Assembly (NCBI GenBank): GCA_016618385.1
Contig: JABFOP010000807.1
Coordinates: 216,216 to 280,215, forward strand
Source of the DNA: Nymphon striatum
Taxonomy: Eukaryota
Length of the DNA stretch: 64,000 bases
Reading direction: 5' to 3'
In this document: piece after piece, positions 1-64,000 of the stretch
Position numbering within the stretch: the stretch's first letter is position 1
How the letters are laid out: the number at the start of each line of letters is the position of its first letter
Position numbers and translations under genes: made by a program
The notes under the pieces: generated by a model
What the model saw: only the letters and a program-made list of their open reading frames with translations
Databases searched by the model: none
What the model was told of the DNA's origin: nothing

Positions 1-108
1 TTCAAAGACAACTGGAGATTAGTGAGTGTGCACCTTCACTCTTAGGTTTTGTAGCATGTGAGGCTTGTTGTAATATTTATGTGTTTTTTTTTTTTTTTTT
101 TTTTGCAG

Positions 109-182
109 CGGGCAAGAAAACAACCCAGGAAGAAATAGAAAACATGCTTGAAACTGGGAATTTACAAGTTTTCACTCAAGAT
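109..182 (+). CDS. STX1: Syntaxin-1 exon (..GKKTTQEEIENMLETGNLQVFTQD), partial gene; upstream exons lie outside the window
   Basis: Translation matches the conserved syntaxin-1 segment just before the SNARE motif. An AG acceptor follows a poly-T tract at 107-108 and a GTAAGC donor lies at 183. Coordinates anchored to track ORF 81-311. Confidence 0.8.
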
Positions 183-270
183 GTAAGCTCTTTTTCTTTA
201 TCCTTATTTTTTTACTTTTATCTAAAGTTAGTAGTGTCCAATAATATCTGTTATAAATTATTTTCCACAG

Positions 271-408
271 ATAATGATAGAAACTCAGCAAGCAAAACAA
301 ACGTTGGCTGATATTGAAGCTCGTCATAATGACATCATTAAACTGGAAAACAGTATTCGAGAATTGCATGATATGTTCATGGATATGGCCATGTTAGTAG
401 AAAGTCAG
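271..408 (+). CDS. STX1: Syntaxin-1 exon encoding the SNARE (H3) motif: [46 protein letters not shown]
   Basis: Near-identical to the animal syntaxin-1 SNARE motif. Acceptor ttttccacag, donor gtatgt, phase 0. Confidence 0.9.
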
Positions 409-617
409 GTATGTTAATATTGAAGTTATTTTGTACTTTTTTACATGCTAGAACATTTTTAAACAAGTGTAGATTATCCCATCAAATAAACTTTTTTCTT
501 CCTTTCATTCTTATAAAATCTTGGCACCAAAAATCTCAATATACATGTTATCAGAAATTAAATTATCTCTTGGTGTGAATAATAGTCAATGAAAGTCCTT
601 AAAAATCACATTTTTAT

Positions 618-990
618 TCTCACCTAGGTCGTCTGCGGACGATTTGGCGCCTTGCCATAAGTCGCAAATGATTGGCGACAGGAACCGCATCGCAATGTTG
701 ACACTGTGCGAAGGCTCCCTGCGCATGCGCTATAGTCTGAGAGTTCAACAAGGAATCTCTTAGCTCTGCCCTGACACGCTCGAGGCCCGCACGATATCGT
801 TGCACCGACTAGACGGGATTCTGACTTGGAGGCATTCAGTCATTATCCTGCGGATGGTAGCTTTGCACCACTGGCCGCTCGACCAAGCACATGTACCAAG
901 TGTCCGAACCTGCGGTTCCTCTCTTACTGAGCAGGATCACTATCGCAACGATCGGTCATTGGTAGCTACGGCTAACCTGTTCAGATTTGC
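618..990 (-). rRNA. Fragment derived from the 3' domain of large-subunit (28S-type) rRNA, diverged; a pseudogene or retroposed copy inside a syntaxin intron
   Basis: The minus strand reads ..GATCCTGCTCAGTAAGAGAGGAACCGCAGGTTCGGACACTTGGTACATGTGCTTGG..AAGCTACCATC..GATAATGACTGAATGCCTCCAAGTCAGAATCCCG... This is collinear with the universally conserved sarcin-ricin-loop region and the downstream helices of eukaryotic 28S rRNA. The segment is a roughly 55% GC island in AT-rich surroundings and has no long ORF. Confidence 0.7.
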
Positions 991-1577
991 AAATTTGCAT
1001 GAAATATGTGAATTACTTTTTTAACCATATATTTTGTTTCATTCACTTGCCTTCAGTTCTTTTTTTATTAGCATGTTTAGCATTGTCCAAATAGAAATAA
1101 TTTCTAAGGTTCCTAACATGGAATGCACGTCCGAAAAATTATAATATAATGAAACATTACGATAATGGTCCTTTAAAACTATTAGATTTAAGCATTGAAA
1201 GTCCTCAAAAGTCCATAAATTTTGCTTCCAGTTTTAAGTGGGTGAAATTAAGGTAATTTAAATTATTACTACCCTTAAGTAAATGTGAGTAAATGACATG
1301 AAGGAAATATAAATAGGATAGACAAATTTTCACAAGCCTGTAGATTTCTTTCTTTTTTCATCAAATATATCATTCTTGAAAGTTTTGGAGATTCATTAGA
1401 AATTGCATTTCGATTAAGGTGTGTAGTCACTTTTAATGTTTGTGTTAATCCTTTTGTCAGTTTAGTAAAACACAGTCTCAAGTGTCACAAAATAATCAGT
1501 TAGACCATTTTTGGGCTTTAAAAGGATGTTCAGGTTTCAACAAAATCTGATATTCAAGCTTTATCAATTTATCATCA

Positions 1578-1919
1578 TCATGGTTCAAGGATCTTTTTCG
1601 ATCTTATGATGCATTCCCGCCACTTCGTTCGGCATTGACAAAGTCGGATGACTTCTGCAGTAGATTTTCCTGTCCATTTAGTGACGTTGGTCAACCACCA
1701 ACTCCTTGGTCGACCGCTTGGTCTCTTTCCTTCTATTCGTCCCTCTAATAATTTCTTCTGCAGCGTGTCATGTCTCTGTATATGTCCAAAGTATTCTAAT
1801 TTTCGTCTTCTTACCATTGAAACTAGTTTTGTCTTGTTGATTCTTACCATCCTAAGTACCTCTTTATTGGTCTTTCTCTTGGTCCATGGAACTCTTTGCA
1901 TTCTTCTATAAAACCACAT
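1578..1919 (-). mobile_element. RTE-like LINE, 3'-terminal reverse-transcriptase fragment
   Basis: The 113-aa ORF shows the typical non-LTR RT C-terminus (..YRRMQRVPWTKRKTNKEVL...YFGHIQRH...GKRPSGRPRSWW..). It is similar to the plus-strand LINE fragment at 14679-15047. A CAT-rich tail lies at the 3' end. Confidence 0.6.
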
Positions 1920-2224
1920 TTCCAGCGCCTCGATTAACTTTCATAATCGTGTGTTGGGAATACTAACTACGGGAGTTAGACGTGGTAGGGTCCCCATCCT
2001 TTCCACGGGATATCAATTAGAAAATAATAAATGTTAGTGGTTGCAAAGTAAAGAATAATATTTTACAACCTAAACAATCCACAAATTCTTTAAGAAGAAC
2101 ATTTTCCCAATGTTTGTGTTTGGGAAATAGAGGAGATTTGTGTGCAAAAATAAAATATACATTTTAATTTTTAAACATAATATTTATTACTTAAATGTAT
2201 TTTGTAACATGTACTTTTTGTTAG

Positions 2225-2335
2225 GGTGAAATGATTGATAGAATTGAATATAATGTGGAACATGCTGTAGATTACATAGAGACTGCAAAACAAGACACAA
2301 AGAAAGCTGTGAAATATCAAAGCAAGGCTAGACGA
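2225..2335 (+). CDS. STX1: Syntaxin-1 exon: [37 protein letters not shown]
   Basis: Conserved C-terminal half of the syntaxin-1 SNARE motif and the juxtamembrane KARR region. Acceptor ttag, donor gtaagt, phase 0. Confidence 0.9.
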
Positions 2336-2865
2336 GTAAGTGACATTTTTTTCAATAATTTATATACTGTTTATTAATATATTATTGTAAAGTGGTCGGA
2401 CACCATGGGAACTTTCAAACTTTTAATTTCATTTCACCTGTTTAATTTCATTAATTTTTTTTATTTGAAATTTTCTTAAAATTTATTTTTATCTACCTGT
2501 GGCTCTTAACCCATGGACATTTGTGTGATATTTGTTGTACACTCTTTGCCTATGTGAATATTGTTTTAAATACATATTTCACATTTAAATAATACAAGAC
2601 AAAAAAAGTTACATCAGTTAAACACTCTCTGTTGCTTACAAACTGAAATTCAGTGTGAAAATTGACTAGAAAACATTGGCCTTATTTTTGAACATCAAAG
2701 TGTTGTATTAAGTTCTTTTCAGTAAGACTGAATGAGTAAATGGGTCACAAAGTGGAAATCAATGCAGATTTGAAAACTAAATTAATTTAGCATTGGTGAC
2801 ATTAAAAAAAAAAAAACCTTGAAATCTAATTGATCTAATCACATTACTGGAAATTGCATATATAC

Positions 2866-3305
2866 AGGGTTCGTACGCGTCCTGGAAAGTCCTGAAATTT
2901 CATTTTAGTTTTTAAAAGTCCTTAAATGTCCTTAAAAATTCTCTGCTACTTCTGAAAAATCTTGAAAATAGAGGATATATGGTAGTAGTTTTCAACTTAA
3001 AATCAGCAAATGATTTTTAAACAAGGCTGAACAGAAAAGGGACTGAAGTCTTAGGTGTATTGCTAAAGCTAATAACCTCCGACACTCAGCAAAGGATAAG
3101 GAATTGTTAACAGATTTACAGGGCACATTTATTTAATAGTCGAAATAGGAATATGGAGGACGACTCAGAATGAGTCTTAAAAGTATCATTGGGTCGTTAA
3201 ACCCAACAAAACAAAATCTATCTAAGATTAAAGGGAAAGATTAGTCCTTAAATGTCCTGAAAAGTCCTGGAAAATGATACCCAAGTAAGTGTGGGAACCC
3301 TGTTA
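2866..3305. mobile_element. MITE family A, copy 1 (about 440 bp), with terminal inverted repeats CAGGGTTCGYAC..GTGGGAACCCTG
   Basis: A near-identical copy lies at 41704-42172. The inverted termini are seen directly in the sequence. Flanks ataTA/tTATA are consistent with a roughly 5-bp target-site duplication. Confidence 0.7.
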
Positions 3306-4209
3306 TAGAAGGTAGGATAGCCGAATGGATCTTTCACTTGTGAGGGGTCTAGTTATTGATCCAGGTACGAATTTTATTCAAACCTTCCATCTTTCATTCA
3401 TTCTTTACCTTGTGTATTATTGTACATCCCTCTCTGTTACTAGATACATGTAAGATGGTGGTAAATGTCAGATGTCAGAATTTTAAAAGGCCAAATGTCT
3501 CAATTCAAAAAAATTTTAAATGTCAAAATTACTGAACATGAGTAGTGGTTATCACCGAATGTAAATAAACCGGCAAAACACAAATAATGTAACCAAATGG
3601 TATAAATCGCATATAATATCTCATATCAGATGGTCAAATCGAAATTAGAATGAATAATCGTTTGTCAGGTCTAAAAAATTGATATCAGTCATCATGTGGA
3701 AAAACGTATGTCTGACTTTATTTTAGAGTAAAAATCGAATATCGAATGTGAAATAGGTCCAATATCAGCTATCGAAAAATCCCTTTACCCCTCTCGTGTA
3801 AAGACTTAAGTATTTGTCTACATGACCTTTATAGTCATTCATAGTTTTTGCCTCAACGGCAGCCTCGATGGCCTTTCGTAATAGTATTACTAATTACAAA
3901 AAAGGCTTCAGTTCTTTTTTTGTTTTTTTTTTCTTTTTTTTTTTATTTTTTTATTATTTTTTCTTTTTAAATGTTTTTAATGTGGAAGTAAGCGGCTCTA
4001 TTATGAAATATGGCGGCTATTTTAGCCGCTAGCTGCCTTCAAACGACATGACATGCCTGATCTTAGAGCCATAAGGATAATTTCAGTTGTTTTTCTTTTT
4101 GTTTTTAATTTACTGTTTATTTGAATTATACTTTGTTGATTTATTTTCTTTCCATGTTTTTTTTATAATTTTGTTTTTTTTAGTTTCATTTGTTTATAAT
4201 TTTTTACAG

Positions 4210-4299
4210 AAAAAGATAATCATCGCACTTATCATCATTGCCATACTAGGAATACTGATACTTATAATCGCGCTTTCTGTAAATGGGTCTTCGAATTGA
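4210..4299 (+). CDS. STX1: Syntaxin-1 terminal exon, variant 1: transmembrane anchor KKIIIALIIIAILGILILIIALSVNGSSN followed by a stop codon
   Basis: KK followed by a hydrophobic stretch of about 22 aa, in phase 0 after exon 2225-2335. Acceptor ttttttacag; stop TGA at 4297-4299. Anchored to track ORF 4087-4299. Confidence 0.8.
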   Translation, partial: KKIIIALIIIAILGILILIIALSVNGSSN

Positions 4300-5866
4300 A
4301 GAGTTTTTCCCCATAGGTTTTATTTCTTATATATGTTAATACAACATTATTGAAAATATCCTGTAAAATAAAATCATACTCTAATTATTTTATTTTTTTT
4401 TATGTTATTGAACCATGTTTGAAAAGATATGGGAGTATTTATTAAAAGAGAAATAAGTTAGCATTTGTTTATGACAAATCGATTGTATAAAATGAATAGA
4501 TGTAAATAGTCCAAAGAAATTGTAAATAATTAAAACTATTTTGAAAAACAGATTAGTAAAATTTTTGTTTATGTAATTTGTGTATATTTTTAAGTATCGG
4601 AGAATATTTGAGGAAAGTAGCATATTTTTTGAAAAAATTTTACATGTCCTAATTTATGCATGTCACTGTATATTTATTTTTGTCAATTGCATCATATCAT
4701 TTTTAGCGACAGAAATATCAAAATCTCTTGCCTGCTGTCAATTTTCCATAGTCATCTTATCTTTGCTTTCATTTATTAGTAGTATTATTATTTTATTATT
4801 TTTTTTTGTTTTTTTTTTTTTCAATTTACTTTTTATCTTTGTCCATTTATTTTATTTATAGCAAGTTTTGTTATGTTTGACCAATTTCGTTGTAACTCCA
4901 AACATTAACCCTTAAACGGCAAATTATCCTGCTCTATATTTCGGTTAACCTAATAATAAAATCGTGAATGACTTGGTAAAAGCTCCACTATTTGTTATTA
5001 TCACACATACTCATCAATAAATCAAATTCAGGGCATGTTTTTCCTTTTTTCTATATGATTTTGTTAGAAATTGATATTGAGCCAAAGATATAAATACGTT
5101 TTGCCTCTTTTTTTCAAATACTGGTATATTTTTATATCTGTGGTGACCTAACGAACATTCCCGCTGTTTAAGGGTTAATCATGGGCTAATGTATGTAAAG
5201 GTAACCAACTATGATCAAAATGTTTTTATTCTAAAATTGTTATTAAATTAATGAACAATAAATCAAATTTTTAAAGAGAATATTCTATTTTTTTATTTTT
5301 ATTTTTTTTTCTAAGATATGAAACTCTCCTATTTTTGTTATCACGTTTGATACATTTATTACTGCAAAAAATTGGAATATTTGCTGATAGTCCATTGTAT
5401 TCCCTTGTGAAGTGTGTAGATTTTTTTTAGATTTAAGGATATTCAAAGGGTGTGATATTCAATATTATATATTAGCATTTTTTTTTTTTTTTATTATTGT
5501 TATTATTTTGAAAAGATTAATGAAAATTCTTTTGCAGACTCCCAACTCTAGTTTTAAGGGACAATTATTAAAATGGGTTTGATGATCATATTAATTATTT
5601 ATGTGAAATAGATTTTTTCTTAATTGCAAAATTGCCCCAAAATCTTGAGAAATTGGTATTTTTTATTGTACTGCAATAGTTAAGTGTGATTAATTATACT
5701 TATATTTTCTTCATGAATTTTATTAAGATACATAGTCATAGTAACTAGTGATATTTTTTTATATATTTATTAAATTTTTATATATTTATATATTTATTAA
5801 ATTTTGTAATGAGTTTTAAGATGTGTTGTTTGATACTGATGCTGTTCATTTATTTAATCTTTGCAG

Positions 5867-5947
5867 AAGAAGATCGCGATTATGATCTGCCTCATTATAC
5901 TTGTCATTGTACTAGTATCAATTTTTGGATCATTCTTTGGAATGTAG
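5867..5947 (+). CDS. STX1: Syntaxin-1 alternative terminal exon, variant 2: transmembrane anchor KKIAIMICLIILVIVLVSIFGSFFGM followed by a stop codon
   Basis: A second KK-plus-transmembrane cassette in phase 0, with a strong acceptor (ttcatttatttaatctttgcag) and a TAG stop at 5945-5947. Anchored to track ORF 5809-6054. Alternative transmembrane exons are known for syntaxins. Confidence 0.65.
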   Translation, partial: KKIAIMICLIILVIVLVSIFGSFFGM

Positions 5948-8766
5948 ACTATGTTCATCACATCTCTTTCAACTTTGTTTCCAACTCCGTCTTGTTATTG
6001 GACATTCTGTTTGATTGTGTCAATTTCTCTCGCTCTGCTGTAACTCAATCATAAAGCATTGCAATGACAATATTACAGAGAAAATTTGACTAACATCAAA
6101 GAAATGTGTTTTCCTCCCCCTCTCCAATCCCTGTCACAATCAACCAAACCAGACCGTTTATAGCATATATAAACTGTTTTACTATTATCTAACTGCGTTT
6201 ATCAGAAAATTCCTACCTTTTATTTGCTTCAACCTTTTTGGCTTCAAGTTAAAACTTAGCAATAGTTCATTAAATTCCTAGCTATTAAACTTATAACAAA
6301 TGAAAATATATGTATATGAAATGTGTAAGCTAATCAAGCTTGCAATGTGAAATTTAATTATGTAAATACTTTAAAATTCTAATTGATACTGCCACTAAAT
6401 GCTAAGTTTGATATGAAAGTATAATTTTGGAATAATTAAGGCAGTTGTGAACAGTGGAGCCTGAGGAACATTGGACTCAACGTCTCCTATACCATTATTA
6501 CTGAAAATTTATTCATTTGAACTTTTGGAAATTGTGATAGCAGTATCTGTTACCAGATGTTTCTTCCTTTCCATTTATTTGAAGTTTCGTTCTTCCCATT
6601 TCATGAGAAAGTCATTCCAAAAGTTAATAGAAATATTTGTGGCCAGTCCGTAGTAACGTATTGGTTGATAGGACATTTTTTTATATTTTGTTGATCAACT
6701 ACAGCCATTCCTTCATGAAAAGCATAACCAGAAAAGATTTGCCATTTGCAATGGGCAATGATGAAACTCCCCTTCGCCTGGCTTATGAGTGATATGTACA
6801 TGTTCTGGGTGCCTCCATTTTTAAGTATACTAATTTAGCAATAATCAATTTTTTCACATGTTCGTTTATGTGATCTTTCCTCTGAATAATTTGTTATTTG
6901 CTGAACCATCATTCCATTTGTAATGTATAGTTTTATCACGATCATCAAAAATTATAACCACATACATATATAAATATACATACATCTTTATTATTATTAT
7001 TGCATCTTAGAGGTTGCTTCTTTTAGAAGGACATAGTGAGGAAAAAATAAAAACTGTTAAAAGTACTCCCCTCAGTTGCTCAAAGAATTCTTTTTAAATC
7101 CACACAAACGTACATTTCTAACCTTTCTTGCACATTTTGAATTGTGCATTAATGTGATTCTCTCAAAAATTGAGTAACCATTAAAATTTTAACAAGTTTC
7201 TTTTTCAATATAATTATTCTGGATTCTTATTTTCAGAATTGTTTTATTCATAATTTATGATTTTCATATTAATATCTATTTTTGTAATATTTACATGTGC
7301 TACTACTACTTTAGGGTAGGAAAATACAGGCAGTTTTGGCTTTTTCAAAATTATGGTCTTGTCCCTATCATTAGCAGATCTTAATAATGGCTGTATTTTG
7401 AACTGGTCTATTTTTGGATTCATCGTGAAGTAGGGTTTGCACTACCAACAACATATTTTATTTAGTCTTGAAGCCTTTATGTTACTAACAAGAACTTACA
7501 AACATTTAAGCCATAGTGAGAGTGTGGTACACAATGTCTTGATTTACGCTATCCTGAATCATTATTAGCAGCAGTTGGAAACGGTACGTAACATGGTTTC
7601 AATTACCATTGTTGCAGATTCAAAATGAAATCCACTTATGTTCATTTACATAATTGGGACATGTGACTTTTATCATATTTTTGAATCAACTACAATAGTT
7701 TCCAACAGCATGCTGGTTCTCAGCCATTTTCTAATTAGACGCAGGTTAATTTTGTGATGTAAAGAGCTGAAAGGTCGTATTTATTGACACATGCTTGGTA
7801 CTCAAAGTTGCTTGATAATCCATAAAATGAACCTGGCTTAACTGAGTGTCGTGCACTTTTTTCTATATCCGAGAAAAAAAAATGACACCAAAAAAAAATT
7901 ATTCTTACTTAATGTTACTGAAAATCTGTAACATTATTTTGTTTATATTTTCTATTCTTTTAAGCACTAAATCTTCAAATTGATGACAATACTGCATCCC
8001 AAAATATTGAAAAGTTAGATTTTTGCTGTATATGTGGCGATATTGCCTATTTTTCCTACCCAGATTTCTTTTTTAATATATTCAAGTTACTCATCCCCCA
8101 ACCCCTTTATATTTTGTATACTCAGTGGATCATGCTAAAATCAAAAAATTATTTTTATCATTATTAATTTCAAGTTTGATGTATTGTGTCTTGACTAATT
8201 CAATTTTTCAGGCTGAGTTTTGCAAAAAAAAAAAAAAAGTTTTAAAATCTAGTATTAATTACACCGATAAAATGCTTTGTGTTATCTCTAATTAAAGTGC
8301 TCTGAATTTAATTAATATAGATCAACTCTGGAAAAAAATTTACTTATTATACATGGGATAGTGCCTGAAGTTTAGATGTCCCTTAAAGTGAGCATTTTTT
8401 AACTCATAAAGTTTCCCAAACCCAAAGTATATTAACATTTCATCAGATCTTCTTGTTCGCTGGATGTAATAGCTTCATCAATTGATAAGCAATACTCGGT
8501 TTTAACCAAACTTTATTTCATGAATTTATCAAAAGAAACTCACTATGTTGTCGATATAGTCATTTTGTGATTGAATTCAATGTCGCTGTTTCAGCTATTA
8601 ATGCTTGTAACTATTTCATTTCTTTCAAATCAAAGAACTTTTATAAGTTTAACCAAATAAGAATATTTAATGTTTACTTTGAGAATCATATTAATACTTG
8701 AAACTTAAATTATATGAAGTACGAGGATGTGCACTTTGGTGATAATATACTTTTAAGATTATTATA

Positions 8767-8795
8767 TATATATGTATGTATGTATGTATGTATAC
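8767..8795. repeat. (TATG)n microsatellite
   Basis: atgtatgtatgtatgtatgtat seen directly. Confidence 0.8.
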
Positions 8796-9348
8796 CTTTT
8801 TCTTATTTTATGTACAAATATATTCATCTATTCATCCTTCTTTCAAATATATGATTTGCAATTTATTGAATTGAATGATTTAGAAGAGGAAAAATGATAT
8901 CGTGTATATCCATATATGTCAAAATGTAGTTCAAAGGAAAGTTGTTTTTTTTTTTTCCTAATATGTTGCACAATCGCAATTTTCAAAATTTCCAAAAACG
9001 ATATTCCTTAAAGCTGGTTAGAGTGGTCTAGCCATTGAAAACAAAAAGTACTGCAAAGACCAACGATTAAGTGATCACAAAAGATAAAGCAGTGTTTGAT
9101 AATTATTAATATATATTGGCTCAAATCCAAATTGAGTTAAATAAACATTAAAATGTAATGGCCACAAAAGAAAGAGAATATCTGTTGTCATTATTAAGAT
9201 ATATTTTTTTAAATCATGGCAGAGCGCCTGTAAGTGACATTGATTATGAATGTCTGATATTGGGGAGCATTTTTCTTTTAGAATGTCAATTTTAAAATGA
9301 AATGATCCAATTTTTGGTTATTTACTTGAGGATTTAATACATAAAAAC

Positions 9349-9607
9349 AGGGTTTCCACTGGACCTTATATTTTTTTGGCCACAATTATCCCAAACAATT
9401 TTTACGCATGGGGGGAGGGTTCGTATCCCCCTCTCGACCTCAAATTTTTTTTGTTTAGCTGTATTGATATACACTATTTTAAGCATATCTAGCACTTTTA
9501 TGGTGGCCAGATCGAGATGTTTAGTAAAGAGAAATTTCGTGTATAAAAAAACGACTGTTTACGGCAAATCATTTTTTCGCCTTTGGCGAATGGCAGCGGA
9601 AACCCTG
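9349..9607. mobile_element. MITE (about 260 bp) with terminal inverted repeats CAGGGTTTCCACTG..CAGCGGAAACCCTG, related to family A
   Basis: Inverted termini sharing the CAGGGTT start, flanked on both sides by AAAAA (candidate 5-bp target-site duplication). Confidence 0.55.
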
Positions 9608-12599
9608 AAAAATGAAATGCAGGAGTACTGCTTGTAATTTATTTACGTGCACCAGTAGATCTTACAAATTTTGAATCTGATAGCTTCCAAGTACATTTCG
9701 TACTTGAAAAACTTGCAAGTTAAAAAAAAGGATCTTCAAACTAATTGATTCATGTGTAAATATCACAACTTGATCAGGCATACTAAATAAATAAGAAAGA
9801 AAATGGTTATTTGCCAAAAATATGTATTTGTTAAAAAATCTTGGCACTAACTAGTTGGAAATTTTTATTTGTTACCAAAAAATTGGTGGAGAATTTCTTT
9901 CATTTTATATAGATATACACGATTTTATTATTAAGGAACTTTAATTCATGTATAAAATATAAATACACTTTATCATCAGTTGAAAGGTTTTAGATCCTGT
10001 GATAATTGAAACGTACATAGTTAATATGTACATGCATATTACCTTTCATTCATTTTCACTAACAATAATTTGTTATGGTTATTTGAATTGTGCATTTAAA
10101 AATTTATTAAGCCTACCATTTTTCCATCATAAGAAGAATTTAATCAACGTGTTTTACCTATAGTTATAAGAAAAAACATTTTTATCAACCGTTTTAGGCT
10201 AGTGTGTCTGCAAACGATATTGACCGATTCTCTGAATTCAGGTAAGCTATGGTAACCATGATAATGGTGATCATAGCTTCATATTTGATGAGAAACTTCG
10301 ATGTAGCAAATTCTCAATGTGAAAAAAATATAAATAAATAAAAAAGTAATAAAATATATGTTTCAAAAAAATATTCCACTTATAAGAAATTAAAATATGT
10401 GTAACAAAAACATATGTCTCCATTTTTTCATTCCAAATTTCATTACTAACACTTGACAAAACCATTATTAGACCTTGCTCATTGTAGTGCATGAATTTGT
10501 TATCCACCAAGTTTTAACTATGAAATGCTAATGGTTTGGTGGGAGTAAAAATTGAAAAATCGAGCCAAAATCCTTCTGCAGCTTGTGCTCACAACCAGAG
10601 TTACCATATTGGCTTCTTTTCGTGGTTGTTGGCATCCAAAATTTATTTTTTGCTTATTTCTTGGCTCTTTTCAGAGATATTTTTTAAGATATATAAATAG
10701 TTCAAATTTACACAATATTCTCTTATATGTGCGATATGCCCAATTATTTGCAAGGATTCAATTTTGCACATGCGCAAATATGACTATGATGTCATTATAT
10801 CATAAAAATTCTGTTTTGGCGTGTTTTTAGATTGAATTTGGCCTATTTGTTACCAGGCTATCTAGCAACCCTGCTCACAACCTAGGCAAAACTTCATAAA
10901 CCATTCCATTCTTTAGGAAAAAGCTGCCTTATGAAGAGGATAAGTATTAAAGATGGATAGTATAATATTATTCTCACAACTAAGTCTACTGCTGAACAAA
11001 GGTCTTTCTTAGAAATCTCCATTTGTCTCTACATTCAATATATCTACACATTTTACCTGCAAAAAAGGTTGATTAGGCAGTTGGATGGCCTTAAACATTG
11101 AAAACTTTTACTAAAATAGATTGAAAAATCTTGGTCATTGTATCACTCCAATCTAGTTGAACCTAGAGTTTGAGGGATCATCACCTGTGGCATTTCCAGC
11201 CAATTCATTAGATAATACTCTGATGAGCACTTGGAATTTCACAACTTTGAACACCATAAAATTTTGAAATGTAACATTACATGGCTACTTTTCATATCTT
11301 CAATTAATAACCCTAATTTGCATGTTGAGAAGTTTTTGAAAATCTTTTACAGTCCTGATTACATTGATAGGAGTTGATTATAAAAAGTTGACAGTCAAGG
11401 ATGTGGCCTTGTATTTTATCAACTAACTAACAAGAGAAAAAAAGTTCAAATATTAAAATGTATATTGTTATTTTATTGCGTTATCTCGCATATTCATAAA
11501 ATTTCTATAAAAAATATAAATTAAATCAAATGCTTGAGAGAACTTTTTAGTGAAACTAAATACTGCAAAATCAACTGAGCTGAGCTCTGCAAGTTTGTAA
11601 AAATATTAGAAATTTATTGTAAACAAAATCATAAGTAATTTCTTCTGGCACCCAATACTAAAGAACTTTCCAACTTTATTCTTGTTTAAACTTTACTTTA
11701 ACTACAATCTACAGCTTGTCAAAATTAAATTACTGTAGTACTAAATTAACCCATTTGGTTGAGGGACTTTTAAAATTAATGGTGATCACCGTAACATTGA
11801 TATCTATTGAAAGCTAAAATACACTACAATATATATACAATCCCTGGTCAAACTTTGGTGTCAAACCCAGCCAATTTTGAACCTAATCCATGACTTCCTC
11901 CATTTCAAAGCATTGGGTTACCAGCCATATCTTCAAGATGAAAAGTTAACTATTTTGCACTATTTGTTTTGACACCAATGAGAAGCTCATGGATAAAGTC
12001 CACAACATCAATTAGCTGGGTATTTTGGAAGCATCATTCTTTGGTTGGTAAAACAAAACCTAGAGGCAATTAGTGTCTGCCTGAATCTGGTTGGCAACAT
12101 TGTACTAGTTAATTCAGTCTTTTATGGACTATTTTATGAAATGAATTTTTTCATATCAAATACTGCACGTTTCAACACGCCAAGGGACGATATCCAGCAT
12201 TCAACCAGAGGTGTAGAAGATGTAATGCGATTGGACATTTTCAGAAATCACGATTGTGCAGGCGACAGCGATCGACCGACGAGATCACAGGTGAGGATGC
12301 AGCGGACAGAGGTGGCACTTCAACGCCAACAGATTATATCACAGTGGCAATTAATCAAAAGACTTGGAAGAGATTATTTACCTACTTTACAAAAAGTTAA
12401 AAGCACATTTGAAAATATATGCTGTTGACAACAATTGATGGATTAATGCATAAAAATCAAAAAATGCATTAAATAGTTAAAATTAAATTATACAGTACTT
12501 AAATTTTTGAAAATTCAACAAAATATTAATGTTTCTCTCAAGCATTCAATGTACCTAAGTTTCAGATCTCATATTACATAATATTTTAGCTTGACTATA

Positions 12600-12734
12600 T
12601 CATTGTCCAGGAGATGGGCATAAATCCTTTTTGTATTTCTTGTTACCATGAGGGAAAGCTGCAGGGGTTATAAGATCTTCTTTGTAATTTCCATCACTAA
12701 ATAAACCTCCTTCAGGTCCATGATGAGCATAACT
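12600..12734 (-). CDS. Candidate terminal exon of an unidentified minus-strand gene (..SYAHHGPEGGLFSDGNYKEDLITPAAFPHGNKKYKKDLCPSPGQ, then stop)
   Basis: A polypyrimidine tract plus CAG acceptor on the minus strand and an in-frame stop. Part of track ORF 12600-12875. Belongs with the spliced exon set at 17511-20355. Confidence 0.3.
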   Translation of the reverse strand, partial: SYAHHGPEGGLFSDGNYKEDLITPAAFPHGNKKYKKDLCPSPGQ

Positions 12735-14139
12735 CTGAAAGTTTAAAGATGTTAAATTCATATCAATAGGGAGGAGAGAAAAAATTCCATGAAGATTAAT
12801 CCAAACCTTTATAAAGTCCACTACTATATCTTTATTCACTGAATTCATATCTAACCTTCGGCCCCATGCAACCAAAGATATAGGCTAGAAAAAATATATT
12901 CATAAATTGATAACATACAAAATTCATTTATATTGAATATAAATATATTTCACTGAGCCCTTTCTTAGGTTATAAGGTTAGTGGCTGTGTCAATTCAATT
13001 TTTCTGTCAGAATTCAAGCCAGGGTAGGTAATTTCAAATTCTCCTAGATACTGCTAGCAAGAATACACATGCTACAATGAAAGGAACCGACTCTTCATCG
13101 AAAGATGAATTGGGTTCTTTAATATGTAGAGAGTATGTTTCTATATTTATGTCCTATCCGCAGAACAGGGTATTTGATTTAATTGAATGCGAGTAGTGTT
13201 TAATCATTAAAGGATTTGACATTTTATGTTTTTTTAAACAAATAGATTTTATATCATGGTATAATATTATTACATCTGTTTATATATATAGTGTTTTTAA
13301 AGAGAGGGCGTTTTAAACTTTAAAATAAAGCATTATCATGTCCAGAATGTATTAAATAATACAACATAAATATATTTATCGCACAACCTTGACTTTATTG
13401 CATGCATTTGGAGTTCTTATATTTCCTGTATAAGGACACGTCCCTATATATATTGTATAAGGACACGTCCCTATATTGGTGTCGATTACAGACAGAGGAA
13501 GTCTGAGATTGTGAATGTTGCTTACCACAAATTTATTTTTTCTTTGTTATATTATAAACAAGCCGTTAATGAACAAGTCGGTTCTCCACTTTCATTTATT
13601 TTCAGTTGAGTCATTTCTATTTTGTTGAATTGAAGAAATCGGATATTATCAGGAGACATCACCGACTTTTGTCTGTTATGTCTCGAGATGAGCTATTTTT
13701 TTTTTAACATAGAATATTTTTCTAAAGTTTCGAAATGTAAAATATTTTTCATAACTTTCTATAATGAATAATCAACCTATATATTTTTAAAAAAATAAAG
13801 TTATTATCTGCAAAAATGAGCTATTTTTTGTCTTCTATAAATTTATTTACCAGATGTTTCAGACTAAATTCTTTATTTCATGATGTTTCTCTCCCTACAC
13901 CTGTATTGAATTTCATTTGCTCCAACTTCCAACTTCGTCTGTATCGGATTTCGATTAAGTGGTGAAACTTTTCCCCCTCTCGTTCTTCCCCTCTCACCCT
14001 CTCACCAATTTATTGTTTTTTTTTAGCCTGACTGGCACTAAATGAATCAATTTTAAAATGTATTTTAATTAATAAATTCATTTTCTAAGCTACCTGTCGG
14101 TTGTGCGATAAACAGAATATAAAATTCGTGCTCGTTTCT

Positions 14140-14235
14140 CACGAGATATATGGAACTCGTCAACTTAGTTTTAATTTCAGCTCGCCAAGGCTCGCTGAAA
14201 TAAAAACAAAGTTGACTCGTTCCATATATTTCGTA
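14140..14235. repeat. Perfect hairpin (inverted repeat of about 35 bp each arm) immediately upstream of the 5'-truncated LINE
   Basis: gagatatatggaactcgtcaacttagtttt..aaagttgactcgttccatatatttcg. Produces mirrored ORFs on both strands (14065-14247 minus, 14101-14295 plus). Confidence 0.6.
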
Positions 14236-14294
14236 AGCAACGATCACTCATTCTATATCCTCTATATATATACAGTCCTGATGATACAGTTCTG

Positions 14295-15062
14295 ATGGCA
14301 AAAACACCAACTGAGCTTCAAGATATTCTTGACAAGATAAAATACCGGAGTGAGCTAGGGGGACTAAAAATGAACATCAAGAAAACAAAAGTTATGGTTG
14401 TCAGCCGTAATAAAGAGCAAATCAAAGTAAACATCAACATTGACAAACAACAGCTAGAACAAGTTTCTTCATTCACCTACCTTGGTCACCTCATCACAGA
14501 AGATGGGAAGTGCAAAAAGGAAATAAAGAAAAGAATAGAAATTGCTCGCTCAAAATTTAACAGCATTAAAAAGGTACTTTGCTCACAGGCCATCAGGAAG
14601 AGTACCCGAGTGAGACTATTAAAGGCATATTTATAGTCATCGTTACTGTATGCAAGTGAAACGTGGACATTAAATAAAATGACAATAACAAGACTCGAGG
14701 CATTTGAAATGTACATGTATCGAAGGATTCTCAAGATTCCTTGGACTGACAAAATAACTAACGAACAAGTCCTAGGTAGGATGAACACCACCAGAATAAT
14801 AATAGACACCATCAAATGTAGAAAGGCAAAGTACTTCGGTCATGTAATCAGGCATAATGATATGCAAAATATCATGATGTTTGCAAAGATCGAGGGCAAA
14901 CGACCTAGAGCTAGACCACGCCTTACATGGATGGATAACATCAAAGAATGGACTAATTGCAGCATCCATGAGTGCAGTGAGAGAGCGCAAGACCGGGATG
15001 TGTGGAGGGCAATGGCAGACAACCTACTACGGAGTAGACGTCAATGAACTGAACTGAAATAT
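14295..15062 (+). mobile_element. RTE-like LINE, 5'-truncated 3' portion (RT C-terminal domain), ending in a (GAACT)n-like tail
   Basis: ORFs 14295-14636 and 14679-15047 carry the motifs FTYLG..EDGKCKKEIKKRI..A and LLYASETWTL...FEMYMYRRILKIPWTDKITNEQVL...KYFGHVIRH...GKRPRARPRLTWMD. The element ends ..ctacggagtagacgtcaatgaactgaactgaaat. Confidence 0.7.
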
Positions 15063-15825
15063 ATATACAAACTGGCATGATACATGAAACTGAAAGCTGA
15101 AGACAACACCTGAGCTAGACTTCAATTCCATGATGAAATTTTGAAGCTGCATCTATAGAATTGTCCGAAGAAACCCAAGTGCCTTTTTGAAATTATTCTA
15201 GAGAGAATGTCTTGATGGAAGAAATTAATGTAGTGTCAATTGGGTTTTAAACTATTGAATCCACTAATAAACTTCAAAATAGCTTCAAGGCTCCAAAACC
15301 GAATCTTAAGAGATTAATCTCGTGAGCTCAGAAACTATCAAAGTAATGAAATGTTACGATGTTTGAAAATTTTGATATACGGGCATTCTTTGATTAGAAT
15401 TGAAGTGGTGATTGAAACAATGTGTTTTTGTTGTTTGGTTAGTGAAGATTATCTTATTTGAAATATATAAATAATGAATACAGTCTAATCTAATACAAAA
15501 TATTAAGAAAATCAAAATACCCAGAAAGTAGAAAGCTGATTATATGGTGTGATTATATGCTTCCACAAACAATTTCTCACAATATTTTTGGCTTTTTCAA
15601 GTACATATTTCATTACACAAGGGTGATAAAGTAATACCACAGCTCCATGCTACAAATAGAAGATAAAAACACAAGATACAAACAACACATCATTTTTGAA
15701 ACCATAATTAAACAAAGAAGATTTGACAAATTAATTGCACGTATCAGAAAACACAAAATAGAAACTCTTTTGACTTTTACTGTGCCCTCACATCAGAAAA
15801 GTAATAGGCTTAAATTTTAGAAAAA

Positions 15826-16966
15826 ATGTGTCTGAAGCAGCCTTCATCATCATCAGCCCGTATTGGCCCACTGCTGAGAAAAGGCCTCTCGTCTAGATCT
15901 CCAGTCCTCTCTATCGGCAGCTCTTTCAACCCAATCCTTGTCAAACTTAGCGATATCATCCACCCACCTTCTCTTCGGTTTACCTCGTTTTCTTCCTCCC
16001 CTATCTGTTATCCACATTGTGGATTTAGTGGTCCATCTATCGTCTGTTCTACGGGTCAAGTGTCCAGCCCAGTTCCACTTGCTACTCTTCACTGTCTGGG
16101 TCAAATCTTTACACCCTGTCCTCACCCAACTATTAGTCTTTCTATCCCTCCAGCTCACACCTAAGATCTTTCTTTCCATACTGTGTTGGGCACTCGCCAA
16201 TTTCTTCAACAAGGTATCTGTAATTGCCCAGGTCTCTGACTCATACGCTAGTACAGGCAGGACACATTGGTCATATACCTTCCGCTTCAAGCAGAGAGGT
16301 AGCTTGCTGCTCCAAACATTGTTCAGGCGACCAAAAGCTTGCCAGCCTAGGGCAACACGTTGCCTTACTTCAGGCTCCCAGTCTCTGTGTATTGAGATAA
16401 GCTGCCCTAAATAAATATATCTATCAACTTGGTCCAAGGCCACATTTCCTGTCATAATCGGTTGGATTTCTACATTTCTGTTAAACATGACCTTAGTCTT
16501 ACTCAAATTAATCTCTAAACGTACTTTATTACTGGCAGTTCTCAGTTCCTGAACCATAAGTTGAAGCTCCTGAGGGGACTCCGAGAACAGGACTACATCG
16601 TCGGCAAACCTGAGGTTGGTCAGTCTATCGCCATTTATGGGGAATCCTTTAGAAGTCCAGTTTAAGCATCTAAATACATTTTCCAAGCAAGCTGTAAATA
16701 GTTTTAGAGATATAGAATCTCCCTGTCTCTAATCTAATCTTATTTTTATTGGTATGAAGCTTTATATTAGAAGTTCCAAGTCCAAAAATTTGGTCCAGCA
16801 TTCTTATGTATGCTGGGGAAATAGTTCCGGCATTTAAGGCATTTAGTACAGCCTGATGCTCTACTGAGTCAAACGCCTTCTTGTAATCTATAAAAGCTAG
16901 GCACAGGGGTAGACTATATTCATGATATTTTTCAATCACTTGATTGACTGTATGGATGTGATCCAA
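15826..16966 (-). mobile_element. LINE (non-LTR) reverse-transcriptase fragment, 5'-truncated, lying tail-to-tail with the LINE at 14295-15062
   Basis: ORFs 16670-16966 (AFIDYKKAFDSVEH, RT domains 1-2) and 15853-16686 (FADDVVLF, RT domain 5, and the C-terminus ..WAGHLTRR..GKPKRRWVDDI). The 3' end on the plus strand reads catcatcatca, i.e. a (TGA/ATG)n-like tail. Confidence 0.7.
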
Positions 16967-17013
16967 TTAGTAAATTAATAATTGATTAATTTAATTTAAT
17001 TAAATTGTTTTTT

Positions 17014-17353
17014 AAAGGGATCCTAAGGTTCTTTAAGACTTGTAGTTATGTTATGTAAAAAAATTCGCTGATTTCAAAAATATTATCAAATTTTTTCAAA
17101 TAATTATTTCCCACCGAAAACGCGATTTTTATATTAATTAGGACGACATGAAGTCACTTATATGACATCACAAACTTCCCGTCGACCAATATGATGCAAT
17201 AGGATTGGTCGAAAGTGACTAGGTGACGTCATCGAACCACGTGACAAATGTAATAATTGATATAAAAATCGCGTTTTCGGTGGGAAATAATTATTAAAAA
17301 CAAATGTTGATAATATTTTTGAAATCAGCGATTTCTTTTATATAAAATCCCTT
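17014..17353. mobile_element. Foldback/TIR element (about 340 bp) with inverted arms of roughly 75 bp and AAAGGGAY termini
   Basis: aaaaaaattcgctgatttcaaaaatattatc...ccaccgaaaacgcgatttttatat mirrored by atataaaaatcgcgttttcggtgg...gataatatttttgaaatcagcgatttc. A related half-copy lies at 49305-49440 and the same AAAGGGA termini occur at 29866. Confidence 0.6.
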
Positions 17354-17510
17354 CAATGTTTATAAAATATGTCATACTTTTCAAACTTAAACCCTCAATT
17401 AATCTGTAAAAAAAAAAGGAATCAATAATTTGAATTCAATAAATATGAACAACTTTATCTTGGTTTAAATAAAGAAAATAATGAATACCGGTAATTATAA
17501 AAATGATTAC

Positions 17511-17589
17511 CTCAACATTATGAAGCCATCTCTGAGGAGGTAAGAACTTGTATTCTCCATACTTGGCCCAATTTGGACGATGATTACCA
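17511..17589 (-). CDS. Candidate internal exon of the unidentified minus-strand gene ([26 protein letters not shown] in the best frame)
   Basis: Minus-strand acceptor ttttttgtttatgttag and donor gttgag|gtaatc. The open frame has no database-like domain I can name. Confidence 0.3.
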
Positions 17590-17831
17590 CTAACATAAAC
17601 AAAAAAGTAAAACATTTAATGAAAATTAGCTTTTTTATGTCAAAAAATAAATGAAGTTTGAAAATCTTGCTTATAAGATACAATCAATGATTGAAACTTA
17701 CTACAATGGAATGGTCACATTGTATTTGATTTTATTGTTCATACATATGTGAATCTTGAGGGAAGAAAACAAAAATATAGAGTTGAAATTTGTATGTAGT
17801 GAAAGATCATCAGCAACTTCCAAGAGTTAAG

Positions 17832-18202
17832 GCCAAAAAAAAAAATGCTGTGTTTCCGGTAACGGTCTTGACAGACGGGAGGGTCGGTAGGTCGATTTTT
17901 TATTTTTTTATTTTATTAACTAGAATTCCCCCCACCAATATACCATTTACTTCATTTGAAGGGCTATCTACATTTGATTTAAAGAAATACAATTGTTTAA
18001 ATCATTTAATTTAGACAAACATCATAGAGAAAAGAGAAGATTACTATTTAACGCATTTTAGGAGGTAGTTTTGTGACGTTTTTTCTTTACCATTTCATGC
18101 ATTTTACTATGTTTTTCCCGAATCATCATAAAAAAATTTCAGTCGGCGGTAAAATTACACGGTCGGTCGGGTTACCGGAAATGCAACATTTTTTTTTTGG
18201 CC
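17832..18202. mobile_element. MITE family B, copy 1 (about 370 bp), with terminal inverted repeats of about 30 bp GGCCAAAAAAAAAATGYTGYRTTTCCGGTAAC
   Basis: A second copy lies at 28378-28735 inside MVP intron 3. Termini are ggccaaaaaaaaaaatgctgtgtttccggtaacggtc and gttaccggaaatgcaacattttttttttggcc. Confidence 0.75.
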
Positions 18203-18296
18203 TTATATAAAATATTTTTTTTAATTTTAACGGGATAATTTTCTATATGTGAGTAAAATATATTTTGCAATACAAATATATGGTAAGAAATTCTTA

Positions 18297-18348
18297 CTGG
18301 ACTATAGTCTTTATCAGGAACATCACTTGAGGATACTTCTTTAATATC
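18297..18348 (-). CDS. Candidate internal exon of the unidentified minus-strand gene (DIKEVSSSDVPDKDYSP)
   Basis: Minus-strand acceptor tgtttatttgtatgtcag and donor ccag|gtaaga. Confidence 0.3.
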
Positions 18349-18519
18349 CTGACATACAAATAAACAGATTATTTCCTTTTTTTAATTTCAATTGTCAATT
18401 CAAATATAACATAAGACATGTCTAGATACAAAAGTACGAACATGATTTAAAAAAGAAATATACATATGGATAATTTTCCACCAGCTAATTGATAAACATC
18501 AATATTTTTCTGTAGGCAA

Positions 18520-18700
18520 ACACATGATGGAGAACGATCACGAGGTTCAAACCCATAACCTGAACAAATTCTTTGGTGTCCTGAAAAAGTGTAAGAACAA
18601 GTTCGAATGCCTTGTCTACGAGATGATTTTGATTAAAAAGAAAAATCCATCTCTAAATGTTCAATCCGACTCAACTCGAGCAAAATGTTTTACCTGAAGC
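18520..18700 (+). mobile_element. Penelope-like element fragment: C-terminal part of the GIY-YIG endonuclease domain
   Basis: The translation ..HEVQTHNLNKFFGVLKKCKNKFECLVYEMILIKKKNPSLNVQSDS fits the Penelope-like EN C-terminal pattern (H..F...IL.KC.N...R..E.I.I.K.KN..N...). Confidence 0.35.
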
Positions 18701-19374
18701 AACCCTCATTTGAATAGTTTTTCATTTCCGTCTCTCCCCCTTTCTTTTCAGTATTTATACATGAGTATTTTTCTTTTCAGCAGTTCATTTTGTATTGTCT
18801 CTTTAATCCTTTTAACTCGTTGGGCCCATATATGGCCCATTCTTTTGCTCCTTTTAACTCAGTGGGTTGATATGGCCCAAAATATATGTCCCGAAAAGAA
18901 CCTCCACAATATTTGGTTCCTGAAGCATACCCATCCCATTCAACGTTATGTTACTAAGGAGATATCAAATATCGTGTATAATGCAAAAAAATGAACAAGA
19001 TTTGCTTTTTGCATTGTTTTGAAGGCTTTTATCTTCGAAACGAGGAAAATTTACTAATATTTTGCGACTAATTCATCTCCAAAGAACTCGAACAAAAGCA
19101 CTGAAAACAATACTAATACAATAGAGGATATGAATAATGATAGTAATAATCATAAATATATACAAAGCAGAACATTAGTATTTCATGTTCATCAAAGAAC
19201 ATTCCTTCAAATCGACGTTTGAATGGCTTTTTTGCAATTGATTTTTCTGTGATTATGTTTTTTTGGTTTCAGGAGAAAAAATATTTTCGTTTGAAGAAAT
19301 GAAATATTTTGCACTTTATTGTTTTATTATATTCGGTGCTTGGCAAAAAATTTAATTGTTAGGGTCCCAATTAT

Positions 19375-19744
19375 GCCCAGATAGCAAAAAGTATCCGGCC
19401 CGATCCCGGCCCAAACTAGTCCTCCTAGTCTATGATGCGGCCCAAGTCCGGCAACCAGGTCTGGGCCGGTCCGGACTTGCACACTGGTACCGCTACCGGT
19501 CTTACGGATGTGGCCCGAGTCCGGCACACTTGCGGGCAGCATGCGGATCGTTGATGGGCCAAGGGTGGCAAAACGGAATACGGCTTGCCAGTGAGAAAAC
19601 GAATAATAGACTTTGGTCAAACTGGCGGGCAGCATGCGAATCCTTGATGGGCCAAGGGTGGCAAAACGAATACGGCTTGCCAGTGGGAAAACGAGTCCGG
19701 GCCAGTCCGGCTCCAGGTTAGCCAGATAACTTTGCTATCTGGGC
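19375..19744. mobile_element. GC-rich MITE (about 370 bp) with terminal inverted repeats of about 24 bp GCCCAGATAGCAAAAAGTATCCGGCC and an internal tandem duplication of about 90 bp
   Basis: Termini gcccagatagcaaaaagtatccggcc and gccagataactttgctatctgggc. Internal duplicated unit gggcagcatgcgRatcSttgatgggccaagggtggcaaaacgRaatacggcttgccagtgRgaaaacga. Produces mirrored ORFs 19327-19635 (minus) and 19356-19721 (plus). Confidence 0.6.
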
Positions 19745-20095
19745 GAGATTTGGTCTTTTAGAAACAACTAATCTCTCCGTGCTAATTATCTTTAATTTAA
19801 TTATATTTAACTCTGAGTTAGCCATGGTTGACAGAAATTTATTAGCGAGTTAAAAGGGTTAATCATGTTTTTTGGATAATAGCAGTTTTACAGTTTTTTT
19901 TTTTACTTAACTTAAAAAGATGATATATGGAGTCTTCGAAACATTGTGTTATTTTAGCTTATTTATTCCTCATTTTGAAGCTTAAAAGATCTGTCTTTTA
20001 GGATAATTTTTTTTCCAGTATAAGCACACTATGGTTTCTCAAAGCAAATTTTAAAAAATGTCATAAAGAATAAGAGCAATGCAGAAAAATCTTAC

Positions 20096-20160
20096 AGGAG
20101 CAACAATAAAGGGAGATCTTGGATTATAACAAGTGTAATTGACTGGAGATCTATCCCAAT
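20096..20160 (-). CDS. Candidate internal exon of the unidentified minus-strand gene (WDRSPVNYTCYNPRSPFIVAP)
   Basis: Minus-strand acceptor catgtag and donor gct cct|gtaaga. Confidence 0.3.
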
Positions 20161-20270
20161 CTACATGTTGAGAATCCTAAGAATGAAAATCAAGAAAAAA
20201 ATTATAACGGCAAAACAAGAAAAAAAAAATGGAAATAAAAAAACATGATGAATCACTTAATATGTACAAC

Positions 20271-20355
20271 CTGAGCATCATCACACTGGGCATTAATAAC
20301 ACCCATTTTGACACCATGAACTGGATCTTTCAAGCTTTCAGGCAATTTTTTGCAA
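20271..20355 (-). CDS. Candidate internal exon of the unidentified minus-strand gene (CKKLPESLKDPVHGVKMGVINAQCDDAQ)
   Basis: Minus-strand acceptor tactttttag and donor cag|gttgta. Its splice phase joins cleanly to the exon at 20096-20160. Confidence 0.3.
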
Positions 20356-20825
20356 CTAAAAAGTAAATCTAATAATTAATAAAGGAATGAAAGATGTTCC
20401 ATAAAACATTTATTTTCATACCAATTATATTATTAATCTTAAAAAACAAAAACAAAAGTAAAATTTATTAAAAGTGAAACTTATTAAAAATCATTATCAT
20501 GAAGTTTTTTTTATATTGAAAAGTTTTAATCTGACCCATTTTCAAAATACATAGTCTTTAAAAATTGACTAAAAGAAGGCCCGGTAGCTGAGTGGATATA
20601 ATATCTTTCCACTTGTGTGTTTGATTGACACAGATACTTATAAAAATCATCATATCTCACTCAAACCTCCAATTTGCTATTCTTTCTTTGCATTGTGTAT
20701 TATCATGCCATATAAATTGGATTTAAATCTATTTACATAATCACTACTAAATGCTGCTAGATTATGCGTAGAAATAGAAAATATTCTGGGGTAAAAACCA
20801 GTGCTTGCTTTAAATTAAAATTGGT

Positions 20826-21256
20826 ACAATATAGCAGGGTGTCCACTGATTTCAGTGACTGGGGGTTTTTGTACCTCCTGGAAGTGAAAGTTGGGAGTAC
20901 AGAGAAAACATAGAGGGTACACAGTTTTTTTCTTCAAAATCAATATGTATATTCAAATTATAACAAAACACTTGAAAGCACTCAATTATCAATTAAGTCT
21001 TCATATGAATGCTTAACAATTTTCCTGATCAGTGAATCTCTCTACAGAACAGGCACATTGTTCAATTTGAGCGAATAAGGTGAATTAAATATAGGAACGA
21101 ATTAGTTTTAAGATCTACCACATGAAATTGAACGATTTTAAACACAGCAGACATCATTCTGTGTACGTGCTAGCACGTTTCTAAACAAAATTCTGTACGC
21201 GATTTTTTCGAAATAAACGTGAATCACGTACACTTTTACGTGATCGGACACACTGA
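20826..21256. mobile_element. Possible MITE with CAGGGTGTCCAC..GGACACACTG termini
   Basis: Imperfect 10-bp inverted termini that resemble the CAGGG family. Confidence 0.25.
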
Positions 21257-23614
21257 ATATAGTATTGATCTTGTCTGAATTATCAAGCTATTAAACGTTA
21301 GTAAGATAGATTGTAAAAAACACAAAAAATCAGAGGTTAATCAACAAAGACTCTGAAATTCAACTTTTTAAGAATCTAATGCTCATGAAAATAAGGTTGC
21401 TGAAATAGTTAGAACGTAATTCACTAATAAGATTAATATGATATTGGCCAAGTAATTAATGGAAAGAATTTCTGAACTTTAAAAAGGCATTATGTGTCGA
21501 TGTTCAAACATTCTTAACTCCAAAGAAAATTAATAACAACACTCATTCACTTCTTCAACTTATTTGAATAATCTATAAAAAAAATTATGGAATTGTAAAT
21601 GATTTAAAAGTCAACTGACATGAATTTTGACTATCTTATGAAATTCAGTCGGCATATTGATAAAATGTACTGAATGAAAGCGGCAAAATTGCGGTCTTCG
21701 TATCTGCATTGTAAGGGAAGATATTAATGATTGAATTAGTGTGATTTACCGTTTGTTCAATCAAAATTTGAACTGCAATATAGCGTGACTCGAGTATAGG
21801 GTCACTCGAGTCATAAGTTGCATTTTTTCACACATGTTACAATCCCGGGTCTTTTGGGAACACAAACATTCCATAACCTGCTGAAGTGTTATCACATAAA
21901 CCGGCCACACAATAAGGCATTTTACACTAATTCGCTTACATTAAATGTTTACTTTCAATGATTCGCGGAAACTGAATTGACTGGTTTGACGTCACTACTA
22001 GCTTAGTCACGTGACAACATTTTTCAATGATGCTCAATAGCCGTAGTCAGGTAAAACTTGCTAAAAGTAATAAAATTAAATTAAAATAATTGTTCAGCTG
22101 ATGACAAAACATCCCTCAAATATGTGTTCATCTATTTCTTCAGTCAAAACGTGATCGAAAATTCATGTCAGTTGACCTTTAAGACAACACTTCCTTCCAT
22201 GAATACTGTCAGATAAGAGAAGAAGAAAACATATCAAAGTAGAGTTATATTTACCTTACAAAACATTCACATAGCATATAGATTATAAAAAACAACAGAA
22301 ACGGAGATTGAAGACAACTAAAATTATTTTTCATTTCTTTCATTTTGATCTCATCCAGAAATTTTGTGAAAATAAACCACTTGGTCTGAAAAAATTATAA
22401 TAAATTAGCATGTGTCAAAGAAATAAAAAAAAATTCATAATTCAATGGAAAACTTCTTTCATGAGGCGCCAGTTGAATTGTGAAATACATTAAACATGCA
22501 GTGGAGGTGATCCAAGCAAAGATAAAAGTACAACAGATGGCTAGTAAGCAATGGAAAGAAAAATATTTGTTAAAGATAAACTTTATCATAAATACTCTAA
22601 AAAAAATGGTTCAATAACGGTCCTATTTTTAAAGAACAGAATTTTGATATATAGGTGATCTGATTTCTATGGAAGCTCTAAATGCGACAACTTTTTTCAA
22701 ATTCCTAAACACCTTGCATGCCACATTGCTTGAAAAGGTGGGTCGGGTCAACGAAGGAATTCTTGAACTTCTAGATTATTTTTTTTCTGCACACTGCCTA
22801 GTAGCCATCTTTCATGAAATAAAAATGATATCAAATCTTTGGACAAACTTTGGCACCTGGAAAATTAAAAAGAAAGAACTTATGACCTTATGAGATATTG
22901 AAATGATATGCGGATATCAGCACTTCGTTTAAATTTTAGCTGTGATTAACACATATAATCTACTATCTTCAGTTCCATTTGATTATGAGAACCACAATTT
23001 GAAAAATGAAAATTGAAAAGGTCACTTTCATATAAAAGTTTTATATAAATCTAACTGCAGGTGCATCTATTGTGAAGAAGTAATACAGGAAAGTGGATGC
23101 ATAATACCACACATGCATGTTTCAATGCCAATAAAATTAACAAGTATGTACATGTACCAAAATGATAATGAATATTATTATTATTATTGTTTATTCACCT
23201 TATTTTTCAGGTATAGTTTCAGGTATAGTGTATGTTTCAGAAATAGAAATTATTGTACAAAATGCCCAACTCTGAAAACCATAAGGGAATGCTAGGAAAA
23301 CATCAATTCAATCAATTGGCGTTTAGTAAAACAAATAGAAAAATTAAGGTAGCCATTCATTTTAATTCAATAAAGGTTGCGAAGGGAATGAATGGATATA
23401 TATCATCTCTTCGGAATGAGCTTCCTCAAAGATTGATAAAAAATTTCTATCAAAAATTTAAATGAGTTTTCTTTCAATTTCTTTTTGTTGTAGGTGTTAT
23501 ATCACTATTCCAGCCATGGAGACAAAATGTGCTTAAATTTTATTTTCCTTGTTGTTGCCATGGAGATCAATCTATTTTTATTTTATTTATTCAATAGCAA
23601 ATAGACGAAAAAAA

Positions 23615-23800
23615 CGTCCAAATATGCCTATCTCGTTTCTATGCACTTCTTTTAAAGAACCACTAGCTAAACTCTTCCAGAAATCTCAACAAATGGGTAC
23701 ATTCCCAAGTGGGTGGAAAACAGGACACATCACACCAATCTTTAAGAAGGGAAGAAAGAAGCGAATCATGCAACATATTCATAATGGATTTTCCAACAAT
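23615..23800 (+). mobile_element. LINE RT N-terminal (domain 0) fragment
   Basis: Track ORF 23549-23803: ..EPLAKLFQKSQQMGTFPSGWKTGHITPIFKKGRKK matches the CR1/L2/RTE-type motif (P.....FN.S...G.FP..WK.A.V.PI.KKG). Confidence 0.35.
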
Positions 23801-24045
23801 TGATATAGTAAGCTTTAAGATGTTTGTATTGACTGGAAGGGGTCAAATACAGGCTGATGACAGTAGGCTCTTTCATAAAGCCCTCTTGCCCTAACCTAAA
23901 GAATTTAAAAATGTATCTTGTCCAGATTTATGTGCTAAGGCAAGGAAAATCAGGAACATTAAAGAAAAAAGAGAAATCATACGAAAACTACAACTGGGAA
24001 GAACTTCTCTTAACCCTACTTTACCTGGGTTTTTTTTTTGGTCCT

Positions 24046-24735
24046 TCCACGGCTAAGGGGGGGGGGGGGCTACTAGGCCCATAGTTACATTAGTGTAAAT
24101 AACACCAGAACTGTTATAGCTAGTGACTTCAAATTTTCAGGGATGTTAGATCTACTTATTGTCGTTCTAAAAATTTTTAAAAATATTTTAAAATTCAGTG
24201 ACGTCATCATGCTTTGTCATCCTCATTAGGGCTGTTTGCACAGCTTTTTACGTTTTTATGTTTTACGATTTTATGAAAAAAGTTCCATAATAACCCCTGA
24301 ATGTAAACAAAGGTAGTAAAACAATATATTATATAAAGGCACTCTATAAAATACCAATTAGACAAAGTAATAAGCCATCTGATCTATTACAATTGCATAT
24401 ATACAAAATATATAGTTTTCGTGATTTTTATGGTATAATTTTTCAGGGGGTAGCTACCGGCTGACCTAGATTTTTTTCAAAAAATTTTTTTCATGAAAAT
24501 GTTCCCAGATAAATTTTAGAAAAAGTCATAAAGTTTCAGAAATTTTGGAATAGCCAATCTGGAGATATTTAAAAATAGTGATAGCATACACTGGACTCGT
24601 CTGTAAAGATCTCAACAAAGACCAGAAGTGGACGGAGATCAACAAGATTTTTCTTGCAATGACAAAGTGAAATACTTTTGATAGCCACCTCCTTTTTATT
24701 CAAATGTATTTTTCCTAGCCCCCCCCCCTTAAATG
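24046..24735. mobile_element. Possible TIR element bounded by poly-G/poly-C inverted termini (GGGGGGGGGCTACTAGG..CCTAGCCCCCCCCC)
   Basis: Inverted G/C-run termini about 690 bp apart. Confidence 0.2.
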
Positions 24736-25699
24736 TCACAGAATAAAATATGTGACCCCCTCAAAATTTCCATAGCCCCCCCATTTAGATAAATTATAAA
24801 CGCTCTCTTACGTATGTGGAATATTATTTTTTTAAATTAAAATTGATTCCACCATTATGTTACACTACCCTCAGTCTCAGAATTAATTTAGTCATTTTGT
24901 ATTGCATAAAATAAGTAAGATAGGCCAGTTTAAATGATACAGCCTACAAAGTAACAAATTACAATTACAAAACATAGCAATTACTTGTGATTTTTGGGCC
25001 CGATTTTTGGCCAAAATAAAAACCCCGAATTATGCCGCCTACTGATAAATGTTTGAGAAAAAAATTGTTTAATATTATCTTTGTCTTAGTTGGGTCAAAA
25101 CTCAACCAAAAAACATTGGCTGTTTTTGAAAAATGTCTACAGCCCACCTAACTTCTCCAACTAAGTCTAAGTCGTCTAAGTTTAAGAAGAGCCAAGAAGA
25201 CTAATATAGGTGGAAGGATTTAAAGTTTAGTTCACATAAGCTTACCTAATTTAATTAACAGACGACGTTTACATAATTATATTTAGAAATCACCTTTCGT
25301 TTTCCCTTCAATAGTGACCAAACAACTTGTTGACGTTGTCATTAATTGACAATCGTCAATCAATTTTCACCTGTCTCGGCCCACTGGTGTGTCCTCTTTC
25401 TCGTACAATGAGGGATGTATACGGTTTAGAAAATACATAATGAAAGTAAAATATCTGTAATTCCATTTAACTTATCACAAGATATCAATTTTAAAACTTG
25501 GTTGATGAAAAAAGTATTTATATATCTTTAAATTTATAATTTTAAAAGGGTTGGCAGTCTGTGGTAACTTGTGTTGAGTAATGCCATGCCTGGATGCGTC
25601 AGTTGTTGCAACTTGGCTCAAAATTGTGAAACTTTGCTGAGCAAAGAATTGCACCATGTTATGCAATTTTCAATGTTATCTACACAATTGGCATTGATA

Positions 25700-25929
25700 A
25701 GAAAAAAACCTCTCTCTAGAGTCTAGATCAATCGCCGCATTTAGTTGACGGCTGTGAGTGCGAGTCGTCGTTTGTTGATTTTTGTGTCGTGACGTGAGTA
25801 GCTTGGCAACTAACAGTCTGAAGAGAAGAGGGTGTGAGAAGTATTGCTGTTGGAAATTTTAATTGTACAAAGTGTTCACCTCTTTCTCCTTATCCAATTG
25901 TCTTACCGGTATTTTCAATCAACTGTCAG
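25700..25929 (+). promoter_or_regulatory. MVP: Candidate non-coding first exon/promoter of MVP: a CpG-containing block ending in a GT donor (..tcaactgtcag|gtataag)
   Basis: A local CpG-rich block (cgccgc, gacggctgtgagtgcgagtcgtcg, gtcgtgacgtgag with a CRE-like TGACGT) ending in a consensus donor. It lies 1.17 kb upstream of the ATG exon, which begins with an acceptor (ttttcag|acgattcaaaATG). Confidence 0.3.
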
Positions 25930-26514
25930 GTATAAGATTTAATGATTTTTTAAATGTATGTATTCAATTTACTATTTTAAAAAGTAATTGTTTCTTTGTG
26001 AAATAGCCATCCTAACTTGCACACTTTTTTCGAACCAGGCAGAAGTTTTCAACGCAAGCTTAGTTCTACAAACTGTCTTAAAGACCATGTTTTGCATAAA
26101 GTTTTCATATCAACATCATTATTCCGATAAATTATGTCTGTCCAGAAACTGCAGGGTCAGGACGGGTCAGGTTATCTTTTAGACCCTAATTGTCTTTTGT
26201 GGACAATATTTAGAAGTTTACGTAAACAAAAGTTGGCAAGCAGTATACTTTCATGTGATAATAACACACACAAAAGTATACATATAGCAGTGACAGATAT
26301 CGATATGTCGCTTTATTTCGGCATAGCAACGGAAAAAAATTACACTAATTGTAATTCCTATAGGGATTTTTATTCAATTTCCTATAGGATCCAATAGGAA
26401 ATTGGGCCAATTTCTAATTGGGATTCTAATTGGGACCAATTTGATATTTTCGTAAGGGAATATATATATATAGGTTTAAGGGCCTGACATAAATAGTTGT
26501 TTAGTTGTAAGCAG

Positions 26515-27000
26515 ACAAACATTCATCATCATCATTAATCTCCTCTCTTCTGCCTTTCAGCGTAGAGGGTCATTTTTGGACGAACCATTTCCAGTATTCT
26601 CTGTCCAGACTTTTTTTCTTTCCAAAGTCCTTTTCCATTGTCCATTGTATCCATCCATTTACTCTTCTGTTTGTTCTTTGAATCAATTAGGTTTGGGCGA
26701 GCAGGTGATTAACCTACCGCTCCGTAAGTGAATGGTGGGGCTGCCACCTTAAAGCAAGACACCTTGCCTGGTTTGATATGTGGGTTTTCCTTCCCTTAAT
26801 GCGCCTTAGTGAATTTAGCCAGTTGTCCTCACGGTCCCATGCCACGAGGAGGCATTCACTACAGACTTGAATAGCAGAGGTGTAAAGACTCCGTTTCTCT
26901 TACTTAAATTTCAGAGTCCCTTCACTGTCTTGTAGAGTGCACATACTACCCCTTATGGGACACAAACAGACTCAATTGCCATTTATGTAATAAATTGGAG
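26515..27000 (-). mobile_element. Decayed LINE 3' end, same family as 15826-16966 (catcatcatca start on the plus strand)
   Basis: The plus strand begins ttcatcatcatcattaatctcctctcttctgcc, similar in organisation to the 3' end of the LINE at 15826. No intact ORF. Confidence 0.25.
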
Positions 27001-27097
27001 AGTAAATTTCTAGAAATTTAATCCTGGAAATAGTAAATTGTTAATCAATATTTACCTATCATAATGAAGTTTTTTTTTTCTTTTCAGACGATTCAAA

Positions 27098-27240
27098 ATG
27101 AATGTAAAAAGACGAGATGCCGATGATGCAAGTATATTCAGAATTCCCCCTTACCACTTTATCCATGTCTTGGATCAAACATCAAATGTCACACGTATCG
27201 AAACAGGACCAAAAACTTTTATTAGACAAGAAAATGAAAA
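27098..27240 (+). CDS. MVP: MVP exon 1 (start codon; [47 protein letters not shown]..)
   Basis: Clear match to the major vault protein N-terminus ([34 protein letters not shown] in vertebrates). Donor gtatat. Anchored to track ORF 27117-27653. Confidence 0.85.
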
Positions 27241-27316
27241 GTATATTTCTTCAGATTATTTTGACTGAAATTACCTATTTTACAATTATATTAACATACC
27301 TCATTATTTTATATAG

Positions 27317-27633
27317 AGTTTTGTTTGGTCCTGATAAAATGATTATTGTTCCTCCTCATCATTATTGTGTGATTCAAAATCCTGTAGTTCGAAATGATAA
27401 AAGTGAAATTCAACTTGACTTTGTCGGACAAGTCAAACTGCAACATGCCGAATTGGAAATTCGCCTACCTCAAGACCCTTTCCCTCTTTACCCTGGTGAA
27501 GTTTTATCAAAGCCAGTTTCACCATTAAAAGTTGTAGCTACAAATTCAGCTCTTAGGCTGCGGGCAATTAGAGATTTTACTGATGGTGCTACTTCTAGAG
27601 TCGCTGGAGATGAATGGTTGTTTGAAGGTCCAG
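27317..27633 (+). CDS. MVP: MVP exon 2 ([23 protein letters not shown]...[10 protein letters not shown])
   Basis: First vault repeat (MVP shoulder/repeat domain). Phase matches exon 1. Anchored to the same track ORF. Confidence 0.9.
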
Positions 27634-27745
27634 GTAAAAATCTTGTTTTATGATAATCACTCTGCAATAATAATAATATTAAAGAATAAAAATAACCATC
27701 AAGTAGTTGTTTCTGTATCTAATAACTATTTTTACGTTGATTTAG

Positions 27746-27972
27746 GTACGTACATTCCACGAAAAGAGGTTGAGTTCGTTGAAAAAATTCGAGCCACAAC
27801 TATTCTTGTCAATCAAGCCCTCAAGCTTCGTGCTCAAATGGAACTGCAAGATCGTGATGGCAAAACCAGAGTTACTGGTGAAGAGTGGCTTGTTCGTCGA
27901 ACTGGGGCATACCTTCCTAGTGCTTATGAAGAAGTTGTTACTGTTGTTGATGCTTATGTTTTGACTGAGAAG
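27746..27972 (+). CDS. MVP: MVP exon 3 ([21 protein letters not shown]...[33 protein letters not shown])
   Basis: Anchored to track ORF 27583-27996. Conserved TGEEWLV and AYLP motifs. Confidence 0.9.
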
Positions 27973-28377
27973 GTAGCAAATGAGACACTATATTAATTTT
28001 ATTTATTCTTATCTATGAAGTAGATCATTTTCTAATGATAAAGGAATACCTTTTTATTTAAGGAATAATTCCTAACACGCACCGTCATTTTGGTGGTCAA
28101 ATTATGTGAATTAAATGAAGCATTAGTTTACAAATCAAATCAGTCATATCATCAAAATTTAGTAAAATTCAATCTTAACTGACCTGAACAGACAAGAGGT
28201 TTCTCTGTTTACAGTTGCAAGGCACCTAATGTTAAGGCAAGGAGACAGAATCTAACAAAGCTTTGATTATAGATAATAACAGGAACTTATGAAATTATGT
28301 TGAAGAAATATTTATCCAGTAATGCACCAATAGAATATTTTCGGATATTGAAAATAATTGTGAATTCCTTTAGGTCA

Positions 28378-28735
28378 AAAAAAAAAAGGCTGTGTTTCCG
28401 GTAACGGTCTTGACAGACGGGAGGGTCGTTAGGTCGATTTTTTTTTTTTCTTTTTTTTTTTTTTTTTATTAACTAGAAATTATATAACCCACCAATCATA
28501 CCATTTACTTCATTTGAAGGGCTATCTACATTTGATTCAAAGAAATACAAGTGTTTAAATCATTTAATTTAGACAAACATCATAGAGAATTTTAGGAGGT
28601 AGTTTTGTGACGTTTTTTCTTTACCATTTCATGCATTTTACTATGTTTTTCCCGAATCATCATAAAAACATTTCAGTCGGCGGTAAAATTACACGGTCGG
28701 TCGGGTTACCGGAAACACAACATTTTTTTTTTTGG
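28378..28735. mobile_element. MITE family B, copy 2 (in MVP intron 3)
   Basis: Same GGCC(A)n..(T)nGGCC inverted termini and internal sequence as the copy at 17832-18202. Confidence 0.75.
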
Positions 28736-28799
28736 CCTTAATAGCAATGCTAATTTCTTTTTTCTGTTTTTTTAAAAGCTTTATTGCACTAAGCTCATG

Positions 28800-29260
28800 A
28801 AAATAGTTTATGGCAAGCTGGAGGCCGTGTCAATTCGACTGTATGCAGTGCTTCTCTGATAAAACTACAAACCATGGTGGGCAAGTTATATTTCTCACAC
28901 TGCAGCCAAGAATTTGCATATATATATATACCTCGCAGGCCATCCACTCACCCAAACCTTCGACCCTACTCCTGTTCAAATAGTGAGGTGTGTTCATTAA
29001 TGAGCAGAGGATCTCTTCTACACAGGACCTCCATAACGTCGTAACCATGGGACGGATAATTTTTTCTCTAAAACCAGCCTGCATCTAGCATAAGAGAGGA
29101 AAGCACGAGAATACACAACGTCAATTGTGGAAAAAAATTTTAGTCACAGAGACAGAAAGTGCCTGCAAGCGAAGCGAGCCGGGAGCTTGCCCCGGGGGTT
29201 TTTGTTTATAGCCACGCCCTTCTGTACACTATTAACAATGCCCATTTTTAGATCCGAGCA
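28800..29260. repeat. Interspersed repeat family R, copy 1 (a related copy lies at 42672-42830)
   Basis: About 110 bp shared between the copies (tggcaaSSTGGAGGCYGTRTCAATYC..TGCAGTGCTTCTCT..AAAACTACAARCCATGGTGGGC). The short minus-strand ORFs 28830-29084 and 42706-42891 are similar to each other (..PPW.VVL.EKHCIQ..). Confidence 0.5.
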
Positions 29261-29400
29261 CCTTTTTCAATTTAGGAAAATGCTGCTTGATTAGACTTTA
29301 TGATACATCTAAGTTAATTTTACAAGTTTTACAGATTTTGTTTCCTATTCTACCTTACTTCACAAATTCTCAAAATATTTTTTATCGATTTAAATTACAG

Positions 29401-29637
29401 GAAGCCATTCATGTTCGAGCTACCAGATCATTTACGGATATTCTTGGAAAATCTCATAAAAATGGCGAAGAATGGTTAGTATCATTGGCTGATACTGAGA
29501 CATACATACCTGATGTTTACGAAGAGGTTGTTGGAGTAATTAATATAACTACTCTCACCAACAGAGAATATTGTGTCATTCTGAATCCATGTGATGCTGG
29601 TGGAAAGCCTCAGTTAGGACAGAAAAAATTGGTTGAG
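29401..29637 (+). CDS. MVP: MVP exon 4 (EAIHVRATRSFTD...NGEEWLVSLADTETYIPDVYEEVVGVINITTL..YCVILNP..GKPQLGQKKLVE)
   Basis: Anchored to track ORF 29287-29664. Conserved YCVILDP and NQLGQKR motifs of MVP. Confidence 0.9.
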
Positions 29638-29865
29638 GTAAATTTAATGATCCAATATACCTAAAGTTACCTGTTAAATGCTTAACTTGACCATGAGGTC
29701 AAACAACTTCTTTTTTCTTTTTCTTATTTTATTTTTTATTTTTTTTTTTATGTGAAGATAATAGAATACTCACTCTTCTTTCATTAAATGTTTCAAAATG
29801 AAATGATGCTCTACTCTGTATAGATAGATATCAAAATCAAAATTATTTTTGTTTAAAGGGATACT

Positions 29866-30427
29866 TTATTCATCGAGTGTACGAAAAAAAAAATTCCAAT
29901 CCATAGTACATATATCAAACAAAAATTCCGGATTTTAAATAAATTTTTCTAGTTCATTTAATTTTTTTAAACGCATTTTAAAATCACCTACGTTGGAGCT
30001 GCCATTTTGATCAGTCACATGACATAGCGAGTGCTCAATCTTACACCGAGATGACTCTCGTTTATATAGATTTATCAAGTTGTGATGATTCTTTTAATTT
30101 TTATGCACATGGATTCGATTCGAGTCGAGGAGGAAGGTAGATGATGGTGATCAGCCTGGTGTTTCGTGAATTGTGTTTCTGTTATTTAGAGTAGACTTGT
30201 TTTCGGAAAAACCACTGATAGCAACACGTACCTATTCATTACTACTTGCTACCATCAGCACACGCTCCGTCACTAATGGCTGCACTCATTCAAATTAATG
30301 TTTTATCAATTAAAACAATAGAAAACGGTTGTATGAGTGAAAAAATTTCAGGATATGCTTAACTCGCCCTGTTCTATCATTTGAGCGATTTTTCAAAATG
30401 AGTAACAATGAGTGGAGTATCCCTTTA
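29866..30427. mobile_element. TIR element (about 560 bp) with AAAGGGATACT termini (in MVP intron 4)
   Basis: tttaaagggatactttattc..gagtggagtatccctttaatc seen directly. Confidence 0.4.
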
Positions 30428-30512
30428 ATCATAACCATTACTATGTAGAGCTAATTTTTTCGGTCATATTAAACTTGAGAATATAAAGTGTAGAATCTGA
30501 TACATATGTAAC

Positions 30513-30823
30513 CAGTGCTCACGCTGTCAGTCGACATTATCGCCATCTGCGATAATTTTATGAGTTTGGCGATTATTTTAAAGTATTAGCTACAAAAAAT
30601 GGCGATTATTTAATTTTTCTATAAAATATAAAAATTCAAAAAAATATCGACTAAAACACAAAATCTTTTGGTTACAGTCATATGGACCATTTTCCAAAGG
30701 TTATTATTTTTTTTATTTATCAAATTATACATGTTAATGCGACAACACGCAAACTTTGGCTAATTATTTTGTTTTCATGAAAAATATGTGGCTATTATTT
30801 ATAAACTGCCAGTGTGAGCACTG
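30513..30823. mobile_element. hAT-like MITE (311 bp) with terminal inverted repeat CAGTGCTCACRCTG, flanked by a TGTAAC direct repeat
   Basis: Termini cagtgctcacgctg and cagtgtgagcactg. The flanks read tgtaac|element|tgtaac (30507-30512 and 30824-30829). Confidence 0.55.
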
Positions 30824-30931
30824 TGTAACTAGTAATTGAGATTTGGGGGGGGGAGCAAAAGTTTTTTTAAATTTTTAATATCTTAAAGTAAATATTTTGG
30901 TTATTTTTTTTATTATTTTACTATTTTTTAG

Positions 30932-31063
30932 GGAGAAAAATCTTTTTTTTTGCTGCCTGGAGAAGAATTGGAACAAGGTATTAGATCTGTGTATGTTCTC
31001 AGTGAAACCGAGGGACTTATTTTAAGAGCATCACAAGCATTTAATGATGATAATGTAACATCA
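30932..31063 (+). CDS. MVP: MVP exon 5 ([44 protein letters not shown])
   Basis: Anchored to track ORF 30950-31369. GEKSFFL.PGE.LEQGI is the conserved MVP block. Confidence 0.9.
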
Positions 31064-31144
31064 GTAAGTATTATTGTCTGGATTTTATTTATTTATCTAT
31101 TTACTCATTTTAAAATTAATATTTTACCTCTCCTGTTTTTACAG

Positions 31145-31294
31145 AAAGTAAGAAGGTCACCTGGTGATACATGGATGATTAGAGGGCCTTGTGACTACAT
31201 CCCACCTATTGAAGTTGAGGTGTTATCTCAAAGAGATGCTATTCCATTAGATGATACTGAAGGTATCTATGTTCAAGATGTCAAAAGTGGAAAG
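31145..31294 (+). CDS. MVP: MVP exon 6 ([50 protein letters not shown]), followed by a GC donor
   Basis: Conserved WLIRGP..Y.P...[26 protein letters not shown]. The exon must end after GGAAAG to keep frame with exon 7, and the following bases are GCAAGC, indicating a GC-AG intron. Confidence 0.8.
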
Positions 31295-31446
31295 GCAAGC
31301 TTATACTATTATTATACTGTTTTTAAACCTTATTTTAGCCATTACATATTTTCAAAAAGTGTTTGCTAAGACTATTACTTTTTATTCAACTTACTATATA
31401 CATTTTTTAAATACATCATTAATATTATCCAATTCATTTTTAACAG

Positions 31447-31688
31447 ATAAGAGCAGTATGTGGTGAGACCTACATGCTTACTCAAGATGAAGAGTTATGG
31501 TCAAAGCCCCTTCCACCAGTAGTTGAAGAACTGCTTCAGCAAAATAGGGACCCTTTGAGTGATAGAGGTACTCGGAAAATTACTCCTTCTAGTGAAACAG
31601 AAAAGCGAGATAAAACTTATGTGGTGACATTCCGTGTTCCCCACAATGCAGTTGTTCAAATTTATGATTACAAAGAAAAAAAAGCAAG
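31447..31688 (+). CDS. MVP: MVP exon 7 (IRAVCGETYMLTQDEELWSKPLPPVVEELL...VPHNAVVQIYDYKEKKAR)
   Basis: Anchored to track ORF 31474-31737. Conserved YMLTQDE.LWEKELP and VPHNAAVQVYDY.EKRAR. Confidence 0.9.
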
Positions 31689-31902
31689 GTATTATTTTTT
31701 TCTATTAATAATTAATAATATGTGGAAATCTGAATGATATAACTATAAAATTTTGGGACAGAATCAATTTAAAATTTTGGAGACATGTTCATGTTTCTGT
31801 TTGTCATAATAAATGTTTTGGTGTATGAAGAAATTTAAGAAAAGATTGTAGCGACTAATATGTTTTGTGAATCTATCGTGGAAAAGTTTGATCTTGTAAA
31901 GG

Positions 31903-32513
31903 TAAGAGGTAAGAGGGCGCGGTGGCTCAGTGGTTAAGATCGCTATTCTGGGCCTGAAGAACCCAGGTTTGAATCTGACTCCAACCCCACCACTTTTTCA
32001 CCGTTTACGTTGTGTATTATCGTGCTCTCCTCTCTAATATCATACGTAGGCCGATTTTAGAGAGAAAATACTCCGTCCCTCGGATAGGACGTTAAATGGA
32101 GGTCCCGTGTAAAGGAGAGTCACACCCTATGCACGTTAAAGAACACACTTCACTATTTGAATAAAGAGTAGGGTGATCCCGGTGAAGTGTAGCACCTGCG
32201 AGAATGTGAAGGTCAGGTCAGGTCCCACCTGCTACTGGTACCATGTAAACCAGTACTACCTGTCTCATGGTCGGCGACTAAACCGGCTCCCCCACTTGGT
32301 TACCTTGGTGACCTAGTGAGGAGGGTGTGTGGTCACCCCGCAGGACTAAAAACAAGACCTGTCAAAGGGCAGATGAGCTCCTAGCGAGCCAACGGCCATC
32401 CATATCCGGAGAGGGGTTGGAAACCACCGGATTACTTCCACTGAAACACAATGATGAATACTCATCAAAGTGCCCCAACGGCCAACAGGCTACGGGAGTG
32501 AACTGAACTGACT
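31903..32513 (+). mobile_element. tRNA-derived SINE (about 610 bp) with a 3' tail ..CTACGGGAGTGAACTGAACTGAC, in MVP intron 7
   Basis: The 5' head gggcgcggtggctcagtggttaagatcgct...ggtttgaatc carries A-box and B-box-like motifs. The 3' end is shared with the RTE-like LINE at 15047-15062. Flanked by direct repeats of about 55 bp at 31848-31902 and 32514-32568. Confidence 0.65.
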
Positions 32514-32937
32514 GTAGCGACTAATATGTTTTGTGAATCTGTCGTGGAAAAGTTTGTTCTTGTAAAGACGTTTTGTTACTTGAAGAATACCTAAAAGATT
32601 GAAAAATTCTACTTTGTTTTATCAAACATTCGTTATTCACTTTACCTTTACTGAAATATGTTTATAAATTTCTTAGTTACCCATCAAACCTGCTTAAACA
32701 AGGCGAGTTTGTTTCCTTATCATGAATTAATTGATTACGTTCCCCACCAATTTTGAAGTGTGTGAAACTCGCATGCATGTCAAACAGATGCCTATTTTTT
32801 TTTTTGTATGTATGTATGTAGGGATGCCAGGTCCAAATAGCATTGTATGTACAAAAAAGTAGTAAGTTCACATTCATTGGCATCCCTACATAGTCTTTTT
32901 ATTTAGAGTAAATTTGTTTGCGTAATTTTTCTTGTTT

Positions 32938-33677
32938 TATAATAGAGTGCCAAAGTGTGACGTCACGTTTCAGGCCTGGCAAGACATTATCATCCCGGCT
33001 GTTTTCTCATAGGAGATTTTTACTTGATCTTTCTTTCGTTATTTCCACCGAAATTTCGCACAGTTTTGTTGGTAATAGTTTATTTTTGTTATTTTTTGTT
33101 ATTTTTGAATACGAAAATGTGTCATTTTATTTCTTTTTCATTCGTTGTTTGCCTCGCAAACTTCAAATAGCTAAGTAAGTCGTCTGAGAGACCGGCTATA
33201 TTATAGTATATACAAGTATGGGTCAGTGTTTCGCACCTGACTGACATAAAATCACATAAGGCATTTTACAGAAATAAGAAATTGACATTTTTCTATAGAA
33301 TACTAATTAACCACAATAAAAAAACATTGTAATTAATCATAAATGAGAACAAAAATATTTGATTGATGTTTGCAGTCAGGAGCGAAACACTGATCCATAC
33401 TTGACGAGAGACCGGCTGCATACTAGCTGTTCTCTCGAACCACTTAATTAGCTATTTGAAGTTTGCGAGGCAAACAACAAATGAAAAAGCAATAAAATGA
33501 CACATTTTCGTATTCAAAAATAACAAAAATAAACTATTACCAACAAAACTGTGCGAAATTTCGGTGGAAATAACGAAAGAAAGATCAACTAAAAATCTCC
33601 TATGAGAAAACAGCCGGGATGAAAATTTGATGCGGTCCAGGCCTGAAACGTGACATCAGCACTTTGCCACTCTATTA
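32938..33677. mobile_element. Foldback element family F1, copy 1 (about 740 bp near-perfect palindrome; arms of about 300 bp) in MVP intron 7
   Basis: tagagtgccaaagtgtgacgtcacgtttcaggcctgg... mirrored by ...ccaggcctgaaacgtgacatcagcactttgccactcta. The second copy lies at 47238-47903. Confidence 0.75.
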
Positions 33678-33741
33678 GTATCAACTTTTGCAATGTGAAC
33701 ATGTGAACATTTTCTTATTCTCATCTCCGTTTCTCTCTTAG

Positions 33742-33939
33742 GTTTATATTTGGTCCTGATTTGGTAATGTTGGGTCCAAGTGAGCAGTTTACTAAACTCA
33801 GCTTATCTGGAGGAAAGCCAAAGAGACCAAATGTTATCAAGGCTCTAGCCTTGTTGTTGGGACCAGATTTCTGCACAGATATTGTTATTGTTGAAACTGC
33901 TGATCATGCTAGGCTTCAATTGCAATTGTCTTATAACTG
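33742..33939 (+). CDS. MVP: MVP exon 8 ([66 protein letters not shown])
   Basis: Anchored to track ORF 33761-33943. Near-identical to the vertebrate block [30 protein letters not shown]. Confidence 0.9.
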
Positions 33940-34036
33940 GTAATTAATGTTTTCTTCATTTACCAATCTTTTCAGCCTTAGATCTCAAGTGTCAAGATGT
34001 AAATTATCCTTATAAACAACATATTTGAATCATCAG

Positions 34037-34178
34037 GTACTTTGAAGTTAAAGATCACAATGCAGAAACTGCTGCTAAATTATTCAGTGTACCAGATTTT
34101 ATTGGTGATGCATGCAAAGCAATTGCATCCCGTATCAGAGGCGCTGTTGCTAGTGTTCAATTTGATGACTTTCACAAA
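34037..34178 (+). CDS. MVP: MVP exon 9 ([47 protein letters not shown])
   Basis: Matches [34 protein letters not shown]. Acceptor cag, donor gtttgt; coordinates read from the sequence. Confidence 0.85.
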
Positions 34179-34265
34179 GTTTGTTCCCTAACATTTATTT
34201 TATTTTCTCTATTTTCATTACATTAATGAAGATATATATATATTTATTATATTCTGTTTTCCCAG

Positions 34266-34477
34266 AATTCTGCCAAAATTATCCGTGCTTCTGTTTTTGG
34301 ATACGATGAAAGTTCCAAGATCCGATCATCTTTTACCTTTAAACAAAATGGTTTAACCATCACAAGCGTTGATATCCAATCTGTCGAACCTGTTGATCAA
34401 AGAACCAGAGACTCTTTGCAAAAATCTGTGCAGCTTGCAATTGAAATCACTACAAATTCTCAGGAAGCAGCTGCAAA
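34266..34477 (+). CDS. MVP: MVP exon 10 ([18 protein letters not shown]...[37 protein letters not shown])
   Basis: Matches [38 protein letters not shown]. Phase-2 donor gtaatt. Confidence 0.85.
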
Positions 34478-34706
34478 GTAATTACCATCAATGTCTTAAT
34501 TTAGCATGTGCTTGAATGTTTAAAAAAAAGTAGAGTGTGATGTTTTAGTGTAATGTGAGGGGAACGATAATTCCTAAAGATTCACTTTTTATGGTTGGAT
34601 TCAAAGTTAGCAAAACATTTATGAGAATTGTAAATCTGTTTTTTAAGTAATTTTGATACTTTTTCATCATCAGTAGCCTCATGTTTTATCATCAAATACT
34701 TTTCAG

Positions 34707-34950
34707 GCATGAAGCAGATCGAATTGAACAAGAAGCAAAAGGTAGACTTGAACGTCAGAAAATTACTGATGAGGTTGAAGCAGAAAGAGCACGCAAACAA
34801 CTGTTGGAGTTGCAGGCAGCTTCCGCGGCTGTTGAAAGTTGTGGTCAGGCAACAGCTGAAGCTTCAAGTCGAGCCAGTGCTGCCAAAATTGAAGGTGAAG
34901 CAGCTGTGGCCCAAGCTAGATTAAGAGCAGAAGCAGCTGTTATTGAGGCT
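34707..34950 (+). CDS. MVP: MVP exon 11 ([44 protein letters not shown]...[12 protein letters not shown]), cap-helix region
   Basis: Anchored to track ORF 34681-35004. Matches [37 protein letters not shown]. Confidence 0.9.
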
Positions 34951-35055
34951 GTGAGTTACTTTTTGTTTTCCATTGAAATTCTTCACTTTTCTATTATTTT
35001 ATGAAATTTTCATAAAATGTATTCTTTTTTTTTTTTTTTATTCTTATGAATATAG

Positions 35056-35244
35056 GAATCTGAATTGAATAGGCTGACCAATGCTCGTGAAGCTGAAATA
35101 AAATATTTAAAGGATCAGAATGAGCTTGAAGTTACCAAGAGTACAGAGTTAATGGATTTGGAAGTAAAAAAATTTGAAAAAATGGTCAGTGCTCTTGGAT
35201 CTGATACCATCAAAGCAATGGCAATTGCTGGTCCAGAGATGCAG
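35056..35244 (+). CDS. MVP: MVP exon 12 (ESELNRLTNAREAEIKYLKDQNELEV...IKAMAIAGPEMQ)
   Basis: Anchored to track ORF 35065-35286. Matches IRDLAVAGPEMQ. Confidence 0.9.
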
Positions 35245-35699
35245 GTAAAATATATTTTCCATACTAAATGTGTAACCTTTGATTAGTTTTTAATTATCAA
35301 ATATTATGAATGCTATAGAAATTAAGCATGCATTATTCAAATTATTTATTTGTAATATACCATAAAAAGTAAGCCAAACTTCAACAACTGAAATTTAATT
35401 TTACAAACGAATTTTAAAACTTTAAATATATTTTAATAATAATATTTTTTGAATATAAAATGTGCATATACTTACTTTTTAATTTTAATGACTTTCGTCT
35501 TTTATTTCCCGTTCAAAAAAGCAGATGATATTATGATTGAAAACAAAATTAAAAGTTGTAATTTCTATAAAAATGACGTTTAGTAAAGAAAAATCTTCAC
35601 ATGATAAAAGGTTTGCAGGAATCCAAGAACTACAGCAGCCGTCAATTTGATGAGAATTTCTGGAAAAACATTGGACCTGAAGCGGATTAGATAAATTGC

Positions 35700-36650
35700 T
35701 CAGAAAAATTAGAGTGACAGGATGAGTCGATCGCGTCATTGGTAGTGGCAGACGAAGGTCATCGCGCACTGAATAAAACGTTGGCCTTGTTGGAGATCTT
35801 ATTCTGAATCAAGAAGATGCTCCGAATACTCACAGGTCAACACGTCAACTATCCAGAGAAACCGGAATTCATCGGTCCAGTGTTGTTCAAATAATTCATA
35901 AAGATTTTCAACTCAAGTGCCTTAAAAAGAAGCTAGCATATGAATTGACAGAAGTTAATCGGCTGACACGTTTGAACAGATCAAGACAGCTGTTAAGAAA
36001 ATATCCTCGTCATATGGTTAAGTTCATCTTTTTTATTGATAAGAAGTTGTTCACCGTTGCACGACCAAGTAACACGCAGAATGATTGCCTATATGTCACG
36101 CGTGGCACTAAGAAAAGACAGGTTGCTTCAAACCGACTTTTGCGTATGTTTTCCCATTTCAGCAAGTCTATTATAATTATGGTTTCGATGCTTGGTCGTT
36201 CACATTTAGTCTTCATTGATCCTGGAGTAAAAGTCAACGGCGCCTATTATCGCGACGTTCTGCTGTCACAACATTTTCTACCTGTTATCAGGAATCTGGC
36301 CCCCGAAGTTTTTTTTTTGTTTTTCAACAGGACAGTGCGCCTTCCCACAGAGCCAGAGAAACCATCAAAATGCTAACAAGAGAGATACCAGACTGCATTC
36401 CTCCCACATTATGGCCTCCGAACAGTCCAGATTTGAATCCTGTTGATTATTAAATGTGGAGCGTGATGCAAGAGCGAGTCTTCCAGACAGCAATTCATGA
36501 TGAACTATCTCAAGCAACACTTGTTGGAAGTGTGGTCGGCTCTGGATCAGAAGATTATCGACAATGCTGTTGCCCAATGGCGGCAGCAGAAGGAGGACAT
36601 TTTGAACATCTTATTTAATTAAATAATCAAACCACATTACTGGGAAATTT
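35700..36650 (+). mobile_element. Mariner/Tc1-like transposon remnant (transposase pseudogene with frameshifts and stops) in MVP intron 12
   Basis: ORF 35945-36376 plus adjacent frames encode HTH- and DDE-region motifs: FQQDSAPSHRA, WPPNSPDLNPVDY, VIDNAVAQWRQ...GGHFEH. The reading frame is disrupted and element ends were not resolved. Confidence 0.65.
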
Positions 36651-36903
36651 CTTCCCAAATTTCTTCCCAAAAATATTAAAGACTATTTTCATGTAAAAGG
36701 TACTTTGTTACAAAATCTAAAAAAAACTGTTTCTAAAATTAAATTTTGGTAGTTGAAGTTGGGTTTACTTTTTATTGAACCACGGTGTATGTCTTATGTA
36801 TGAATTGCAGATTTAATAAGAATGGAAAGAAATTTATTCAAAATCTTTTCAATATTTTTGATATTTTTTTCATCCTACCATCGTTTCATTTTTTACACCA
36901 TAG

Positions 36904-37047
36904 GTTAAAATGCTTCAAGGACTTGGTCTAAGCTCCACACTCATCACAGATGGACAGACACCAATAAATCTATTTACGACAGCTCATGGACTCATTGGAT
37001 CTGCTATTGGAGAGGCTCCTCCTAGCAAGGTACCACGCAAAGTTTAA
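36904..37047 (+). CDS. MVP: MVP exon 13 ([42 protein letters not shown]..), probably the terminal exon ending at TAA 37045-37047
   Basis: Matches [32 protein letters not shown]. Whether a donor at 37030 (aag|gtacca) is used instead of reading through to the stop cannot be decided from the sequence. Confidence 0.7.
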
Positions 37048-37854
37048 GACTAGAAATAATTATTAGACATTTTGTTCAATGGTACAGAGGCAAGGTATAA
37101 CGTTACACTTGATATTTCCTGGTAGCTTCCCTCCATATTATATGTGAAAAGAATATTTCTCTGATCTCACTGTTTGTTGTATAGACACCCATATATTGTT
37201 TCCAATCTTTATTATGCTATGACTTGTGTAGTATTTGTGCTCAGAAATGCATGTGAAATATTCTTCTTTGTTCAACTGGTGTCAACAAAGAGAAACAGGT
37301 TAAACCATTCTGCCACAAACTGTACGAGTTTTTAGAATAAACAAGACATGAAACTGTAATTTGCAGCACCCATGTGAATGAAAATTGTTACGAATGCCAT
37401 CAGAACAGAAATGGAAATGAAAAGCATTAACAGAGTGACTTTCATAAATTTTAGGTTGCCAAAGAGTAGATGCCAATTCCAGCATTCGTGTAATTTGCTC
37501 ATTCCCGCCATATGACCCGCCAACTCTCGTGATGTCAACTCTTGTCAAGAGGTTGATGAGCTTATCCAACACACGGAAGCGGTCCGACACATATGAAGCC
37601 ATGATTACAGCGTCCATTTTTTTTTTTGCCGCTCAGATGGCAGGTCAATTCAAAAATTTATGATAATAAAACCTAACATATATAATAATTATAATACAAT
37701 TTTTGCTTTGTTCATCTCTTGTGACATTACAGGCAGAAACAACGATTGGAGCAAATGTTTTTGGCTCGAAATTCTAAATAATGTAATGTTCGGATATTTG
37801 TTTGTATTTTTGAGGAGTTCATTCGGAATTCAATAAAAGCGAATACAGTAACCT

Positions 37855-38530
37855 ATAGATGACTTCCGAAACTGGCGCCCTCTGCAGGGAATGACGTCAC
37901 TAGGAGTAAGATTCAATCATAACAAAGCACGACACACAGTAATCCATAGCCGAAAACAAATCAACAACATTTAAATTTCAAAATTAACACAGAAATAATG
38001 TCAGCATTTCTACCAAAATTCACACAATCACAGTGAAGACTATCTAGAAGCGTTATAATCAAGGTAAAGTATGATATAGGCAGTTTTATCACAGTTTTAT
38101 GCCTATTTTAACAACTAAATTCGTATCTGTCCCGCAAGCAAGTTTCCCGAAAATTGACATTAACCACATAATCGAGACCTGTCTAGATTTAGTAATAAAC
38201 ACAAAAGGGTTCTAATAGAGAATAAAAATAAATCTATGAAAAACTATGAAAAAATTATGAAAATAAAATTATGAAAAAAATTAAAAAATTAAAAACTTTA
38301 TAAAATTATTGAACATTTTTTTAATGTATACATTTTTAACACGTATTAAACATGATAAACATAAATAAAAGTGTATTTTTTAAAAATTTCTTCAATTTCA
38401 TTGAAATATATAGCTAATTCTGGGACACCCTGTATAGCTAGCAGCTTAAACTGAGTTTTCTTACTCCTAATGATGCAATAGTGGTGTGTTTGTCTCGGTA
38501 GATGGCGCCAGTTTCGGAAGTCATCTATAC
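37855..38530. mobile_element. TIR element (about 675 bp) with terminal inverted repeat of about 26 bp TATAGATGACTTCCGAAACTGGCGCC and TA-type flanks, Tc1/mariner-like MITE
   Basis: tatagatgacttccgaaactggcgcc at 37855 and ggcgccagtttcggaagtcatctata at about 38505-38530. Secondary inverted motifs cactaggagtaag/cttactcctaatg. Confidence 0.55.
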
Positions 38531-39077
38531 GGTACATATTTCTTAAGACTAAGTTGTATTTCAGGTGTCATATACACTTTAAATATGCAATAACATGAAC
38601 TGTCTTCACTCAAAAATTTCATTGAATGAATTTGCAATTGTTTTAAATCTAACCAGAAAATTACTATGAACAAATATATATAAATAGATAAATTCTATAT
38701 GCATGCTGCTCAATTATAGATTTTAGTAATCAGCAAATGTTTTGAAATCAGCTTGAGTGAATGAATTGATCACTTTTTCAAATTTCTGCATATAATATAT
38801 ATATCTTGCTATAATTTTCAGAAAAGCAAAAAAAAATGTCTATTTACAACTAATTTTTGATTACATATAAATTTTGCCTCTGTGCCTTAACTTGTTGCCT
38901 TCCATGTTTTCATTGTCATTTTATGCATTAGGTAAAACGTGCTAGCATGTGAAAATTTCTTTTTTCAATAGTTTCAATTTCTGTGCAATTCCATCAGTAT
39001 AAAAACAAAAAGTTAAATATTGTTCATGAATTCTGAAACTTGCCTTAATTTGTTAAAGAATAGTTAAAAAGTGGGGG

Positions 39078-39470
39078 AATGTACACTTTTGTTTGCTCAT
39101 TTTAATTCCTCATCTCCTCAAAGTCGATTCTACACTTTAATACTCCCTAAAAATATAACCTAACAAAATTATATCATAATTATAATAAAACCTAACCTAA
39201 CTATATAATAATTATAATACAACTAGGTGAAGTTCAGTTAGGTTTATAATAATAATAATAAAACCTAACGCAACAAAATTATATCATAATTGTAATAAAA
39301 CCTAACTTAAGCTATATTTGATTCATCTTCCAATTTCGTGTAATTACGCGTAATAAAATTTCCGTGTTAAACTACCGAGCGGCAAACATTTTGAGGGAAT
39401 ACCAAAGTGAAGAATCGATTTTGAGGCGATGAGGAATTAAAATGAGCATACGAAAGTGTAGATTCGCCAA
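39078..39470. mobile_element. Foldback element family F2, copy (palindromic, about 390 bp)
   Basis: Arms gaatgtacacttttgtttgctcattttaattcctcatctcctcaaagtcgattc.. mirrored by ..gaatcgattttgaggcgatgaggaattaaaatgagcatacgaaagtgtagattc. Related copies lie at 46678-47070 and, partially, at 42830-43050. Confidence 0.7.
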
Positions 39471-41703
39471 AAAGTGTTATGTGAAATTTATAACCCTTTG
39501 TTCATGAAACTCTAAAATGTTCCCTCTTGGGAGATGTTATGACTCACATAAAATATTCAATTCATTTACTTCAATCTGTAGAAGTATTTTTAAATTATTT
39601 GTCATCCTGCAGCTTAGAACATGTTTTATTTCCTGTATTATGCTAATAATATTAATGAAAAAAAAAAAGAAGTTGTCCTTGTTTGCATGGTTTCCACTTC
39701 ATAGTTTCATTATGTGTCAAACCTAATTGTTTTCTAAAACAAACACTAAACTAAAGGAGTTCAAATTAATTAATCTTTCAATTTTGGCATATTTTTGGTT
39801 TCTGGTGTATTTGGAACGTCTGAAACGGGAAAAAATGACCGCCATGGGCTAAGATGGTCCAAAGTTAATGTTTTAAATTGTCAATATTGTTTTTCGTAGG
39901 TGCTTGTTTTAGATTTTATACAGTTATACCATATTAATAACATATTAACCATAGTGAACGAATAAACATGACTTGCGTTCAGTATATTATTATGAAAGGG
40001 CTGTACATATATTTCTGCCTTCTTACATCCTTTATTGGATGAAAGTGGCTGAAAGATGAATCTGTGGGGCCTGATTGACTAACACACAGATTAATGCTTA
40101 GAAACATGTCATTCATTTGAGGAATTGATAGGAATTAACAAAAAAATTACAAAGACAAAGTGATGTACACTTGACTGCTGGTTATAGATTCCTTTCTGCT
40201 GTTAAAAGAAATGGTTCAGGTTTTATACACAATAGTCGGATTGAAGGGGACCACTGGATTTGTGAGAGCGAATGTTTTAATGCAGCAGGTAAAATGTTGA
40301 AGGTTGCTACAAATCTATCTTTTAATCTCTTTTTCAACTGTCACTAAATTTTTTATTTTACCTCTCAAGAATTATCACTTTTAATTTTAAGCATTTTAAG
40401 CATATTGCATTTTATAAAAAAATTTTATTTAAAAATCCAACTTTTTTTTTTACAGTAACCTGATGGAAGCTGGTCTTGCACACACAACACTTGTTAGAAA
40501 ATCAAATATTTTTCTTTCACCATTAGTAATTTTGTTTTAAAATTTGAAATTGTAATTTTAAAAAATGAAAATGTGATGTTGTATATGAAGAGTTGAGATG
40601 TTAAAACCATAAAACGCCATCCCCATAAAAATTGAGATTACGGTACCAATTGTTAGCTCTGAGTTCCACCTATATGCCAATCAAATAAAATTTGTAGAAA
40701 AGCTGATGAAGTACGTCTATAAATGGCCTGATATCAGTTTTGTGGCAAAAACCACGATTCGTCATTGCAAAAGCCTCAAAATAAACATTCTGCCAATCAA
40801 AATGTTGCACAGAAGTCATGTGATTCCTAGATAACAGCCTCAATGATCAGCTGTCCATGGACCTGAAACATGTTATTTTCCCTGATTTCCTGGATTATTT
40901 CTTCTGATTACAATACAGAACTTTGATGATACTGATATTATATTAAGATATATTAAGAAGGAAAAAACCGCTACGTAATAACCACACAATTCTGCTCATG
41001 CTGTGGCTAAAAGAACCAACCATAGTGGTGATGGAAAGGTACAACACATATTATGTACACACAAGCCTGGCACTTGTACAGCAATAACACTGACGAAACA
41101 TGTTTGGCCTGTATTTAAAGACTGCTGTATGCCACTTCAGATAAGTTTTGGTCATGCCAATAAAAGCCACTTAGTGATAGATGCTCAGTAAAAAATAATT
41201 CCGTTCAAAATGAAAGATGTAGCTCTAGTAGACTTTGTGGGTTTTACATTCTAACTCTTCATATTTTTTACATAATATAATTTTTATTTATTTACATTGA
41301 ATCTGTCTTTGTTTATTTCGTTAGTATTTCATATCATCAGAGAAGAGTACAATTTATTTGATTTGGGGAAGGGTAGGATGGAAAATATTACATTGCAGAT
41401 GATAAATTCTTTATAATTCAAAATAATCCTTGATCTGTAAAGTATTCTATGCCAAACTAGAGTTTCAAAGTTTCATTGGATGATAAGTATTTAATATAGC
41501 TGAACTCGCTGTATCATTTGTAATCTATTATTTATTGTCTTATCACCAGTTGAAATGTTTAATGTGCTGTAAGAAGTCGAGATCGGCACTCATTATTTCC
41601 TATCGAGCATCTATGAAACACTTTATAGAAAGCAGTGTTCATTCTAGAATTTCTAAACAGTTGGCCCTTCAGTCTGAAAAATGCGGAACAAATTTTTACA
41701 ACA

Positions 41704-42172
41704 GTCAGGGTTCGCACGTGTCCTGGAAAGTCCTGAAATTTCATTTTAGTTTTTAAAAGTCCTTAAATGTCCTTAAAATTTCTCTGCTACTCCTGAAAAG
41801 TCCTAAAAATAGAGAATATATGGTGGTAGTTTTTAACTTAAAATCTGCAAATGATTTTTTAAACAAGGCTGAACAGAAAAGGGACTAAGGTCTTAAGTGT
41901 ATTGCTAAAGCCAATAACCTCGGACACTCAGCAAAGGATAAGGAATTGTTAACAGATTTACAGGGCATATTTATTTAATAGTCGAAATAAGAAGATGGAG
42001 GACGGCTCAGAATGAGTCTTAAAGGTATCATTGGGTCGTTAAACCCAACAAAACAAAATTTATCTGAGATTAAAGGAAAGATTAGTCCTTAAATGTCCTG
42101 AAAAAATGTCAAATTAGTCCTGAAAAGTCCTGGAAAATGATACTCAAGTAAGTGTGGGAACCCTGACAGTGG
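41704..42172. mobile_element. MITE family A, copy 2
   Basis: About 90% identical to 2866-3305 with the same CAGGGTTCGCAC..GGGAACCCTG termini, flanked by acagt|...|acagt (5-bp target-site duplication). Confidence 0.75.
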
Positions 42173-42829
42173 AGCAGGTAGCAGTAGATCATTGCCAATA
42201 TGGATAATCTGTATCAAGCCTATAATTTTACTATTCTGTTGGTGGTCATGGATTATTTCAAGAGGTTTAAAATATAGTAGATTTGTAGCTTGAGGCTCTT
42301 TGAGCATGATGAGCTACTTCATCTGAAGATTGATTTGAAATGTGCACAATTTTATATAATGAACTATACATGTTGAGAAGTTAGAAGTGAGAAGCTAAGC
42401 AACGAGTGCTCTCAGTTTATTAATATAAGAACATATACATGTACAGGTATGATATTTGGGAGGGCTGCATCAGCAGTGACGTCACAATACTATACCCAAC
42501 AATAACAACAATACAAGTCACTACAGATTTATGACTAGCTTCTATTACCTTGTTAAAATGTTTATAAATAATAGTGCAACTTGCTTAGAACTGTCGCTTT
42601 ATAGTAATGCTGTAACTATCTCAAAATGTTCCTTCTATTCATTTTTTTTTTTTTTTAATATATTGCACTTCACTCGCATGGGTTTATGGCAACGTGGAGG
42701 CTGTATCAATCCACCTGAATGCAGTGCTTCTCTATTAAAACTACAAGCCATGGTGGGCCAGTCCTCTTTTTCACACCGCAGTCTAGAATTGGCAATGTTA
42801 ATGTGTAGTGTAGTTGCACTGTAGCTTTA

Positions 42830-43050
42830 GCGTCGATTCTACGCTTTAGTACTCTTTCAACATTTTTGTCGCTTGGATAGCAGTTTAACATAGATTCATA
42901 CTGATTTTATTACGCTTAATGACACGAAATTGGAAGATGAATCAAAATATAGGTTAAGTGTTATTATAATAAATTTTCGAATTGATCTGCCATCAGAGCG
43001 GCAAAAATTTCAAGGGAGGACTAAAGTGTAGAATCGCCGATTTAGCTTTG
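42830..43050. mobile_element. Foldback family F2, partial copy
   Basis: Shares gtcgattctacRctttaRtactc.. and ..ctaaagtgtagaatcgcc termini with the copies at 39078 and 46678. Confidence 0.5.
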
Positions 43051-43781
43051 CTTGAAACATCCTGTTTTGTTTTTCAGATATTTCCACGCTTTAATTGCTT
43101 TAATAAAGTCAAATGTTTCAAAAGTCTGCTCTTCAATTTTAATTCCCATCAGAACAAAGCTTCGGAAATTAATTTGTTAATTAAAATAAATTTTAAAATA
43201 GATTCAATTTGATACGTGCAGTGAAGCTAACTTTTTTGAGACTAGACAGAAGCTTTAATAAGAAGATGACCGCCCCAGCAAGGGATGGCATGAATAATAA
43301 ATATCTTTAATAAATCTCTATCACACAACTTTGGTTTTATTCAGTGAATATGGGGATTCTGTAAATATAATATGGAGACACGTGCCATAATTATCAACTG
43401 TTTTTTTTTTTTTTTTTTTTTTTTTTCCTATCCAGGCTAAATTCTCTTTTTCATTTGAGTGGGCCCTCTCTCCTCCAAGTTCATTGAGTTAGTATCTGGA
43501 ATTATCTTAATCAAAACATTCGAACTTAAGCTCCTTCTGCTTTGCCCAGGGGCCTATAATGCCCCCCCTCCTCCTTTCCAATTTTGTTAATGTGTGAGTG
43601 GTTGTGTAGCTTCACTGCATGCGAGAAGACGGTCGCTGCCAAGAAATTATCATCTGAGAAAACTTCAGTTTCCAGTTTTTCGAAACTTTAAGTGATGTCA
43701 AAAGATAGAGCTTGGAAAAATGCTCTACAGAAACATTCGAGAAAGTCATAGATCGTAATGCGCTTTTCAGGGTGACTAAGG

Positions 43782-44033
43782 TTATTCATCCACTGCTTTC
43801 TTGCAGTGGCACTTGAGTGACCCATATACTGTCACGTCTAGTGGCTGCAGTTTGTAGAATTTATTGGGAGGGAAATTAATAATGGACAGTCTAATTGGCC
43901 TTGCAATTTCAATTATGTCAATAATAAGGTGGCTGTCATCATTGTCAATGAAAAGAATAACAGGGTTTATCATAGAACAATCTATCTGTTTTATAAAGTG
44001 CTCGAGGACACGGGGAAATAGTTTGCTATTCAT
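43782..44033 (-). mobile_element. pogo/Tigger-like (DDE_1) transposase fragment
   Basis: Track ORF 43782-44033 (minus): ..ILFIDNDDSHL......INFPPNKFYKLQPLDVTVYGSLK.. matches the pogo DDE region (LLLDN..SH...FLPPNTTS.LQPLDQGVI..FK). Confidence 0.5.
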
Positions 44034-44089
44034 TCAACCACCCAAGGATGGTGGAGCACCTTTAATCATATAGTAGCTTTAATCAGCGT

Positions 44090-44170
44090 AGCGCTCCGTA
44101 GTCTAACAGTAACGTGTCTGCCTTCTGACTTACAAGCTCGGGTTCGATTCCAGTCGGAGATACTTATTTT
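44090..44170 (+). other. tRNA-like sequence (possible SINE head or tRNA pseudogene)
   Basis: gcgctccgtagtctaacagtaacg...ctcgggttcgattccagtcggag contains a B-box (GGTTCGATTCC) but the T-stem does not pair canonically. Confidence 0.25.
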
Positions 44171-44284
44171 ATTATTTTTATTTTTTCTATCCCTTAATTA
44201 ACAGTTCCTTTTATCTTTTTTCCTCTGAACATTACAAGCCAAGGTTTAAAAAATGTGTATTTTGTAAGTTCTTTTTATGTCCGA

Positions 44285-44760
44285 CCGTCCACCATCATAT
44301 CTTGGGAACCGTTAAAGATAAACGGACAAAACAAAAACTGATTTACTTAGTACTATCAAGTGCATTAAAATAAGAAAAGAAAGAAGGTCAAATTACGATT
44401 ATTTGGTATTTTTCACTGACGTATATCATAGAATCCATTTAAGATAGCAACACAAGACCAAACCCGATTTCCTTGGAATATCAAGGGCTTCAAAATAAAG
44501 CAATGACCATGACCTTCAAAAAGCAGGTCAAATGTCAAATTTCAATTATTTTTTTTTTAGTATTTTTCACTGATTTATAATAGAATCGGTTAAAAGTAGC
44601 AACAATAACTGTAACATACTTCCTCATGAACATTGAAATTATGTTCGTTTTTCAGTCCATCGACCATGCTATCTTATGAACCGTTAAAGATAAAAGGACG
44701 AAACAAAAACTGATTTACTTGGTACATCAAGAGCATGAAAATTACACCATTATCTTGACC
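44285..44760. repeat. Tandem repeat, unit of about 378 bp, about 1.3 copies
   Basis: ccatcatatcttgggaaccgttaaagataaacggacaaaacaaaaactgatttacttagtac.. recurs at 44663 as ccatgctatcttatgaaccgttaaagataaaaggacgaaacaaaaactgatttacttggtac... The sub-block ggtatttttcactga.. is also repeated at 44405 and 44560. Confidence 0.6.
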
Positions 44761-44814
44761 TTGACCACTGGATTTGGAGTGAATTGTTTTGTATATTTTG
44801 TTGGGCTTGGCGAC

Positions 44815-45130
44815 CCATCGATATCTTTAAGGCTCATTCGGAGTCATCTTCTATTTTCTTATTTAGACTTTTAGAAGGGTTGAAGGAAGAACAGAATATA
44901 GATAGAAGCTACACAACCACTCACATGATAACATTAAGGGCTACAAGTTTCAAAAGTTTAATGAAATTGGAGAAGGAAACTACGTCACGATAGCTAAAAG
45001 ACTTCCCTCCGCTGAAATACTTGATCTATATAGAAACTCTATAGGAAAACCAAATAGCAGTTTATAAAAAGCTGAGAGTAACACATCTATGAGAAACATG
45101 TGACGTCATTTTGTCAGAAGAAAAGATATA
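44815..45130 (+). mobile_element. SINE-like interspersed repeat, copy 1 (family shared with 56690-57140 and related to the body of the SINE at 31903)
   Basis: Shared block ttaaaggYtcattYggagtYatcYtcYatYttcYtatttagactttWagaaGRGTTGRAGG.. Confidence 0.45.
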
Positions 45131-46677
45131 AAGTTGCGAGAAACGTTATTTAACTCTTTTTTTGTATCAATTTTGGCAATTTTATTTGCTTTCTCTATTT
45201 GTCCGAGCAACGCCGGGCAACCCTGCTAGTAATACATATAGCAGAAATTTACTTGGGTGGTCAAAGATATAAAAATAGCTGTAAAATCTTAAGCCAATGG
45301 ATTACTTCTAATTATTCCACTTCTTGCCACCAGAGGATTATACATTGGAGGCATCAAGAAACGGGAACGTGTAGAAAGGGAAAAAGTGGGGTGGTTCTTG
45401 GTTATGATTTGAGAAACGGAACTTGCTCTCATGTCTATAATTTCTTAGAGGAATCTCCAATCAATTGGATTGATATCAGTCACAGACAGGTCAGGGATCA
45501 TCCGAGAGGGCGATTCGGGCGATAACTTCGCCTTGAGTTGATTGACTTCGATATTTAATTACATCAGGGCGAAATCGACTTCGCTTTTTTAAAAAAAATA
45601 AATAAAAAAAAAAGAAAATTTTTTTAGAAAATACAACATTTTCATTTCATTTGAACCACAATTAATACACTGAGCGCAAAGAGTAGATATTAAAGTACTG
45701 GTATATCTCCAAGTTGTTTTTACATACTGTAATGAGTGCACATTAGACAAGATAATGTTGAAGAAATTTGCATTGCGAACACCCACTTCTCCGTTAAGTT
45801 GCTTCACTTCTCCCTAAAATTTGACCCTAGGATGAGCCCTGCAGGTGCTATTTTTTTTTTAATAAAAAACTAAATCAGTATCCCATGTCAAATTCTACAC
45901 CTTTCTGGAAAACCCCCTAAGAATTAAAAAAATAAATAAATAAACATTCTTATTAATAAAACAATATTTATTTAAGTTAATTAATTAATGACTTCAGAGT
46001 ATGTATGATATTTACAATAAGAAACTTATATCAAAATCATACTTCAGTTGAAACAAATCGGTAAAATGCCCAAGTTATAGATCTCATTAATTACATCATT
46101 ACAGCTGGAATTCACAACTTGAGCCACAGTTGGCTTGATTGATATATGATATACTTATGCTGAATTGCTGAACCACAAGTGCAGTAAGAAAAGAAAATTA
46201 ACATTGGCACATAAATTTGATTTTTTGAGCACCACTGAGAATTCTGTTTTCATCACTTTATGACAAGTTAATTTTTTATTCTCCAGAAAGTTCTATTTAA
46301 AACCCTGTTTGTCTAAATTAAAGTGAAGACCACAAAAAATGCCGCTTTTCTTTTACTGTTGAAAAGGAATTTTGAATTACGAATTTGAAATAAAATCACA
46401 ATCATCAATTTTGCTCATGTTAGTTCTATTCTAGTTAATGCGATAATTGTTTGTAACCATTAAAATGACAACTTCACTTTAAATATAAACGACTAAAATA
46501 AATTATTATTTGGTTATTTACATTACACATATCATGATATTTAAGGCTAAAAAATCTATTCGGTGATTTGGAGCAACTGCTATTTGTTAAACCTTAACAT
46601 GATTGGCAGTCAAAATTTAACAGTAAAAAGTTTCTTGGTAATCTCTAATCTGAAATTATTCTATCCAAAATAATCAG

Positions 46678-47070
46678 GCGAATCTACACTTTCGTATGGT
46701 CATTTTAATTCCTCTTCTCCTCAAAGTCGATTCTTCACTTTCGTACTCCTTCAAAATTTTTGCCGCTCGGTAGTTTAACACGGACATTTATTACGCGTAA
46801 TTTCACGAAATTGGAGGATGAATCAAAATATAGGTTAAGTTAGGTTTATTATAATTATGATATAATTTTGTCTGGTTAGGTTTTCTTATTATTATTATAA
46901 AACCTAACTGAACCTAACCTAATTGTATTATAATTCTTATATAGTTAGGTTAGGTTAAATTATAATTATGATATAAATTTGTTAGGTCATATTTTTAGGA
47001 AGTATTAAAGTGTAGAATCGACTTTGAGGCGATGAGGAATTAAAATGAGCATACGAAAGTGTAGATTCCC
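46678..47070. mobile_element. Foldback element family F2, copy
   Basis: ggcgaatctacactttcgtatggtcattttaattcctcttctcctcaaagtcgattc.. mirrored by ..gaatcgactttgaggcgatgaggaattaaaatgagcatacgaaagtgtagattcccc. Confidence 0.7.
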
Positions 47071-47237
47071 CGATAATCATACAGAGATAATCACATCCAT
47101 TCGATAGAAATCTTCAGTTATTTAACTGAAACCAGGGATTAAAACTTTGCCTTTTAATTTTTTTTTTTTTATCGATATTAATTGAATTTTCACAGGGATC
47201 TCCTACTAACAGGAATTTTGTGGAGAAAAAGCATTCT

Positions 47238-47903
47238 TTATAGAGTGCCAAAGTGTGACGTCACGTTGCAGGCCTGGACCACAACAAATTTTCAGCCCTT
47301 CTATTTTCTCATAAGAAATTCTTACTTGATTTTTCTTTCGTTATTTCCACCAAAATTTCGCACAGTTTTGTTATGTTGAATACGAAAATGTGTCATTTTA
47401 TTGCTTTTTCATTCGTTGTTAGCCTCGCAAACTTCAAATAGCTAATTAAGTAGGCCGAGAGACCGGCTATATTAGTACATACACAAATGGGTCAGTGTTT
47501 CGCACCTGACTGACATAAAATCACATAAGACATTTTACAGAAATAAGAACATAACATTTTTCTATAGAATACTAATTAACCACAATGAAAAAACATTGTA
47601 ATTAATCATAAATGAGAACAAAAATATCTGCAGTCAGGAGCAAAACACTGACCCATACTTGCCGAGAGACCTACTTAATTAGCTATTTGAAGTTTGCGAG
47701 GCAAACAATGAATGAAAAAGAAATAAAATGACATATTTTCGTATTCAACATAATAAAACATAAACGTTAACCAACAAAACTGCGAAATTTCGGTGGCAAT
47801 AACGAAAGAAAGATCAAGTAAGTATCTCTTATGAGAAAACAGCAAGGCTGAAATTGTGTTCCAGGCCTGTCAACGTGACGTCCGCACTTTGCCGCTCTAT
47901 TAC
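47238..47903. mobile_element. Foldback element family F1, copy 2
   Basis: Same TAGAGTGCCAAAGTGTGACGTCACGTT termini and arm sequence as 32938-33677. The central loop differs. Confidence 0.75.
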
Positions 47904-48942
47904 AATCATTTCTCTTTCAACAAAGCCTTTATTATCACAACTGAAATTATTCATTCATACTCTGAATAACATGAACAATCTAGTTAATGACTAACGCAAG
48001 AACACGTTAAAATTCATAAGAGTAAACTTGTGCCATCAAATCCATACTACTACACTGAAGAGAAACATCAGAATTCAGTATTTTACTGCTGTAGGTGTCC
48101 ATATATAAATATTCTGGCTTTGGAATTCAATGAAGATGTTATTCAAAGTAATAATTGGCTTCCTTTGATTTTTAAAAAAAGACACATCATATTTCTAATA
48201 TTAAAGGATGTGTGGTTCTTAAAATCACTGGTGTAAAATTATTAATATGTGTAATGAATTGTTTCTGAATGAAAAAATTAGAAAAAATAGCATTGATATG
48301 GGAGTATTAAAAGGTACAAGGAACTTATTTAACCAAGAAAGAATATAGCCAAAAACAATGTCATTAATGGAAATTATAATTTATCAATCTCATCGCTAAA
48401 CTTTAATTAATGTAAATTTAGGCATACTGAAATTCACGATTCAACAATTGAATCTTCAATTTCAGTTTGTTATTAAAATTTGAAATAAAACTGTATTCAA
48501 ATGCTGCGTTGAGATTGATATTTGAATTTGTACATATCATATTAGTCAAGATGTTATTTAAGATATAAAAATAACAAAATTTTCAAAATAGAAATGATAT
48601 AAATGCAAGGAATTGGTCAATTTTTAAAGAGTATATGCATTTATAGAGAAACTATAAACCAACATAAAATTCTTGGGTAGAAGAAAGATTCTTATATCAA
48701 ATAAACTGAAAAATTTGAAGTGAATATGACTATATGACTATATACACCATTCTGATTTATTATCATCATTTTTTTTTCTTGTTCATTTTCTTTTCTGTTT
48801 TTTTTTTCTTTTCACTTTCTAATATAAAGCTAATAACACAGATTAAAACAGTTTGTACAATTATTTTTTGGAAAAAAAAAATTATCACAGCACTTGATTT
48901 TTTAAATTTAAAACTATGTACAAACATTATTCTTTGAGTTCA

Positions 48943-49074
48943 TCAGGACTTTTTCGGTGGCAGGAAAGAATTTGAAGAACTGGGATCAAAATTTTTCTTG
49001 GAATTGTTCATGGTGACACTACAAACATCACGAACAATCATTTCAGCAACCTGCCATGCTACATCCTCATCCTT
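48943..49074 (-). CDS. AKAP10: AKAP10 (D-AKAP2) terminal exon: KDEDVAWQVAEMIVRDVCSV..., the PKA-anchoring amphipathic helix, then stop
   Basis: Minus-strand acceptor ttttag, phase 0 after the exon at 54774-54826. Matches the vertebrate D-AKAP2 A-kinase-binding domain EELAWKIAKMIVSDIMQQ. Stop TGA at 48943-48945 on the minus strand. Confidence 0.75.
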   Translation of the reverse strand, partial: KDEDVAWQVAEMIVRDVCSVTMNNSKKNFDPSSSNSFLPPKKS

Positions 49075-49839
49075 CTAAAAAATAAAATGAAAAAGTTCAT
49101 GAATTAAATTTTTAAGGTTGAAGCAAAATTACATCACTGATATTTTCATTAAAGGGACCCTAAGGTACTTTTATGAATGTGATGTGAAGAAATGGGGAAG
49201 ATTTACAAAAGTTAGCAGTTTAGTGACAACGGCGAAGGACAGAGTAAAGTGGAAATCTGTTGTGCATGCGACCCTTCAAATGGAGGATGCAACTTAGATA
49301 GATATAGAAGGTACTTTTAGACTTAAAGTTATGTTATGTGAAAAAATCGCTGATTTTAAAATTATTTTTTCACACCGAAAACAAGATTTTTATATCAATT
49401 ATCACGTTGGTCAGATGACGTCACTTGTCTCAGTCGAGAAAGTTTCTGGTAGCCTACAGTGTAGGACATCGTTCGATCTATCAAAACAACAAATTAAACA
49501 ACAGAAGAATGGCTTTGCCCTTTCAATTTAAGCCTGAATTTACTGAAAATGAAAACACAGATAGATTAAATGATTCAGAAGAAGATGAATCTGAAGATAA
49601 AGAAAATAACAGAGGTAGATTAACGGAAGAAGTTTCATCGTGGTGCACATGTGGATGCTGTGAAAATATGGACACAGAAGAAATGTGCGTAGGTTATAAA
49701 AAGTTTGGATCCCTTTCGCATTTAACGAGAGGTAAGGGAGTTATCATTATTTATTTGTATTTAGTAAATAACTTTAATATAATAATTTGGCGATTCTACA
49801 CTTTTGTGTTCCCTAAACTTTTTGTTAAGCCACTCGAAC

Positions 49840-50090
49840 TGCATGAACTTCCTATCAGATGCAGGCTGGTTCGGCAGAGAAAGTACTCTGTCCCTTGGAT
49901 AGAATGTCAATGGGGTTCCTGCAAAAAATGTTCTATAGGATTTATAGGACCCGAGTATCCTATAGAACAGTCCTATGGGATTCTATATGATTTTATAGAG
50001 TTTTAGGACCAGAGTTCTGTAGAACATTTTTTGCAGGGACCCCATTCACATTCTATCCAAGGGACAGAGTACTTTCTCTGCTGAACCAGC
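49840..50090. mobile_element. Foldback element (about 250 bp palindrome)
   Basis: cagagaaagtactctgtcccttggatagaatgt..tgcaaaaaatgttctatagga mirrored by ..cagaacattttttgcaggg..acattctatccaagggacagagtactttctctg. Confidence 0.6.
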
Positions 50091-50258
50091 CTGTATCTGA
50101 TAGGAAGCCACAATAACATACAGCGTAAAATATGAGCGATATTCAGAAGTGGGAAGATATTTATTCATTCGGCCACCCATGCCTTCGACATAAGGGTACA
50201 TTTTACACAAATTAGCTGTACATGAGTGAAGTTAAAATTTTAAAATTCTGTTTAACTT

Positions 50259-50450
50259 TGTAACGACAGTGATCGACGACATCCGGCCGCCTTCTTTTTC
50301 CTCCCCCGTATGTCCCCGAGCCATACGGGGAATTTATTTACATAAATCATTTTGTTTAATCACCTGTATATATTGCTTCTTTCATTCAAATAAATTCATT
50401 CTATTTTAGTTAACACAAGGAGTCTCTTTCCTTTCTCTCCTTGCGTTACA
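50259..50450 (+). repeat. 5' LTR (192 bp)
   Basis: TG..CA termini. Identical by eye to 54460-54651. Confidence 0.9.
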
Positions 50451-51361
50451 CTGGTGACCCTGACGTGATTATGGACACTGATACCACCATCAAAGCCGAA
50501 GACACTTCTCCGCCGGCCGTTGTCCATGCCGCTGCAGTCCGCCTACCGACATTTGCACCGAATGAGACCCTCACCTGGTTCCGCCGTGCCGAAACTCAGT
50601 TTCGACTGAAACATGTCTCCGTTTCATCTACCATGTCCGACTACGTTCTGGAGGCACTACCAGAAAGCGTATTCCGGCGTATTTCTCCATGGTTGGACGA
50701 GCAGCCTGACATTATTCCATACAAGACGTTGAAAATACACCTCCTGGACGTGTATTCTCTTTCTCCATCTGACCGTGCCAGACGCATTCTTGCCATGCCA
50801 GGACTACCACTTGGAGACCGTACTGCTACCCAAGTTTGGGAGGAGATTACTTCTCTGTGCCGCCTTCCAAGACTAGACGACGACGATACCTCTCATTCTG
50901 TTCTTGATTTAAAGAAGGAAGTTTGGCTGCAATGTTTGCCATGACCACATCCGCTCCCTTTTGCACGACTCTACCACCACGTCAATGGACAAGCTCTCAA
51001 AAAAAGCGGATGCTCTGATTGACGCTCACCGTATGGCACACGGTGCTCCATCCGTGTCATCAATCCAGATCAGTTCTTTTCCTCCAACTTCTTTTCCTTG
51101 CAACCAGTTCTTTTCCTCCAACTCCACATAGTTTCCTCTGTATGTTCGTGTTCTGTGCTCAAACATTCCGCTAAAGATGATGATTCTTCCGAGGTTAATG
51201 CTACACAACAACGCCCTGCTCAGTTCCAGAAACGTTTTCAACCATTTGGAAAATTAACTGCCTCCGGTATCTGCACTTATCATTTGCATTTCGGTAAACG
51301 TGCACGATCTTGCGTCGCCGGCTGCTCATGGTCAAAAAACGGGCCAAGCGGCCGCTCTTAG
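50441..51361 (+). CDS. gag region of the LTR element, split over three frames (50441-50944 in frame A; about 50940-51128 in frame B; 51098-51361 in frame A, containing CTYHLHFGKRARSC, a zinc-knuckle-like motif)
   Basis: Track ORFs 50441-50944 and 51098-51361 share a frame but are separated by stops. The intervening segment is open in another frame (..DKLSKKADALIDAHRMAHGAPSVSS..). This suggests a +1/-1 pair of frameshifts, or recoding. Confidence 0.5.
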
Positions 51362-54300
51362 TGGACGCGGCCGCCCAGTGTTCTGTTATACCGATCACCC
51401 GAACTTCTGCTACACATCCGGATGCTCCTACTACCACCCACAGTGCCTCCTGCTTTCCCCATCCGGGGTTTTCCATTAAAGACGAGATTTCTCAAAAAGA
51501 ATTTCTAGTCGACACCGGCGCTTTCAAATCTATTTTTCCGGTCTCTGTGCACGAGAAGGTGAACATCTCTACATGCGGTTTGGACTTAGTCGCCGCCAAC
51601 GGCACCGCTATCCGGACCCATGGGGAACGTAACATTCATCTTCGTTTCCATGGACGCAATTACTTTTGGACCTTCATTCTCGCTGACGTTTCGCGCCCAC
51701 TCCTAGGCGCTGATTTCCTTTCACACCACCACCTCATGGTCGATGTTGCCGGCCGTAAACTAATCGATACAGACTCTTTCCGTTCGTTTCCACTCTCCAA
51801 TCGCAGTGCATCTGTTATAGGCGAAATCTCCGCATGCAAACCACCGGCTGGTCGTTATACCGGCCTCGTGACCGAATTTGCTGACGTTTTCAAGCCGGAA
51901 TTGCATCTCTCGTCAAGTGTTGCAGCTAAACACGGCGTATACCACCACATCGAGACTACCGGACCGCCCGTCTACTCTAAGTTTCGCCGCCTTCGCCCTG
52001 ACCGACTGCAAGCTGCCAAAGCCGCTTTTGCCGAAATGGTACGTATGGGTATATGCTCGAAAGCCGCTAGTCCTTGGGCCACTCCTTTGCTCTTAGTCCA
52101 AAAACCCGATGGTACTTGGCGCCCTTGCGGGGACTACCGACGTCTCAATATGGTTACCGTACCGGATCATTACCCTATGCCCAATATTGCCGATCTAACC
52201 GCGTGCATCGGTAATACGCGTATTTTTTCTAAATTAGACCTGTTAAAAGGATATTTCCAAGTTCCGGTATATCCTGACGATGTGCCGAAGACCGCCATTA
52301 TAACACCTTTCGGCTCCTATGTTTTCCACTATTCCACCTTTGGCCTGCGTAACAGCGGTGCCACCTTTCAGCGGATGATGGACCTCATTTTTGGAGAACT
52401 TTCCTTCTGTATTGTATATGTGGACGATGTCTTGATTTTCTCTAAAAATCACAACGACCACATGGAACATCTTCGAACAATTCTCCTGCTTCTCAGGAAC
52501 AATGGTCTCGTTGTCCGTCCTGACAAGTGTACCTTTGGTGCTACTCAGGTTGAATTTCTCGGTTACGATATCTCGGCTAGCGGTATCCGCCCTCGCAAGC
52601 AAAAAGTAGATGCGATCATCAATTTCCCTCGCCCGACATCTATTCGCGGTGTTCAAGAATTTCTTGGTATCTTGAATTTTTACCATCGTTTCATCCCACA
52701 CGCTGCTGACATTTTTGACCCATTGTACGAGACTACCGCCCATAAATCGAAAGATCTGTTGTGGGGTCCACCTCAGGACAAAGCTTTTGAGGCCGCTAAG
52801 GTTTCCATCGTTTCTGCCGCTACTCTTGCTTATCCGCTCCCTAACCTCCCTTTATACCTCACTACTGATGCGAGCAATATTGCTTTGGGTGCTGTCGTTG
52901 AGCAAGAAGTTGGGGGTCAGCGTAGACCACTTGCTTTCTTTAGCCGTAAGCTCCGGCCGCCAGAACGCCGTTACAGCACGTTCGACCGGGAGTTACTCGC
53001 TGTCCACTTATCCGTCCGTCATTTTCGCCACTTGCTGGACGGGATGGCTTATACCATCTGTACCGACCACAAGCCGTTAGTCTCTGCCCTGACCAAGCCC
53101 ACTGATGCTTGGTCCGATCGCCAGCGTCGGCAACTGTCTGCAATTGCAGAAACCTCCTGCACCATTCAACACTTGCCTGGTAAAAACAACCCTGTAGCAG
53201 ACTCTCTATCACGCATAGAAATTGCTTCCGTCCTAATGGGCGTTGATTATTCGGCCCTATCAGCCGAACAGGAGCGCGACTCCCAAATCGCCGCATTCAA
53301 ATCCACTCCCGGGAGCCTGAAGTTGAAATCTGTCCCGTTTGGCGACACCCACGTCCTCTGCGATATAAGCACCGGCCGTCCACGCCCAATCGTGCCTACA
53401 TGTTTCCGCCGCCTGATTTTCGACGTCATTCACGGTCTTGCCCACCCATCCATTCGTAAGACCACCAAGTTGATGACTGATAAATTTGTGTGGACCTCCA
53501 TCCGGAAGGACTCTAGCACATGGTCCCGCTGCTGCGTACAGTGTCAACGGAGTAAAATCCACCGTCATACTAAATCTATGATTGGCCGTTTTCCCCCTAC
53601 AACCCGGAGATTTTCGCACATCCATGTCGATATCGTCGGACCTCTACCACCTTCCGAAGGTTTCCGGTATTTATTCACTATCGTTGACCGTTCTACACGA
53701 TGGCTAGAAGCTGTGCCTATGGAAGACGCCACGACTACCTCTTGCGTCGCTGCATTACTCCATACCTGGATATCCCGTTTCGGCGTTCCCGACGATATCA
53801 CCTCCGACCGCGGCTCTGTTTTCACGTCCGAATTGTGGTCTACTTTGTCTCGGTTACTAGGAACTTCTCTTCACCACACTACCAGCTATCATCCTCAGGC
53901 CAATGGCATGGTTGAAAGATCACACCGTACGCTAAAGACTGCTCTTGTTGCCCGCTGTTCCGGCGATAGATGGGTTACTCATCTGCCATGGATCTTATTG
54001 GGTCTTCGCACAACGCCCATAGATGTACTTTCGTATTCCTCTGCCGAGATGGTATATGGTGAACCTCTGGTCGTTCCCGGTGAATTTTTCCCCACTCAGC
54101 TCTCGCATGATTGCAACATCGCACGACTGAGGGAAATTGCCGGTCGCTTTGCTCCGTCACGACCGACTCGTGACCATCAACGACATTCCTACGTCCCAAA
54201 AGACCTACGCTCGTGCGATTTCGTTTTCATCCGACACGACGCCTCTAAGCCGCCACTGTCGCCGGCATACAAAGGCCCGTACCGCGTACTCGAACGCCGT

Positions 54301-54447
54301 GACAAATCATTTTATATACAGCTCGGTGTAAAACAGGACTGGGTCTCAATTGACCGTTTAAAGCCGGCCTACATTTCGACGTCCGAATTGGACGACGGGA
54401 CCTATACCCGCTCCGGTCGTCTTTCTCGTCCCGCGACTCGTTTTTAA
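51310..54447 (+). CDS. pol polyprotein of the LTR element (protease DTGA, RT YVDDVLIFS, RNase H, integrase HH-CC zinc finger and DDE core)
   Basis: The 1045-aa ORF contains the motifs LVDTGAFKSIF, LDLLKGYFQVPV, YVDDVLIFS, ..TDASNIALGAVV.. and an integrase core. It overlaps the last gag ORF by about 50 nt in a different frame (a frameshift site). Confidence 0.9.
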   Translation: MRRRLLMVKKRAKRPLLVDAAAQCSVIPITRTSATHPDAPTTTHSASCFPHPGFSIKDEISQKEFLVDTGAFKSIFPVSVHEKVNISTCGLDLVAANGTAIRTHGERNIHLRFHGRNYFWTFILADVSRPLLGADFLSHHHLMVDVAGRKLIDTDSFRSFPLSNRSASVIGEISACKPPAGRYTGLVTEFADVFKPELHLSSSVAAKHGVYHHIETTGPPVYSKFRRLRPDRLQAAKAAFAEMVRMGICSKAASPWATPLLLVQKPDGTWRPCGDYRRLNMVTVPDHYPMPNIADLTACIGNTRIFSKLDLLKGYFQVPVYPDDVPKTAIITPFGSYVFHYSTFGLRNSGATFQRMMDLIFGELSFCIVYVDDVLIFSKNHNDHMEHLRTILLLLRNNGLVVRPDKCTFGATQVEFLGYDISASGIRPRKQKVDAIINFPRPTSIRGVQEFLGILNFYHRFIPHAADIFDPLYETTAHKSKDLLWGPPQDKAFEAAKVSIVSAATLAYPLPNLPLYLTTDASNIALGAVVEQEVGGQRRPLAFFSRKLRPPERRYSTFDRELLAVHLSVRHFRHLLDGMAYTICTDHKPLVSALTKPTDAWSDRQRRQLSAIAETSCTIQHLPGKNNPVADSLSRIEIASVLMGVDYSALSAEQERDSQIAAFKSTPGSLKLKSVPFGDTHVLCDISTGRPRPIVPTCFRRLIFDVIHGLAHPSIRKTTKLMTDKFVWTSIRKDSSTWSRCCVQCQRSKIHRHTKSMIGRFPPTTRRFSHIHVDIVGPLPPSEGFRYLFTIVDRSTRWLEAVPMEDATTTSCVAALLHTWISRFGVPDDITSDRGSVFTSELWSTLSRLLGTSLHHTTSYHPQANGMVERSHRTLKTALVARCSGDRWVTHLPWILLGLRTTPIDVLSYSSAEMVYGEPLVVPGEFFPTQLSHDCNIARLREIAGRFAPSRPTRDHQRHSYVPKDLRSCDFVFIRHDASKPPLSPAYKGPYRVLERRDKSFYIQLGVKQDWVSIDRLKPAYISTSELDDGTYTRSGRLSRPATRF

Positions 54448-54459
54448 CAGGGGAGTACC

Positions 54460-54651
54460 TGTAACGACAGTGATCGACGACATCCGGCCGCCTTCTTTTT
54501 CCTCCCCCGTATGTCCCCGAGCCATACGGGGAATTTATTTACATAAATCATTTTGTTTAATCACCTGTATATATTGCTTCTTTCATTCAAATAAATTCAT
54601 TCTATTTTAGTTAACACAAGGAGTCTCTTTCCTTTCTCTCCTTGCGTTACA
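54460..54651 (+). repeat. 3' LTR (192 bp)
   Basis: Identical by eye to the 5' LTR. The preceding polypurine tract is aacaggggag. Confidence 0.9.
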
Positions 54652-54773
54652 ACTTCACATGAGGTCTATAGCCAACACATAATCAACATCAAAATTCAGT
54701 TTAAGTTATATCTTTGAGAACAAGAAAAATGTAAAAAAAATTACTTAAACAATATTTAAAAATCAAAACCTAC

Positions 54774-54826
54774 TTCATGTTGATCCTTATTAACAAATCT
54801 TTTCACAGCTTTCGAAATTTTTGATT
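54774..54826 (-). CDS. AKAP10: AKAP10 penultimate exon (ESKISKAVKRFVNKDQHE)
   Basis: Minus-strand acceptor ttatttcag and donor gaa|gtaggt. Matches SQAMKKWVQGNTDE. Its splice phase joins both the exon at 55155-55228 and the terminal exon. Confidence 0.6.
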
Positions 54827-55154
54827 CTGAAATAACAAAGTTTTTCAGTTAAAACTTGTTCAAGATGTAATTTTCAACATGTCTGCAAAGTGACCCAAAA
54901 TCACTTTAGAACAAAGAGTAAATCAAAGTAATGAAATGTACTGAAAGAAGTATAGGTTAATAAACGTTAAGAGCCAGTTTATATAAGAATCAGGCAGCGT
55001 GATTTAGGATCCCTCCAGATTTGACCAATTTTTTTTCATGGGTTTTTTCATTTTTTATTTAAATGGCTTTAAAAATGATGCATTATCACATTCAGAATTT
55101 GTCATTTTTGGCATTGGGCAAGTTAATAAAATCATTATATAATGGTTAAACTAC

Positions 55155-55228
55155 CTTTAACATCAGGTTGAGGAAGGAACTCTGTTGTAAACTGACCAAT
55201 ATCACTCATTTTTCCGATCTGTAGCTTT
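55155..55228 (-). CDS. AKAP10: AKAP10 exon (GKLQIGKMSDIGQFTTEFLPQPDVK)
   Basis: Matches AGKMTFGRVSDLGQFIRESEPEPDVRK. Acceptor gaacag, donor aaag|gtag. Anchored to track ORF 55202-55459. Confidence 0.7.
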
Positions 55229-55316
55229 CTGTTCAAGATAAAACACAAAATTTATTTCATATGCAACACAAAATAATGTTGGGAATGATGAATAAAAGGT
55301 AAATCTGGAAACAAAC

Positions 55317-55512
55317 CCAGCCAGATCTCGCCTCCAAAGATCACTTGGATTATTAAATTTACCGATATCTATTCTCATATCTTGATCTTCAATATTTTTC
55401 AGAAATTTTGGAGTTATTGTACCTGATACTCCAGGTTGGGTTCCATCCATTGCAAGCAAAGTGTTAGTATTACTAGAATGACCACTGTGCTCACTCCCAC
55501 TGCTTTCACTAC
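55317..55512 (-). CDS. AKAP10: AKAP10 exon (SESSGSEHSGHSS...ITPKFLKNIEDQDMRIDIGKFNNPSDLWRRDLAG)
   Basis: Matches ..SIKILKNFDEAIIVDAASLDPESLYQRTYAG. Donor gctgg|gtttgt. Anchored to track ORF 55202-55459. Confidence 0.7.
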
Positions 55513-56247
55513 CTGAAATAAGCGAGTTTATATTAATTAAAATTCATGTGAAAAAAGAATTATTATTGAATTTTGTGGTCAGGAAAATCGTTAGGTATCA
55601 TTAAAATTATTTAAAAAATCCTTAGCTTCTCAAATTAGTCTGAAATCAAAGCAATAATTTTGTGCCAACTACAGTCATATGTTCCAAATAATTATGTAAC
55701 CTACATTTTTTAAGACACTGGGATCAAAATGATAGTTAGATGATAATTAATTGTTAAGCAGGCTCCAGGCTCAAGACTTTGATGTCTGCCATCTACCATC
55801 CTGCTTAAGGAAATGCACAAGAACATACAAAAAAAATGTATCATTTGATTTTTAAAATATTTATCTGGCATATATTTTGACTAATGTATATATTATATTA
55901 TATTTATTTATTTTTTTTTTTTTTTTGTCGAAGAAGTGCTGTAGCGACTTTCTACCTAACCTTGCTTTTTCCCCACTTCATTTGCATAACATTTAGGTCT
56001 GTTGTCTATTCTCTATAATATGAGCACGATGCACGATGAACTTGTAAAATAAAATCAAACATTTTAAACCTAACTTTTCTCACTTCTTCCGACCACACAC
56101 ACCACATAGATTCATCGTTTATATATATATATTCGTCAATCTATTCTATTTCAATATTTGGCAAAATATCAGTAGTATCAGTAGGTAGTGATGTTTTAAC
56201 AGTCAAAGTCATTGGAAAGTAAACACAAAAACAAAAAGGCATTTTAC

Positions 56248-56356
56248 CTGATCTTTTTTTACGACCATAATATAGACGTCTTCCTTGTATGATGTTGGCT
56301 AATTCAGACAGATATTTATAAAATAATTGACTTTTTAAAAATGGAGGATGGTAAAC
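56248..56356 (-). CDS. AKAP10: AKAP10 exon (VYHPPFLKSQLFYKYLSELANIIQGRRLYYGRKKRS)
   Basis: Matches VFLPGFLSSNLYYKYLNDLIHSVRG. Acceptor atttcag, donor g|gtaaaa. Confidence 0.7.
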
Positions 56357-56439
56357 CTGAAATTAAAAATATATATACACAAACTTATGCTATTAAACAA
56401 ATGTTAAATTGAAGAATAAATAAATAAACATCAACTCAC

Positions 56440-56584
56440 AGTTTCTAATAAATTTAGTACCAATGCTACAGGCTTCTGAAAACATTCTGGATCAGGGCCA
56501 GCTTCTGTACATATATTCTGTTCTATTTCAAAGCGTATTTCATCATCAAATCCAAGGGGAGAAATTGCTTGGAGAGAAAAATAT
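56440..56584 (-). CDS. AKAP10: AKAP10 exon (KYFSLQAISPLGFDDEIRFEIEQNICTEAGPDPECFQKPVALVLNLLET)
   Basis: Matches KYFSLQATHPLGFDDVVRLEIESNICREGGPLPNCFTTPL. Acceptor ttttttag, donor gtgagt. Confidence 0.8.
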
Positions 56585-56689
56585 CTAAAAAATAAAGAAG
56601 TTAATGATGCAATGAGATAATTTAAAATTCCTCAAGAATCAGCTAGTTCAGATGATTTTAGATTTGCTGGGTTTAATGACCCATTGATA

Positions 56690-57140
56690 CCTTAAAGGTT
56701 CATTTGGAGTTATCCTCCATCTTCCTATTTAGACTTTAGGAAGAGTTGGAGGGAGAAGAAATTATCAGCAAGAAATATTCAGCTGGGGAAGAATCCCCAA
56801 ACTATCTTACATCAATTCAGCGCAAATTAATGCACCGACTCCTCATACAGAGGAATTCCCTCTCATTTAAGCTGTAAAACTAGTTCAGATAAGAAAATAT
56901 TCTGTCCCCCACATAGACAATTAATGGAGGTCTCGTGTAGAGGATAATCATAACCTCTACACATTAAAGAACTCACTTTATTATTAGAAAAAGAGTAGGG
57001 TGTAGGGCCCGGTGAAATGGTGCACCTCAATTACATAAAAACCCATAAGAGGTGAATAGCCCTCACCTCAGATGCCCGGGTCCTCCTCGCTCCTTGATAC
57101 AGAATGAGAGAATTCATGCAAGGACCTAAGTGGTCAAATC
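56690..57140 (+). mobile_element. SINE-like interspersed repeat, copy 2 (in an AKAP10 intron)
   Basis: Shares its 5' block with 44815-45130. The central block (ggaggtctcgtgtagagg..agagtagggtgtagggcccggtgaaatggtgcacctc) is homologous to the body of the SINE at 32100-32200. Confidence 0.45.
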
Positions 57141-57310
57141 ACTGAACAAAATAAAAAATTAAAAAATGTACGGAAAATCCATATATTACAAAAGGATTTT
57201 CAATAAAATATTCTACCAAATGTTTAAGCACAAAAGGTTCATATAGTCTGAAGTGAACACAATCTTGTATTAAAACCAATTCATCATAATTAATTTGACA
57301 GTCAGCTTAC

Positions 57311-57453
57311 TTGTCATATAGAACCATGGCATCTCCCTGAGCAATTTCACCAACATATGATCCACTTTTCTGAGCTGAACTTTGTTGCTCCTGAAAATGG
57401 TGACTTGCTAGCCAAAATTCCATGAGACTCTGAGCACCTTCAATTTCCATAAA
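57311..57453 (-). CDS. AKAP10: AKAP10 exon, second RGS domain (FMEIEGAQSLMEFWLASHHFQEQ...GDAMVLYD)
   Basis: Matches YMEKEDAVNILQFWLAADNFQSQ...NDAMILYDK. Acceptor ttttatag, donor gtaagc. Confidence 0.8.
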
Positions 57454-58787
57454 CTATAAAATAAAAATATGTTCATAGATCCAAACTGACATATAAGATA
57501 AAGAGATCTCACCAGAAATTAATATAAACGGGCAGGTTGCTATTCGCGCAATATGTATAGAATACATAGCACATAAGCACTTACAATTTCATTTCATGTT
57601 TTACCAACTTAGAAACTAGGAACCAATATTGCCTATTAAACATCAATTGCTATAAAATTGATAATATAATCAGATTATAGTCAATTTGCACACCGATATT
57701 ATGTCGACATGATCGATGTGTACTTTGGGGCTCATCACAGAGTGTTTTAAAACAAACTACAGGGCGGCAGCTATTTTTGGGGGCACAGGGGTGGCAACTA
57801 CGGCCATACGAACGGAAGGAAAAGGTGACAGGGCACAGCACCCTTCTAATTCTAATTTTTACTCCATAGCATGGATTTGTATGATTATCAGTTCTGAGTA
57901 TTGGGGATAATGAAAAGGTCAGTAAAAAAGGTTTTAGAGGAATGTCGATATAACTTGTTGATATTTAAAGATTCAAATAAAACTTGTAAATGTCATGTGC
58001 TTTGCCAAGGATACACATAGCAGAATTTCTGACCTGTCAGTTTTGAAATGTGATACATTGCAATAATAATACCAGTTTGAAAATAAAAAAAATAAGATGG
58101 CAGAAGACAGACAGCTGACTTTTAATTTTCCAGTTATGAGGGCAAGTAAAAACTGAGTATCTAAGAATATATATCAATCCTTTTTGTGCCTAGTGGGAGT
58201 TTAAGAATGGTACATGTATATTATATATTTCTTCAGTTGATCTTTCATATTTAAAGATTTGAATGTTTATAGTCCAAATGCATAAAATCTGTCTCACAGT
58301 AATCTAAATCATGAATTCACATTTATAAATAATATATTTATTAAATTAAATATGTATTCATTAAATAACCTCCGCATGCAAGGTTGCACAACAGATTATC
58401 TATCTTAAGATAAAATTCTTTTATCGGCTGGTTAGGTCAGATATCAATAATAGATTTTAGGATCACATAATTTGGGATAAAATCAATAATGACAAAAATA
58501 ACATTTTTAAAGTTACTTTTTAATGAACCAAAATAAAGTTTCTGAGATTCTTAAATGATGACATATAACATTTAATTGAAAATTAATTTTTTTTTTTCGA
58601 TGGTTATGCAATGAAAAAATCAAGAGAAACCAATGAAGAAACTACATTTCTATGATGATATAGAAGAATGGATCTAAATCTTTAATTCTAAAAGATTTGA
58701 CACCTTACTAAATGATTCCAAAAAGTTTCAATTCTATAATAAATTTAAAAATGACAAAACTGATAATAATAAAATGAAAAAATTTAC

Positions 58788-58900
58788 CTCCATAAAATAA
58801 AAGAGAGCTGCATCATTATACAGAATATCAGCAAGATAAACTGAACCACTAGTTAACAGATCTATTTGATGTTTATAATGGAATACACTGTTAAGAAAGT
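58788..58900 (-). CDS. AKAP10: AKAP10 exon (FLNSVFHYKHQIDLLTSGSVYLADILYNDAALFYFME)
   Basis: Matches EFLRSHHFCKYQIEVLTSGTVYLADILFCESALFYFSEY. Acceptor ttttcag, donor gtaaat. Confidence 0.8.
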
Positions 58901-59044
58901 CTGAAAAATATCTTTAAAAAATGTCATAGCGATTTAAAGGTACTGTTATTATGAACTGTAAAGCAAACAGACAGAAAGAAATAATTCAGAAAATAAAACA
59001 AGATGAGGGGGGGGGGTTACCTAGTTTCAAGTTTGGAATTTCAT

Positions 59045-59200
59045 AATAACAAAATGTCACAAAGTTTCTGAGGTTAAATCCAAAATACTGTATTTTGACA
59101 AAAATGATAATAATAAAGTGAAAAAGTTTATCTCATTAAAATAAATGAGAGCTGTATCATTCATTATACAGAATATCAGCACGTAAGAAGCACCTTTTTT
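59045..59200 (-). pseudogene. AKAP10: Partial duplicate of AKAP10 exon 58788-58900 (3' part plus donor and about 60 bp of flanking intron)
   Basis: aaaatgataataataaagtgaaaaagtttatctcattaaaataaatgagagctgtatcattcattatacagaatatcagcacgtaag parallels 58750-58850 (aaaactgataataataaaatgaaaaaatttacctccataaaataaaagagagctgcatcattatacagaatatcagcaagataa). The frame is disrupted. Confidence 0.5.
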
Positions 59201-59789
59201 TTTTCAAAAAAAGAGGGCTCAAAGATTGTGCTGTATTTTCAGTACTTGAAATAAATATATTAGCCTTGTCAGACAAAATGTCCGGTAGATATGAATTTAG
59301 GTCGGGCATGTCTTTTATGATTATTTCAAAAATTGGTCGGACATGTCCGTTGCTTCTCAAATTTGGTCGGACACTTCCGTTATTTATAAAAGAAGGATTT
59401 TTAATAAACAATTAAAAAACAAAGAAACAATTTTTTCTTCCTTTTTTTGAGCGGTCATACCAAAAACACAAGAATTAGCCAGTAGTTATGGTAACCCCAT
59501 GAAAACTAGCGTACAAGCGAGGTTAAAAAATTGGTGTGACTGCACTCTTAGTTTGTTGTTGTATAAGAAAGAAAAACAAACAAACAAGGGGAAAGAACCA
59601 GGTTTGAAAAGGTTTGAACCAGATTTGAAAATAAATTTGATCATGTTTATAACAGATGCTGCATTCAAATGGCTTATTTCCTCAAATTTAATTTCATGTT
59701 TGTTTGCAACCATACGTACGGATACTTCAAATTTTCATATTGTCTATGAATGCCCTATGAATTTAGTATAAGAGAGAGAGAGAGCGGGT

Positions 59790-60060
59790 GTGCAGTGTGT
59801 AAGTGAAAAAATGAGTGAATACCGACTGCGGTGGCTGGGGCATGTGCAAAGGATGGATGTATGTAACCCAGTGAAGGATGCATGGATCAGGGACGTGAGT
59901 GGTCAAAGACCGAGAGAAAGGCCGCGTTTGAGATGGAGGGATGTAGTTACAAAGGACATGAACGAGAGAGGGTTGTGTATAAATGATGCGTACGATAAAG
60001 TCCTTTGGCGTGCAGGCATAAGATCCCCTGACCCCATTCCGGTGGGATAAAGGGTGGATG
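59790..60060 (+). mobile_element. LINE 3'-terminal RT fragment (CR1/L2/RTE-like)
   Basis: Track ORF 59790-60050: YRLRWLGHVQRM...GQRPRERPRLRWRDVVTKDM is the typical non-LTR RT C-terminus. It lies antisense within an AKAP10 intron. Confidence 0.55.
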
Positions 60061-60418
60061 TTGTTGTTGTTTGTTGTATGAATGCCCATCGATTTACAGG
60101 CAATTTTACTTTGGTCCTCCAGATTTTGATGCTTATTTTTCTGCTATTACATCATGTACCTCCTGTTTAAAATCTAATTCTTTCGTTAATTTAAAAACAT
60201 ATGCCTGTTTTATTAATTATTTCAGAAAACTGATGTTATGTTGCTATCTTTAACCATTGTGACTCATTTATGTATGTTCTGCAGTATTTTTTATGTCAGT
60301 GCCTTGCCTTGGGGGCAAGCTATAAATAAAAAATATAGTAACTTAGTCATTACGAAAGGTACTTTAAAATTAATTACAAATAATCAATCACTAACTTTTC
60401 ATTCAATAGATTAATTAC

Positions 60419-60480
60419 AAATTCCTGAGCTGTATTGAAGCAAGTTGCATCCACTTCTCCATCTTCAGAACAAATTCTTC
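60419..60480 (-). CDS. AKAP10: AKAP10 exon (RICSEDGEVDATCFNTAQEF); the 3' boundary is uncertain
   Basis: Matches RICGEDGQVDPNCFVLAQS. Acceptor acatgtag. Its splice phase does not join directly to the exon at 58788-58900, so a short intervening exon is probably missing. Confidence 0.55.
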
Positions 60481-60857
60481 CTACATGTAATAAAAACAAC
60501 AAGACTAGAATTATATAGTAATTTAATAATGTTAATAATAATATTCTTAACATTTATCTAACTAGGAAGGCTGATGAAAAATGGGCCGAGGATGGTCTTT
60601 CTGCAAATACCGAGGTCTGAGAAAAGCCCCACTTAAGATGGTTTGAATGGGTCTTCCAAAGGTAATTTTCATAGATATTTCTTACGTTATACATCATGGT
60701 TCATTTGGTATGAAAAATCATCTTAAACTGTAAACTGCTACTTTTTTACTTTTTTCAAAGGATTTTAGGACTAAAAAAAACATTTATCTCTTCAGTTTGA
60801 TTACAGAAATAATAAATTATCTTACCAATAAATGACTTAAATGACTAAATGACTTAC

Positions 60858-60956
60858 CAATAACTTCATTTCTCATAGCATCACTTACTCCTATTGGATG
60901 ACTTGCATCTTGGGATATATATTTTGTATAAATACTAATGGCATCTTTTTGTATAC
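60858..60956 (-). CDS. AKAP10: AKAP10 exon, end of the first RGS domain (IQKDAISIYTKYISQDASHPIGVSDAMRNEVI)
   Basis: Matches IEQDAVNTFTKYISPDAAKPIPITEAMRNDII. Acceptor ttattatag, donor g|gtaagt. Confidence 0.8.
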
Positions 60957-61158
60957 CTATAATAAAGATGATAAAAGAATGATAAGCAGGATGTCTGAGT
61001 AACTTTTAATGATACATTTTATTGCCAAAAAACTGTAAAACAAGCAACTATTAAAAGAAAAATAAACTTGTGACGTTTCAACACTAGCTGGCATCACTAT
61101 CAAGCTGTTCTAAATTTCTAGTGATTTTCATTCCTAGAAATGGAATACTGTTGTCTTG

Positions 61159-61560
61159 CTAGAGTTCTATGGTGAATGAAAGACAAGGATGGCATTCATT
61201 GAGTGTATGTAAGAAACTGTTGGCCTTTTCCAGGTTGGGTAAGATGATGAGGGTATTATCCACATAGCATCTATAAAAAGATGGGATTTGGTTATCAGAC
61301 TTCAGTTTGTTTTCAACATGATACACGAATACATTGGCAATAAGTGGACCAAATGGAGATCTCATAGCAAAGCCATCTATTTGTTCGAATAACTTGTTTG
61401 TTGAATTGAAAAAGTTGATTGGTAGTGGCTTTTCTGAGCAATTGCTGAAGTCATCTTTGGATAGTTGCAGATTGTATTTTTTATTAAACCAAGCGTCGCC
61501 AGGGCCTGATTCAGGCCGATTTTGATACCGTTTAAACGGGTTTGGGCGCCCAAACTCCAA
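61159..61560 (-). mobile_element. Penelope-like element (or related) RT fragment
   Basis: Track ORF 61159-61560 (minus): ..GFAMRSPFGPLIANVFVYHVE...RCYVDNTLIILPN matches the G.AMGSPLSP.LAN.FM pattern and the YVDD-box region. Confidence 0.45.
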
Positions 61561-63535
61561 AGTAATTTTTTTTTAATCTGAAAAAAAAAAATTCAAAAAA
61601 AAAATTTCTATGCTAAACAAATTGCTGAGAAATGGTGTTCTGTGAAAGAGAGACGAATCTTCTCCAATTAAGAACAGACTTCAGTCGTGAAATTATGATA
61701 ATGATCATCAGAAATTATGAATAAAGTAAGTAAACATGCAAAACAAAGTCTTCATAAAGCATAAAATGACAATATGGGCGGGCAGGCAGTAAACTGTTTT
61801 ATTCTCATAAAAGTGTAATCTTTTTAGTAATAAAGACATACAAGTTTGAAAATTTTAAAATTATGGCTACATGTGACCTGTGGGTTACCTGTATCAAAAA
61901 ATGTATTTTTATATTATCTTGATATAAAGTTAACATGATCAATCAAAGACGACCTTGCATATTTAAAAAAAATTATAATTGTGATTTGATCATGTTTAAC
62001 TTTTGTCAAGTCCAGAAGAATGTTAGGTTAGTTTTCAGTCTCTGATTGGTGTAACATGTGGTCACTCTAATTGCTTATTACTTTTCCCCATGGTGCTCCA
62101 GAATGGCTTCATTTTATCACACAAAATCTTTTTTTTTTCTCTAAAAAACAGGCATAAGTTCCCTCGGCTGAAGCTTTGCATTTGATTTATCGTCACATGA
62201 TGGTGCCCAAACGTTTTCCCTGGATTTGGCCCTGGTTGCTGAAAGCTATATCCACTAATATTTTGATGGTTTCTTCTATTGGATCATTCGTGAATAAAGA
62301 CTTGACATTATACGAAATCAACACATCTGTGGATTGAATATGGGTGTGAATATGCGTAGCTCTTCGAAGAAGTTGAAAATATCATTGATGCAGAATTCGT
62401 TGACCGATAATGATTTGAGCTTGTCGTCCAACCATTTTGCGAGATTGGTCTCATGGATAATTCATTCTTGTGGGTTCATAACTAGAAAGAAAACGATTGG
62501 CTTTAGTAGAAATTCTGTCATTATTTCAGACATGATTTTTTTTCAAACATATAAACAATCTATTTTTTCGAAAAACAGAACTCAAACAAAATTTAATTGC
62601 ATGTCTCCATCTAACAGAATGTTTAACATAGTCCAGAAAATTACACTTTCTTCAAATATGTTGTCCAATGGATTGACCAACGGTCATGTGTTTGATGTTG
62701 AGGACCTATAATTGAAGTTTGTATTACACGAGACATTTTTTAATAAAATTTTACTTTTACATTTCAGTTGCCTTAGTTATTTTCTAGTAATTTTTAAAAA
62801 AGAGAACCACAAAGTTTCAAGATTGCTGTTTTGTTTTCAGTCTTGGTGGCTTACAACAAAAGAATTAAAAACATAACACACATTGTGCTAAGAATAAATA
62901 TTATATGTATTGCAAGGTTTGCCAAGATGCAAAATTGAAAAATAAATTTGCAATGGCAGGTACTTGTAACAAATGTTAACGTTAGTGTTATATGGGGAGA
63001 TAAACAATCAGAATCGTAGGAAATTATATTATTTTCACTTTGAAAATGCGTCAAAATTTGCATTCTTGATCGTGGCATTGATCAAGCTTTTCAATGAAGA
63101 GTGGTAAATTTATCATCTATTTAATCCAAGTATAGTTTCATTCAAATGGAGGGAATTATATATGTTTGCATAACTTTCAAACACAGCAGCTAGATCTTAC
63201 AGATATGTACACACAGTTGTCTGCATGTTTTATCTGGAAAAAAAAGGATCAAATTTACAATGTCTGCTGTAAAATATTTACATATCAGCAAAGAACTTAT
63301 TTTCAATTAACAGGTTTTGATTGCAAAAAATTCCTGATTTGGTCCTTTAATGAAAGCACTGGTTCAACTATAATCTTCTAAAAATAATATCAATCTACTA
63401 AAAGAGATATTAAAATACATCCTCTACCCATAAAGTTTAAAAAATAAAAGTTAAAAAAATATAGATTGCATTTCCAAAGAAAGACAGATCACAAATAAAG
63501 AAAAGTTATTTCAGAAAAAGAAAAGCAAAGCATAC

Positions 63536-63985
63536 TTTCTCCTAGTTTTTCTGAAAGGTCTATTTCATCTTTGGATGACACCTTGTTGATTATATTTATC
63601 GAAGTCTCTGTTCTATTACAATCATTAGATTTATCAACTATAGATGAGCTTGATGATTGAAAAATATCATTTTTTTTGGATATGTCAGGAACGGCATTTC
63701 CAACACTAGAATCACATATTTTAGATGGATGACACACAGGAACTTCTTTATCATTGTTTAATTTTTTGTGACTAGCTAAAGTCTGAGAACGGCTAACAGT
63801 AGATGCTAGAAAACTTTCAGCATCAAGCCAAAATTTGATGAATCTATCAGCTTTACAAGAGTCTAAATATTGTATGAAGTATGCCAAAGCACTGTGATCA
63901 TTAACTAATTCCTGAATAGATTTTGATAGGCGTGACTTTGTCCGTGAGAGAATGGAAGCAACTTTTTCATTATAGGAAGACATGG
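63536..63985 (-). CDS. AKAP10: AKAP10 large 5' exon, first RGS domain (MSSYNEKV..LSKSIQELVNDHSALAYFIQYLDSCKADRFIKFWLDAESF...KLGE); ATG at 63981-63983 immediately after an acceptor
   Basis: Track ORF 63489-63983 (minus) matches LSKTLEQVLHDTIVLPYFIQFMELRRMEHLVKFWLEAESF. Donor a|gtatgc at 63535. Its splice phase joins the exon at 60858-60956 (..KLGE-S-IQKD). Confidence 0.8.
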
Positions 63986-64000
63986 CTGAAATAAAAGTAA

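Follow-up and report, generated by a model that had tools for sequence, protein, structure and literature searches.

SINEs partnered with BovB, a LINE of the RTE clade, share a sizeable LINE-derived 3' segment with that LINE, and the RTE-1 element of C. elegans is associated with very long target-site duplications, a case that was not used in the present analysis. The BovB partner SINEs, Bov-tA in ruminants and Sauria SINE in squamates, are tRNA-derived and end in a simple repeat. BovB itself is almost without a 3' UTR and terminates in a repeat of the (CTGAA)n type (PMC6007223, table 2), and its duplications, ~10-12 bp in length, tend to start with A (PMC6007223). For RTE elements, the same source, citing Ichiyanagi and Okada 2008, gives duplications that for the most part measure 7-15 bp, the mode being 10-12 bp. 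In the lepidopteran elements HmRTE, BmRTE and HzRTE-1, the stop codon is immediately succeeded by a short simple repeat, for example (TGA)n or (CTT)n; 5'-truncated copies are located in introns, and the duplications measure 10-20 bp. In the searched passages of the paper describing them (PMC2887409), a SINE partner is not mentioned. The idea that long duplications are typical of RTE elements was considered and rejected, as the lengths given are 7-15 bp (PMC6007223), 10-12 bp (PMC1291365) and 10-20 bp (PMC2887409). Two further papers considered as reports of long duplications (PMC4408412 and PMC5711953) were irrelevant, their wording being '4-nt long' and '5-6 nt long', respectively.

Target-primed reverse transcription by L1 is known to give rise to very long duplications and to additional nucleotides at the 5' junction. 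The extreme duplications, of tens to hundreds of bp, reflect a long stagger between the breaks in the first and second strands, and extra 5'-junction nucleotides accompany ~12-15% of L1 insertions (PMC2912911; PMC1291365). A modular SINE architecture, in which a tRNA head is followed by a conserved central domain and a variable 3' body and tail, is known from the CORE, V, Deu, Ceph, Nin-DC, MESC and Snail superfamilies (PMC4758252). The repeats of sea spiders are largely unclassified (PMC12220506).

The window, i.e. the whole 64-kb stretch of Nymphon striatum DNA that was analysed, is eukaryotic and has a GC content of 33.6%. Exons of a major vault protein gene, the best homologues of which (snail, spider and coral) are ~65% identical, extend on the + strand from ~27.1 kb to at least 35 kb. 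Look-ups by exact protein sequence gave no entry for two exon ORFs of the window or for three Nymphon striatum proteins. The exons include the following:

27113-27241, + strand: major vault protein exon
27315-27635, + strand: major vault protein exon
27715-27978, + strand: major vault protein exon
29383-29637, + strand: major vault protein exon
30932-31294, + strand: major vault protein exon
31444-31698, + strand: major vault protein exon
33716-33964, + strand: major vault protein exon
34041-34478, + strand: major vault protein exon

Two other coding regions were seen elsewhere in the window. An LTR-retrotransposon coding region lies at 50441-54447 on the + strand and consists of a DUF7041 ORF (50441-50944) and an intact pol of 1045 aa (51310-54447) with reverse transcriptase, RNase H and integrase domains. 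An exon-like ORF at 63489-63983 on the - strand weakly resembles the beginning of an RGS domain, with a score (E = 1.3e-4) that narrowly misses the Pfam cut-off.

The intron between the exon ending near 31698 and the exon starting near 33716 contains, in sense orientation with the host gene, an insert of 611 bp that is made up of a 14-nt filler and a 597-nt element. Two direct repeats flank the insert, and the repeats and the insert together form a 721-bp structure with the following parts:

31847-31901, + strand: 5' unit of the direct repeats, interpreted as a target-site duplication; 55 bp, start possibly at 31844, GC 33%
31902-31915, + strand: filler at the 5' junction; 14 nt, GTAAGAG GTAAGAG
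31916-31990, + strand: tRNA-related head; 75 nt, with pol III A and B boxes, followed by a T5 run
31993-32202, + strand: central domain; ~200 nt, also present in six or more further degenerate SINE-like sequences of the window
32203-32498, + strand: GC-rich 3' body; ~300 nt, single copy in the window and without LINE coding similarity
32499-32511, + strand: terminal pentanucleotide repeat TGAACTGAACTGA, followed by C at 32512
32513-32567, + strand: 3' unit of the direct repeats, interpreted as a target-site duplication; identical to 31847-31901 at 53 of 55 positions

The head had been described in the first-pass annotation as tRNA-like, with A and B boxes. The A box TGGCTCAGTGG (31923-31933) matches TRGCNNAGTGG exactly, and the B box GGTTTGAATCT (31966-31976) departs from GGTTCGANNCC at two positions; with a start-to-start spacing of 43 nt, the two boxes have the arrangement of an internal pol III promoter. 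As the A box places the tRNA +1 at 31916, directly after the filler, this copy of the element is full length. No cloverleaf was detected in the head, for which ARAGORN reported 0 genes and the Rfam tRNA model gave no match at E values up to 10, and the fold of the head is no more stable than those of shuffled sequences (z = +1.2). Rfam and ARAGORN likewise returned no meaningful tRNA or RNA family over positions 31700-32700. The boxes named in that description were borne out, and the head can be termed tRNA-like only loosely, at the level of its boxes and its length.

No ORF in the 597-nt element is longer than 59 aa. The body of this copy is not free of potential terminators, since it includes runs of five T (31991-31995) and four T (32055-32058), which could end pol III transcription early. 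The direct repeats adjoin the filler and head on one side and the (TGAAC)n end on the other, giving the flanking duplication and simple-repeat 3' end of a SINE. Identification of the insert as a SINE is thus supported, as judged from its sequence, by the tRNA-related head with pol III boxes, the repeated central domain, the simple-repeat tail and the flanking duplication.

The filler is positioned upstream of the tRNA +1 defined by the A box, and has no counterpart on the 3' side. Joined to the GTAAAG that closes the repeat, it makes up a tandem array with a period of 7 nt (TRF: 3.1 copies, 31896-31916). On the sense strand of the host gene and ~200 nt into the intron, the filler GTAAGAGGTAAGAG and the AAAG that precedes it also produce two consecutive consensus-like 5' splice sites, AG/GTAAGA (31896-31916).

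The nearly identical 55-bp repeats reported in the first-pass annotation are real and differ at two positions (96% identity), but they lie one base further to the left than reported there. Aligned at 31848-31902 and 32514-32568, they have three mismatches rather than two, and the last base falls outside the repeat. BLAST and a repeat search stretched the match to 58 bp (31844-31901 and 32510-32567, three mismatches), and it reaches 63 nt weakly. The extension past 55 bp arises because the tail of the element, GAACTGAC, is similar to the target, GAAAAGAT, just as the GAC that ends the insert is similar to GAT in the target. No third copy of the 55-mer is present within the 64-kb window, and chance is therefore excluded as the source of the similarity. 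The GC content is 33-35% in the repeats and 30-33% in the intron, as compared with 51% in the element, and the repeats are situated outside both the tRNA +1 and the terminal simple repeat. Given this intron-like composition and this position, duplication of the target site is the simplest explanation, and the 55-bp repeats are best read in this way.

The same features bear on the possibility that the 55-mers belong, as terminal direct repeats, to the mobile element and its consensus and not to the host. The ends of the element are defined from one full copy alone, which leaves room for such an arrangement. However, both the GC content and the location of the repeats speak against it, and the 55-mer is absent near all of the six or more other copies of the central domain in the window; the proposal is highly improbable. 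An origin of the duplication in assembly or haplotype stitching, at a heterozygous insertion, has nothing positive in its favour. Such an artefact is scarcely credible for a structure in which the two copies of the repeat differ at two positions and the junctions look like those of real retroposition, with a simple-repeat tail on one side and a filler on the other.

Two explanations had been offered for the length of the repeat, namely an atypical integration or insertion into a pre-existing local duplication. The former is a fair description, whereas the latter is less parsimonious, as it leaves the SINE without a duplication of its own. Some history of local duplication may exist at the site, where the segment 31814-31879, upstream of and inside the first repeat, resembles the segment 32570-32633 downstream of the second with a score that was reached by 6 of 1000 shuffles. 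This weak ~90-bp period in the flanks hints at an older, degenerate tandem duplication of ~90 bp. Nevertheless, for the 55-mer to have been present in tandem beforehand, the SINE would have to have inserted with base-exact precision at the junction of the two copies, and neither the end of the first repeat nor the start of the second is repeated across the element. In addition, the 55-mers are 96% identical as compared with ~65-75% for the older similarity. A tandem 55-mer that predates the SINE is therefore very unlikely.

With a target-site duplication as the preferred reading, its length is exceptional, and the observation that 55 bp is far above the normal size was confirmed. Published RTE-clade duplications are mostly 7-15 bp, the majority being 13 bp or less (PMC6007223), and a LINE copy in the same window has an apparent duplication of 11 bp; at 55-58 bp, the duplication at the SINE is ~5 times the RTE norm and ~5 times that of the LINE copy. 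The presence of only two mismatches over 55 bp indicates that the insertion is fairly young relative to the other copies of the central domain, which are ~77% identical.

The central domain was found by nhmmer at six further places in the window, with E values of 1e-26 to 3e-3:

29135-28932, - strand: central-domain copy
56856-57027, + strand: central-domain copy
50136-50031, - strand: central-domain copy
49851-49924, + strand: central-domain copy
13176-13070, - strand: central-domain copy
3359-3443, + strand: central-domain copy, with B-box-like sequence upstream

These copies are ~100-200 nt long, and their flanks are different or degenerate; two of them form an inverted pair ~100 nt apart (49.85-50.14 kb). 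The 3' body and tail of the element are found in none of the six. When the SINE, translated in six frames, was used as a protein query, the only two matches were to Nymphon striatum gene models for 'Protein timeless', both within the central domain, a piece of which is translated inside these models (25 of 31 residues identical); the 3' body had no protein match in this search. Across the window nhmmer search, the protein query and the pattern scans, the central domain is thus multi-copy, whereas the 3' body and the full-length element were each found once. As the central domain recurs in the window and in N. striatum gene models, the element probably belongs to a repeat family.

Outside N. 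striatum, exact-pattern scans with a 23-mer from the head gave 0 matches in viral contigs and 0 in GTDB genomes, and two central-domain patterns gave 0 and 0 matches in JGI metagenomes. A central 16-mer had 19 matches in viral contigs, all of which were judged by BLAST to be due to chance. No relevant paper was found in a literature search for the central-domain sequence. The SINE probably represents an undescribed family. The same central domain is joined to different flanks at the other loci in the window, as in the central-domain superfamilies (PMC4758252), with which the element also has the order of tRNA head, central domain and 3' body with tail in common. At ~200 nt, the domain is longer than those described, which are 45-150 bp (PMC4758252), the comparison being one of length and description only. 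It may be a lineage-specific conserved SINE domain.

Three RTE-like LINE fragments were identified in the window, and one of them has the same terminal repeat as the SINE:

14264-14274, + strand: 5' copy of the apparent 11-bp duplication ATATATATACA of the LINE, read from the sequence
14275-15058, + strand: 5'-truncated RTE-like LINE; C-terminal reverse transcriptase portion that extends from the xDD box as far as the stop and is interrupted by one in-frame stop
15059-15069, + strand: 3' copy of the apparent 11-bp duplication ATATATATACA of the LINE, read from the sequence
1578-1950, - strand: further RTE-like LINE fragment; the ORF runs into a (TGA)3-4 terminal repeat
15853-16966, - strand: further RTE-like LINE fragment; the ORF runs into (TGA)3-4, ~800 bp from the (TGAAC)n LINE and on the opposite strand

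The first of these fragments is the RTE-like LINE that had been annotated at 14295-15062, for which 14275-15058 are the better bounds. Its reverse transcriptase is of the non-LTR type (C-terminal part of RVT_1, E = 7e-6), the score being below the Pfam cut-off because the copy is truncated. Of the 75 homologues of the fragment, the full ones contain RVT_1, and the best protein match is a Nymphon striatum gene model with 94% identity over the covered part; identities to the others are at most 56%. The terminal TGAACTGAACTGA (15045-15057) supplies the stop codon with its first TGA (15045-15047), and the 3' UTR therefore consists of the short repeat plus one base, without poly(A), as is usual for RTE elements. 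The apparent 11-bp target-site duplication is held with moderate confidence because ATATATATACA is low in complexity. The location of the stop codon, the near absence of a 3' UTR, the lack of poly(A) and the apparent duplication are the RTE-clade features on which the term RTE-like is based.

These features resemble those of BovB in several respects. Like BovB, the LINE is almost devoid of a 3' UTR, its repeat is the (CTGAA)n motif in another register (PMC6007223, table 2), and its apparent duplication is 11 bp long and starts with A. The SINE is comparable to Bov-tA and Sauria SINE in its tRNA-related head and simple-repeat end. The arrangement of a stop codon followed by a short repeat is also comparable between the LINEs in the window and the lepidopteran RTEs (PMC2887409). 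Two of the window fragments end in (TGA)n like the lepidopteran elements, whereas the family paired with the SINE has a pentanucleotide repeat. In related LINEs from unrelated public assemblies, the ORF is followed directly by (GGTAA)2 in L020 (3790-3820) and by (TGA)5 in L021 (1170-1195). Within this LINE lineage, the terminal repeat is evidently quick to change.

The first-pass annotation quoted the 3' ends of the SINE and of the LINE correctly, as was established by direct reading, and considered the shared 3' tail to mark the two as a SINE/LINE partner pair. In the best local alignment, the two 3' ends match over precisely the 13-nt repeat TGAACTGAACTGA, which is identical at the end of both elements and occurs nowhere else in the window. 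Similarly, GAACTGAACTGA is found in the window only at the 3' ends of the SINE and of the LINE at 14275-15058, the number of matches expected even with one mismatch being 0.23. Upstream of the repeat, the similarity is not significant. The resemblance CTACGG..AGT that had been included in the shared tail is at the level of chance, as the best local alignment left in the 3' 100 nt once the repeat was removed, CTAC(G)GGAGT, was reached by 775 of 1000 shuffles. A looser alignment of 26 nt (19 of 26 identical) had p ~0.03-0.07 in the proximal 40 nt only and was not significant in larger windows. Nor was a remnant of LINE coding sequence found in the SINE body by blastx against 76 LINE proteins. 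Thus, significant 3' similarity is confined to the terminal repeat in this comparison, which is between single diverged copies. BovB partner SINEs differ in having a sizeable 3' segment in common with the LINE, as opposed to 13 nt of simple repeat in the present case. The identical terminal repeat retained from the original proposal makes a pairing of the SINE with this LINE plausible, on the strength of the simple repeat.

Another family that has this repeat may be the actual partner. In one such explanation, the SINE has a true long duplication but was mobilised by an unseen LINE ending in the same or a similar repeat, and the 13 nt in common with the local LINE are convergent or generic to RTE-type elements. 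Both the chance-level similarity outside the 13-nt repeat and the missing coding remnant agree with this, as does the use of (CTGAA)n by the unrelated vertebrate BovB (PMC6007223, table 2), from which it follows that the repeat alone does not name a family. However, the repeat is specific in the window to the LINE at 14275-15058, (TGA)n being the terminal repeat of the other two fragments, and the related LINEs from other assemblies have either (TGA)n or (GGTAA)n. We regard an unseen partner as unlikely. As the terminal repeat varies among LINE families and that of the SINE is the one found in the local family, the evidence rather supports mobilisation of the SINE by an RTE-type element ending in the same repeat.

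The preferred reading of the locus, which we consider probable, is that a full-length 597-nt tRNA-related SINE inserted in sense into an intron of the major vault protein gene by RTE-type target-primed reverse transcription, the SINE RNA and the RNA of the mobilising element having the same pentanucleotide end. A nick in the bottom strand at 31844-31847, or close by, would have started the process; the target there (..AAAAGAT) and the end of the RNA (..CTGA) have a GA microhomology in common. The SINE RNA would then have been copied up to its own 5' end. The top strand would have been broken 55-58 nt downstream rather than at the usual ~10 nt, and filling in of this long stagger would have produced the 55-bp duplication. 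Finally, the 5' junction would have been sealed with the 14-nt filler, which repeats a motif like that at the end of the target (GTAAAG / GTAAGAG / GTAAGAG). This likeness to the neighbouring target end indicates slippage, or else repair synthesis from a template, as the source of the filler. The filler and the long stagger together suggest an irregular second-strand step that was completed by host repair synthesis. In this scheme, the sequence shows the anatomy of the insert, the duplication with its intron-like composition, the filler and the identical terminal repeat, and we infer the enzyme source, the order of the nicks and the repair origin of the filler.

The long stagger has a parallel in the extreme duplications and 5'-junction additions of L1 (PMC2912911; PMC1291365). 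The L1 cases differ in that they depend on the machinery of L1 and have poly(A) tails, many of them having been obtained in cultured cells, whereas the machinery here would be RTE-like. As the apparent 11-bp duplication of the local LINE is within the published RTE range, the 55-bp duplication is therefore an outlier relative to that range, yet one that is precedented for target-primed reverse transcription.

The original observation is confirmed, and its interpretation is supported in part. We read the locus as an ordinary kind of SINE/LINE system, in which a tRNA-related SINE depends on an RTE-type LINE, with one unusual but precedented insertion signature. Partnerships between SINEs and RTE elements, tails of simple repeats and the occasional very long duplication are already established, and a single event leaves this knowledge unchanged. 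A broader claim would be that the RTE-type machinery of this genome regularly breaks the top strand tens of bases downstream when this SINE is mobilised in trans, giving the family duplications several-fold longer than those of any described RTE-dependent SINE, and/or that the ~200-nt domain is an undescribed conserved SINE domain of sea spiders or chelicerates; this is quite unlikely. If the preferred reading is correct, the locus would be a single-locus example of a tRNA-related SINE borrowing an RTE-type LINE in sea spiders. It would also mean that an RTE-type insertion can carry both a duplication of ~5 times the normal size and a 5' filler that looks templated, and would bear on how the second-strand break and 5' joining take place in target-primed reverse transcription.

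Follow-up and report, generated by a model that had tools for sequence, protein, structure and literature searches.

A recently integrated LTR retrotransposon fitting the CsRn1 clade of Ty3/gypsy elements, with two frameshift lesions in gag, in Nymphon striatum

The 64,000-nucleotide stretch of Nymphon striatum DNA analysed here (the window) holds an LTR retrotransposon in which identical long terminal repeats (LTRs) and an open pol gene are combined with a gag split over three reading frames, which raises the question of whether the split is an artefact, a form of recoding or real damage, and when any damage arose. The element is a complete and very recently integrated copy. Its 5' LTR (50259..50450, plus strand) and 3' LTR (54460..54651, plus strand) are 192 bp long with TGT...ACA ends and are identical at 192/192 positions, the match ending exactly at both boundaries; the exact alignment, with 0 differences, bears out the young insertion proposed by the initial annotation. 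The first 30 nt of the LTR occur twice in the window, against 0 occurrences expected by chance. The clean 4-bp target-site duplication (TSD) that had been reported was also found on either side of the element, as ACTT at 50255..50258, where the flank TTTAACTT adjoins the LTR start TGTAACG, and as ACTT at 54652..54655, directly after the 3' LTR. The 5' LTR contains a TATA-like TATATAT at 50367, AATAAA at 50389 and a hairpin with a 9-bp stem at 50304-50330, and its U3/R/U5 borders are putative.

The elements needed for reverse transcription were located at the expected sites beside the LTRs, in agreement with their description as intact. The primer-binding site (PBS) TGGTGACCCTGACGTGAT (50452..50469, plus strand) starts one base past the 5' LTR, matches 17/18 positions of what we take to be the tRNA-Trp PBS sequence of avian retroviruses, and looks like a tRNA-Trp type; the start TGGTGACCCC, one base past the LTR, is also present in two relatives, L001 and L002. 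The polypurine tract core AGGGGAG (54449..54455, plus strand) lies between the pol stop codon (54445-54447) and the 3' LTR, and relatives carry ACAGGGGAGG and ACGGGGGAGG at the equivalent position.

The insertion was found, as first annotated, between the last two coding exons of an AKAP10 orthologue, both on the minus strand. The penultimate coding exon (54774..54826) is bordered by TTTCAG and GTAGGT, which gives the AG/GT splice borders, and the last coding exon (48943..49074) encodes the PKA-binding helix DEDVAWQVAEMIVRDV and ends in a terminal TGA. The peptide of the joined exons aligns to the D-AKAP2 chain 3IM4_C across the exon junction (E = 0.017). The last intron (49075-54773) is 5699 nt long, and was 1302 nt before the insertion. 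These results support an invertebrate orthologue of AKAP10 as the host gene, with the element in its last intron in antisense orientation.

ORF reading, Pfam searches and motifs together delimited a pol ORF of 1045 aa (51310..54447, plus strand) in frame 1, which is -1 relative to gag. It encodes, on the same strand, PR (51499-51726, with DTGA at 51511), RT (52096-52572, with YVDD at 52417), RNase H (52762-53130, with TDAS at 52864), the IN zinc domain (53392-53559), the IN core (53605-53895) and a GPY motif at 54274. Pfam matches were obtained for RVT_1, RT_RNaseH_2, Integrase_H2C2 and rve, and the aspartyl-protease match was weak. The ORF is open and its domains and catalytic motifs are present, so the earlier description of an intact pol stands. 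Pol differs at 2 of the 183 columns that are invariant in 70 homologues, which themselves range from 0 to 4, and judged by these comparisons it is without sign of decay.

The domain set and order in the Pfam search are those of Ty3/gypsy, and the same gypsy-type set was present in all of the best 120 homologues listed. The element fits the CsRn1 clade, whose members also include Boudicca, Gulliver and Kabuki, on the basis of clade traits: a CHCC Gag motif, a 4-bp TSD, GPY, a tRNA-Trp-like PBS and no room for env. The clade was defined by the CHCC motif CX2HX9CX3C in Gag, a tRNA-Trp PBS, a 4-bp TSD and GPY, and its members include CsRn1 of Clonorchis sinensis, PwRn1 of Paragonimus westermani and AgCR-1 to -14 of Anopheles gambiae (PMC2582038). 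The window element shares with them CHCC in place of CCHC, conservation of Gag over its whole length, and the order PR-RT-RH-IN with a GPY/F motif and without a chromodomain or env; a gag/pol overlap read through a -1 frameshift is likewise shared with nine AgCR elements (PMC2582038). It differs from them in belonging to a different invertebrate host and in the two frameshifts in its gag, and its 192-bp LTRs are much shorter than the 381-bp LTRs of PwRn1. An affinity with BEL/Pao, either as a member or as an intermediate, had been suggested from the gag zinc-knuckle-like motif and the PR-RT-RH-IN order; the one point in its favour is that order, which BEL/Pao and Ty3/gypsy share. RT_RNaseH_2 and Integrase_H2C2 are present, the BEL/Pao hallmarks Peptidase_A17, DUF1758, DUF1759 and DUF5641 gave no Pfam match at E <= 0.1, and the CHCC motif and the PBS are CsRn1-clade traits, so that we regard the probability of this placement as negligible.

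The closest pol match in the databases searched is 62% identical, and exact-protein look-ups and DNA scans gave no other copies of the family. The family is absent from the databases searched; it adds one more member to a clade already known, which is an ordinary finding. The relatives compared are L001, a Tara Oceans metagenome contig, and L002-L012, from the ENA assembly ERZ26052287. These have the same architecture as the window element, 58-62% pol identity and about 60% N-terminal Gag identity. They share with it the PBS start TGGTGACCC, an A AAA AAC frameshift site with a hairpin and a gag linker prone to repeats, and their sense strands, like its own, are GC-rich and C-skewed within host DNA that is AT-rich. 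Unlike the window copy, they have a gag that forms a single uninterrupted ORF of 241-314 aa.

Comparison with a nine-member profile of homologous Gags located the damage in the window copy. Gag segment 1 (50471..50944, plus strand, frame 2) is 157 aa long from its ATG, ends in a premature TGA at 50942-50944, carries a DUF7041 domain (PF23055, E = 1e-11) and corresponds to profile nodes 11-156 (188.6 bits), with 60% identity to the L002 gag. Segment 2 (50943..51131, plus strand, frame 0) is open to 51128, where TAG follows at 51129-51131, and corresponds to nodes 156-193 (24.7 bits, i-E = 7.5e-10); its homology runs to 51053 (DHIRSLLHDSTTTSMDKLSKKADALIDAHRMAHGAPS) and gives way to a low-complexity linker. 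Segment 3 (51155..51361, plus strand) lies in frame 2, which is open from 51019 to the stop TAG at 51359-51361, and corresponds to nodes 194-258 (37.4 bits). Because the profile tiles these frame 2, 0 and 2 pieces in perfect succession, both breaks are real, and gag is genuinely frame-broken by two frameshift lesions. The split over three frames described earlier was thus borne out; its start at 50441 was not, being a TTG inside the LTR, and the ATG is at 50471. The Cys/His motif in segment 3 (51272-51325) had been given as C-x2-H-x5-G-x5-C, but the sequence reads C-x2-H-x9-C-x3-C (CTYH LHFGKRARS C VAG C).

Break 1 (CCA TGA C, 50939..50945, plus strand) is a 1-nt insertion relative to homologues, as seen in both the profile and the homologue alignments. 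With T50942 removed, the protein reads ...VWLQCLP-DH-IRSLLHD..., gapless against LP-SH-VREQLHN of L001 and LP-TA-IRAALHD of the homologue P0032. Break 2 changes the frame by a net -1/+2 at some point within 51054-51128, inside a linker of 101 nt (3n+2; 51054..51154, plus strand) that is unaligned between nodes 193 and 194. This linker contains a T-rich tandem array (51071-51122) whose units measure 18, 16 and 18 nt, with T4 runs, and the equivalent linker of L002 contains 7 x 27-nt in-frame repeats.

That the element is intact and autonomous, with both breaks being sequencing or assembly errors in the consensus, is improbable. Break 2 does lie in T-rich low-complexity repeats, where long-read consensus errors concentrate, but break 1 (GCCATGACC) is outside any homopolymer, and two errors would have to have arisen independently within 190 nt. 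The local indel error rate is very low, as no frame error occurs in the 3135 nt of the pol ORF or in 406 codons collated from exons of the host MVP gene.

The double recoding raised by the initial annotation would consist of a +1 shift at CCA UGA C, with the U skipped as in antizyme and RF2, followed by a -1 shift in the linker. Its low-efficiency product would be full-length Gag, and it would be a regulatory feature at the level of the family. Skipping U50942 makes Gag exactly collinear with its homologues, the shift would take place on a stop codon whose UGA-C context is weak, a modest stem lies 3 nt downstream (z = -1.95), and the two shifts compensate each other. However, that stem is not significant, since 9/200 shuffles fold as well; no X XXY YYZ heptamer was present in the break-2 zone when all phases were scanned; and no internal programmed recoding signals were found in gag. 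Gag is uninterrupted at both places in all relatives examined and continuous in 19 that were checked; L001, L002, eight fused Gag-Pol proteins and the sister-family copies all have a continuous gag. The real recoding site of the family is canonical and conserved, unlike both breaks, and three successive low-efficiency events would leave almost no Gag-Pol. We therefore consider such recoding very improbable.

That canonical site is the gag-pol -1 frameshift signal (51334..51375, plus strand), in which an in-phase heptamer A AAA AAC (51334-51340) is followed by a 7-nt spacer and a GC hairpin GCGGCCGC...GCGGCCGC (51348-51375; MFE -24.7 kcal/mol, z = -2.1). The heptamer is in phase with gag in the window copy, L001 and L002, and the hairpin is conserved too, which points to -1 frameshifting at this heptamer. 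In the CsRn1 clade, -1 slippage at the extreme end of gag would be the sole route to Pol, which is made fused to Gag. On the window copy, ribosomes would halt 390 nt short of the site, and the gag frame has no ATG between 51019 and 51334. Because Pol can be reached only via the broken gag, neither full Gag nor Gag-Pol would be possible, and the copy probably yields only the 157-aa N-terminal Gag fragment.

The explanation that we hold with considerable confidence is that the element is a young CsRn1-clade Ty3/gypsy copy with two real gag lesions and is non-autonomous. The lesions may already have been present in the RNA template, implying mobilisation in trans, or may have followed integration; the two are roughly evenly balanced, and a rough estimate puts the likelihood ratio at about 1. 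That both indels lie in gag, which makes up 22% of the internal region, is mildly non-random, at about 0.05 for location alone. The two gag indels together restore the original frame while pol is without lesion, which simple neutral decay leaves unexplained.

Lesions that preceded integration, with a gag-defective RNA packaged and reverse-transcribed by sibling Gag and Gag-Pol, are given slightly less than an even chance. On that view the new copy was dead on arrival and its LTRs, newly regenerated, were identical, which would account for two indels despite 100% identical LTRs and a perfect TSD; as LTRs are regenerated in each cycle, 384 nt of LTR need not have escaped mutation. Helper-dependent, pol-carrying precedents are Tos17 of rice and BARE2 of barley, gag-deficient elements that are still mobile or recently mobile and are presumed to borrow Gag from a partner element (PMC3977881). 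Like the window copy, they keep pol and make no functional Gag, but they are plant Copia elements in which gag loss is fixed family-wide and pol is translatable on its own, whereas here the defect has been seen in one copy, whose pol is translationally stranded behind the broken gag. Closer in clade is a PwRn1 copy (clone lambda-Pw-13-2) whose LTRs are 99.7% identical and whose interior indels and stops have corrupted (PMC2582038). It also has a 4-bp TSD, but in the window copy the only lesions are the two in gag, pol is fully open and the LTRs are 100% identical. Against this order of events, no helper or sibling copy was found in the look-ups and DNA scans, and in the single sister family sampled, which is active, gag is continuous in 10/10 young copies.

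The alternative order, in which an intact autonomous copy integrated and gained both indels in place, is also somewhat short of even. One indel would be slippage in the linker array and the other a single-base insertion. The position of break 2 within the slippage-prone 18/16/18-nt array and the undegraded pol are consistent with this, and we estimate the likelihood of two indels in 4 kb with no change in the 384 nt of LTR at about 0.1 at the best-fitting age, taking indels as about 15% of mutations. Such decay needs zero of the expected substitutions in the LTRs, and both indels inside gag, which accounts for 22% of the interior.

The non-autonomous copy retains intact cis-acting parts, namely the LTRs, PBS, polypurine tract and gag-pol -1 frameshift signal. 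Its RNA could be packaged, reverse-transcribed and integrated by the proteins of intact sibling copies, so that it would be a passenger presumably dependent on a helper. For elements of this kind it is nothing unusual that two small frameshift lesions have killed the capsid gene.

The LTR retrotransposon occupies 4393 bp of the forward strand (50259-54651), and its limits could be set to the nucleotide. A repeat search and direct string comparison showed that the 5' LTR (50259-50450) and the 3' LTR (54460-54651) are identical at 192/192 positions, with the identity stopping exactly at both borders. Both LTRs were seen on direct inspection to run from TGT to ACA, and the 4-bp target-site duplication (TSD) ACTT is present on both flanks, at 50255-50258 before the 5' LTR and at 54652-54655 after the 3' LTR, so that the identical LTRs and clean duplication claimed in the initial annotation were both confirmed. 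The junction of the pre-insertion site reads ...TTTAACTT / CACATGAGG.... No further LTR copies or solo LTRs were found in the whole window with the first 30 nt of the LTR at up to three mismatches. A hairpin with a perfect stem of 9 bp, CCCCGTATG-N9-CATACGGGG, is found in both LTRs (50304-50330 and 54505-54531), in what is presumably U3, and Rfam gave nothing relevant in or near the element.

The primer-binding site (PBS), TGGTGACCCTGACGTGAT, lies at 50452-50469, 1 nt past the 5' LTR, followed by the gag ATG at 50471. It matches at 17/18 positions the tRNA-Trp PBS of avian retroviruses, TGGTGACCCCGACGTGAT; the odd position would either form a G-U pair or reflect a host tRNA that differs there. 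A search of the window found no tRNA genes. The start of the PBS, TGGTGACCC, is common to the element and two relatives, L001 (a Tara Oceans metagenome contig) and L002 (a contig of ENA assembly ERZ26052287). The polypurine tract (PPT) AGGGGAG lies at 54449-54455, 4 nt ahead of the 3' LTR, and the pol stop codon (54445-54447) is 12 nt from this LTR, which leaves no room for env.

The pol ORF (51310-54447, forward strand) encodes 1045 aa. Pfam matches were, in order, gag-asp_proteas (weak), RVT_1 (2e-31), RT_RNaseH_2 (9e-29)/RT_RNaseH, Integrase_H2C2 (2e-11) and rve (9e-14), and the motifs DTGA, YVDD, TDAS, HHCC and GPY were all found, the last as YKGPYRV at pol residue 989. No chromodomain was matched by Pfam in the element. 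The PBS, PPT and pol described as intact were therefore all located, with pol open throughout and carrying the expected domains and motifs. The best match of pol in a database search is 62% identical. In an alignment with 70 homologues, pol differs at 2 of the 183 columns invariant in all others, and the homologues' own departures are 0-4 in the same leave-one-out test, so that pol was under purifying selection up to the very recent past.

The gene order and the gag motif had been thought to resemble BEL/Pao as much as Gypsy. This resemblance did not hold, and a BEL/Pao assignment was rejected: the Pfam families Peptidase_A17, DUF1758/DUF1759 and DUF5641 had no match in the element at E <= 0.1, and the domain set is that of Ty3/gypsy, with LTRs ending in TG...CA, a short TSD, the order protease, reverse transcriptase (RT), RNase H and integrase, a gypsy-type RT-RNase H, an H2C2 integrase, a PBS and a PPT. 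The gag motif, whose spacing had been miscounted, is C-x2-H-x9-C-x3-C (C-TY-H-LHFGKRARS-C-VAG-C, 51272-51325), that is, CHCC and not CCHC. The CsRn1 clade of Ty3/gypsy is defined by a tRNA-Trp PBS, the CHCC Gag signature CX2HX9CX3C, a Gag conserved over its whole length, a 4-bp TSD, a GPY/F motif, the lack of a chromodomain or env, and fused or -1-overlapping ORFs (PMC2582038). The element shares with it the CHCC signature, the 4-bp TSD, the GPY motif, the lack of space for env, the -1 overlap and the full-length conservation of Gag. We thus place it, by signature features rather than phylogeny, as a putative new family of the CsRn1 clade. Exact look-ups of a gag fragment and of pol returned no database record, and pattern scans over the first gag break and over the LTR/PBS junction had 0 matches in metagenome and viral contigs.

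The gag region was indeed found to be split across three frames. A profile of nine homologous Gags, run on the three forward frames of 50441-51440, matched frame 2 up to 50941 (nodes 11-156, 188.6 bits), frame 0 at about 50940-51053 (nodes 156-193, 24.7 bits) and frame 2 again at 51155-51346 (nodes 194-258, 37.4 bits), and together the three frames covered nodes 11-258 of 263; Pfam also matched DUF7041 in Gag (E = 1e-11). The pieces follow directly one upon another along the profile, which shows that the split of gag is real and that its middle part is genuine coding sequence read in a different frame. In the relatives, by contrast, gag is a single continuous ORF: it encodes 263 aa in L001 and 314 aa in L002 (pol identity 62% and 61%), with pol overlapping in the -1 frame, and eight further homologues have a fused Gag-Pol with an uninterrupted Gag. 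A very active sister family retained an intact 241-aa gag in 10/10 sampled copies. An uninterrupted gag ORF up to the gag-pol frameshift site, the mark of autonomy, is lacking in the element.

The first break reads TTG CCA TGA CCA CAT, with the TGA at 50942-50944. Removal of T50942 gives ...VWLQCLP-DH-IRSLLHD..., which aligns gaplessly with LP-SH-VREQLHN in L001, LP-SC-VRVLLHN in L002 and LP-TA-IRAALHD in the homologue P0032, and the break is a 1-nt insertion that also makes the stop codon. The second break falls in a 101-nt linker (51054-51154) without counterpart in the profile; frame 0 is closed by a TAG at 51129 and frame 2 opens at 51019, which confines the frame change to 51054-51128. 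Within the linker, units of 18, 16 and 18 nt form a tandem array (51071-51122), and the same gag linker in L002 carries seven in-frame 27-nt tandem repeats (5613-5871, VRRTPDVTP units), which indicates that slippage occurs readily in this stretch of gag; the region separating the conserved Gag core from the CHCC motif seems to be a hotspot of repeat expansion in the clade. Gain or loss of whole units was rejected as the cause of the second break, since 16, 34 and 52 nt each leave a remainder of 1 on division by 3, and a remainder of 2 is needed. A 59-nt GT...AG stretch (51073-51131) would, if spliced as an intron, correct the frame of the second break, and was treated as a coincidence because it leaves the first break unexplained and because homologous coding sequence fills the interval between the breaks. 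The remaining oddity is that both indels hit gag, a region that takes up 22% of the interior (chance about 0.05), and that they jointly restore the frame, yet not translation.

Programmed recoding at the gag breaks, which had been offered as an unusual double event, is very unlikely: the slippery heptamer is absent from the zone of the second break in all phases, the fold downstream of the first break (CCA UGA C) is non-significant, and no relative shifts frame at either site. It is likewise hardly credible that the frame changes are a feature of the family as a whole, either as a +1 shift at CCA UGA C followed by a shift in the linker that throttles Gag/Gag-Pol, or as a deliberate truncation to a 157-aa DUF7041 Gag fragment acting as a copy-number or restriction factor, with the element riding on helpers.

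A slippery site in phase together with a conserved structure, as expected of a programmed -1 frameshift, was found at the gag-pol junction only, where such a shift is predicted. Here the gag frame reads TCA AAA AAC, so that A AAA AAC (51334-51340) forms a heptamer in X XXY YYZ phase, and 7 nt past it there is a hairpin, GCGGCCGC-N11-GCGGCCGC (MFE -24.7 kcal/mol, z = -2.1). A -1 slip at the heptamer would yield ...SKKRAKRPLLVD..., the start of the pol ORF, and L001 and L002 both have this heptamer in phase, with a GC-rich stem after it. The whole cassette of A AAA AAC, 7-nt spacer and GC stem of GCGGCCGC-like palindromes spans 51334-51375 in the window, 905-960 in L001 and 6010-6060 in L002, sequences with only ~60% protein identity. 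The gag-pol -1 signal of the clade is thereby shown to be conserved across diverged families.

Pol can be translated only by ribosomes that have passed through gag, so the TGA at 50942, which lies 390 nt upstream of the slippery site, would strand pol. There is no ATG in the gag frame between 51019 and 51334. The sole conceivable independent route to Pol starts at the pol-frame ATG at 51328 and is unlikely, requiring reinitiation after a 157-codon ORF. The intact pol is a sign of youth and not of function, and the element is a very young, structurally complete, gag-defective copy, whose only role would be that of a passenger of intact siblings.

An assembly error is unlikely to account for the gag breaks: the frame is kept throughout 3135 nt of pol and across 406 collated codons of the adjacent major vault protein (MVP) gene, and the first break is outside any homopolymer. 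Lesions that arose after integration would combine two indels in 4 kb with 0 changes in 384 nt of LTR, for which a rough calculation, assuming that indels are about 15% of mutations, put the likelihood at about 0.1 for the age that fits best. Lesions already present in the RNA template of a copy mobilised in trans avoid this penalty, but such a copy needs a helper, and none was seen. We regard these last two origins as about evenly balanced. Within the same clade, a PwRn1 copy whose LTRs are 99.7% identical and whose interior is corrupted by indels (PMC2582038) is a direct precedent for near-identical LTRs around a damaged interior, and Tos17 and BARE2 are gag-less, pol-carrying elements that are still mobile (PMC3977881). 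The broken gag is in itself an ordinary observation, that of an ordinary dead-young copy.

The element has 49.7% GC compared with 31.5% in its flanks. Recent horizontal transfer was rejected as an explanation of this contrast. The element and its relatives (window 50259-54651; L001; L002 4817-9357; L003 1821-5569) have 46-55% GC and their host flanks 30-33%, and since the relatives contrast likewise with their own hosts, the difference is a trait of the clade. The sense strand is C-rich in all of them (GC skew -0.15 to -0.21), and the element, unlike the relatives, is T-rich too (AT skew -0.12, compared with +0.09 to +0.16 in the relatives). The sister family (L003-L012, ERZ26052287; 58% pol identity) was observed with the same 1022-aa pol and 241-aa gag in 88 blocks of the collection, its pol being on at least 24 contigs, with ten places among those listed, which suggests that the family expanded in a very recent burst in its AT-rich metazoan host. 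In L009, the copy has a DM-domain gene nearby.

The insertion was reported to lie between the last two coding exons of AKAP10, and this is borne out by the splice borders of the reverse-strand exons at 54774-54826 (AG|...|GTAGGT) and 48943-49074 (AG|...TGA), as well as by a match across their junction. The joined exons encode ...RFVNKDQHE|KDEDVAWQVAEMIVRDV..., and their best PDB match is the D-AKAP2/AKAP10 PKA-binding peptide 3IM4_C (E = 0.017; EDVAWQVAEMIVRDV compared with EELAWKIAKMIVSDV), in an alignment that spans the exon junction. Further upstream on this strand, an exon at 63489-63983 gives an RGS match just under the Pfam cutoff (22.8 vs 23.9 bits), and the PDZ-binding TKL tail is absent from the C-terminus. 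A database search with the AKAP10 RGS exon gave a single match. From these short matches, the host gene is probably an AKAP10 orthologue, a gene whose product carries RGS-homology domains and then a C-terminal amphipathic PKA-binding helix. The insertion lengthened the last intron (49075-54773) from 1302 to 5699 nt. Antisense to the gene, the element brings three AATAAA in the sense of AKAP10 (50333, 53670 and 54534).

Other repeats were observed nearby. An inverted repeat in the same intron, 150 nt upstream of the insertion, has 91-nt arms (49848-49938 and 50017-50107) that are 95% complementary around a 78-nt loop; its Rfam match to mir-581 is far below threshold (28.9 vs 100 bits), and it is probably a MITE-like or foldback repeat. 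Its sequence is overlapped by the 3' part of a forward-strand ORF of 193 aa (49425-50006), with a Cys-rich stretch, CTCGCCENMDTEEMC, and a sub-threshold P2RX7_C-like Pfam match (E = 0.0016, 18.8 vs 23.5 bits), which is possibly a remnant of another mobile element. Decayed mobile-element pieces at 1578-1919 (-), 14295-15047 (+), 15853-16966 (-), 43782-44033 (-), 59790-60050 (+) and 61159-61560 (-) comprise non-LTR-type RT fragments (RVT_1 matches, GRPR...W C-terminal motifs) and a DDE_1 transposase fragment, and at least two of them sit in AKAP10 introns. The MVP exons next to AKAP10 (about 27100-35300, forward strand; 406 aa collated) encode a protein 57-64% identical to MVPs from sea urchin, land snail, coral, flatworm and spider; no database entry exceeds 64% identity, and the host is placed among the invertebrate metazoans.

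For annotation, the element provides a well-delimited and very young family of the CsRn1 clade with unusually short LTRs of 192 bp, in an invertebrate genome that is AT-rich. For the host gene, it is a 4.4-kb antisense insertion, probably polymorphic, that enlarges the last AKAP10 intron more than fourfold just upstream of the exon encoding the PKA-binding helix. Should its sibling copies prove active, the family might be used in this species as a marker or mutagen.
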